Assembly: GCF_011386835.1 (NCBI RefSeq)
Contig: NC_088794.1
Location: 15,438,001-15,502,000, forward strand
Direction of reading: 5' to 3'
DNA length: 64,000 nucleotides
Origin: Chrysemys picta bellii
Lineage: Eukaryota
In this document: one piece after another, positions 1 through 64,000 of the stretch
How the letters are laid out: each line of letters starts with the position of its first letter
Numbering within the stretch: the stretch's first letter is position 1
Translations under genes and position numbers: made by a program
Notes under the pieces: model-generated
Seen by the model: only the letters and a program-made list of their open reading frames with translations
Told to the model about the DNA's origin: nothing
Databases searched by the model: none

Positions 1-3000
1 TGAAGAAATACTTGCTTGTGTTTGTTTTGTAAGGGATTACTCAAGAAGGGACCATCGCCAAGGTCTAACTCAGGACCAAAGTGCAAATCTCTATTGATTG
101 AGCTAAAAGACTAACTCCATTAGCTAGCAGCAGTACCAGGCTATTATCCTATATGTGATCCAGCTTCCAGAAGGGGACATGACACAAACTTAAGGCTCCA
201 AGATTGAGTTTAATTTTTTTGAGAGCTAGTAAATGAGGGGGCCCTTCCTCAGATGTCTGACTACTTAAATGCATCCCATCTATTAACAGTGAGAAGGAAA
301 AATAAATATCCAGTACCTGAATGCCACAAGGAACCAGATTACAAACCTCAGCCTCCTGCGTTCCTGCACACAGCTGGGAAATTTTAATCATTTCACAAGT
401 TGTAAAATCCCAAGCTCTCTGTTTCCTGTAGCCAGTTTTGAAGTAGCTGGGTGGGAAAGGGAGGTGGGTGCCCAGGAAAACAGGAAGCCCGGCCTGGGAG
501 AGGAGAAATGTGACATCTGCTTGCAGTGGTTTCACTCTGGTGCATGAAGCTGACATGCTGAGGACATGCGTGTGTGTGGTGGGTAGGGAACTCTGGAGAA
601 AGGAGAGGGTTGTAAAAGGTTTGCTCTGTGGCAAAGGAGTCACAAAAGTCCAGTAACCCGATTGTTTAAATTTAGGGCAGGAAACAGATGCTGCCTGACT
701 GAGGAAGCAGCTGAAGAAAATATTCGTATTTTGCAGCATCCATGCCAGGGATGATGTGGGCCGAGTGGGCGTATTACACTGACAGTCGCTTGGGCAGGTG
801 CAGCTCACAGGGCTTCAATGGAGTTGCACCCATGTGTACCAATGGTGAGGTTGGCTCAAAGAGATTGCTTGATTTTATTTCTTCTTTGAATTGCAGGGCG
901 GCTGATGTGTAATAACTGGAACCTGCTTCTTTTCTCCCCACGTGCACGACTGATGTGTGGGTTTTAAATCCTCATCTGCACTGCCCTTTTTACAGCTTGT
1001 ATTCTGGGAGCAGACAACAATAGGGTAGGCACTGTTTACACACTCCAGAAGAGAAAGCCCTAGTCCCGAAGAGCTTTCACGCTAAGAAAACCTATAGATC
1101 TATTATACCTCTATCAAATTCTATAGACTGGTTCAAATAAAATCCTACAGAAAGAGTATCAGTCTCTGTTACATACTGTGGGACTTTTCCATAAGGGTAG
1201 GCACTGCTGTAATAAGAAACATGCAGTAAGAATCCATCCGCAAGGCATTCTTGTGCCACTCAGAGCAGCTAAGCCTCGTCCCAGTGTATCCCCACCTTTC
1301 TAGCTCAGATGTTGAACTCCACTCAGTTCTGTTTCACTCACCAGACACCTTATTGCCTTTTAAACTCTGAAAGGAGAAATCCGACAGGGCCAGGGTTGGG
1401 CTTTTGTAACGTTCTCTAGTAGCTTCACATGCAGAACGACATTCACTCTTTGGCAAAATACCAGGACAATTCTTTGTAGCTTCACTGCCTTAAGGAGCAG
1501 TTGCCTTAAATAGAATTGAGAAGACAAAAGGGAGCACTCTTAAAGGAAGGACCGGTACGGAGGGGAAAATGACATCTAGGGCCAAAGTCAGCCCTTGTGA
1601 CAACCTGCTGGAGTCAACAGGCAACACGTTGAGGAATTTTGGCCTATGATCGAGATCGAAAGGGTGGATTTTATTATTTTCCATCACATGCCTCAGAATC
1701 GCTAATTCTTCTTATTTATTTGTATTACCATAATGCCCCAGAGCCCCAGGCAGAGAGCAGGACCTCATTGTGTTAGGTGCTGTACAAACAGAACAAAACC
1801 ACAGTCCCTTTCCCCAAGCACTGATGATCTAAGTGCAAGAGGAGAGGACAGGGGGAGTACAACAGACCGGCGGGGGCAGCACGAAGAGACAGAACTGGCT
1901 AGTGTGATAAGCAGCAGTCCCGGCCCACCATCCATCTAACCATTGCCCAGTTTTTTATAGACATCACAGCAAAGGGAACCTTTGAAGATTTAATTGTCAC
2001 TTTAGATACTGAACACCCACGGAAGGGGAGGACAAACTGAACAGGTCTGACTCTGTATAGTATACCATAATTCTCTCTGCTAGCATTGGTGTTAATCAAC
2101 TCATGAAACTCATAGGAGACATTGTCTCTCCAGGTTGGTTTGATTCAGGAAAGTGCTGCCATCTTATGGCTGTTTTTCAGAAAGATTCCCCATAACATAA
2201 CATTATTTTAACAAGTTCTTTTTCCATCCCTTGATCAGCAGTGAGATTAACAGCTGCTTTGGATGGACTGGTGGAAAATAGCCTCACGCTGTATAGTTCA
2301 TGGCTGAGATTCTTCAAAACTACCCAAGGGATCTGGATACCCAATTCTCATGAAGTGTCCAAATCCCCTAGAAAGCTTTGAAAATCTCAGCCTATATTGC
2401 TAGCTGTGTAGAATCATTCTGTGTTGGCCACTGATTAGCAAGTCTAAGCAATATGCAAGGTCTGGTATTTGGGGCCAAATTTTGAACAGTGCGGTCTAAA
2501 TTTTGAAGGACCAACTTGTGCTATCTAGGCCCTGGATAATGAAGTGCTGCGAACCTGCATCTCCTATTGACAGTAACTGGACTTTTGGGTGCTTGGCAGC
2601 TTTCAAAATCCAGCCTAAATTGGTGCTTTAGTGTCCAGTCTCAAGCTGGCTACCAAAAAACGGAGGCACCCAAATCAGTGACTACTTGTGAAAATGTAAA
2701 TCCTAATGTAGTGGGCACCATCCTTTAGAGATCGAAGATTCCCCTACATCCAGGGCTCAGCAACCAGTGAGATGAGGTAAACCAGGCTTCCAGCCAGGAC
2801 AATTGGAGCAGACACTTTGTAGGAGCTGGGCGTGAGCATTCCAGACTGCATGTTTCAGACGACATCCCATCTCAGACCTTGTTCCTTCTGACACATCTGC
2901 CTGTCTGTGGTATTTGTGGAGCACACGGCGCTTTGGTAGATGGGCATTGAACTGGGTACAGGGTTTATTAACATGTTGATTAAAAAAAATTAGAAACAAA

Positions 3001-3255
3001 TAATCTTTACTATCTTTCAATCATTTTACATCAACGCCACTGCCCATTACAATGAAACTAGAGATGGATCTGGCTCCAGGCCAGAACAGAGAGCAGCTTC
3101 CTTCTTCCTCTTCTCGCCTTTCATGGATGTGCTGATGTGTGAACGAGTGGTAAAGCGTGAGTTGCTCAAGTGTGTGTATGTGTTTGCTGGGGAGGGGGGA
3201 GGGAAGAGGGGAGGGGGAAGGCAATGCAAAGGGAAATAAGGGTATTAAGTTTCCT

Positions 3256-3420
3256 AAAGCAATAGATGTCATATATCTTGACTTTAGTAAGGCTTTTGAT
3301 ACTGTCTCACATGACCTCCTCATAAACAAACTAGAGAAATATAGTCTAGATGAACCTAGTGTAAAGTGGACGCACAACTGGCTGGAAAACCACACTTTGA
3401 GAGCAGTTTTCAACGGCTCC
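3256..3420 (+). mobile_element. CR1 LINE ORF2 (reverse transcriptase) fragment
   Basis: KAIDVIYLDFSKAFDTVSHDLLINKLEKYSLDEPSVKWTHNWL contains the YLDFSKAFDTV RT motif. Confidence 0.9.
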
Positions 3421-4347
3421 TCACCCACCTTGTCTCTCTAATATCCTGGGGCTGACATACAACAACACTGTATACCTGAAAACTATTTGTGTGAGACTTG
3501 ATTAAACAAGACCACCTGTGGGGTCAGTCGGAGACATTCATAGTTCTGCTGTTATTAAACCTGTCCCCAGAAGGGGCTGAGAGTTGGCTGGGGTGGGGTG
3601 GGATGGGGGGGCAGTAGCACCTGCTCAAACATGAGTTCTGGATCCTAGTGTCTTCAAAATACAAAAATACATGAGCTTCAGGAAGCTGTGACACTGCAGA
3701 AGGAAAGTGAGTGGGATTTATTCTTGTAGCTCATAAATCAACAAACCTTTAACTCAGGCTTGGCTAAGTAATAACGCCTCCACTCAAAGACTGATCTACT
3801 CCAGCTCACTAGTCTTCGTTATCTGTAGGCTTCTAAAATACTTCTCTCTGCATTGCAGCTCCATGCGTGTGATGGGGGCTTCCTATCAGGTATCTGCTAG
3901 ATTTGGAAGCAGTTACAGACAGCCTGATAACGTTCTCTTAGCCCTATCTTGCTGCAGACTAGCTTGGTAAAGGCTTGCAAGATGCCATGGCCTCCCGCTG
4001 TTCGAATCTCAACACAAAAACGCCATGCTCCCCCACTGTCCTAGAATGCCATCCGGGTTGGGCTAAGCTTGCTGGGAGCACAGGAATCGGCTGGCTGTAT
4101 CTATATGTTGTGCACATAACCTCCCAGATACTCCCCAGCAAGCTGGATCTCAACTCTGTGGCAAGAGTCCGCAGCATTCTGGGGTAGCAGGTGAGAAGTG
4201 AATGAGGCAATTGTTACACTACGCAGCTGGGTGGGTCAGCAACAGCCAGGAACAAATTTGGGATGGCTACATCCAAATACATAAGCCTCTATTGCCCACG
4301 CTAAAAGACCTGGCTCTGTTAGCTAGAGCTGCAGCAGGCTCATAAAT

Positions 4348-4749
4348 CATAGGTGGTGCATGAATTGCTGGCTTGAGAAGGCTAGCTCCCAACCCCACCC
4401 CTTCTGCACCGTCCCCCCGCGGCCAGAGGCCAGAGCCCCCCATCGCAGCTGCTGGCCCCTGCCCCAGGCTAATGCCCCCAGCCCTGAAGCGCCGGGAGGG
4501 CAGTCAGCACGGTCCCAGCCCCAGAGCACCGGGAGGGCGGGCAGTGCAGCCCCAGCCCCCTCCTCCCCACACATCCCCAGAGTGCTGGGAGGACGGAGCG
4601 ACTCCAGCACCAGCCTGAGCCGGGGCCACGGCACAGGGGAAGAGCCGCCCGCCGAACAGGAAGCAGGAGGGGGCGAAGTGTGGGCGGAGCCACGCCTGGC
4701 TGTTTGGTGAGGCTCAGCCTCCCCCAGCCTATGATACCCACCGCCCACG
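4348..4749. mobile_element. GC-rich hAT-type MITE, degenerate
   Basis: Imperfect termini cataggtggtg / caccgcccacg around a GC-rich interior; no clear TSD. Confidence 0.45.
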
Positions 4750-5225
4750 TACCTCAACATCAGCTGAGCCACCACTGGATGAAGACAGAGCACCACACTG
4801 CATGAGAGTGGGTTCCAATGTTACTTATATGAACATGCATGGCAGTGTATTGAACATGTCCCCACATTTTCAGTGTTCAGCTTGGCAAGGCTTTTGGAGT
4901 TAACAATGCTGACCTCCTTTGAGGCAGTTGCTGTGGAAGTCTGGGAAGCTGGAGAGGAAACAGTTGTGGTTTATGGTGACCAGGGAACTGGTTTTGATTG
5001 TGAGTAAAGCACCTTAGCTGGCTCTCCGGTGGAACACTGCACATTGCTGACAATGTTACTCTGAAACCAAGGAATGCCCCACAGAAATGAATGGGATGGG
5101 TCACCATGCTCAGAGCAATTGTTTCAAGCTGTCTGCAGACTCAGGAAGATGTTTGGTTCATATTTTCAAGGGTTTCTTCTCTGCCATAAACACCATTATT
5201 TCAATGGAAACTGAGACTTTGTAAC

Positions 5226-5953
5226 TAGGGTTACCATATTTTAAGTGTCCAAAAAGAGGACACTCCACGGGCCCTGCCCCCACCCCCTGCCCCAGTCCCG
5301 CCCCTTCCCGGCCCCGCCCCAACTCCTCCCCCTCCCCTGGACGCTTCGCCCCCCTGCCCCTCCCCCTCCCCTGCTTCCCACGAACATTTGATTCGCGGGA
5401 AGCCTGAAGCAGCAGGCAAGCTGGGGCGGGGGGGCGCGGCCCAGTCCGGCCCCCCCGGCCGAACGGCTCCCTCCAGCGAGCGGCCGGCCCAGGCCAAGAG
5501 GCTCTGGCCCCGGCGTCTCCTGCCCGGCTTGGCTCAGGCCCTGGGGCTCCGGCCCCTGGCCGAGCACCGCCAGCCCCCAATCCTGGCCCCACACCGCCGG
5601 CTCCAGCCCTCAGCCCCGGGCCGAGCACCGCGCGGCCCCGGCCCCTGGCTCCGCACTGCCCGGACCCGGCCCCCGGCTCCGTACCGCCGCCCCCAGCCAA
5701 GCACCCCTGGCCCGGCCCCAGCCCCCGGCCAAGCACCCCCAGCCCGGCCCCGGCCCCCGGCTCCGCACCGCCGGCCGAGCACCGCCGGCCCCAGCGGCTC
5801 CAGCCCCCGACTGAGCACCGCCAGTCCCTCCCTCCCTCCCTCCCTCCCTATTTTCCCGGACATGTCCGGCTTTTTGAGATTTCCCCCCGGACGGGGATTT
5901 GAGGCCCAAAAAACCGGACATGTCCGGGAAAATCCGGACGTATGGTAACCCTA
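5226..5953. mobile_element. hAT-type non-autonomous element (MITE) with GC-rich tandem interior
   Basis: Perfect 13-bp TIRs TAGGGTTACCATA / TATGGTAACCCTA, flanked by the direct repeat TTGTAAC (5219-5225 and 5954-5960). Confidence 0.85.
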
Positions 5954-6315
5954 TTGTAACACTATTCTGTGGATGATGATGGATTCCATGTCATAGTCTT
6001 CTGCCATGGAATATATAGGGCCCAGGTCACACAGAAAACATTTTTTAAACTAAGATGGGCCTGAACCAAAACCAAGTCCAAATACACCTGAATCGGTTTG
6101 GGGTGGAGGGAAGAGTGTGTGTTAAGAATCCAAGTGTTGCAGAAGGGCCCTATTTTAATAGAAGGCTGAACTGAACAAATTCTGTAAGTAAGGTAACCAC
6201 TGGGAAAGTAAAATGTTTCTTTCCAGGAGACGTTTCTCTCTCTTCTGCCTTGTGGTTGCACCTATGATAAGTTGGTAAAAACTTGCACTCGTTACTGGAC
6301 ACAATACTCCAGTTG

Positions 6316-6846
6316 AGGCCTACTCCATGCTGATTAGGCCTCAACTGGAGTATTGTGTCCAGTTCTGGGCACTACATTTCAGGAAAGATGTGGACAAATT
6401 GGAGAAAGTCCAGAGAAGAGCAACAAAAATGATTAAAGGTCTAGAAAACATGACCTATGAGGGAAGATTGAAAAAATTGGGTTTGTTTAGTCTGGAGAAG
6501 AGAAGACTGAGAGGGCACATGATAACAGTTTTCAAGTACTGTTGTTGTTACAAGGAGGAGGGAGAAAAATTGTTCTCCTTAACCTCTGGGCTTAAGCAAT
6601 GGGCTTAAATTGCAGCAAGGGCAGTTTAGGTTGGACATTAGGAAAAACTTCCTAACTGTCAGGGTGGTTAAGCAGTGGAATAAATTGGGAGGTTCTGGAA
6701 TCTCCATCATTGGGTATTTTTAAGAGCAGGTTGGACAAACACCTGTAAGGGATGGTCTAGGTAATACTCAGTCCTGCCTTGAGTTCAGGGGACTGGACTA
6801 GATGACCTCTCAAGGTCCCTTCCTGTCCTATGATTCTATGATTCTA
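6316..6846 (+). mobile_element. 5'-truncated CR1 LINE, 3' end
   Basis: [38 protein letters not shown]...[11 protein letters not shown], followed by the CR1 3' UTR and an (ATTCTATG)n tail. Confidence 0.93.
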
Positions 6847-7284
6847 ACCTCGCACAGATCTGAGCTGATGGCCTAGAGATGAAAGGTTCCATATCCAATT
6901 ATTGGTACCTCAACCCATTACCCTACCACCTCGGCCACAGTAACCAAGAATGTACAAATAACTGCTAGTCCAGACAGTGGGATTTAGAAAAACATGGCTT
7001 AGTCTGAGCTATTTCCTACTACTCCAGCTACTCCCATATCATTAGGCCTGGGGTACATTACAAAGTTATGTGGACGTAAGTGTTGGGGTTCCCCCAAGAC
7101 CTCTTTCACTTGGTTCCCCAAGGACTTAGTTAAACTCCAGTCTTCTCCCTCAGATTTCCCTATCTGGCATACAGCAAAGCTATGCTGAGTTGATTAGACT
7201 TATACCTGCCCAGGGGTCATGGGGACCAGAAGTCATTCCCTCCCCCACTCTAACGCCCCTGTGGATTTTTGAAATGCCTTTTCC

Positions 7285-7700
7285 TGCTTGCCCACCTTGG
7301 TGAGCATGCCCAGCAGTTCCTTGGTTGCGTGCCAGCTCCATGCTCTAGACGCACTCCTGTCAGGATCTCCTGGGCCTACGGGGAGAAGGCAGAGCTATGG
7401 ACCAGCTGCAGAAATGTGGACGTTTACAAAAAGATTGCACTGGGGAGGCAGGCAAAGGGGTACGACAGGGACCAGCAGCAGTGCCACTTGACAGCGAAGG
7501 AAGTGTGGCAAAATACCATGAGGCCAGAGAAGCCAGCAGTCTATCTGGTGCAGACCTGTTGCTTTTACAATGAGCTGCATGCTGCACTTGGCAGAGACGT
7601 CACAAGCACCACGCAGACCTCCGTGGATACCTCCGCGGGGCCCGAGACAGAGACCCCTGCCATTAACCGCAAGGAGGAGGAGGAGAGGGACAGGACAGGC
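7285..7700 (+). mobile_element. Degenerate Myb/SANT-like ORF of a PIF/Harbinger transposon
   Basis: RNVDVYKKIALGRQAKGYDRDQQQC...CFYNELHAALG followed by an acidic tract, typical of Harbinger DNA-binding proteins. Confidence 0.7.
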
Positions 7701-8059
7701 GAGAACAGGGTCAGAGGTGTAGGTAGGTGTGGGGTGAAGAGACTGTGAGGCCTGGAGCAAAGAGCCATTCAACAGAGGGCAAAGAAAACACAATCAGAAC
7801 TGTAGAAAGTTCTCAGAACCTGCTTGCCTGGTTCTGCTCCCACCCGCTGGGCTCCAGCTGGCTTCTTTCTGCAGTTTTCCTCTCAGGCCACATGGCAGAG
7901 GTTAGGGGAAGCACCTCCTAGTGGCCCCAGATTGAGGGGGGTCTCCTCTGCACAGTTTGGGATCTAGGAGAGTGTTCAGAGGATGGGGTGTTCTTAGCTG
8001 GGCCCCATTTTATCCTTTCCCCCCTAGTGCAGCAGTCCTTGTGGTTCTATTCAGTGTCG

Positions 8060-9850
8060 GGGATGGGGGACTTCAATCTGAGTGACGTATGCTGGAAGTC
8101 TCATGCGGCCAGTACTAAAACGTCCTCACAATTTCTAAACATTATTGATGAAAATTTCCTAACTCAGAAAAGTGTTGCATCCAACATGGGGGAATTCTAT
8201 ACTAGACCTCGTCTTGACAGATCATGAGGAATTACTCACAGACCTAAAAATGCCCAGGGGTTGCTTGATCACATTTGTTGTGTGCAAACAGAAATAAAGT
8301 CCATACCAGTAATATATCTACTTGGTGCTTTAAAAGAGCCAATTTCACAAAGCTGAAAACAATTATGAGGCAAATCAAGTGGGAGAGGATTTGAACAGAA
8401 AAATGTAATGACCATTGGGAAATATTTAAGAATATTTTACTAGATACCCAAAATACTCCATCCCACAGTCGAGAGAGGTAACTACGACGTTAAAAAAATC
8501 AACCAAACTCGAAAAACAATATATAAGACATAGGAAAAAAGAAGTTGATGGCAATGAATATAAAGAAATAAATATATATTAAAAGTTTGGAATGATAGAA
8601 AATTGACAAGGGAAACAGAAGGACACAGGGAGAAATCTAGGGTGTGAAGAGTAAAGGACAATGAGGAGTCTTTTAAGTATATTAGGACAAAAAGAATCTT
8701 AACAATGGCATTGATCTGTTATTAGATGGCACTGGTAGACCTGTCAGTAATAATGCAGAAAAAGCAGAAGTGTTCAATACATTTTCTGTTCTGTATTTAG
8801 GAAAAGCCTGATAATGTATTCATATCAGATGACAGAGAGGATATACTTTCCATTCCAACAGTAACTCAGGAGGACATTACGCAGCAGCTATTAGAAGTTT
8901 AGACAATTAGACGTTTTTAAAAATCAGCAGGTCTGGCTAACTTGTATCTGAGAGTTTTAAAAGAGAGAGCCGAGGAAGGCACTGGATCGTTCATGCTGAT
9001 TTTCAATAAATCTTGAAACACTGGGGAAGCTCCAGGGGACTAGAAGAAAGCTAATGTTGTGCAAATATTTAAAAATATTTAAACAGGAAGACCCAGGAAA
9101 TTATAGGCCTATCAACTTGATTTCAATCCTGGGCAAATTAATGGAACAGCTGCTATGGTATCTGATTAATAAAAATTAAAGGAGGGTAATATAATTAATG
9201 CCAATCAACATGGGTTTATGGAAAATGCATCCTGTCAAACTAACTTGATATATTTTTGATGAGATTACAAGTTTGGTTGATAAAGGTAATAGTGGAGATT
9301 AATATACTTATATTTATAAGGCAGTTGACTTAGTATTACATGACATTTTGCTTAGAAAACTAGAAAGGTATAAAATTAATATGGCACACATTAAATGAAT
9401 TATTATCTGGCTAACTGATAGGTCTCAACATGTAGACGGAAAGTCGTCAGCGAATGGGTGTGTTTCTAGTGGGGTCCTGCGGAGATCAGTTCTTGATCCT
9501 ACGATATTTGAACATTTTTATCAGTGACCTGGAAGAAAATATGAAATCATCACTGATAAAGCTTGCAGATGACTCAAAGATTGAGGGAGGGGTAAATAAT
9601 GAAGAGGACAGGTCACCGATACAGAACGGTCTGGATCACTTGATAAGCTGGGTGCAAGCAAACAATATGTGTTTCAATTTGGCCAAATGTAAAGTAATAC
9701 AGTAGGGAACAAAGAATGTCAGTCTTACTTATAGGGTAGGCGACTCCATTCTGGGAAGCAGTGACTCTGAAAAAGACTTAGGGGTCATAGTGGATAATCA
9801 CCTGAACATGAGCTCCCAGTGCATTTGCTGTGGCCAAAAGGGTTGGAGGG
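8060..9850 (+). mobile_element. Old, frameshifted CR1 LINE ORF2 (endonuclease end through RT)
   Basis: MGDFNLSDVCW...FLNIIDENFLTQK (APE endonuclease), later FISDLEENMKSSLIKLADDSKI and NNMCFNLAKCKVI (RT). Confidence 0.85.
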
Positions 9851-12530
9851 AGTGCTAGTGGCTCTGCTGAATACAGGATGTGGTAAATAGTCTTATCTGG
9901 TCACAGGTAGTGGGAGAAGAAGAAGATGTAGATGTGTCAAGTATCTCTGACTAGGAGGGTTTCCTCTTCCGGCTGTGTTTTCAAATAATCTTCGCAAATT
10001 AGTAGCACTAGCCCCTGCTCTGTAACATCCTTCTCTGGACCATGCATAACTTTAGTGTTGCCAGGAAACAAATGTAACAAATAATCCATATGTGTGAGTT
10101 TTACAGGCTCCTTCATGTACCCAACATGTGTTCACACATCATGCATTCATGCACACCCTTCCTTCAGCACCCTGGTTGTTTCACAGTCTATCCTACATGT
10201 GCATACACACACTCACACACACATCTATCCATGTCAGGCTGCTGAATGCAGCATAAAATAACATGAGACGAGGTCATTCTCAGCAGGCAAAGAGGAGTGT
10301 GGGTTTGTCCGTACTCAGTGTTACTTATAGCTGGGCAGGTGAGTGAAACATATCTCTATGCTGCCCACCTAGGCTGGGGAAAATTGTTCTAGTTGAAATT
10401 GCTGCTTGTTCTGCAGACCGCTGGACATGGGAATTTCTGCAGATTTGGATGCTTGCTGTGCTTATTTATAAGCTAATTCCTCCTTGCCCTCAGTTTTCTC
10501 ACTGCCAGAGTAGAGTCCACACTCTAGGAGCACACAGATAGTACGGGTAGATGACGTGGGCCTTGACCTCTTGTATGTGTTCATTGCAAGCCAGAACTGT
10601 GTCTTTGAATGAGGCTTATTCTCAGCATAAGTAGCCTCATTCAAAGCTATGGCTCCCCACTCTACAACTTAAGGGCCTGATCCTAAATCTATTGATGTCA
10701 ATGGAATGGATATGCCTGGCGTTCACTAGGGACCTGATCCATTGGCTTTGGTGGGCTTTGGACCAGACCCCTACCGAACTTCAGTCACATCCCAATGCAG
10801 CAAGATTAATGATCATCATGTCTACCGTAATTTCACTCAGCAGAGTTCTCCTCTGAATTACACTTGGGTCAATGAGGAGTGATGCCACTGATTTCAGTGA
10901 GGTTACACCCAGGATAAATTTGGCCCAGTGTCTGTTTTTACTGAGCACACTGTGCAGAAGTATCTTTGCTTTTTCATTGTATTTTCCCCTGAGTTGTCAT
11001 ACCACTTAAGATCCTGGGTTGATTTCACTTCCACATCATGGGTTCTGGCACCAAGTTTTGTCAGCTTCGAGACAACAGACATTTAAGGAAGTGAACATTG
11101 TACATGTTGCCTTCCAAAGATTATGTTTCATTCCATTCTTTCGATTATAGCATCGTTTATTATTTACATTAGGAGGATAAAGTTATTCCCCTGATGAGTG
11201 AGCAATATAATATAGACCATTACAACGCAGGCAGTTAAAGGTCAGGCATGGGAGTGGGATCAGAAGGGCACTGGAAAGGAGCTCAAAGGTGGACCCTGAA
11301 ATAGCAGTATCACTTGGGCTGGATTTCTGTTTTTTACAGGGCACTTTTGGAACCTAGATAAAAGTTTGGAATTTATGATTGTTTTCATCTTGCCATTTTG
11401 CCTTTCTTCCGTGATAGCATATGACTATCTGTATTTCTGAGTACCCAGTTACCATGAAATACAAATGTCTGGGTCACACAAATGCTTTCCCATAACAAAC
11501 TCGGATACTTTCAGCTTAGTTTAGTTATTCTCTCTCTCTCTCTCTTTCCTAATTCCCTGCTGCCTTTTTCCACCACTTCTTTCCGCTATCCCCGAACAGC
11601 GCTGGCTCATTCTTCAGCAGTTTCGTGGTGGGGAGACCTTTCTGCACCTACATACCACGGTGATAGGTGCAGACTAAGAATCTGAAGAACTGAAAGAACT
11701 GTGCATTGCTCTCTGAATATGAGGAGGCTTGAACTTATTCTGATGTCTAGCACTAATGAATTCCACAGCTCAGGGCCTTCCATTGAAAAGGCTTTGCCTC
11801 TGCATTATGACAGGACCATCCTAGTCACAGCAGTGTCCCAAGGTGCACAGCTGTTTCAGAAGGTCAGCAGTGCAGGTCGGGGGATCTCCAAGATAGCTGA
11901 GCCCCCGCCCATTCAGAGGTTTAGTTGAAGATTAACACACCAGGAGCTGAAAGTCAAATGGGGAGCTGAAATCAAACAGAACATCCTGGTGACTTCCTCT
12001 TCACTGCCTCACTTCCTAAGAAGAGTAGAATTTGCTTATCTAGATTCACATGTGGTTGACTGACATGGGTAATTCTAAAAAAAAAAAAAAAAGTGTTCAC
12101 AGTTTTAAAATAGAGTCATTGGGAAGTGACAACAGCTAGAGCAAGTGAAGGCAGGTAAATTTTTGGCTGGGCTGCTACAAGATTTCTGACCACTTCAAAA
12201 GAAATGTTGAGAGTGCTCAAAGGAGATTGAAGGAGCCACAGAGATGTTCTGGCCTTAACAAGGAGAAATCACAAGGGAGGATCATATGGCATGGATATCC
12301 AGGTGCAATTTGCTCTTGTGCGATGCTAAGGAGGGGTAACAGCCAGTTAACTGCATGATTCCATGGGGACATAAAGTTCTGCACAGTTCTGTAGTTATTG
12401 TGAGGAAAGTCACTAGGAGAGCTGAGCTTTGGTGCCATTGTAGAAGAAAAATCCTACTCAAGCTTGTTCTTGTTGGCATCTTCCTCCTTCCTTGAGCCTG
12501 CAGAGCAGAGGAGGCACCCTGCTACTCGCC

Positions 12531-12880
12531 ATGACAAACAGCAGTTTGACTCTAAGCAGCCTGGATGCAGTTTACATCACCATCGAGTTCATTATTGGGA
12601 TATCTGCAACCGTGGGCAACATCCTGGTCATCTGGGTGGTGAAGCTGAACCCAGCTTTTCAGACAAATACCTTCTACTTCATTGTCTCCCTGGCGCTGGC
12701 CGATATAGCCGTGGGCATCCTTGTCATGCCACTGGCCATCGTGGTGAGCCTGGGAGTCGACGTCCACTTCTACTCCTGCCTCTTCATGTGCTGCCTGATG
12801 GTGGTTTTCACTAATGCCTCCATCCTGTCTCTCCTGGCTATAGCAATCGACAGGTACCTAAGAGTGAAGCTGCCCACCAG
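12531..12880 (+). CDS. ADORA3: Adenosine A3 receptor, coding exon 1 (TM1-TM3, 350 nt)
   Basis: ATG at 12531 (ctcgccATG). Encodes [20 protein letters not shown]...[16 protein letters not shown]...[15 protein letters not shown], colinear with the recalled human A3 sequence. Donor AG|gtgagt at 12880/12881, phase 2. Confidence 0.97.
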
Positions 12881-13049
12881 GTGAGTCAGTCTGTTTAGTT
12901 GTTGCATTTTCAAGTTATTGTTCATATTACATGGAAGTTCAATTAATGCTCTAATGCCCCTCCTGGTCTCCACACCCCAGCTCAGACCTGGAGGCACGCT
13001 CGTCCATCTCCCCCAGTGCTCATACCCCCTATCTCACACCTGCCTTGCA

Positions 13050-13140
13050 CACCGAGGTTTTACTCTACCCTGCCTCAGGATTGGGGATAGACTAAATTAC
13101 CTCTTGAGATCACTTCCAGCCCTACATTTCTATGGTTCTG
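13050..13140 (+). mobile_element. CR1 3' terminal fragment in the ADORA3 intron
   Basis: gactaaattacctcttgagatcacttccagccctacatttctatggttct resembles the CR1 3' UTR and tail. Confidence 0.6.
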
Positions 13141-13769
13141 TGTTGACAGATGCTCCCTGCTCCCCCATCTTTTGAAGTGGCTTCTAATCAGGCAAGTCTC
13201 TGAAGCAGTAAATTCACTTTAAATGTATGTTCGAAAAAGAGAAAGATTCTCTCTTTGTAAAATCAATTTAAGAGCCATTCTTTGGGGGCAGGGACTATCT
13301 CGTAGCTCTGTGTTTGTCCTGCAGCTAGCACAGTGGAGTCCTGACCCGTGTTTGGGGCCCCTAAATGCTACCACAATATAAAAAATAAGTATTAATTATT
13401 GAATTGCCTATAGGGATCAGAGAACTGCTGGGATCATGGTGAAACATGATTTCATTCTTCAGTCATTTTGTTGGGTGTGTGACCTAATTTTTATATTATT
13501 TCTGTGTTTGTTTATTTTGGGGCTAGTCACTTCAAATACTCCCGTCAACGTCAGCACTGGGTCAAAATGAGAAAGGGACACAGAGTGAACAGCAAGTTCT
13601 AATACGAGGATTTTATAAAAACACACCTTTTTTCTATAACTTGAGTGGCCAAGTGCATGCATAAAACACCCCCGTCCGCCCCAAAACAACAACAACACGG
13701 CACAGGGTCAGACAGTACACGGTCCTGGTGTCATAATTGGGTCTACATTTACCTTAATTGTGAGGTCAA

Positions 13770-14943
13770 CTGTAAGAAGTGAGTGAAAGTTCATAAAATA
13801 TCACCATGACCTGTAACAACATATGTTGATGGGAAAAGGTGCAAAAGGGAAACAGAAAAACTGCATAAGTCTAAACTAAAAAACCTACAGATATAATTAA
13901 GGACCTTGTTAAGATTATGCCTGGTAAACAAGAGAAGTGTGGGACCAGTAATCAATGAACCAAAATTGGTGGGTCAGAAATTAGGTCTAGGACGTTGGGG
14001 GGAAAGCTGGCTACTGTGACGCTGTCTGACTAAAAGATGAAAGAAGGGTTAGGAGTGAGCTTCACCATAATGGCTGCCTGTCCTGATGTCTCCTGGGTCC
14101 CCGGACTTTCTTCACACTAATCCTGACAGATGTTGTGACTAGATTGGGCCACGAGAGAGGGACCCAGATAGCATCGCGCCACCTCCATCAGCTCTGACTA
14201 AATCCCGAACACCGTCTAAGATATGAGACTTTGTCACACCTCAACACCCCCCCAAGATGTCCTTTTCCTTCCACACCCTGATTTCTTCTCTTTCCCATGT
14301 TTCTTCTTTTGTCTTCTGTTTAAGAGTCTGGCTCAACCAGCCAAGACTGTCTATTTTACAACACTGGTGTAAGCCTGTGACCAGAAAGAGGCAGCTAAAA
14401 GCAATGCCCTCAAAAGACCAACTCGGAGTGGCTGATCAGACCGTGTGCTGGGCCTGTGTTTTTCCAGCAGTGAGAGTCAACACCAGAGACAGAAGTTGCA
14501 TTTTCTGTCTTTGCCATTCTTTTCTTTCCCCCTTTGTACGCGTTTGTTTTGTTTTGTCCTCTGGGAAGTGAGACTGAAGTTTAACAACAGCATCTATGAC
14601 AGCTCCAGCCCATCATAACTAACGCCTTCTCTTTTCCCAGAAAGACAGTTATTACCAAATTCTAAGATACTGTCAAATGGGAAGGGGGAAAGGGGTTCTT
14701 TCTCAAAACTCTCTCCAGCGAAAGGGAAAGGGTCGGGATGTTGGTAAAATGAAAGCCTGACTTAATGCTTTACATTTCAAAGGCTTTCACTGTTTTTGAG
14801 TTCTTTTCTGAATCTTTAATAAAAAGGTTTAAAAGACTTTCAATAGTGTGTTTGCCATGATGCTAAGCAGGCTGAGGTCTCTGCCTTGTTTAATGTTGGG
14901 CAGTGACTCTTTGGTTTCTTTTTTTCCCATCTAAATTAACACA
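13770..14943 (+). mobile_element. Putative solo LTR (ERV/Gypsy-like) in the ADORA3 intron
   Basis: Non-coding, LTR-like composition with AATAAA near 14818 and an end at ...AAATTAACACA. The 5' boundary and TSD are not resolved. Confidence 0.4.
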
Positions 14944-14991
14944 TCAGGCCATATTTCTTTGAGCAAAGGTTCTACATCAACAGTGTAGAGG

Positions 14992-15601
14992 CAGGGACGG
15001 CTCCAGGCACCAGCCGACCAAGCATGTGCTTGGGGCGGCACCTTGGGGCAGGGTGGCGCTCAATTTTTTATTTTTGGATTCGGCGGCGCGGCACTCGGAG
15101 GGGAGCGGGGGCTTCGGGCGGCGTGCTGCTCGGAGGGGGGCGGGGCTTTGGGCGACGTGGCGCTCGGAGGGGGGCGGTGCTTCGGGCGGTGCTCAGGGCG
15201 GGGCTTCAGGCGGTGCAGTGCTCGGACGGGGGTGGGGGCTTCGGGCGGTGCTCGGGGGGCGGTGCTTCGGGTGGTGTGGTGCTCGGAGGGGGGGCGGGGC
15301 TTCGGGCAGTGTGGTGCTCGGAGGGGGGCGGGGGCTTCGGGCGGTACTCGGAGGGAGGGCGGGGGCTTCGGGTGGTGTGATGCTCAGGGGGGCGAGGTCT
15401 TGGGGGGGCGGGGGCTGGCGCGGTGCAGCGCTTGGAGGGGGGGCGGGGGCTTCGGGCAGTGCGACACTTGGAGGGGCGGGGCTTCGGGTTGCGTGGTGCT
15501 GGGGGGGCGGGGATTTCGGCGGCGCTCGCGGGGGGGGGGTTATGGCGGGGCAGCGCTCTTCTTTTTTGCCTGGGGCAGCAAAAAAGTTAGAGCCGGCCCT
15601 G
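14992..15601. mobile_element. hAT MITE in the ADORA3 intron
   Basis: TIRs CAGGGACGGCTCCA / TAGAGCCGGCCCTG; perfect 8-bp TSD TGTAGAGG (14984-14991 and 15602-15609); interior of repeated ggggcttcgggcgg...tgctcggaggggg units. Confidence 0.92.
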
Positions 15602-15982
15602 TGTAGAGGAATAGTATAGTCTGGGGGAATCGTGTAAATTACAGTACGAATGGAGAGGTACTTAAAGGAAAGCTGGAAGGTAGCCTGCAGAATCAGCTGC
15701 TGGTGATGGCAAACATATCCTTGCCTCAGAAATGCTGAGATCAGCTCCAGACCAGAAATGTGGTCATCCAAAACAGGCCAAATGGTAAGAGACAGACTTG
15801 GTTAAAACTAGTTAATCATTCTACATATGGTACCAAGTACTGGCAATAAGATACCTTGCCCAAAAGACCGCTGAGCACTCAAGTCAGCCACAAATGAACC
15901 TACAGCCCTTGAAGGCAGGAGTTCTTGGATGCTGCTTCACTGTCGCTAAACAATCGCCTCTAACAGGGTTGGTGTTTTTCAG

Positions 15983-16601
15983 GTACAGAATAATCACCAC
16001 GAAGAGAAGAATCTGGGTGGCTCTTGGAATTTGCTGGTTGTTGTCCTTGCTGACAGGATTTGTCCCCATGTTCGGATGGAATAAAAGGATTGACCCAAAA
16101 ATGCCCAGTGAATTCAAGTGTAAATTCACCTCTGTGATGAGCATGGACTACATGGTGTATTTCAACTTCTTCGCCTGGATCCTCATCCCTCTGATCCTCA
16201 TGTGTGCTCTGTACATCGAGATCTTCTACATTATCCGGACAAAGCTAAGTCAAAGTGCAACAAACACGAATGCAGGAGTGTTTTACGGGAAGGAGTTCAA
16301 GGCGGCCAAATCTTTGGCCCTTGTCCTCTTCTTGTTTGCGATTTGTTGGTTGCCTTTGTCCATTCTAAACTGTATTGGCCGTTTCTGTCTCAACTGTCAA
16401 ATCCCGTCGCATCTGTTGTACGTGAGCATTCTGCTGTCTCACTCCAATTCGGTCATGAACCCCGTTGTCTATGCTTGCAAGATAAAGAAGTTCAAAGACA
16501 CTTATACTCTTATTTTAAGAACCCATGTCCTGCGCATGAGTCCAAAGCTGGTCAGTTCTAGCATGGAGCAAACATCAGAGTGCGACCCAGTGACTCCTTG
16601 A
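15983..16601 (+). CDS. ADORA3: Adenosine A3 receptor, coding exon 2 (TM4-TM7 and C-tail, 619 nt)
   Basis: Acceptor gtttttcag|G restores phase. Contains [17 protein letters not shown] (Ser at 6.52, diagnostic for A3), [15 protein letters not shown] at 16599-16601. Total CDS 969 nt = 322 aa. Confidence 0.97.
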
Positions 16602-16950
16602 TGCCAACTGGCAGAGGGTCCAGGGGGCACGCATAGGATTTTACAGGGATTCCCTGGGTCACATATATGCATAATAATTCACCAAATGATGGCAAATGAG
16701 GTCTCTACCGAGAGACAGTAGCCCACTGCTCATCATAACCATTGCAATATGTATGGATGGATAATATTTAATGAGTTATGTATCTATATTGAAAATAATG
16801 TTCTTAAGGTCTTTGAGTCAAAGCATGTCACATACCTTGGTAATGTTCTTTTCAGACAAGTGGTAATATCTCCGTCTGGTCATTTGTGTAGTGTGTAGTG
16901 CGTATCTCACAATGTATGCCTATTTGCATATTGAGCCAGGTGCTAATTAA

Positions 16951-17235
16951 GGCTTGGTCTACACTACCCCCCTAATTCGAACTAAGGTACGCAACTTCAG
17001 CTACGTGAATAACGTAGCTGAAGTCGAAGTACCTTAGTTCGAACTTACCTTGGTCCACACTCGGCAGGCAGGCTCCCCCGTCGACTCCGCGGTACTCCTC
17101 TCGCCGAGCTGGAGTACCGCAGTCGACGGCGAGCACTTCCGGGTTCGACTTATCGCGTCCAGACTAGACGCGATAAGTCGAACCCAGAAGTTCGATTTCC
17201 AGCCGTCGAACTAGCGGGTAAGTGTAGCCAAGGCC
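16951..17235. mobile_element. Young palindromic PIF/Harbinger-type MITE, copy A
   Basis: TIRs GGCTTGGTCTACACT / AGTGTAGCCAAGGCC, TAA on both sides, three internal hairpins, CpG-rich. Confidence 0.9.
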
Positions 17236-17961
17236 TAAGAGACTGTAAAAATCTACAAGAGAGGAAATCTACAGGAAGAAAAACAAAAGGAGAGTTTCCT
17301 GCTTATGAATAAAGACAAAGGATTGTTTTGGGTATATCTTGGTGTGCAAAGGGACACACTGAAACCTTCACCTTGGAGGCAAACTGACAGCATACATATC
17401 TCGTGCAAGGAAGGGGTCATAGCCAGCCTGGCTGCAAAGTGCTGCAAGGATTTTTAGAGGAGCAATACTCTACTAGCCATGAGAGTATCTTGTTAATTAA
17501 GTCTAGGGTCTAGAATGCATGCTATGATTTTATTCTTTATGGAACCATTGTTTCCAATATTTCTACTTGCTTCGACTCGAATTGTTACGCGTTGTTAAAT
17601 AAACTTGTATTTGATTTAACTATGAACAAATCTCAGTGCTGTGTGTTCAGCGGAGTGGTGCTCTGAAGTGGGACTGGTAAGCTGGCTTGCACCATTTCTT
17701 TGGAAGCAGCAAATCTGTGAATACTGTGAGTGGTGCAGGGGCTAGTCACTCCAGGGAGATGCTCAGAGGTTGGAATGTGCCTATTGCTAACCTGCAGAAT
17801 GACAGCAGGGCCTGCAAGGCCTAGAGGGGAGCCATTATGTTGCCCATGGCCAGTGGAGTTGGGGAGCTGACCCCCAGTGGGCACAGAAAAGGCTTCCCCA
17901 TGCTAAGGGCAGATGATTGCAAGGTGCCTCACAGCCCTGGGTACCCCCAGGAAGAATCACA
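17236..17961 (+). mobile_element. Putative LTR remnant, interrupted by MITE copy A
   Basis: AATAAA at 17598-17603 followed by a U5-like stretch ending ...ggaagaatcaca. Boundaries are approximate. Confidence 0.35.
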
Positions 17962-19873
17962 CAAAGCAGTGGTCATAAATCAAGGATGGCTATTGAATTA
18001 TCTGGATAAATTATACCCACATAACCTAAACAGACTGATAACCCTGCTGCATTAACAGGCTCTGGGAGAAATATAGGCTCTAAATATTCTGCTCTCTCAT
18101 TCTACATGTGCTGGGGAGAAAGGTTTCACCAGAAATACAAAGGTAGCAGGATTAGTAGAATCTAATCCAAACTCAGCCCTGTTTTTCTAAAGCACGTTTT
18201 CTGCACCAGCGATTAGCTTATGGGTTTTAAGGCCAAAAGGAATCATTGTGAGCATCTAGTCTGGTCTCCTGCATAACACAGGCCATAGAACCTCACCCAG
18301 TGTTTCCAGTAACCAGCCTATAACTTGTGGTTGAGCTAGAGTGTTGCCTTTTTTTGGTATTTTTAGAAAGATCTCCAGTCTTGATTCAAAGACATGAACA
18401 TTTTCTGGTGGGGTAATGGCTTTGACTACTGATAAATGAGATACAGATCCTTTCGCCTCTAGTTCATCAGCTCAGAGCTGTCCCAGGATCTGTTATATTA
18501 TTATAACAGTTATATTATTATTAACTGTTGTTTACAGCTATCCTGGGACAGATTTGAGCTGGTCAACTAGATTTATTATCTCCTGATCATAAGTCCAACC
18601 ATTGAGGGGTTGACAATGGACTGTCCTCCCCACTCACCTTTCTGCTATACACTTGGTTTCCCTTTCAATGCAGCTGCAGGTCTAGTGCTTTTATCCAGAC
18701 ACTCCTTCCCACTTTTTGCCGCAGTTACACCCATGCATCTGATGGTACCTTGTGAGAACTGGGTTCCAGCACATTCACTGGAAGACAGGTGTCTGCAGCA
18801 CCAACCCTCACTCTCCCTTGGTGGCAGTCTCCGCAGAAAGGCCAAAGGCTGAATGGGCTGTGGAGGCTAAACTCCCCTCTTAGCCCTACAAGGAGTTCCT
18901 GTCAATGGGGAGACGTTTATCAACATGGAATTCACTTAACCCTCCCCCCCAAAAATAAATAAATCTCGGAACCACACAACCGTGGACGTGTCCTGCTGAG
19001 ACATATCACACCAGATAGTAACAGGCAGCATTGGGGGAGGACGGGATAACAAAATATGCCACAGGGGCACAATATACCAGTTCTTTCACGGGAATATCAC
19101 TGAGTTGGCCTAGCTGGAGGTACAGCTTTTATTATTTCAAAAGTCAGTAAAGAGATTCCAGGTGCATGTTTTGTCTTTTACATTTTCTCATCCGGGTTGT
19201 TGACCAGGGTCAGTTGGAAAAGATGTTAGGTGTGCATTCCTGTTTTCCAGAATACAGTATTTAGCAGCCTGGGCATATCCTGACTGAATAATATTTGAAG
19301 AGAGGGGGTCTTGTGTTGTCTGAGCCAGGAACTCCAGAGTTTTAATCACAGCTTTGGCAGTGACTTCTCTTTCAACCAGCTACTAAACCACTCTCACAAT
19401 TTTGCCATCTGTCAAATGGAGAAAATAATCATGTCACAGGGTGTTGTGACTATTTCTTAATGTTTGTAAAGTGTCTTGAAGACAGAAAGCTGCTCAGCAT
19501 TATTCATACAATATATCTCAAGCCTGCTGTTGTATTTTTGTTCATCTTTATATTTTAGCTACCGATGTGTTTGGAGGCCCAGCAAAAAAAGTCAGTTGAG
19601 TAAAAGGAAAACTTATGGGAATCTGAGTGAAGGCCACGTCTCTCTTTGAACGCATCTCTGACTGATTGCTGAATAGTTTTCAGTAGTTGCATTGTTTCCT
19701 AATTGCCCTGCCTGCCCCTGAGAACTTCCATTCACATCTGGCTCTCTCTCAACACCGGATTCAGTGTTACCTCATGTGGTCTGATCAGACGCTGTCTTTC
19801 CTTCTGTCTCTCCATTTTTGAAACATCACTGGGAAGCATCACGAGTGTTTGTGGAAAGTGGGATGAACTAGAG

Positions 19874-20061
19874 CCAGGGTAGTCAATTATTTTTTGTCAA
19901 GGTCCAAATTTCTCGGTTAAGGTATAGTCAAGGTCCAGGCTCCAGAGAAGAAAAAAAACAATAATGATGATATTAATAAGTAAATAAAAAGATTTTAGGG
20001 TCCTTTCAAAAGCATCTGGCAGTCTGGGTTTGGCCCACAGTCCGCCTACTGACTACCCCTG
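19874..20061. mobile_element. Short hAT MITE
   Basis: Termini ccagggtagtcaa / ctgactacccctg; 8-bp TSD AACTAGAG (19866-19873 and 20062-20069). Confidence 0.85.
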
Positions 20062-20582
20062 AACTAGAGTGATTGCAGCAGAGAAACCAGAGGAATAGAG
20101 AACTGCAAACCACCACAAAAGCCAAACCTCCATGGACTAATACCTGAAAAAGAGGAAGCCAGAGCAGTGATGAAAGAATAAGACTCAAACTTCCATTTAT
20201 GAGAGCAGCTGATGGAAAAGAAACTTTGCTTTAAGTATTAAGTGAAATGCACTGTTGCAAACTAAAGAGACTTTGGAAAAAAACAGGGAAAGTTAATTTT
20301 GCTGTAAGGTTGAAAACCATATAGCCACATTGAACAAGCTTGTGGTTAAGACACTAGACTAGGATCTGGAAGATCTGCATTCAATTCCCCCAGCTGCCTG
20401 AGGTCCTCTTTTGAAAAATCGAAATTTCTCCATCTTTTTAGCAGTCTTGTCTTTTTGGGCTGCAAACTCTTTAATGCCAAGCACACCAGAGCCCTGATCT
20501 CAGCTGGTGCCCCTAGGCACTACTGTAATACATGTAAGAGCAGTTCTTATACACTGATCACTGGAGTATGGCAGGGCACGGG

Positions 20583-21578
20583 CATAGGCATGCGCATGGG
20601 GTGTGCCGGGTGTGCCCAGGCACACCCTAATGCAGGGGTGGGGAAATGGCCCCACTCTCCCGGCCGAGCACAGCAAGTCGCCGGCCCCTCCCCTGCCTTC
20701 CCCCTTCCCCTGGAGCCATGCCGCCGCGCGCGCAGCGCTCTGGGGGCCGGGGCTGCGCACTCTCGCAGGGAAGTGTTTGGCTCCGTGGGGAGGCAGACAC
20801 GCTCCCCCCTCCCCTGGAGCCATGCCGCCGCACGAACAGTGCTCTGAGGGACGGGGCTGCCCGGTCCTGCGAGGCAGCATGTCTGGCTCTGTGCGGAGCC
20901 AAACATGCTGCTAGGAGCCTCATGGTAAGGGGTCCGGGGGGGTTGGATAAGGGGTGGGGGCAGTCAGGGGACAGGAGCAGGGTGGGTTGGATAGGGAGTG
21001 GGATCCCGGGGGGGTGGTTGGGGTGAGGGGGTCTCTGGAGGGGACAGTCAGGGAACAGTGGGGGGTTGGATGGGGCATGGGAGTCCCGGGGTCTGTCAGG
21101 GGGCAGGGTGTGGATAGGGGTCAGGTCAGTCAGGGGACAGGGAGCAAGGAGGGTCCGGGGGGGCAGTTAGGGTGGGGAGTCTCTGGAGGAGGTGGTCAGG
21201 GGACAAGGAGCTGGGGGGAGGGTGGATGAGTCAGGAGTTCTGGGGGGGCCTGTCAGGAGACAGGGGTGTGGAGAGGGGTTGGGGCAGGCAGGGAGCGGGG
21301 GGGTTGTATGGGTCGGGAGTCCCGGGGATCTGTCTGGGGGCGGGGATGTGGATAAGGGTTGGGACAGTCAGGGGACAGGTTGGGGGTAGGGTCCTGGGGG
21401 GCAGTCAGGGGACAAGGAGCAGGGAGGCTTAGGTAGAGGGTGGGGTCCTGGGAGGCAGTTAGGGGCAGGGGTCCCAGGAGGGGATAGTCAGGGGGTGGGA
21501 AGTAGGAGGGAGTGGATGGGGTCTGGGGCGGGGCTCCCTGGGTGCACATCCTAATGAAATGTGCTGTGCACGCCTATG
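20583..21578. mobile_element. GC-rich hAT non-autonomous element
   Basis: Termini CATAGGCATGCGCA / TGCACGCCTATG; perfect 8-bp TSD GGCACGGG (20575-20582 and 21579-21586); internal cccctggagccatgccgccgc and gtcaggggaca repeats. Confidence 0.9.
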
Positions 21579-23904
21579 GGCACGGGGACAGTAGAATGAT
21601 TAGCCAGCCATGCTCAGGTTCTTTTACTTTTTCTAATGTTTAAAAAAAATCCAAGGTCAAATACATACGAGAGCAAAGAGTGGGTTACATGCTGAGCTGT
21701 GTGGGTGCAAGCTGGTGTGAACTCGCACATTCTGAATGTCTCAACGGAGTATGAAGGGGGACTCCTCCTACCTGCAATTGCCTTGGAGGATTCTAGGCGA
21801 TAGCTTCTGCCATTTTACAAACAAGAATTTGTGATAAGTCACAGCAGGTTGAAATTGGTTAATATTCTTAAAACAGGATGTAGCTCTGGTGGATAAAGTA
21901 TCACAGCTAATCAAATTGCAAGACTGACTTCTAATCCGAGGGGCATCTACCTCATGTGACATCCAAATGCACATGCAGCATTCTCTCTAGATCATACTAA
22001 CTTTCTCCAGATGTCTGACATTTAAGTTAGCATAAACTTCACCCACTGTCCTCCCCAAGGTGATCAGAGAAAGCAGCCTGAGTAGATTGTCAGCTCTTTG
22101 GGCAAAGGGCTCTTTGTCCTGTGTTTGCGTAGCACCTAGCACCACAGGGTCCTGCTACAAGAATACAAATAATAACAACCGTCTCAAGACCCTTTCAAAC
22201 CACATCTTGACTGGAACACGTTCCAGCCAATAAGCTACATTAAATAGCAGTAGTTGATCGGTAGCATCTGTTGTTTCTAATAAGCAGAGCAGAGAGTGGA
22301 AATAGGATGTAGGACCCCGGCTTTTTTTCCTGATAAAGGCTGTTATAGGAAAAGTTGAAAGGGAGCAATTCTGTTCCGCTCATCCAAGGAAGTTACTGAT
22401 AAAAATGCTCTAGTTCTTGGCCTTTTGACTAAGATGAAGCATAGAACCAGTTTAATACCTGTCACAGCCTGTGACAGGGGATTATGTCTGCTCTGGTGTG
22501 CCGGTGGACTCAGGTAATGAGCAGGTCAGTGAGGGAGCTCAGCCAAACTGCATAGCACACATGGATTTCACTGCAGAACCCCCTGTTCATCAGTGACAGG
22601 GCAGATCAGCTGGCTGCTGTGGGTAGTCAGAGGCTTGGACAGGGGCCCCCTTTAGTTAGCTGTGGGCCTCACAGAAGGTTTATTCCCAGGGCCTGTGCAG
22701 TGACACCCTTTGTGAGAGACCAGGTGAGCCCAAGAAGGCACAGGACCAACACCCCCGTAGGGCTAATAGACAAACTGAGCCTTTCTGAGACCAGACATAA
22801 TGAACAAGCAGAAAAAAATGCTTGGCCCAGCCCGATCTTCAGATGAAACTCCACAGCACTAAGTTTGGAGAGAATCATTCTGCCCGGCCTTCCTAAACAG
22901 AACCCCAATGGACAGCATTGGAGACCCCATAGTGCCCAGAGAAGAAGTGAAGCAATTCTATTCTTCCCAGCCCTGTCAGGCTACCCTTTTCCCCCTACCC
23001 TCAGCACACATCTCTTATAGGGGAATTTAGTAACTCGCCCCAGCTGAGTCCACTTCCCCTGTCCTCTTAGTCAGGGTCACTACAGTTAGGATAGGCACCT
23101 GTGTGGTTTTCAGGGCTCAGGGAGAGTCTCTATTAACCTTCTCCCTGCCAAGAGTCCATTGCCTGCCTCACACCATTAAAAAGGCCTGTCTGCTTCCCAG
23201 CTAGGGGCATTGTCCGAAGCACTCTCCTGCACGAGACAGAACACAGCATTCTCTCTGCCCTGTGGTAGACACCCTTGGAAGTACCTCAGATTTTTACTCC
23301 TGTGCCAGCTGTGCGGAGACCCAGTGTGCGGCCGGTGTGCTAATTAAGCCGACGTAAGCCGACATAAGCTGTACTCAGTGACAGCTCAGTGATGAAGACT
23401 CATGATTGGCTGAGCCAAGCCAGGTCCTGCACTCAACTTGATGGCATTTCTGTCTGTCTGTAACATGGTAACTTTTGAACCCTGCATCCAATCAGTTCCA
23501 AAATGATGTCGGAACAATGGGTAGAACCCTATGGATTTGGGTGCAAATAGGAAAATGGTGCACACACAAAGCCCTTGGCATCTAGTTAACAGACCCAGCA
23601 GCTGCAACCATCTCTTAGATTGCCTAGAATCAAAGACCCAGTTGATGGCAGCCATTAACAACTGGTTAACACAGAGCCCCTGCATGAAAGAGGTTAAGGG
23701 GGTGGGTGCAGGGAATCCTTGAAACAGAGGGACAAGGGAGGGATGCACATAGGGAACTCAGGGGTAGGGGGAGAACGGATGAGTGCAGGGAGCCTCTGGG
23801 GTGTGCAATGTACTCAGCCGGTAGACACAACCCTCTGAGCAGTCTAGCAGTGACCAAAGTACCCAGAAACTCAGGCACACAAAATGGATGTGCACTTCTA
23901 CAAA

Positions 23905-23975
23905 TACTGGACTTAACCTCCCTCTGCCTCAGTTTTCCCCTCTGTAAAATGGTGATAATGACTATTATTATTTAA
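23905..23975 (+). repeat. MIR/CORE-SINE fragment; similar remnants near 26590-26700, 36590-36680, 38800-38880, 48340-48460 and 60000-60290
   Basis: ctctgcctcagttttcccctctgtaaaatggtgataat is the CORE-SINE signature; gaaactgaggcac occurs in the reverse copies. Confidence 0.65.
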
Positions 23976-25417
23976 TGCTATGACACTACCCCAATGACCG
24001 ATTTGTGATAACAAGTAAGTATTAAGGACCTCACTGAAAGCAGTCCCAGAGCAAGCTAAAGTATTTCAACCCTTTCCAGGGCCCCAAACTCTAAACATAG
24101 GGTTTGATTTTAGGACCCAGTCTTTGAACTGGGAAATGCATATAATGAACACACAAATACATTGAAAGGCTTGTTTTTGTATCCTGCTTTATCAATGATT
24201 CATTACCGGTCAATTAAAGGAGAAGAAGAAGAGCACTAAAACCAGGCCTCCAAAATGTACGTGGCATTTTTCATGCAAACGTATTGTAAACTTAAAAGTG
24301 TTCACATTTGTAGTATGTTCGTTTGCAACAGTGAATATTTTTATGCCTGCTCTATTTTCTAGTATGAGTAAAATTCACCTTTTTCCACTTCCTAGCAGCA
24401 CAAACTGGAGAGAGGGGCACAAACTAAGGCCCTGATTCTGTAATTGGATTTGTGCAGGAATTAAGATCTGCCCCTGGAGATTCAATTGCTGTATTGAGGT
24501 CTTATAGCATTGCTATAGCTAGGTTACAAATGTGTATGCAGTGAGGGACAAGAGGAAATTTGCTTCTAACCCTTTATTGAATTAATTCAAGTATTGTACG
24601 TTTACAGAAGCATTTATCCTGTGCTCTAGGTTGCTTTAACAAATTAAAAACATGATGCAACTCTTTTCAAAATATTTCAAATAAAAAGACTGGAATGACC
24701 CCAGCCACACTAAAAACATAAAAAACAATTCAAAGTCAAATCATTCATTGCTCTCCCTAAACGTCCCAAAGCTTTCAATATAATAATGGTTCCCCCAAGG
24801 CTGCATCCCTTTGTCATTGATATCATGCTACACTAGTGCTTAAAGAAATGGTGGTTTTTAAACATGAGTGGAGAAGAACAGATCTCAGTGTCAGTCATTA
24901 TAAAGCACAGTTGCTCATCCCTTATCTTTTACAGTCATCATGTGGCCATTTAATCTCACTTCTTTAAACGCAGAGTAATGTGTTTGCATTTCTAGACATT
25001 TCCTCCTCTTTTCTATTTACGAAACTCAGCTTCTCTTTGTCAGATATTGTGAATACTGACTTCTGCTGAGGTGTGCAGCAAGCTTAATCAACCCAAGAGA
25101 AATAGGATCAGATTTACAAAGATATTTATATGCTAAAAATGCAGATAGACACCCGTGGGATTTTTAGAAGGCAGTGCCCAACTCTCATTGGAGTTAAAAA
25201 TCTGGCCCAAGGCATTTGAAATCCAAGTAAGTGCCCATCTGCATCTTTAGGCTCCTAAATACCTTTGAAAATCTGATCTTATGTATTGACCAAAGTGAAG
25301 AAGGGTTCAATACTCAAGTAACAGGGCATGAGAATGTTGGAGGTATAGATTCCATTCCCAGCTCTATTGCTGGCGTGTCATGTGACCTTTGGCAAGTCAG
25401 TTCAACCCAGATCCACA

Positions 25418-25610
25418 GGGATAGCTCAGTGGTTTGAGCACTAGCCTACTAAACCCAGGCTTGTGAGTTCAATCCTTGAGGGGGCCACTTAGGGATCTGG
25501 GGCAAAATCAGTACTTGGTCCTGCTAGTGAAGGCAGGGGGCTGGACTTAATGACCTTTCAAGGTCCCTTCCAGCTCTATGAGATAGGTATATCTCCATAT
25601 ATTATTATAT
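25418..25610 (+). mobile_element. Turtle tRNA-derived SINE with CR1-derived 3' end
   Basis: A box TAGCTCAGTGG, B box GAGTTCAATCC, then gactt...gacctttcaaggtcccttccagctctatga (CR1 3' end) and an AT-rich tail. Confidence 0.88.
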
Positions 25611-26342
25611 ATAATTTGTAAGTGCCTGGATCCCACTGATTTGGGAGCCTAAATACCTTTCAAGATCTGGGCCTTCATCTCTCCTGTGCATCAGTTCCCT
25701 ACACATGAGTGTGGGTGGTGGGGGAATGGAACACAGCCCCTTTGCTCAGCTAAAACAGAGGCAAACCCCCATCCCTCCTCTGCCAGCTTGGATAAGCAGA
25801 GCTTCCCTCCAGCTCCTCTCCTCCTTGAAGGATCTGGTGGTGGGCAGGGTGCTTCATTGTAACTTTGCTGCAGTTCCCACAGCTGTAAAATGGGGGTAAC
25901 GCTTCTTACCCGCCTTTGTAAAATGCTTGTAAAGCTATGGATGAAAGTGCCATTATAATCTTCGATGTCCCCGCAGCATGTGATGGGTCCTCACTATTTA
26001 TTTATTGTTACCTGTTTTTTTAAACATCTCCATGGTGGCCATCGATTTCATAAGCATCACAGCATTTCTTGAAACCTAAAATTCTACAGAGGACATGATG
26101 TCCAGAAAAACAACCTCAAGTACTCATCTCAAGATCCAATCAGGAAGCAGAGTTTTGCCTATGCCATCTACTAGGGAGAATTATTTTTATGTGATTAACA
26201 AACACAGTTAACCAAAGCAAATGACAATTTAAAAAGGAGGTGCAATAAAATGGACTATTTGAGTAAATACTAATTTAAGAAGGGGGTGTACAAACAAGTC
26301 AGAGAGGGACGAGACCATCTGACAGGACAGACCTGCACAGAT

Positions 26343-26429
26343 GATCATAGAATCATAGAATATCAGGGTTGGAAGGGACCTCAGGAGGTCATCTAGTCCA
26401 ACCCCCTGCTTAAAGCAGGACCAATCCCA
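26343..26429 (-). mobile_element. CR1 3' terminal fragment
   Basis: atcatagaatcatagaatatcagggttggaagggacctcaggaggtcatctagtcc is the reverse complement of the CR1 tail. Confidence 0.85.
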
Positions 26430-26879
26430 TGAACCCTTCCCGGCCAGTAAGAGAGAAGTATTTCCTGCCCTTATCTTGTCACTTATTAACACATGCAAAG
26501 TAGTTTCAGAAGCTGTTTGAAGGATCACAAAAATATAGCAGGAGGAATGAAAAGAGACAAAGGCATCATAAGCAGGGTTATCCATGTTTTATAAATAAGG
26601 AAACTGAGGCACAAAAAACAAGTGATTTCTTCAAGCTCACACCATGAGTCAGGGTGAGAACAATGGAATCTGAACTCCTGGTGCCCTGCTCTGACCACTC
26701 ACCAACACTTCCTTGTGGGACAGACCTCCACGCAGCTTAAATAAATCTGCTGATGTTATTATACATGCAATATTTGGCAACATGATTCCAAGCAGAACTG
26801 AGGGCTTGTGACAGAACTTCCATCTGCATTTGAACTGCAGGCAGCAAAGATGTCTTCATTTCACTGTGATTAGCACAAA

Positions 26880-26960
26880 CTACAGAGCAGTCTTTGACAG
26901 AGGCGTCTGTTTGAAAGTCAAACTGGCGTAGGTGATCTCATCGTTAGGACACGTAGGAAC
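26880..26960 (-). CDS. C1orf162: C1orf162 orthologue, coding exon 5 (ITIM tail)
   Basis: Acceptor atgtttgcag|, encodes VPTCPNDEITYASLTFKQTPLSKTAL* and aligns with the recalled human ESLTYASTTFK. Total CDS 393 nt = 130 aa. Confidence 0.88.
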   Translation of the reverse strand, partial: VPTCPNDEITYASLTFKQTPLSKTAL

Positions 26961-27710
26961 CTGCAAACATTATTTGGAAGTGAGGAGCTGCTGGAATTCT
27001 GACTGGATTTCCTACCCTTCATTTTGCTTTCTAGGATGCTCTCAAATGTAATCTAGTGTGAGTAGTCTGCTCCTTGTGCATGGGGAACACAGAACTTGCC
27101 AGACCGATGGTCCACTAGTCTAGTACCCTATGACCATGGTCGATATTAGAGACTTCAGAGGAATCAGTACCATAATGGACAATTATGGAATAACTTGCCC
27201 ATAAGGAAAAGCTTCTTCCTAATCATCTCAATTAGTGATTGGTTTATGCCCTGAAGCATGAGGGCTTATATATGTTTATCCTATCAACATAGCTGGGGAG
27301 TCACATAATGTCAGAGGTGATATCCCATCTCTAAGGAACTGCAGAGGGGACCGATTGAGTCCCTGAGGTATTTGGAGAATGCAGCATTTGAACCAGGGCA
27401 GGAAATATCTAGCATCCCTCTACAAACACCTCTTCCAGTCTCTGGCACCACACACGCTGATGGGGATGAGGAGGCTGCAGACATGAAAAACTGAGCACTT
27501 GGGTGGCATAGGTAGGAGTGCTTATTGCTTTCCCAGGGAAAGCACTAGCTATAAGTTAAGGTAAAAGGAACCTCTGAATAACTGTTACATTGATATGAAC
27601 AAACTTCCTGTTTTCAGTCCCAAATTCACGTTCATCATAATATAGCATTTTCTACAGAGAATCTGAAGACGTGTCATGAGACACACCAAGGAAACAGTTC
27701 CGACCTTTAC

Positions 27711-27790
27711 CTGGGTGTTTTCAGCAGGTGCCTGATGCACAGTATCTGAAGGATCCTGCTCTTGAGAAGTCTTTCGGGGTGTATTGTGAA
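27711..27790 (-). CDS. C1orf162: C1orf162 orthologue, coding exon 4 (cytoplasmic linker)
   Basis: Acceptor ccctttgtctccattacag|, 80 nt encoding (V)HNTPRKTSQEQDPSDTVHQAPAENTQ, donor CAG|gtaaag. Phase 1 in, phase 0 out. Confidence 0.85.
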
Positions 27791-28324
27791 CTGTAATGGA
27801 GACAAAGGGATAGGTACCAATGACGGCCAGGCCACAGAAGAAATCCCCGCCCTCTGGGTATGCGTTCAGAGTCATTCTAAGGCCTGGATGAATTGATCCA
27901 GTTCACGAAGTGAGGGGAAGGGCAGAGGGCACAGGAAAAATTGGGGGGCAAACTGTTCTGCAAATAGAAATAAACTTTTAATCAGGCAGGTTGGAGAAGG
28001 AAGGGCATAACCCCAAAGTGTGCAGCACAAGGCAGTGTGGGGAGAAGGAGTACAGTACGGTCTGACCTGCATCCCCTGGATTGTTTTACTAGATTGTCTG
28101 TATTATGATGGTGCCTAGCAGTGCCAGTCATTGACCAGGACTCCATTGCTCTGGGTGCTGCAGAAACACACAACAAACAGAGGGTTTGTGCCCCAAAGAG
28201 CTTACAATCGAAGGGTCTCTCTTCATTGCAGAGTTAGCCCATGGAATCAGGCCACTGCTTAGCCTAGCTTGGGTGTTAGCTGCCACACTGCAAAACCAAA
28301 CTCAAGTCATTGGACCCTCACTAG

Positions 28325-28544
28325 CAGGGCCGGCTCCAGGATTTTGGCCGCCCCAAGCAGCCACACAAACAAAAAAAAGCCGCGATTGTGATCTGCGGCG
28401 GCAATGCGGCGGGAGGTCCTTCGCTCCGAGCCGGAGTGAGGGACCGTCCGCTGAATTGCTGCTGAACAGCTGGACGTGCCGCCCCTCTCCGAAGTGGCCG
28501 CCCCAAGCACCCGCTTGGTAAGCTGGTGCCTGGAGCCGGCCCTG
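28325..28544. mobile_element. hAT MITE (same TIR family as 14992-15601) in C1orf162 intron 3
   Basis: Perfect 16-bp TIRs CAGGGCCGGCTCCAGG / CCTGGAGCCGGCCCTG; degenerate TSD CTCACTAG / CCCACTGG. Confidence 0.88.
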
Positions 28545-29900
28545 CCCACTGGGGCCAGGACTCTTGGGTTCTTGGTGTTTGCTGTAAACTGAGCCTCTCT
28601 ATGATACTTTCCCAGGGAACTGTGGGAAAATTTGTCCACCCTTCTGATCACACAGCAGGAATTGCGGGAAGGCACTGAAAGACTATCAGCACTTTACTTG
28701 AGTGGCTTAGCCTGCATCCTCATTGCAAAGTATGTGGGTTACCAGCCTGAATGAAAAGAGAAATGCCTGGCTCAAAACCACATCTCCGAAAAGGGCCAGT
28801 TAGCTTGGGTTTAAAGCATCACTAAATATGGGTGATGGGGTTTGTGTGGGGACAGGAGGGAGTTGGAGCAGAAGCAACACCTGAATAAAAGGCCGAACTA
28901 ACTTTGCAGCGAAGACAGACCCTAAGTAATCTAGTAACGTGGATCTTATCTGTGTGGATTCCCACAGGAAGACCTTTGAAAGGTGTGGATGCTGGGTGCT
29001 TTGAAAAATTTGGCTCAGGGTTTTTAATAGTCACTATTCTTGGCTACCGTGGGCTTTATGCTTCATTGCATGATGGCAAAATTACCACCATTATAGCTGA
29101 AGTGGTGCCCAGAGTCAGGAGGTAGATGAAAAGTCATTGCTACAAACAGATACTTTTGGCTACCATGTATTCAATATTCAAAGTACATTCACATGCAAAA
29201 AGACCCAGCACACCTGTCTGGTTTTTTTTTTTTTTTTTGAGTATTAACATTAAATAGACATGTGTGGACAGTTAAATATGTGTAATCCGAGTTTTCACTC
29301 AATGTAATCAAATCACTAGAAACGACAGGTCATAGGTATTGTAATGATGCTCACTCTGTAATATGATAACACCCTGTTAGAGAGATCGGATTATTATATT
29401 CCTGCTTAATGTTTCTGTAAACAAACGTTCATTGTGGTAATGATATTTTTGTTTCACATGGCAAGCGTTTGTAAACCTATTAATACTTCCTAAATACAAA
29501 AACAGTAAAAAAGAGAAGTCATTGCTGTTAATGCTGCATTCGAGCAGATATCATCTAAGCATATTTCTGAACGAGGTGGCATTATAACATTCCCAAAGTT
29601 ATGCTTAAAAAGATAAAGGGCCTACCCTGAACAAACATGGCAAGGAGATTCTAAGTGAACACTGTCACTTCCTCCATGAAAAACCTGCACCCCCAGCAAC
29701 AGCATTTGAATGTGGAACACCTGAGATACTCAGTCCTAGATCCTAAAAGGCATTTAGGCATCTAAATCCAATTGATCTCAATGTGAGTTAGGTGCCTAAA
29801 TACCTTCGAGGACTTGGCCCTTGGAAACCAGCTGTCCTCTGCCACAAGCTATGGCAGTCCAATATCCTGCAAGCATCATTCCTCATTGCACATCCCTTAC

Positions 29901-29995
29901 CTTTCCTTTTCCTGATAAAGTAGATGGTTGTAAATACCAGCATGGTCAATAGGACGGCAGAGATACAGGCCACCAATATGTAGAGGAACTCAGGT
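29901..29995 (-). CDS. C1orf162: C1orf162 orthologue, coding exon 3 (transmembrane helix plus basic stop-transfer)
   Basis: Acceptor tgcactaacag|, 95 nt encoding PEFLYILVACISAVLLTMLVFTTIYFIRKRK, donor AAG|gtaagg. Similar to the recalled human HLILAFCAGVLLTLLLIAFIFLIIKSYRK. Syntenic position and strand match. Confidence 0.88.
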
Positions 29996-31564
29996 CTGTT
30001 AGTGCACAGAATACAGTGGGTTAGAAACAAACAGCTCCCCCCTTTCCTACTCTCTGTCCTGGCTACCACCCTGGCCAATACTATCTCAGCACCTCAGGGC
30101 CTTATGCTGAGTTCAAACACGAATGTTACCAAAACCTCCGGAACCACGCCCGGTGCACTGAATTCAAATCAACAGAGATCGATGTTATTGGATAACAAAA
30201 TCACATGTCTACAGAGAGCTGCTATTTAGCGGGCCAAAATTCCAAATGAGAGGGAAGAAGAAAGAACCTAAGAAAAACCTGTGTGATCATATGAGATGTT
30301 TGCAACTAATAAGTGTGTCATTCAGATATTGTTATTGGCATTAAAAGCATTACCACAGGTTATGCAAGCTGCAATATGGACCCTCACATTCATAGGAATA
30401 AATATGGGTAACAAGATCAGCAATTTATTTAATTCTAAGTAATGGGAAGAAACTTGATCTAAACAGACCAGATTCAGCCCTGATATAACTTCATGAAATT
30501 ACACCTACTTACACCAGGACTGAGCCTGGCCTGGTAATTGGAAAGCATTGTACTAGAGACCATAAAACCTATCTCCCATTGAAGTTGATGTCTTGAAGTG
30601 GAGCAGGATGAGGACCTCAGTGTATGTTTTAAAATGTTTTGGCTTTTCACACCCATTACGGAGCCTGAGTTTCAAAGACATAAAAATGCTACATTCAGAA
30701 AATGAACATAAATCTGATGAAAAAGGTAAGTATGTGAAGCAAACATACACATACAAAAATATCCTTTCACTTCAGATTTAAACTCAAATATATACAACCA
30801 CCCGACCACAGGGATATTCACTGAAGGCATTAATCTGCTGGAGGCAGATTATCCAATTCACACACTAAGAAATGTATTTCAGTTTGCAACCTGCATCTCT
30901 TGTGGCTGGAGAAAATCTCTGGGGGCGGCGGCTGCGGGGGTGAATGGGGAGACAGTAATGGGTGTTTTTACTAACAGTTTATATCTTTGAAGGAGTCATG
31001 AGGTATATTTCTGCTCACTGTACATTTATGGATGACAAGATTCAACTCTCATATGCTCCAGTTTAAATCAGGAGTTACTCTGCTATAGTCAATGGAGTCA
31101 CTCCTGATTTACAACAGCGTAAATAGGAGTAGAATTTGGCCTGACATTTTCATTTCCGTGAAATTTTGAAAAGCTAAACAGTTTATCACAGCATCACCAC
31201 TGGGCATATCACATCAGCCTGTCAACTTACATTGTTCTTCTATTATCTCATTTAAATCAAAATGTGGTGGTGAATGTATCAGAGAGTTATCATTTTAATT
31301 TAAAAACATCTCTTTTGGAATCTGATGTAGTACTTACTTCCAAGCTCTTTATGACTTACTGGTTATGTGGTTTCCATTAGAATTGCATTAAGGGCTGACG
31401 AAGAATACATATTGTTTGAGTATCAGCAATATAAATATATAGATTCTGAGCAACCCTTTACAATCAGAAACATTAAAGTCACTGCCCGTAACAACTCTCC
31501 TTGGAGTCTGTGAATGATCTCACGCCACCATGACAATTAACCCGCAAAAATAGTTCTTGTTTAC

Positions 31565-31658
31565 TTATCAAATATGGTCTTGTCTCTTGTAATCATGACT
31601 ACAGTAGTTGTGCTGGAACTGGTGCTGGCAGTGGTGGTGCTGGCTGCAGGTGATGGTG
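31565..31658 (-). CDS. C1orf162: C1orf162 orthologue, coding exon 2 (Ser/Thr-rich ectodomain)
   Basis: Acceptor ttcacttctag|, 94 nt encoding PSPAASTTTASTSSSTTTVVMITRDKTIFD, donor AA|gtaaac. Phase 1 in and phase 2 out fit both neighbours. Confidence 0.8.
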
Positions 31659-32009
31659 CTAGAAGTGAATACAAAGAGCATTAAAACATGTTATCTGTTT
31701 CTTAAAATAAGTTTCATTCTGCAGCAGTGTTTCCAGTATTGGATCTGTTCTGCCCAGAGGCCCATGACCCACAAGGGAGCTATTAATGTACATTAGTGTG
31801 AGAACGTTCTTTAAAATCTTCTTTTTATGTTTAATAATTGGAATGAAAGCTAGACTATGGTAAATCATGCTGCGAGATGTACACAGCCACACTTTCCCTG
31901 CTGCCCAATGATGACCAAATATTATTACCAACTACACTAATGTAGCTCTGTTGAAGTCTTGGGATTACACCAGTGTAACTGAGAACAGAATTTGGTTCAT
32001 TTCCTCCCT

Positions 32010-32340
32010 GTGTTGGGTTGGACCCCCCGTCAGGGATGTCACCTGATGTACTGTGGTTTTACTGAGCCTCTCCTGCTCCACCAGCCTGGATTCCCTCTCC
32101 CTGTGTCGCTAAATTAGGCTCTCCGGTCTCCTGCAGCACGCACACACACAGGTAGGGCCACAACCAGCTGCAAACACAGACTGAAATCAGCGCTGTGTGA
32201 GAAGGCTCCCCCAGCACTCACGTGCACACCCCTTTTGGGAAATATATATTGTTTTGCACTGTATAGAAAAATCTGCACAGCGCAAACTCATATCATAAGC
32301 ATATTTTCATAAAGGATATGGAGTGTAACATCACACCCCC
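32010..32340. mobile_element. Putative LTR-type repeat fragment in C1orf162 coding intron 1
   Basis: gggatgtcacctgatgtactg...ttgcactgtatagaaaaatctgcacagcgc resembles a common turtle interspersed repeat (recognition only). Confidence 0.35.
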
Positions 32341-32357
32341 ATGCAAGATATAGTTAC

Positions 32358-32400
32358 CTGGATGTGATTTGTGATTGTTTTTTGAGCTCGAACTTCCCAT
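32358..32400 (-). CDS. C1orf162: C1orf162 orthologue, coding exon 1 (MGSSSSKNNHKSHP)
   Basis: Acceptor ctttttatccttag at 32419-32420, 18 nt of UTR, ATG at 32400, donor CAG|gtaact in phase 1 matching the next exon. The MGxxxS start resembles the recalled human MGGNGS. Confidence 0.72.
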
Positions 32401-32739
32401 TCTCTCTTCCACTGGTAACTAAGGATAAAAAGTATGTATATACTGTTTAGAAAACTCCGTAGATTCTGGGTCTCTGATTTCTAAGATCATTAGATTGTGT
32501 TCTAAAGTCCTGGTCTGATTCATGGAGGCCAGGTGTCTCTGGGTCATTATTAATTACTAGTATTAATAGTTTGTACTGGAAACCAAAACTCTGGGTCTAA
32601 ACAGCCCCAAACTCTGGGTCCACTCTAATTTGTACTTCTCTGGAGGCTTTCATCCAAGGAGCTCAAAATGCTTAAACTGCAATGGATTAAGCCTCATGAC
32701 ATACCTGTGAGCTAAGAAAGTATTATCCACATTTTAGAG

Positions 32740-33600
32740 TGTGTGTGAACAAACATGGAGAGGATAAATAACCTGCCCAAACAGAAACAGCACGAAGCCT
32801 CCTTCCTCCAGCAGCCTCCATGTTTCCTTGCTCTCAGATGGAAAGAACTTTAACGAGGGGTCACCCTCAGGAAAATGCTTTTCAAAGGGTGACGAAACTA
32901 TGAAAATGAGGGGCAAAAACACCCTCCCTCCCCCCCATTCTCTCTCCCTACCCCTCTCTCTCTTTTCACCCCAGATTAAACAAACAGCCACTGCACTTTG
33001 GAAGCAGGCCCTAGCCTGAGAGATTGGTCAGCAGTCTTACTGGAAACCTGGGGTAATGGACTTCACTTTAGTTTGTTTAGGTTAGAAAGCATTTTATCTT
33101 TATTTTTCTTATACCCATTTCTGAACTTTAATACCTCATTACCTGTAACTCAAACTAGTTTTGTTCTTTAATCAAAATAATCCAGTGTTGTGAATTGTTT
33201 GGGTAACTCGATTTAAGGTGGCAAGGTGTTGTGTATTGATCCCATTAGAGGGGCAACAGACCTATGGACTGGACTGTCCAGGAGAGGGCTGGATAGTGCA
33301 GAACACACATTGTGGGGGAAAATTCAAGCCTGGAGCGTGTTGTCACCTTGCAAATAGTAACCAGTGCTGCTGGAAGCCAAAGTGGGGGCTGGTGTGTTAC
33401 TGTCAGGCTGCTGGGGTCAGAACTGCTGGACCCGCACGGTAGCTTTACACAGACACTCAGGGAGTAACCTGCACGTTGACAGGCTGCTTCTGAGGAACCT
33501 CAGTTGGAGTTACAACAGCAAAGTATTGTGAGGCACCCAAGGTTGCGGAGCAGGGGTGACACAGCCCCTCACTGGTCAGCATTGCACTCTGAAATGTTCT
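32740..33600 (+). mobile_element. Putative Gypsy-like solo LTR upstream of the C1orf162 ATG exon
   Basis: LTR-like composition ending ...ggggtgacacagcccctcactggtcagcattgcactctgaaatg. Boundaries are approximate. Confidence 0.35.
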
Positions 33601-36353
33601 ACTAGGCCATACTCAACATATTTTTCCATGCTTGTAAACAAAAGGTCTATCTACTCTTAAAGACACTGACTAAAGTAAATCCTGTTTCAATATCAGAGGG
33701 AAACAGCCAACTTAAAAACCTCACTTCTGCATGAAAATTATCTATTTTGTGCAGCAGCTATGAATATAAATGAAAGGTTAGGAAAAAAATTTCTTTTCAC
33801 TTTATGTTGTGCATTTGACAGCGCTTGATGTTCCCCGGTATAATCAATTAGTCCTCTATTGTTTGCGTAGGTCTTTCACACATCAACAAAACAGGAAAAA
33901 GTATTATTTTTAAAATCTCAGGAGATGATCTGAAAACGCTCAGAGATCTGAAAATACTGATTGATTGAAAGGCACAAGCCCTAAAAAAAAAAAAAAAAAA
34001 AACTTAATTGACCAGATTTGGCGATAAATATGACTGATTTATTCTTTAAAAAAAAAAAAGAGAACACACATTTGTACTGGTAATTAAGATAAATGAAATA
34101 ACTACCTCTTACCTCCTTCCATAAAATTGTTGCTCACTGGACACCAAGAAAGTGTTCCAAAGCTTTCACAGCTGCAAAAATGACTTGATTTTCCAAAGTA
34201 GATCAGTAACAGCTATCAGAGGTAATTCAACATATCTACAGCCGTTCCGATGTTGAAACATCTGCTGTCAGAGGAAGTTTAGTAATATCAGATTTTTGTA
34301 ACACAAGAAACCACCCGTTTTCTTTCATGTAAACAAGACCTATTTTTTGGCCAACAAATATGTTTGAAATCAGGTGTCAAAATTCTGATTTACTTTTTAT
34401 TAAGGGAGAGTGAACACAGGCAAATGTTTTGGTTTTGCAAATCTCTTGAATTTTTTTTTCCTCCTCTGAATTTAAAACTTTGTTTTTAACAAAGCCAGTC
34501 AAAATTTTGGTTGACATTCAGAATTTTTGAAATCTTTATGATTGGTTCTATTTATTTTTTTTTTAATTGAATCACCATGTTTAAAAAACTAAAGCTTTTT
34601 TCCCCCCTTGTGTTAAATTCTCATCCCTTTTCAGCACAGCATTTAAACACAATAATCTTATTTCAATGGGAAGTAATTTATGAATAAATTACTTACCAGA
34701 GTAATGTGCATAGCTGAATAAGGATGAGATTACTCACATTTAAGTGTTTTGCTCAGTTGGGGCTTGTATTAGGGATAGACCTCCACCCCAAAAAGATCAG
34801 ACAATCAATAGAAGGCCCTATCTATGCAGTATATTGATTGATTTTTGTTTAAAATTCTCCACTTGCTCCTTTTTCAAGTCTCCAGTAAGTGGAACACACA
34901 CTCAATAACATTTGAGTCAAGATGACTGAATGGGTTCAAATGTAAGCCAAGTGATTTACCTATCCTTACTCAACATTTGTACTGGTGGTTTACTTTCCAC
35001 AAGGCACATTACTGTTGTACTTGGATTCTCACTCTGCTCAGGAACTGTTTATATCCCAGTAAAACTATTTTCACATTGAAATTGATGTTTTTGAATGGGT
35101 AGGGTTAATAGAAATGTTTATTAACCAAAGCCTAAATTTTGGGCTTATTCCACCATTGTTCAGTTATGAATTCTGTGCCTGCTTTTCTAGTACAATTGGT
35201 GCAATGGATAGACAGTAGGATGGAAAACTGGAGGGTAGTGGTCTCCATTTGTTTGGAAATATAAGCTATTTAACTCCTGTTTGCAAAGTTACTTTTACCT
35301 TAAACAACTCTACATCCAGCAACCATAGTCAGTTCTGCAATGAAAGCAGGTAGATGGGTAACAATACACTGAAGTTGAGGACACGGAGTAACAAATATCA
35401 GCTCCGTTACAGAACATCTGAAGGAAGGGGGAAAAACAAAAACAAAAAAACCCACCACACTAATTCAGTCTGAAACCACAGAGAGAAGGAAATTGCACTT
35501 CCTTGAGTTTTAAGTAACTGGTTAGCAGATTAGCAACCATTTTCTTCTCTGCTTTATTTCTTTGCAATAATCTGTCCCCAAACACATATATAGCAAGTCA
35601 GGTTCATATCTGCCTTCAGTGGTACTTTCTGCCCCCCACTTCCTCCGCTGTGGACTAGTAGCTGGCCCCATCTTAGCTCACTTTTCATTGTCGAGACACT
35701 GCAAATTGGAACAGTAGAGTTGTTAAATGTAGAATCCACAGAAATTTATATGGCATGAGTACAGAGGAAAGGGACACTGACAATTCTGATTTTTCAGTTT
35801 GCTAACAGAAAGTCAAAGGGTATGTGCTTTGGAGGAGACAAGTGGCAGACAGCATGCAGAGTTGGAAGATTGTTTTAGCCCTCTCAGAACCACTGGTAAT
35901 TTCTAAAAGCAACTGTACCATACCAGAGGGAGCATGAGCACATCCCTGCTTGTGGGATAGATTGTGGGAGGGAGCCATATATTCATCCAGAAAACAGGGG
36001 TACCATGCTAGAAATGCACAATTGAGAGCATTAGTCTTTAACAAGATCCACAGGAAAGTTAGACAGACAGAGGTTGAGTCTTTGTGATTTCTTTTTTTTT
36101 TTTTTTTAAAAAGGGAAGAGCAGCCCCTTTTTGATTAAGATGCTTCATAACAAAATTTCAATTTAGCATTGTGAAATACAGGTATGATCTATGGTCTGCC
36201 AGCAGGGCTTTATCGTGAGAACTTCTGCTTGCGAGGTGAACCAGATGACAGACTTCTCATCATATACTGAAATTGATCTCTGCCTTACAACCATGAGTAC
36301 TGAGAACCTAATGTGTTTTCCCAAAAGTAAGCACAGAGGGTGAGAAATATAGA

Positions 36354-36372
36354 ACGGGGGGGGGGGGGGGGA
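36354..36372. repeat. Poly-G run
   Basis: Uninterrupted run of G, directly visible. Confidence 0.9.
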
Positions 36373-36717
36373 GGAGAACTACCTTCCTATGCTCTCCCCA
36401 CACTCTTCATACTGCCTCTCTCCTTCCCTCTCCCCACCTAGGAACAAATAAGCCATGGCTGTCCGTGTAATTGTTAGGCCATAACCCAAATGTATATCTA
36501 GTGTAAACACTGTTTTTTCATATTACTCAGGGATATCAAAGTGCTTTACAAGTATGAATCATGCCTCACTCTCCCCGTTCCCCATATACTTATTTTACAG
36601 AGAAGAAAACTGAGGCACAGGCAAAAGCAGTCACTTGCCTAGACACACAGTGAGTCAGTGGCAAAGCAAGTCACAAAGAAACATGAACTGTTTGGCTTTA
36701 ACAAAGGAAGAATTGTT

Positions 36718-36723
36718 TTTATT
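36718..36723 (-). terminator. Candidate ATP5PB polyadenylation signal AATAAA
   Basis: About 230 nt past the stop codon; an ATTAAA is also present at 36868-36873. Confidence 0.5.
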
Positions 36724-36951
36724 CATCTGCAGAACCCTAATTTCTGCATAAAAGACTGGAACAAGTACATAGGTCCCTGTTCACATGTCAGAATTAACTG
36801 CTATAACCATAGTCTGGGACTGCTGCTAGTTCAGTGCTACTAGTCAGACAGAGAGTACAGAACTTATTTTAATTTAGAGTTACAGTTGTACAGTTTCCAA
36901 CAGCAGATCACAGAAGCAACGCAGAGCTGACTGGAATTCAATGTTGTGCAA

Positions 36952-37023
36952 TTATATTGCCACCCGTGTGCTCTTCGATAACATCTTCAAATCGGAGATG
37001 CACTTGGCAATACTCTCCTTCTC
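36952..37023 (-). CDS. ATP5PB: ATP synthase subunit b, exon 7 (terminal)
   Basis: ttttgcag| EKESIAKCISDLKMLSKSTRVAI* (TAA). Total CDS 759 nt = 252 aa. Confidence 0.96.
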   Translation of the reverse strand, partial: EKESIAKCISDLKMLSKSTRVAI

Positions 37024-37504
37024 CTGCAAAAGGAAATGGATAGACTTTCACAGGCCTTGAAACAACTCAGGGAAGAAAATCATTTGCATGAACAATGTGT
37101 GCACACCAGCCATATTCACATTTTGCTGGGTAAAAATTGAAGCCAGGTACAGAAAGGATCTAGTTCCAACTCATGCACGATTAATAATTTGCAAAACCAT
37201 CTAAGAAAGTCATGGAGATGGAAATCCAAATATTGGCCTATGTTCAAGCATTAGCAAATGACAATCTAGATGATTAAAATCTGATCCTAAGTCAGCCTGC
37301 ACAATTCACAGGAGACTGCAGGATGTTGGCAAGTGTCAGGCCAACCTATCTAGAGGAACAATAAGCTTTGGGAAGAGTGAGTGGATCCTCCAAAGTGCAG
37401 GTAGAACTGACCGAGGAGAGATGACAGAGTTACGTAAATGAACTCCCCAATCTAGTGCACTTCAACTCCATATCTAGGTCTACCCATTTTCTTCACCTCC
37501 CAGT

Positions 37505-37580
37505 GTGGAGACAACAAGGAGTCTGGTGGCACCTTAAAGACTAACAGATTTATTTGGGCATAAGCTTTCGTGAGTAAAAG
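37505..37580. mobile_element. Penelope-like terminal fragment in ATP5PB intron 6
   Basis: ggagtctggtggcaccttaaagactaacagatttatttgggcataagctttcgtgagtaaaa is a recognisable reptile repeat terminus. Confidence 0.55.
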
Positions 37581-38053
37581 TATGGAGACAGTCCACTGAA
37601 GCGTCTTTAGCCCTGTGAGGTACCAAGTCATCTTAAAAATCCACATTTAAACATCCATGCTTTACATCAAGGGATGCTGCAAGGAAGTACCCCAGCCTCC
37701 TGGGCACACCTCCCACCCACAAGCCTACTATTGTGCAGGAAAGTATTCTCTCAACTGGAGTTACTGGACCTGATTTTCAAAAGCAATCAGCAACCGCAAC
37801 CCAAACAAAACCAGGAAATGCTGCAAGTGCTCAGCATTTCTGGAAAAATCAAAAAACACCCCCCCCCCCCATTGGTTTTGCTCAAAAAAGTAGGAATGTG
37901 CCTTGGGTGCTCTGGAAGCCAGCCAGAGAAGAGTTAGACAAAGAAGTACTAGTCATGTTTGGCCAAAGATGTCAGGCAGCTGAGGAAAACGGTATTCTGT
38001 ATTAGGACATGGGAGGCACAGTGAACTGCTAGAAGCTCAGAAGCTTAAAGTAC

Positions 38054-38233
38054 CTGTTGAGCAGTGAGGCTCTGGACGACGTTTTTCTCTATCCAGTTGA
38101 TCATGTGATCTTGTTCCTTACGACGTGTCAGTTGCTGTACAGCAATTTGATAGTCTAGCCGCTTTTTCACTTCATTGTATACGGTGAGCAGCCTTTCTCG
38201 GTAGTTAGTCTCTAGCAGCATAGCAACGTTATT
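38054..38233 (-). CDS. ATP5PB: ATP synthase subunit b, exon 6
   Basis: 180 nt, NNVAMLLETNYRERLLTVYNEVKKRLDYQIAVQQLTRRKEQDHMINWIEKNVVQSLTAQQ. Confidence 0.97.
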
Positions 38234-39660
38234 CTAGTTAGAGAAAAGATGCATTTCAGTTTTCCATTCTGACTTTTCTGACCATCTTATATTTCAGATT
38301 TAAGATTTTTATTAAAGCTAATGTTAAAAAATTATATAAGCTAAGGTTAAGAAAAGTGTCTGTACATCTGGGTATAGTTTTTAGATTACCCACAGATACA
38401 AAGTGTGTTTTAAAAGTCATAAGATACATCAGCAATAATCCAAATTTAGATGAATACATTTAATACAGTTTAGATATTAGCATCCTAGTATTCAGATACA
38501 TCAATCCTGAAAAGTTATACAGAGTTGGTTGTGGAAAGCAAATACATCAACGAGTGAAAATTATCCCTCAGTAGTTGAGAATTTAGGGTAGGTTGTCCAT
38601 TAGAAAATACAATCCATCCGGAAAGTATTTAAGTTACTTTCCCGACCGCACTTCTTATTGGCACTCCAGCTTATCCCTCCCTGGTATTGCCAATGTCCAG
38701 TGATGTGTTCTAGGTAGATGTCCCTCGACTACTAACTCACATGTTGCTTTTCAAAGGAACCTAGAGTATTTTACAAAAATTGGCTATGTGTTCATTCACA
38801 GATGGAGGCACAGAGAAGTTAAATGACTTCCCAAGGTCTCTGAGACAGGAACTGAACCCTAGAATCCCAATTCTATATTATATGCTAAGACTATAGAGTC
38901 TGTCAAAAGCGAGAGTCACCCTATTTAAATATAGGTAGCATTAGTTAAGTGGATATGGTATTTTAAAAAATGGGCAGCATTTTTAGGCTTTTCAACTGAG
39001 AATGTCTTTATACTGAAAATAAATAAATGGCAAAAATCTAGCATAATCCAGCTCTACACAGGAGCTCTCACCATAATGTTCTTTTAAAATAGACCATGTA
39101 ATTTTCTAGCTTTAAAAAAAATGGAAAAAAATGTCACATCAACACCCACATGGGTTATCAGCGGGGTTGGAGCCTTTAGATCCACAATACAGACCTCTGC
39201 CACTGGAGCTTCGGGAGTGGCAGCTACAGCAGTAGGTTGATCAACACAGAGGCCTCCCACTGCCAAATTTCAAGTCTCTGCTCCATAACTTGCAGGTTCT
39301 AGAACTTCTCAAATGAAAGGTCGCCAGAACGTTTTAACCATGTATTTTTCCCTAGCTTCGTTTTCCAGAAACGAACCATTTTCAAGAAAGATTAAAAAAA
39401 TTAAAAAAGCCTGGGGCAGATACCCAAGATGGAAAAATTAAAGCCTGAATAATTCTGGTAAAGTTACATGCAACTGAAAATAGGGTCTTATAATGGGAAA
39501 TGTCATACAACTTTAGTTGCCTATGTGACCTGCCACACCTAATGTACACATAGTCAACGTTTGCTGCTTGTTAAGTACATAGAGACAGTCAGGGTCTGTG
39601 GTTATGAGGGCTACGTAACTATGTAAAAAGGTATTTGTAAAGTTATTTGTAATAACGTAC

Positions 39661-39786
39661 CCGCTTGGCATCAAAGAGATAATTGCGGCCTTCAACCCTC
39701 CATTGCTCCTTCTTTTCCTGTTCAATCATTGACTCCAAGTGGTTGATTGAATCATTTTTCACAGCTAAAGCTTTGGCAACTTTCTC
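39661..39786 (-). CDS. ATP5PB: ATP synthase subunit b, exon 5
   Basis: 126 nt, EKVAKALAVKNDSINHLESMIEQEKKEQWRVEGRNYLFDAKR; ttcag| and |gtacgt. Confidence 0.95.
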
Positions 39787-41198
39787 CTGAAATAAGAAGG
39801 AACTTTAAAATCCAGACTAAAACATAAGGAAGAGAAAGATCAACTGCTGATCTGATTGTTCAAAACGGCATCATCTCCTTAAACTGTAACTTATCAGGTC
39901 TGAAGGTGAAGAGGGGCAGCCAAGAACAGTAAATGCCATTGAAGTTGCCATGTTTAAAGCTTAAGCCTGGTCTACACTTAAAACATCCATAAATGCAGTT
40001 TTACCAGCACAGATGAGTTTCTGTCAGTATAACTTATTTCACTCAGGGACCCAATATAAGCCACAAGGCAAGCATTTTTCTGATAAGGCCTTGTGTATAC
40101 TGGAAAAGGTTTACCAGTACAGTTATACCTGCAAACAATCCTAGAGCAGACGTAGCTTATTCTGGCAAAGAGGTTTTTACTAGTAGAGCTTATACCAGGT
40201 TACCCAACTGAAATAAGCTACATCAACAAAAGCATTCCTATGCCAGTATAACTCAGGTGTACAGTATGTGTTACTTAGGCCAAGACTAGAAAGAAACTAT
40301 AGTTATACCAGCAACACTTTTCTAGCATAGAAAAGGCCTTTGCAGAAAAGAACCAAGGAACACATGTAAGAGTACAGAAATAAAGTGGCAGGCCCCCAAA
40401 ATATGAAGAATGAGTCAACGAGGTCTCTAACTTCCAGACTAAACTCCATTTCATTCTGAAGTAGATGCAATAAAGACTGCAATGCACTGGCTCACAATGC
40501 ACCTACATGGTTTAGTTATTTCTAAAAAAACCCACACCAACTAAAAAGCAGCAAAGGTTGAAAGTCAGAGGCTTATGCTCCCCAAGCATCCAAGCATTCA
40601 CCCACTGCTGAAAATGGGACTTAAGATGCTTTTGAAAAATTTTACTAAAATTTTACATATATGGATATTGATTCATGACACCAATTATAAATGCATACTT
40701 TGCCCTCAGCCCTTTAATTTTAGATTGACACCCCTGACAAAATACCATAAAATAAGCATTTTGCAAACAGGTGGCTTCTTAACATGCATGACAGAGTCAA
40801 GTTCTGGCTCCCTTAGCCAATAGGGTCTGGAAGTACTGTTCTGATAAGTTTCATTTATTTCTTCAGGATTAGTAGGCTATCAGCCAAAATGCAAGAACAC
40901 TCAGTTGCGAGACAGTCACTACTGTACCCAATTCTACATCGAACCTGCCCATGAATTTAGATTAAGTTGCCTACCCTGTAAGATTTATTTGGCAGAGATC
41001 ACCTAGTGTAAAGTGCCATGTAGGCTTTCAGCACTGTACAAAGAGAACAATCATTAAAAAAAGCCATTACTTTTCTTCAACATTAGAAGAAGAACTGGTG
41101 AATTTTTTTTTTTAAACCACACGCAACTGAACACCTGGAATTGTTGCATTGAGAGTTAGTGTCAAGTTAGATTATGTTCTTCTTTTCCCCCCTCTTAC

Positions 41199-41362
41199 CT
41201 CATTGAGCTTATCAGCAAAAGCTGCTACATCACCCCCATATTTTTTAACTATATAGATGATGACTCCCACCATGCAGGCACCTGCAACTGTTTCATGGTT
41301 GATTATATAGATTTCCTTGGAGAGCAAGTAGCACAGTAGCCCAGTCCCCAGCACATAGGGCC
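41199..41362 (-). CDS. ATP5PB: ATP synthase subunit b, exon 4
   Basis: 164 nt, PYVLGTGLLCYLLSKEIYIINHETVAGACMVGVIIYIVKKYGGDVAAFADKLNE |gtaaga. Confidence 0.97.
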
Positions 41363-42068
41363 CTAAAATAGATAAAAGGATACTGTTTTAAATACATTAC
41401 TTGGAAACAGACCCATTCCAAGTTCAGTTGGCTGAAAGCAGAGCTAGGCATTTTAATTTTTTTAAGTTGCATAGGAATATTGAGGGACTTGTCACTCCTC
41501 TCCAAAAAAAGGATGACTCAGGTAGAAGAACCAGATTGGGAATGGTGTAAGATGGAGTTTCCTCTGAGATATACTGCTATATGAAGACTTCCATCACCAA
41601 AAAGTAACCATGGAATACCTAATATGTTATCTGTAGCCTCTGCTGCCCTCTCAGCATAGGGCATTAACCTCCATGTTTAGAGGTTACTGGGAGCCAGGAG
41701 CTGCAAAAATGTTTCTGCTAATCAGGCCCATCACACACACTTAGGACTTATCCTTTACCGAAAGCTAAAGTCTGTAAGGTGCCCTCTGATCAACTCCCCC
41801 ATTTGCTTCCCAAACTTCAAAAGAGTTGAAGGTTCTCAGTATTTCAGAGGGAAACTTATTTCCATACAGGACCAAGCCCATAATTAGTGAAATATCCTAA
41901 ACAGTGTGCGTTCTTTCCCACCAAAGCAAATTCATCATCCACATCAATGTCAAGTTACTCACACCAGTAAAACCTAAACTTTTCAGACACTTTGCCTTAC
42001 TTGATGGCCATAGCAGGTGTGCAGCACCAATAATCAAAATGAAACCCACAAAGGTACAACATACTAAC

Positions 42069-42214
42069 CTGTGACTCCTGTTTTAGGATACAGGAATTGG
42101 AAAAATTCCTCTGGGATCAACCCATGACGAACTTGCCCTCCTTTCTCAGGGAGAGGTGGTAAAGGAACCAAGCACTGCTGACCAGTGTGAAATGGTCTAG
42201 ATGCATGCAATACA
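42069..42214 (-). CDS. ATP5PB: ATP synthase subunit b, exon 3
   Basis: 146 nt, VLHASRPFHTGQQCLVPLPPLPEKGGQVRHGLIPEEFFQFLYPKTGVTG; canonical AG/GT. Confidence 0.97.
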
Positions 42215-43327
42215 CTATGAGTAAAAAAGAGATTTTCTGTGAAGTGTATTCCTTTGCAAAAAAAAAAAAAGTCTCAAATTAAGTTAGGACACTTGTTCTT
42301 ATATGCGGGCCCCAAAATCTTTTCAGTTACACAGAAGTCAAAACTGTATACCAAACATTCAAAATAGACTTTGGTTAACGCACATACAAACTTACCCTTG
42401 GTAAACATCTATTTATTTGCCTAGATTGGGTAGATTTTACCCAGTTTCACATAAGCAAATGGGCACACATGGAGGTTGCAGGTATATGGAGGGAAAAAAA
42501 AACCTTCACGATCTTGTCTCAAGATTCACAGCAGAGGCTTCTTAAATGAGAAATTGTAGTAAATCTATACTTCTTCAAGAACACTTTTCATTCCTTTAAT
42601 TTTCTACTGAAGGATTTCAAGATGCTTAACAAAAAATTAGTCTTACACATGCATAAAGGAAGCAAATTCTATTACCACAATTTAACAGGTAAATAGACTG
42701 AAAAATTAGGTGACGTGCTCATGGTCCAACAAACTCAAGCATCCCAACCTCCAGAATCCTGATCATATTAAAAAGTTTGATTAGAAGCTACCTGAGTGTT
42801 GCCATAGCAGGGAGGATAATATCACTCACATAGCTGCCAGAAGGTAGTTCAAAATATTAAGGCCTGAGTAACACACAAAGTTGCACCATTCAAGCTAAAT
42901 GTTATTTTATACCAATTTAAACTGGTCTTACTTTGTTGATAGGTTTGAGCTGAAATAAGCTTTTTGATATTGTATTTGCTGGTACCTATAATAGACAGAA
43001 GCTAACTAAACCAACATAACCAGTTTGGAAGTTACCCCCTCTATAAAGTGCCTGGAGATCTACTCACAAAAAGTGCGATATAAAAACTAGACATCATCAT
43101 CACCACTCTAGTAAACAGATCAATGAGTGTATACACTATTGTGTTGAATTAAACTGGCATAGGAGTTAAACCAGCACAACCTCAGTGCTTCAGCAAATGC
43201 TTCACCTAACCTAAAGCAGGATTCACAGAAGCGACTTTAGCTCCATGCCGAGGTAGGTCATTTCTAAGCAGCCAGCAACTCTAACCCCCAGCCCCAGGAA
43301 CGGGCCCCGAGAGTCTTAATTCCTAGT

Positions 43328-43468
43328 CCCCCCTCCCCGAGGAGAAAGAGAACCCAGGAGTCCTGACCTCTCCACCCCCCCCTCCCCGAGGAGAAAGAGA
43401 ACCCAGGAGTCCTGACCTCTCCACCCCCCCCTCCCCGAGGAGAAAGAGAACCCAGGAGCCCTGACCTC
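43328..43468. repeat. 49-bp minisatellite, about 2.8 copies, in ATP5PB intron 2
   Basis: The unit ccccctccccgaggagaaagagaacccaggagtcctgacctctccacc recurs at 43334, 43383 and 43432. Confidence 0.95.
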
Positions 43469-43524
43469 CCTCCCCCGCCCGAGGCAGGGCCAGAGCCCCG
43501 GCGCCTCGCCCGGGCCGCACTTAC

Positions 43525-43567
43525 CCCACGGAGAGGGAGGGAGCCAGGCTCTTCAGCGCCGCCGGAG
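43525..43567 (-). CDS. ATP5PB: ATP synthase subunit b, exon 2
   Basis: ctcccgcag| APAALKSLAPSLSVG |gtaagt; 43 nt, phases 1/2. Confidence 0.9.
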
Positions 43568-43674
43568 CTGCGGGAGGACACAGAGCGATCAGTGCAGGCC
43601 CCGGGTCCGGGCCCGCCCCCGCTGGGCCTCCCCAGGGCTCCCCCCGCACCCCCCCGGGGACGGGCCCCACTCAC

Positions 43675-43702
43675 CGGCGCGCAGGCCCAGGCGGGACAGC
43701 AT
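43675..43702 (-). CDS. ATP5PB: ATP synthase peripheral stalk subunit b, exon 1
   Basis: ATG at 43702, MLSRLGLRA (start of the mitochondrial presequence), donor G|gtgagt. Confidence 0.93.
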
Positions 43703-44036
43703 TGTCGGCAGAGCTGCGGCGCTGCCCTCTCTGTCCCGGTGACCCCGGCGGCGGCGGCGGCAGCAAGATGGCCACAGCAAAAGTAGCCTCGCGAGAGGAG
43801 CTTAGGAACGCCCAACATCTCGCGAGCTGTGGGGGCGGGAGCGGTAAACGGGTCGCGAGAAGAATCGTAATCTCCTGTAATGGGGCGAAGGGCGGGGGTT
43901 CTGGGAAATCTCGCGAGAGGAGCGCCGGGGCGCCGGCAGGGGGCGTGGCCCAGTCGGGGTGTCCCGGGAGCAGCACGTGGAGGCTGCCGCTGTCCGTCTG
44001 CTCGTGCCGCGGGGGTGGGAGTCGCGCGCTGCCGCC

Positions 44037-44151
44037 ATGCAAGAGCCGGAGCAGCCCGACGGGGGGGCCTCGGGCGACCCCGAGTGGAACATCCCGCCCA
44101 ACGCGCCCGCCTGCATGGAGCGCCACCTGGACGGGGCCCACTACCGCCCAG
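44037..44151 (+). CDS. WDR77: WD repeat protein 77 (MEP50), exon 1
   Basis: gccgccATG Kozak at 44037; MQEPEQ...EWNIPPNAPACMERHLDGAHYRP; donor G|gtaccc; 115 nt. Confidence 0.95.
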
Positions 44152-44739
44152 GTACCCCAGCGACCCCTGCCCCCCCAGGGCATGTCCTTCCCATGCACCC
44201 TGCCCTGCGCCCCTCGAGCATTGTCCCACGCTGTGCCCCCAGGGCACCTCTTCTGTCCTGGGCCTGAACCCCACTCTGCTCCCCAGCCCTGACCACCCTG
44301 TGGCCCGTGCACATCCTGTCCCAGGCACACGTGAACTTCCCCGGGTGATCCCAAGCACTGCGTTCTGGGGGATCCCGAACATCATCCGTCCCTGGTGGGG
44401 GACAGTGCATCACAGCTACTGCCCAGTGATGCTCCCCATGCCACCTCCTGGGATACACTGCAGCCAAGTGTTACCCTCCTGAGAGTGAGCTTCTGAACAG
44501 TCTCACACCCAGAGAAAGAGAGTCCCTGGGTTGTCTATCCCTGTGCCTCTCTTGGGACCTTGCAGGGCTCTACAGTTTTCTCACACCTGCCTACAGTGCA
44601 ACCACTGGGCACTGCTACCCCATCCCCCCAACATCTGTTCATTCAGTGCAGGTTTCAAGGACACCATTCATACCCCAACAGAATTTAGAAATGGAATAGA
44701 AAAATCTACGCTCCTGAGTGACACGGTTAAAGTGACCTA

Positions 44740-44916
44740 TCCCCTAGTGTAGACAGTACTAGTTCAATGGGAGACTTCTCCCATTGACCTAGCTACCCCT
44801 TCTCTGGAAGCTGGAGTACCTACGCTAATGGGAGAAGCTCTCCTGTTGGTGTAGGTAGTGTCTTCGGTGACACGGAGCACCTGCAGCACTGTAGCATTTT
44901 AAGTGTAGATAAGCCC
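44740..44916. mobile_element. Older Harbinger-type MITE remnant in WDR77 intron 1
   Basis: Ends agtgtagataagccc followed by TTA; internal palindromes are degenerate. Confidence 0.45.
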
Positions 44917-45085
44917 TTATTTAGCATGTGTTAGCTAAGTCAAACCAAAACTTTTATTGGCCAAGATGATGCTTTAGTTATGTTAATCTAGATAAACTGA
45001 GTTCTGTATTGTGCTTTACGTATAGGCTCAGTATATCAGGAATTGTGGGATTTAACTCTCTCTCTTCTTTTTATCTCTTTTCCAG

Positions 45086-45271
45086 ATGGAGCTCTTCTCC
45101 TGGGTGCTTCTAGCTTGAGTGGACGTTGCTGGGTGGGTTCCATTTGGGTATTTAAGGATCCAGAACGGGCCCCTAACGAAGGCTTTTGCTCTGCTGGGGT
45201 TCAGACGGAAGCAGGCGTAGCGGATCTGAAATGGGTAGCGGATAAAGGAATACTAGTGGCCTCAGATTCTG
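45086..45271 (+). CDS. WDR77: WDR77 exon 2
   Basis: 186 nt, [26 protein letters not shown]...[24 protein letters not shown]; canonical sites. Confidence 0.97.
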
Positions 45272-46268
45272 GTAAATTAAAATGGATTGAATTTTTGTAG
45301 CTCTGAAGTTTGTCTGTAATGTGTGAGCATGATCAGTAGTTGGCCTCCTGCAGCTCAAGGGAGTTGTCTGGGATGCCATATGGAAGGAAGTGGACAACAT
45401 GAAGGGGACCAGCTCAGTGGTCCGTATTTAACAGACGTGGGAGTGTTTGTGGGATTAAAAACTTCTCATAATTTTTTTTTTTTTTTTAAGCAAACATTGT
45501 GGGCATGCAGATTGGTCAACAACAATTTGCTCCTGTTTGAAATGGCAGGGGAACATGTAAAAAACAGACTAATGTTACAGACCTACAATGCAAAATCAGA
45601 TGTATTGCTGGATTCCAGCCCCTCACCCTGGGCTCTCAGCTGAGACCGTGACAATTCTGAACCTTTGTAAACAATGCCTGAGCACAGATTTGGAATTAAG
45701 ACGCCTGAAACATGTTCCTGGCCCAACTGTAAATCCATGGATAAGCCATGTCACCGCTCTGTGCCAGTATTCCCATCTGTAAAATAAGAATAACAATAGG
45801 GACTGTCTTGTTTGTTCTGTTTGTACAGCACCTAGCACTATGGGGTCCTGGGCCATGCCTGGGTCTCCTAAGTGCCATGAGTAGTAATAATAATTTATCT
45901 CAGAGGGATGTTCCAGATTCTGTAATTTAGGGTTTTCTGTGACGCTCATCTCCATAATATTGAAGCATTGTTAAGGTTTTTGATTGCATGTGTTGTAATG
46001 TGCTGTGAAAATAAAGACCACCGTGTAAATGCTACCTAATATTCTTAATACGATCATGGTGGCATTTTTGAAAACTTTCTTGCACTTTGTCTCTGTTAAT
46101 TGATTTGTCTATGGGGATGTTTCCATTTAGATCCCATCTAGTTTGCCACAGGGCCCTTCTGGGTAATGAGTCCTCTTGGGAAGAGAGCATCTTCTCCCCC
46201 AGGCTTTTGTATTGTTTCTTGGTTGAACCCTCTCGGTAAAATGGTTGGCTTTCCCCATTTTCCTTTAG

Positions 46269-46410
46269 GTGCTGTGGAGCTCTGGGAGTTGGATGAGAAC
46301 GAAACTCTAATAGTGAACAAGTTTTGTAAATATGAGCATGACGACATTGTGACAACAGTGAGCGTTTTCACTAACACCACTCAGGCGGTTAGTGGCAGCA
46401 AAGACTTCTG
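46269..46410 (+). CDS. WDR77: WDR77 exon 3
   Basis: 142 nt, [46 protein letters not shown] |gttagt. Confidence 0.97.
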
Positions 46411-46498
46411 GTTAGTTTCCTTTGCATTTCTGCTTCTCTCTCTTGTTTTGAGTGAATCATCCCTCGCTCTTCCTAACTGGTTGTGTTCTTACTTGTAG

Positions 46499-46548
46499 CG
46501 TGAAGGTTTGGGACATCCCACAGCAAACAGTGCTGCACTCTTACAGAG
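46499..46548 (+). CDS. WDR77: WDR77 exon 4
   Basis: 50 nt, VKVWDIPQQTVLHSYR |gtgagt. Confidence 0.95.
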
Positions 46549-47271
46549 GTGAGTACCAAATTGACTTATGGATTTTGCTTCTCCTATTCACTTCTAGGAG
46601 CTGCTTTGGAACTCTGGACTTCAAATCCAGCTGTTCCCAATCTAATAAAACACACACTGCTCTGCAGAGCTGATATATGCAGCATCCTGGCTGGTGACCA
46701 CACTATAATCTTTGACCCAAGATTATTTACTTTGGATTTCTTGCCACTAACCCCAATTGTATTTATCCTGATTATAATGCATGATGCTCAACTTTCAAGG
46801 AAAAATGACAGTACAATATATTTCAAGTGGACAGTGTTTATGATTTAACACAATTTATAAAGTTGTCTGTTTTGTGGGATTATCCGTAGGAGGTTTGTAG
46901 GCTTCCTAGAATTTTTCTAGCCCACATCTTTCCAGGGATGTGAGTCATTTCCCTCGCTCTCATTTCTTCCTCCAAACTTCATACTGACAAGTGACAGTTC
47001 TCCTCTCCCCTCTCGGTGGATCCATTGTATGGTAATTGTGCTGGGCTGAAAATATTTCTCCCCTAGAATTTTATATTTATTACTTTCTAATGCAAGTTTT
47101 TGTGAATTTAGAGCTGATGGAAGATGGTGGTGTAACATCCCTCCTAGCCACAGCCCAGGTAGAGGCAGTGCAAGTGAGCCACCCAGTGCCCCTCTTTGGC
47201 TAGGTGTTGCATCCAGCCTTGATCCACATTCCCAATCTTTCAGTAGCTTTATCCTTTTTTTCTTTTGATAG

Positions 47272-47342
47272 CTCATTCCAGCCCAGTGACATGTGTGGCC
47301 TCTTGTCCTGGTAAGGATACCGTGTTCCTGTCCTGTGCTGAG
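47272..47342 (+). CDS. WDR77: WDR77 exon 5
   Basis: 71 nt, AHSSPVTCVASCPGKDTVFLSCAE |gtaaaa. Confidence 0.95.
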
Positions 47343-47967
47343 GTAAAATTAACTCTGTCTCCAAATCTCTATGGTACAAATCTGATTTGGCCTGTGAACT
47401 CTGCAGTTAAAACACGTATTTACGTTTTCAATAAGTAGCACATTGTGTTTTTTGTCATTTTGAAGCATTCCAGTTTGGCACATTCATTGGTCCATAACTT
47501 ACAATGATAATTTGTATTGACTACATTGAAATATGCTGTTGGCTAGCTCTGTAGTTGTTAAGGTTCAGTCTGTACTGAGGGTATATCTACCCCAGTTTAA
47601 ACTCTTATTGCAGATCACAGCACCAGAGTAATGCAGAGGTTGCACTGGTCTGAAATCAGGGTAGGCTGCATTGGTGCACTACATCTATACTGGGAGTGTA
47701 CACTCGTGTAGCTACCATGATACAAATAATCTCAGTTTAGAGCGACCTTAAACCTGGGGTGTGGGAGGGAAAAGATGGTCTTATAATTAAAGGATGGGAA
47801 GGCACTATACAATTGCAAAATATATTTATGAAAATATACATAATAAACTCTGCTTTTAGCAGTTGTCCCAATTTGAAAGAAAACCCTCTTATATGAAATC
47901 ATCTGAATCAAAATATTTATGTATGTTATCGGAGTATTGTGATTCAAATACACAATATTGCCTCTAA

Positions 47968-48263
47968 GGGCTGGTCCCCACTTAGTCCGGACTTCGGACT
48001 AAGGTACGCAAATTCAGCTACGTTAATAACGTAGCTGAATTCGAAGTACCTTAGTCCGGACTTACCGCGGTCCAGACGCGGCCGGAAGTCTCCCCCCGTC
48101 GACGCCGCGTACTCCTCTCGGCGAGCTGGAGTACCGGCGCCGATTGTGAGCACTTCCGGGATCGATCCGGGATCGATTTATCGCGTCTTAACCAGACGCG
48201 ATAAACCGATCCCAGAACATCGATGGCGTGCCGCCGGACCAGCCGGTAAGTGAAGACTAGGCC
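47968..48263. mobile_element. Palindromic Harbinger-type MITE, copy B, in WDR77 intron 5
   Basis: TAA on both sides; same three-hairpin layout as copy A (cagctacgttaataacgtagctg; atttatcgcgtcttaaccagacgcgataaa). Confidence 0.88.
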
Positions 48264-48560
48264 TAACTGATAATACTTAGCAGTTACACAGCAGTACTTA
48301 CCCTTTGAAATGCTATACAAACACTCTGGTGTGGTAGGTAAGTGTGACTGTCCCCATTGTAGAGAAGGGGAACTAAAAGCACAGAGTGATTTCTCCAAGC
48401 CCATGGAGAGAGTGAATGGGAGAACAGAGATTACTACTCCTGATTCCCAGTCCAAAGCTTAATTCATTGATGTGATATGTGGAGGCACAGAGTTCATAAA
48501 ACCTCTTCTCTTTTTTTTTTTTTTTTTTCTTTTTCCCCTCCATTAACTTTGAATGTATAG

Positions 48561-48615
48561 GATGACAGAATTTTACTGTGGGATACCAGATGCCCCAAAC
48601 CAGCTACTCGAATTG
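48561..48615 (+). CDS. WDR77: WDR77 exon 6
   Basis: 55 nt, DDRILLWDTRCPKPATRI |gtaagt. Confidence 0.95.
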
Positions 48616-48908
48616 GTAAGTCTGTGGATATACAATACATGGGAATTTTCTGGGGGAGACGGGGGGAGATAAACTTGCAATGTTTCATTCATTAAGTTTG
48701 TATTGTTCTACCACATAGAATTTATCTCCGCCAATGATAGTGCTAGGATGAAAGCACAAAGAAACCAGTCATAAAATAGCATCACATAAGTACAACAAGT
48801 TTAAAAAAAAAAAATCTTAGCCAATTGGCAACTGAGGGTGCTAAAATAACATGGGAATATCTGAGCTCACAGTTCTCGTCACACTCACCATCGTTTCTTT
48901 CTTGACAG

Positions 48909-48980
48909 TTTGCAGTGCCTCTGCTTACCTCCCTACCTCAGTTATGTGGCATCCAGAGCAAAGTGACACATTTGTTTTGG
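48909..48980 (+). CDS. WDR77: WDR77 exon 7
   Basis: 72 nt, [25 protein letters not shown] |gtaagg. Confidence 0.94.
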
Positions 48981-49096
48981 GTAAGGAGCTATCTTACTAT
49001 TAACTGTCATTATCCAGATTACACATTGTGACTGAATGCTCTTTGTTCTCTGTTTGATTTTCCCTAATAATCCCGTTCTCCTTTGTTCTTTTAAAG

Positions 49097-49205
49097 GTGA
49101 TGAAAATGGGACAGTTGCTCTTGTAGACACGAAGAACCCAGACTCCGCTCTAAGTTCAGCTGTGCACTCCCAAACCATCACTGGGTTTGCATTTTCTACA
49201 CACAG
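49097..49205 (+). CDS. WDR77: WDR77 exon 8
   Basis: 109 nt, [36 protein letters not shown] |gtactg. Confidence 0.95.
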
Positions 49206-62007: not shown

Positions 62008-64000
62008 CTGCTGGTTGCTGCTGCATTGGCGGCAGAATAGTCCCCATTCTGCCCTTTATACTTGGCGTTGTTCATGGTGTTGCTACAAGACATGGTTTTC
62101 CCAGGGGGCTCCAGTGACATCCGCCTGCCCTGCGTGCTGCTGGGGGCACTCCTGTGGGTGGAGCTGACCCGGCGCATCCCCTCTGCAGCCTGGGAGCCAT
62201 ACCCCACCATGTTGTGGCCATAGGTCACGGGTGTGCTAACGTTCCTGGAGGATGTGGATGTTCTCGTGTAGGACCGATCGGGTTCAGACACGTACAGGCG
62301 CTTCTTGATCAGCGGGCGGCTGTCTGCGCTGTAGACAGGAGGGCCAGTGGAGTAACTGCCACCTGCGTAATGTTGACTGAAGCCGCTATTCCTCGTACCG
62401 CTGTTTGGGGCCATTTTGGAGGGCAGGACGTAACTGTTGCCATAGCCGTAGCTTGGACGTCGGATATTCTGCTGCCTTTCCCAGGGTTGGCTGTAATCTG
62501 GGAAACTGCGGTCTCTGCGGCTCTCTGCCACGTTTGAAGAAGCTTCCTCGACCCTGTTGGCGTCATTGCTGAACTCTGGTGGTGGTGGGATGATCTCGAA
62601 GTCAAGCTTCTCTCCATTTTCTTCCTCCTCCTTGGGCAAGGAGCTAGGAGGTGAAGAGACAGCGTACAGGGGAAGGTCAGGTTTGGGGGGCAGGTCTTGT
62701 GGTCTCAAGTGTCTGGACTCCAAGAGGCCTTGAACTAAACTGGAGGCACCAAATCTGTCTGGCTTGGAAAGGCGCTGGGACTCCCCAGCGCTAGTTTTCT
62801 GCATGCTCTGGCTTTGCTCAGAAGTGCTGGAGAATGACAGTGGTTTGTAGGCTCTCTGTCCTGGTTCCGAGAAGCCCAGTGCCTTGCCTTCAGGTGTGAC
62901 CATCCTGTCATGCTGCTTTCCCTCCAAAAGGGCAGGTGACTCCTTCGGCGGGGACTTTGGTACCACCACAAAAGAGTAGGGCTTGGACTCACTGTAGTAG
63001 AAGTTGGTCGAGCCAGTTTCTGACTGGCTGCTGCTGCCGCTGCTGAGTTTCTCGGATAGCTTAACGGGGGGCTTTTTGGACAAATAACTGTTCTGGCGGG
63101 AGGCAGATTGCCTGCCTCTTTGGGCCCGCTGTTTTGCAGCCAGGAGGAGAGCCATTGGAGAGCCTTTCTCCACCTTTTCTCCTGTGACTGGGTGGATCAG
63201 GGCATCGTCATCCTCCTGGTCTGCATTCATGGAGGAAGAGGATGGCTGTGAAGGCACCCGTGGCTTCTCAGCAGAGCACAGGATTGTGCCTCTTTCTGCA
63301 TCATGTTTGTTTGTACTGACTGGTCCCTCCTCCACAGTTTGGGAGGGGGTCAGAGAGGATAGACTGTCTGTGGAGCTGGTCTTGGCCCGATGGGTCTTGT
63401 ATTGGACAAGAGAAAAGTCTGTGTATGGCCCAGAGGTTTGTGTGAGAGAGGTAGCCTCTATAGAAGAGGGTGAAGAGGAGGCTAGAACAAAGAGTTGGTC
63501 CTTTGGTTTCTGAGGTGGGTCTGGAGACTTCCGAACATTTTCAGATGGCGGGTATCCTGGAACAGGGTTTAAGTTCTCCAAAGTCTTATTACTGGTGAGG
63601 GCACTGGGAGTCTTACGATCCTCCTGTGTCTTCTCAACTTCCACTGAAGCTGCTGTGGGTGGGAGCTGATTGGCAACAGGTTTTGGCAGCCTGGAGTCAC
63701 CAGAATTTGTCTGGCTGCTACCAGAATTCAGGGTAACTCTGTTTGTACCTGGACTGTGTCTGTGATTTGTAAGTCCTATTGGTGGTTTACTTTCCTTTGT
63801 TGGGGAGAGTAGTGCTTCCAGCTCGTTCCTGAATTTCATAACACTGTTTGCTTGTGTGTTGGTGGGTTTATTGACTGGAGCAGAGAAAACCGAGGAGGAG
63901 TTCTCTTTTGCAGTGAGTGAATTAGTAGGTATCTTCTCTTTCCTCTCACTTTCCCCCCCTGCTGGTAACTGTGGATCCTTCAAAGTAGGTTTAGCTTGTT
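62008..64000 (-). CDS. C6orf132: C6orf132 homolog, large Pro/Ser-rich penultimate exon (5' part lies beyond the window)
   Basis: Frame is open to the window edge. Blocks HPVTGEKVEKGSPMALLLAAKQRAQ, DFEIIPPPPEFSND, LIKKRLYVSEP and MRRVSS match recalled C6orf132 motifs. Donor CAG|gtacgt at 62008/62007, phase 2. Confidence 0.88.

Follow-up and report, generated by a model that had tools for sequence, protein, structure and literature searches.

LST1 is a myeloid adaptor of 97 amino acids, of which the two ITIMs bind SHP1 and SHP2 (PMC8111073). Two other membrane proteins are relevant for their N-termini: ANKRD22 is a myristoylated, hairpin-like monotopic protein of lipid droplets (PMC8478909), and Lunapark is a myristoylated protein that spans the membrane twice (PMC3817238).

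The gene described here, from the painted turtle Chrysemys picta bellii, is the orthologue of C1orf162 (I830077J02Rik in mouse). Like LST1/A, its product is very small, lacks a signal peptide, and has one transmembrane helix and a disordered tail of the ITIM type (PMC8111073). The expression of LST1/A in myeloid cells and its many non-productive splice forms (PMC8111073) are also akin to what we propose for C1orf162, and LST1 is in these respects its closest working analogue. However, the ectodomain of LST1 is very short and contains a dimerising Cys and a palmitoylation site, whereas C1orf162 has a Ser/Thr-rich arm of 45 residues and a myristoylation-type N-terminus. Likewise, the LST1 gene is located in MHC class III, whereas the C1orf162 gene lies beside ADORA3. 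Homology with LST1 was rejected, as searches for Pfam LST1 gave no match at E≤1 for the turtle protein and none at E≤0.01 for 38 family members. With ANKRD22 and Lunapark, C1orf162 has in common the Met-Gly start, Ser6 and a hydrophobic membrane segment further downstream, with Lys7 present in C1orf162. Unlike C1orf162, these two proteins are without tyrosine signalling motifs, and the myristoylation of C1orf162 is a predicted one.

The window that we analysed, a stretch of 64,000 nucleotides, coincides exactly with part of assembly GCA_011386835.2. A preceding sequence-only reading had joined five minus-strand exons with intron phases 1/2/1/0 into an ORF of 130 amino acids, and we could reproduce this model from the sequence. 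The coding lengths add up to 43+94+95+80+81 = 393 nt, and all introns are of the GT..AG type. The gene, its neighbours and one repeat are located as follows:

36952..42400, minus strand: ATP5PB (Mt_ATP-synt_B), 3' part; lies upstream of C1orf162 on the same strand (converted coordinates)
32400-32358, minus strand: coding part of exon 1, 43 nt, with the ATG at 32400 and the first exon base at 32418
31658-31565, minus strand: exon 2, 94 nt, Ser/Thr/Pro-rich N-terminal region
29996..31564, minus strand: intron 2, 1569 nt
29995-29901, minus strand: exon 3, 95 nt, transmembrane helix followed by R-K-R-K
28325..28545, strand not given: SINE-like interspersed repeat within intron 3, outside the gene product
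27790-27711, minus strand: exon 4, 80 nt, polar disordered linker within the tail
26960-26880, minus strand: coding part of exon 5, 81 nt including the stop codon
15894..16601, plus strand: last coding exon of ADORA3, tail to tail with C1orf162 (convergent)

Exon 1 is preceded by an AG acceptor at 32420-32419 and starts with 18 nt of 5'UTR; its codons at 32400-32380 encode M-G-S-S-S-S-K, and its donor reads CAG/GTAACT. The donor of exon 2, TAA/GTAAAC, is the weakest among the four. The transmembrane helix in exon 3 covers approximately residues 49-73 (positions 29988-29914), the sequence I-T-Y-A-S-L occupies residues 113-118 (positions 26936-26919) with Tyr115 at 26930-26928, and the 3'UTR reaches at least 26708. 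The product comprises a Ser/Thr-rich N-terminus, one hydrophobic helix, RKRK and the tail bearing ITYASL. In the AlphaFold2 model the helix extends over residues 47-79 at a pLDDT above 90, and everything else is disordered. The earlier claims that a signal peptide is absent and that there is a single transmembrane helix were both borne out. The protein has the build of a transmembrane adaptor (the functional class of LAT, PAG, LST1 and SIT), with a short arm that has no ligand-binding fold, one transmembrane segment and a disordered tail with a tyrosine motif. Pfam searches with single-exon translations gave nothing useful. At the repeat in intron 3, depth is in the thousands and loose ends are numerous at 28325 and 28544-28545.

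The gene had been presented as hidden, but an identical model of 130 amino acids is already available at NCBI: the ORF product matches, residue for residue, the protein that NCBI lists for Chrysemys picta bellii as 'uncharacterized protein LOC101953258', and Pfam contains the family as PF27946. The open reading frame that surrounds exon 3, scored over its exon part alone, led to this database protein. The name C1orf162 had been assigned correctly in the earlier reading. Indeed, a precomputed Pfam assignment gives a PF27946 'C1orf162' match for the identical NCBI product. A word-based search with the LOC101953258 protein reached turtles only, and an exhaustive profile search was needed to establish orthology. 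A profile of six turtle proteins matched proteins of alligator, birds, opossum, axolotl and caecilian, most of which are named C1orf162 homolog (duck, jay, opossum, axolotl and caecilian at E-values from 1e-8 to 9e-4), and a wider profile found 57 members, including the 'RIKEN cDNA I830077J02' protein of Peromyscus (E 2e-14). The loci of Pangshura, Macrochelys, alligator and Lagopus were used for comparison of gene order. C1orf162 lies between ATP5PB and ADORA3 in the turtle and occupies the same position in ptarmigan (Lagopus) and in alligator, where the order is WDR77-like, ATP5PB, C1orf162 and a 7tm_1 gene; the human order is also ATP5PB–C1orf162–ADORA3. The neighbouring receptor scores 259 bits with the A3 receptor vs 203 bits with A1, and its first coding exon is located within 12492-12884, with a match to 7tm_1 positions 1-91. 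Because of the PF27946 assignment, the profile matches to named homologues and the conserved ATP5PB–C1orf162–ADORA3 synteny, the orthology is solid. The adjacency to ADORA3 had also been pointed out. It is real (exon 15894-16601), but it represents ancient synteny and is no evidence for a shared function.

The members of the family have a common build that consists of an MG start, a Ser/Thr-rich arm, one helix, a basic cluster and a tail with a tyrosine motif. Sauropsid copies are shorter (116-152 amino acids) and have the proximal tyrosine motif only, whereas those of mammals and amphibians have a distal motif in addition. The turtle genes carry just 'uncharacterized protein' as their NCBI name.

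Turtle C1orf162 is transcribed and spliced. RNA contigs of two to three studies exactly reproduce the joints 31658>32358 (intron 1; two runs), 27790>29901 (intron 3; three runs) and 26960>27711 (intron 4; two runs), all of which read CT..AC. In contrast, the contigs of four runs did not show the joint 31565>29995 between exons 2 and 3, and assembled contigs of four runs continued through intron 2. Of the predicted junctions, those of introns 1, 3 and 4 are thus confirmed by RNA, whereas that of intron 2 is not. The run type 'RNA' had been a guess, and the exact splice joints show that the runs have cDNA content; the data are assembled contigs, from which ratios of spliced to retained forms are not derivable. 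Retention of intron 2 leads to a stop directly after exon 2 (…F-D-K-stop). Since intron 2 is kept in most of the assembled turtle RNAs, where it would stop translation before the helix, the output of C1orf162 may be limited or regulated at this splice. A weak exon 2 donor of the same type as in the turtle is spliced in birds, and in a bird RNA contig the four coding introns are all spliced out and a separate 5'UTR exon is included. In the turtle, the sequence on the exon-1 side of joint 31658>32358 is only 63 letters long, which fits an exon start at 32418-32420. Because of this and of the separate exon in the bird contig, we infer at least one further 5'UTR exon upstream of exon 1.

The ITIM consensus is (I/V/L/S)-x-Y-x-x-(L/V/I), and the I-T-Y-A-S-L of the turtle tail fits it, as had been claimed; a match to the consensus arises in 2.5% of shuffled-tail trials. 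A lack of conservation of the tyrosine or of the hydrophobic residue at +3 in other sauropsids had been named beforehand as refuting the interpretation, but both are kept in all of the 45 sauropsid proteins (reptiles and birds). These carry E-[VI]-x-Y-[STA]-[TS]-[LV]-x-[FI], so that E(-3), V/I(-2), Y, L/V(+3) and F/I(+5) are all kept, and the remainder of the C-terminal arm drifts around them. This constraint would agree with the SH2 domains of SHP-1 and SHP-2, which prefer hydrophobic residues at -2, +3 and +5, and with the ITYADL motif of SIRPα. In amphibians and mammals, a distal tyrosine motif is present at the C-terminus, which in mammals is the better conserved of the two; therian mammals have a degenerate proximal motif, with Met at Y+3 in Peromyscus and loss in several marsupials. 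This distribution would fit tetrapod ancestors with a second, C-terminal tyrosine motif that was kept in amphibians and mammals and is absent in sauropsids. A search of the tail against the PDB gave no match. In the literature search, no tyrosine phosphorylation or SH2 binding was reported for any C1orf162 protein, nor was C1orf162 linked to ITIM, SH2 or adaptor function. The earlier description of C1orf162 as a conserved inhibitory adaptor that recruits SHP-1/SHP-2/SHIP was thus overstated.

By analogy with LST1/A, we propose that the helix of turtle C1orf162 would span the membrane in an N-out/C-in orientation, that a Src-family kinase would phosphorylate the motif tyrosine, and that the phospho-motif would then dock the tandem-SH2 phosphatases SHP-1/SHP-2 at the myeloid cell membrane. 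We consider the chances that this proposal is right to be about even. In the mouse, expression of the gene extends across myeloid cells and to marginal-zone B cells (PMC3844401). The conserved tyrosine motif makes an immune-inhibitory role of C1orf162 plausible, but it is unproven.

Among turtles, the coding sequence evolves approximately as fast as the introns, with exon identities (0.88-0.98) no higher than intron identities (0.92-0.95) among three families and an overall dN/dS of about 0.9-1.4, and the tails of Macrochelys and Pelodiscus end 9 codons early. Together with the retention of intron 2, this might be expected of a gene that is decaying or marginal, is hardly constrained if at all, and yields mostly non-productive transcripts. 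We regard this as very unlikely, since seven turtle species of both suborders retain the ORF, every splice site and the motif in intact form, the dN/dS of the transmembrane region is about 0.45, the early stops fall after the motif, and birds do splice the same weak donor type. Moreover, fast evolution is usual among immune surface proteins. The motif itself could have another role. Y-A-S-L also fits a YxxΦ sorting signal for clathrin adaptor complexes and lies some 40 residues away from the membrane within a disordered tail, while the distal mammalian motif is at the extreme C-terminus, where many lysosomal sorting signals sit. C1orf162 would in that case be a small trafficking or endosomal membrane protein that recruits no phosphatase. 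This possibility seems doubtful, because the constraint at -3, -2 and +5 (45/45) exceeds that of a plain YxxΦ signal, which does not need these residues, but fits SH2 recognition. Sorting-signal and SH2 roles can coexist in one motif. It is unlikely that the phospho-motif instead docks another SH2 protein, such as Csk, a Src-family kinase or an adaptor, which would make C1orf162 a transmembrane adaptor that is not necessarily phosphatase-inhibitory. Y-A-S-V type motifs in SIT and PAG bind Csk, and the best local Pfam similarity is indeed to the SIT adaptor family (SIT1, PF15330; 24.3 bits, E 4.6e-5; 9 of 38 members at E≤0.01), a similarity that takes in the helix and the tail's first half; for one turtle orthologue, a PF15330 match has been precomputed. 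However, the score is below the curated Pfam cut-off of 27.6 bits, and matches to other mucin-like single-pass families, such as TMEM154 (12/38) and glycophorin A (9/38), are equally weak. The SIT similarity is therefore largely a matter of composition, and SIT membership was rejected. SIT has a signal peptide and five tyrosine motifs. Furthermore, hydrophobic residues at -2 and +5 favour SHP-type SH2 domains.

On which side of the membrane the motif lies is a matter on which two features disagree. The charges flanking the helix (+3.3 on the C-terminal vs -1.3 on the N-terminal side) favour C-in by the positive-inside rule, with C>N in 37 of 38 family members, and a juxtamembrane Cys, the kind of residue that is palmitoylated in transmembrane adaptors, is found beside the basic cluster in 29 of the 38 orthologues, the painted turtle having a Tyr where other turtles have this Cys. 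The N-terminus, M-G-[SG]-x-x-S-K, argues for N-in: M1 and G2 (38/38) are the sole invariant columns of the family, and S6 (36/38) and K7 (31/38) are largely kept. M-G-x-x-x-S-K is a classical N-myristoylation consensus, and the turtle M-G-S-S-S-S-K agrees with it in the Met-Gly, the small uncharged residue at 3, the Ser/Thr at 6 and the basic residue at 7; our literature search retrieved no paper connecting C1orf162 with myristoylation. An N-terminus of this type would be held in the cytosol, which conflicts with the N-out/C-in topology needed for an ITIM. The protein might then be of type II, with the tail outside and no ITIM, or monotopic, with both ends in the cytosol. Helix-breaking residues in mid-segment (Pro in two turtles, Ser-Gly in most other orthologues) would be consistent with this, and ANKRD22, with its predicted single transmembrane segment (PMC8478909), and myristoylated Lunapark (PMC3817238) are precedents. 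Nevertheless, this reading of a myristoylated protein with a cytosolic N-terminus appears unlikely, given the flanking charges and the Cys. Moreover, the hydrophobic segment of 22-30 residues is too short for a usual hairpin, the AlphaFold2 helix is single and straight, an exoplasmic tail would leave the conservation of the motif unexplained, and few myristoylated integral membrane proteins are known (PMC3817238). A wider view drawn from these sequence features, which we find quite doubtful, is that C1orf162 proteins could be unrecognised, tetrapod-wide lipid-anchored inhibitory adaptors with a myristoylated, SH4-like M-G-x-x-x-S-K, an SHP-type ITIM in the tail, both ends cytosolic or a dual topology, and gating at intron 2 in sauropsids. 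Such an adaptor would not be the plain type III membrane protein implied by the annotation, and the gating would consist of poor splicing combined with an in-intron stop.

For the turtle genome the gain is modest: the gene model itself was already public, and what is new is a proper name for LOC101953258. Well over a hundred papers on expression list C1orf162 as a marker of immune infiltration or of macrophages, and this literature assigns no function to the protein. Our analysis provides three handles on it: its ITIM-type motif shows extended conservation across some 300 million years of sauropsid evolution, a second tyrosine motif is specific to amphibians and mammals, and the myristoylation-type N-terminus is invariant. 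Should the motif prove to recruit SHP-1/SHP-2, C1orf162 would stand beside LST1 among the small inhibitory adaptors of myeloid cells.

The five minus-strand exons that the sequence-only reading had joined into a C1orf162 gene were all recovered:

32400-32358, minus strand, C1orf162 coding exon 1, AG/GT bounds
31658-31565, minus strand, C1orf162 coding exon 2, AG/GT bounds
29995-29901, minus strand, C1orf162 coding exon 3, AG/GT bounds
27790-27711, minus strand, C1orf162 coding exon 4, AG/GT bounds
26960-26880, minus strand, C1orf162 coding exon 5, AG/GT bounds

These exons total 393 nt, with intron phases of 1/2/1/0, and their spliced translation gives a protein of 130 aa. Residues 1-45 are rich in Ser, Thr and Pro, a 25-residue hydrophobic segment is followed by R-K-R-K, and the polar tail bears I-T-Y-A-S-L at residues 113-118. 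Inspection of the 130-aa sequence revealed no hydrophobic stretch at the N-terminus. The AlphaFold2 model, based on the 38-sequence family alignment, contains a single confident helix at residues 47-79 (pLDDT >90), the remainder being disordered. Since the exons, phases, protein build and one-helix model agree, the original observation was correct as written, including the splice bounds, the open reading frame, the transmembrane (TM) segment, RKRK and ITYASL.

The gene had been described as hidden, which it is not. When the exon-3 open frame served as a reference query and the exon portion alone was scored, P0001 was found, a 130-aa NCBI protein named 'uncharacterized protein LOC101953258 [Chrysemys picta bellii]' that is identical to the spliced ORF. 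The 25.5-kb genomic locus of P0001 matches part of the window exactly, which places the window in painted-turtle assembly GCA_011386835.2. The public record of the turtle gene is thus missing the name alone, not the model. The name C1orf162 itself was borne out by a Pfam match, by profile searches and by synteny. The product matches Pfam family PF27946, named 'C1orf162'; this family postdates our local Pfam copy and the match was taken as precomputed. A word-based search with P0001 reached seven turtle proteins only. An exhaustive search with a profile built from six turtle proteins finds an alligator protein (E 1e-15) and proteins named 'transmembrane protein C1orf162 homolog' by NCBI in duck, jays, opossum, axolotl and caecilian, and a wider profile led to 57 members, among them the Peromyscus 'RIKEN cDNA I830077J02 gene'. 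ATP5PB is located upstream of turtle C1orf162 in the same orientation, and the gene downstream, on the other strand, is indeed the proposed neighbour ADORA3:

12492-12884, strand opposite to C1orf162, ADORA3 coding exon, PDB matches
15894-16601, strand opposite to C1orf162, ADORA3 coding exon, PDB matches

These two exons match A3 receptors best in PDB (259 bits versus 203 for A1). The order in alligator is WDR77-like, ATP5PB, C1orf162 and a 7tm_1 gene, and that in Lagopus is likewise, which is consistent with orthology to C1orf162.

Several other features were observed in the window and at loci of other species. A G-rich tandem array with units of ~35-115 bases (15082-15509) lies in the ADORA3 intron, just upstream of the last exon. 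A 373-aa Gly/Ala/Arg-rich ORF without a Pfam match (43264-44385), which includes three copies of a 49-base tandem repeat that are 97% alike (43328-43476), most likely represents G+C-rich promoter sequence on the far side of ATP5PB rather than a gene. A Ser- and Pro-rich open frame of 720 aa on the minus strand (61821-63983), also without a Pfam match, resembles a single large exon from a gene for a disordered protein. At positions 1071-5585 of the Lagopus muta (ptarmigan) locus L007, the entire C1orf162 lies within the span of an opposite-strand 7tm_1 (ADORA3-like) model, and this locus is much more compact than that of the turtle. Among public turtle models (P0022 of Mauremys mutica, P0005 of Macrochelys and locus L005), one of 303 aa fuses ATP5PB with C1orf162, and another is an isoform whose frame continues into intron 4 with loss of the Tyr motif.

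Assembled contigs of four RNA runs from four studies were examined over 26700-32500. The joints 31658>32358 (two runs), 27790>29901 (three runs) and 26960>27711 (two runs) were found exactly, all with CT..AC ends. Because these read GT..AG on the minus strand, C1orf162 is transcribed from there, and three of its four predicted junctions are confirmed. The first joint has just 63 letters on the exon-1 side, as would be the case if the exon began at the AG acceptor preceding 32418 and one or more 5'UTR exons lay upstream. For intron 2, the joint 31565>29995 was absent from the contigs of the four runs. Contigs spliced at introns 3 and 4 continue unbroken from exon 3 into intron 2 (run X11 record 9, X1 record 6 and X13 record 20), and X1 record 8, which is spliced at intron 1, extends past exon 2 into intron 2. 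Intron 2 (29996-31564) is covered in all four runs, whereas most of introns 3 and 4 is uncovered in three of them. The intron-2-retained form meets a stop codon immediately after exon 2; the contigs give no proportions of this form versus the spliced, productive one, which may be rare, tissue-specific or signal-dependent in the turtle. The intron 2 donor, TAA/GTAAAC, is the weakest of the gene's introns, with no G at -1 or at +5, and the pyrimidine tract is poor (12/20). Alligator and Lagopus share this donor type, and in a bird RNA contig placed on the Lagopus genome all four coding introns are removed and a 5'UTR exon is present. A short interspersed repeat in intron 3 (28325-28545), one end of which bears an A/T run, reached depths of thousands in each of the four runs, and many contigs end at its borders; a segment of intron 1 (32132-32325; depth 13-316 versus single digits alongside) is probably another repeat copy.

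Aligned loci of painted turtle, Pangshura and Macrochelys showed exon identities of 0.88-0.98, no higher than those of the introns (0.92-0.95). The Nei-Gojobori dN/dS was ~0.9-1.4 overall and ~0.45 in the TM exon; in the N-terminal arm it was well above 1, on very few changes (9-14 non-synonymous versus 0-1 synonymous). The ORF, splice sites and motif are intact in every turtle examined. These rates are compatible either with relaxed constraint or with the rapid evolution that is common to immune surface proteins.

The tyrosine motif is conserved across sauropsids, as the proposal of an ITIM had demanded for Tyr and Y+3. All 45 sauropsid tails (seven turtles, alligator and birds) keep E(-3), V/I(-2), Tyr, S/T/A(+1), L/V(+3) and F/I(+5), while the flanking residues vary; shuffling of the painted-turtle tail gave an ITIM consensus match in 2.5% of trials. 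A YxxΦ sorting signal needs less constraint than is seen here at -3, -2 and +5, so that the motif looks like an SH2 site, and the pattern fits the SH2 preferences of SHP-1 and SHP-2. In Macrochelys and Pelodiscus the protein stops 9 codons early, directly after the motif, which indicates that the last nine residues are dispensable. Amphibian proteins combine the proximal motif with a second one, also built around Tyr, close to the C-terminus. Peromyscus and marsupials conserve the distal motif (…V-Y-A-Q-I-K), their proximal one having degenerated or been lost. Judging from these tails, the ancestor probably carried both motifs, the distal one of which is missing from sauropsids.

The closest working analogue is LST1/A, a myeloid adaptor with one TM segment and many splice forms, which has 97 aa and two ITIMs binding SHP1 and SHP2 (PMC8111073); no homology of C1orf162 to LST1 was detectable. 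Among the families of the local Pfam copy, the SHP2-interacting adaptor SIT is the most similar. Membership of this family was rejected (24.3 bits against a cut-off of 27.6), and since TMEM154 and glycophorin A match equally weakly, the similarity mostly reflects the Ser/Thr-rich arm, TM segment and basic cluster. A fish Ig-type receptor of 380 aa (Centropristis striata, P0012) matches the turtle profile over stalk, TM segment and ITIM tail (E 3e-5), and the build of C1orf162 resembles this receptor minus the ectodomain. The top-ranked literature treats C1orf162 as an expression marker. Its functions were considered largely unknown in 2024 (PMC11408335). In mouse, expression of the gene extends across myeloid cells and includes marginal-zone B cells (PMC3844401). 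Our targeted, non-exhaustive literature searches found neither a functional study nor any link of C1orf162 to an ITIM, SH2 binding, adaptor function or myristoylation.

The family's best conserved part is the extreme N-terminus:

32400-32380, minus strand, codons for M-G-S-S-S-S-K

Mean column identity of the family is 26%, and the sole invariant columns are Met1 and Gly2 (Gly2 in 38/38 members, Ser6 in 36/38, Lys7 in 31/38). In models with a longer N-terminus (alligator and axolotl), M-G-G is internal, at the aligned position. The pattern M-G-x-x-x-S-K corresponds to the classical consensus for N-myristoylation. A myristoylated Gly2 would be cytosolic, in conflict with the N-out/C-in topology that is predicted from the flank charges (C-side +3.3 versus N-side -1.3, the C-side being higher in 37/38), from a juxtamembrane Cys in 29/38 members and from the Tyr motif. 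Precedents for myristoylated proteins with a membrane segment are few: the myristoylated ANKRD22, with a single predicted TM segment, is monotopic and hairpin-like (PMC8478909), and Lunapark is also myristoylated (PMC3817238).

The proposal that C1orf162 is an inhibitory adaptor with an ITIM is strengthened by motif conservation that is both deep and extended. The topology conflict, the degeneration of the same motif in mammals and the non-productive retention of intron 2 in the turtle RNAs examined weaken it. We consider the ITIM a reasonable, apparently unpublished hypothesis for a candidate motif. If the N-terminus were cytosolic and the helix spanned the membrane, the 'ITIM' would be extracellular and the proposed recruitment of SHP-1, SHP-2 or SHIP would fail; if the hydrophobic segment were monotopic, that mechanism would survive and the protein would be more unusual. 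C1orf162 is an ordinary annotated gene, yet a source of specific tests for a 'dark' myeloid protein.
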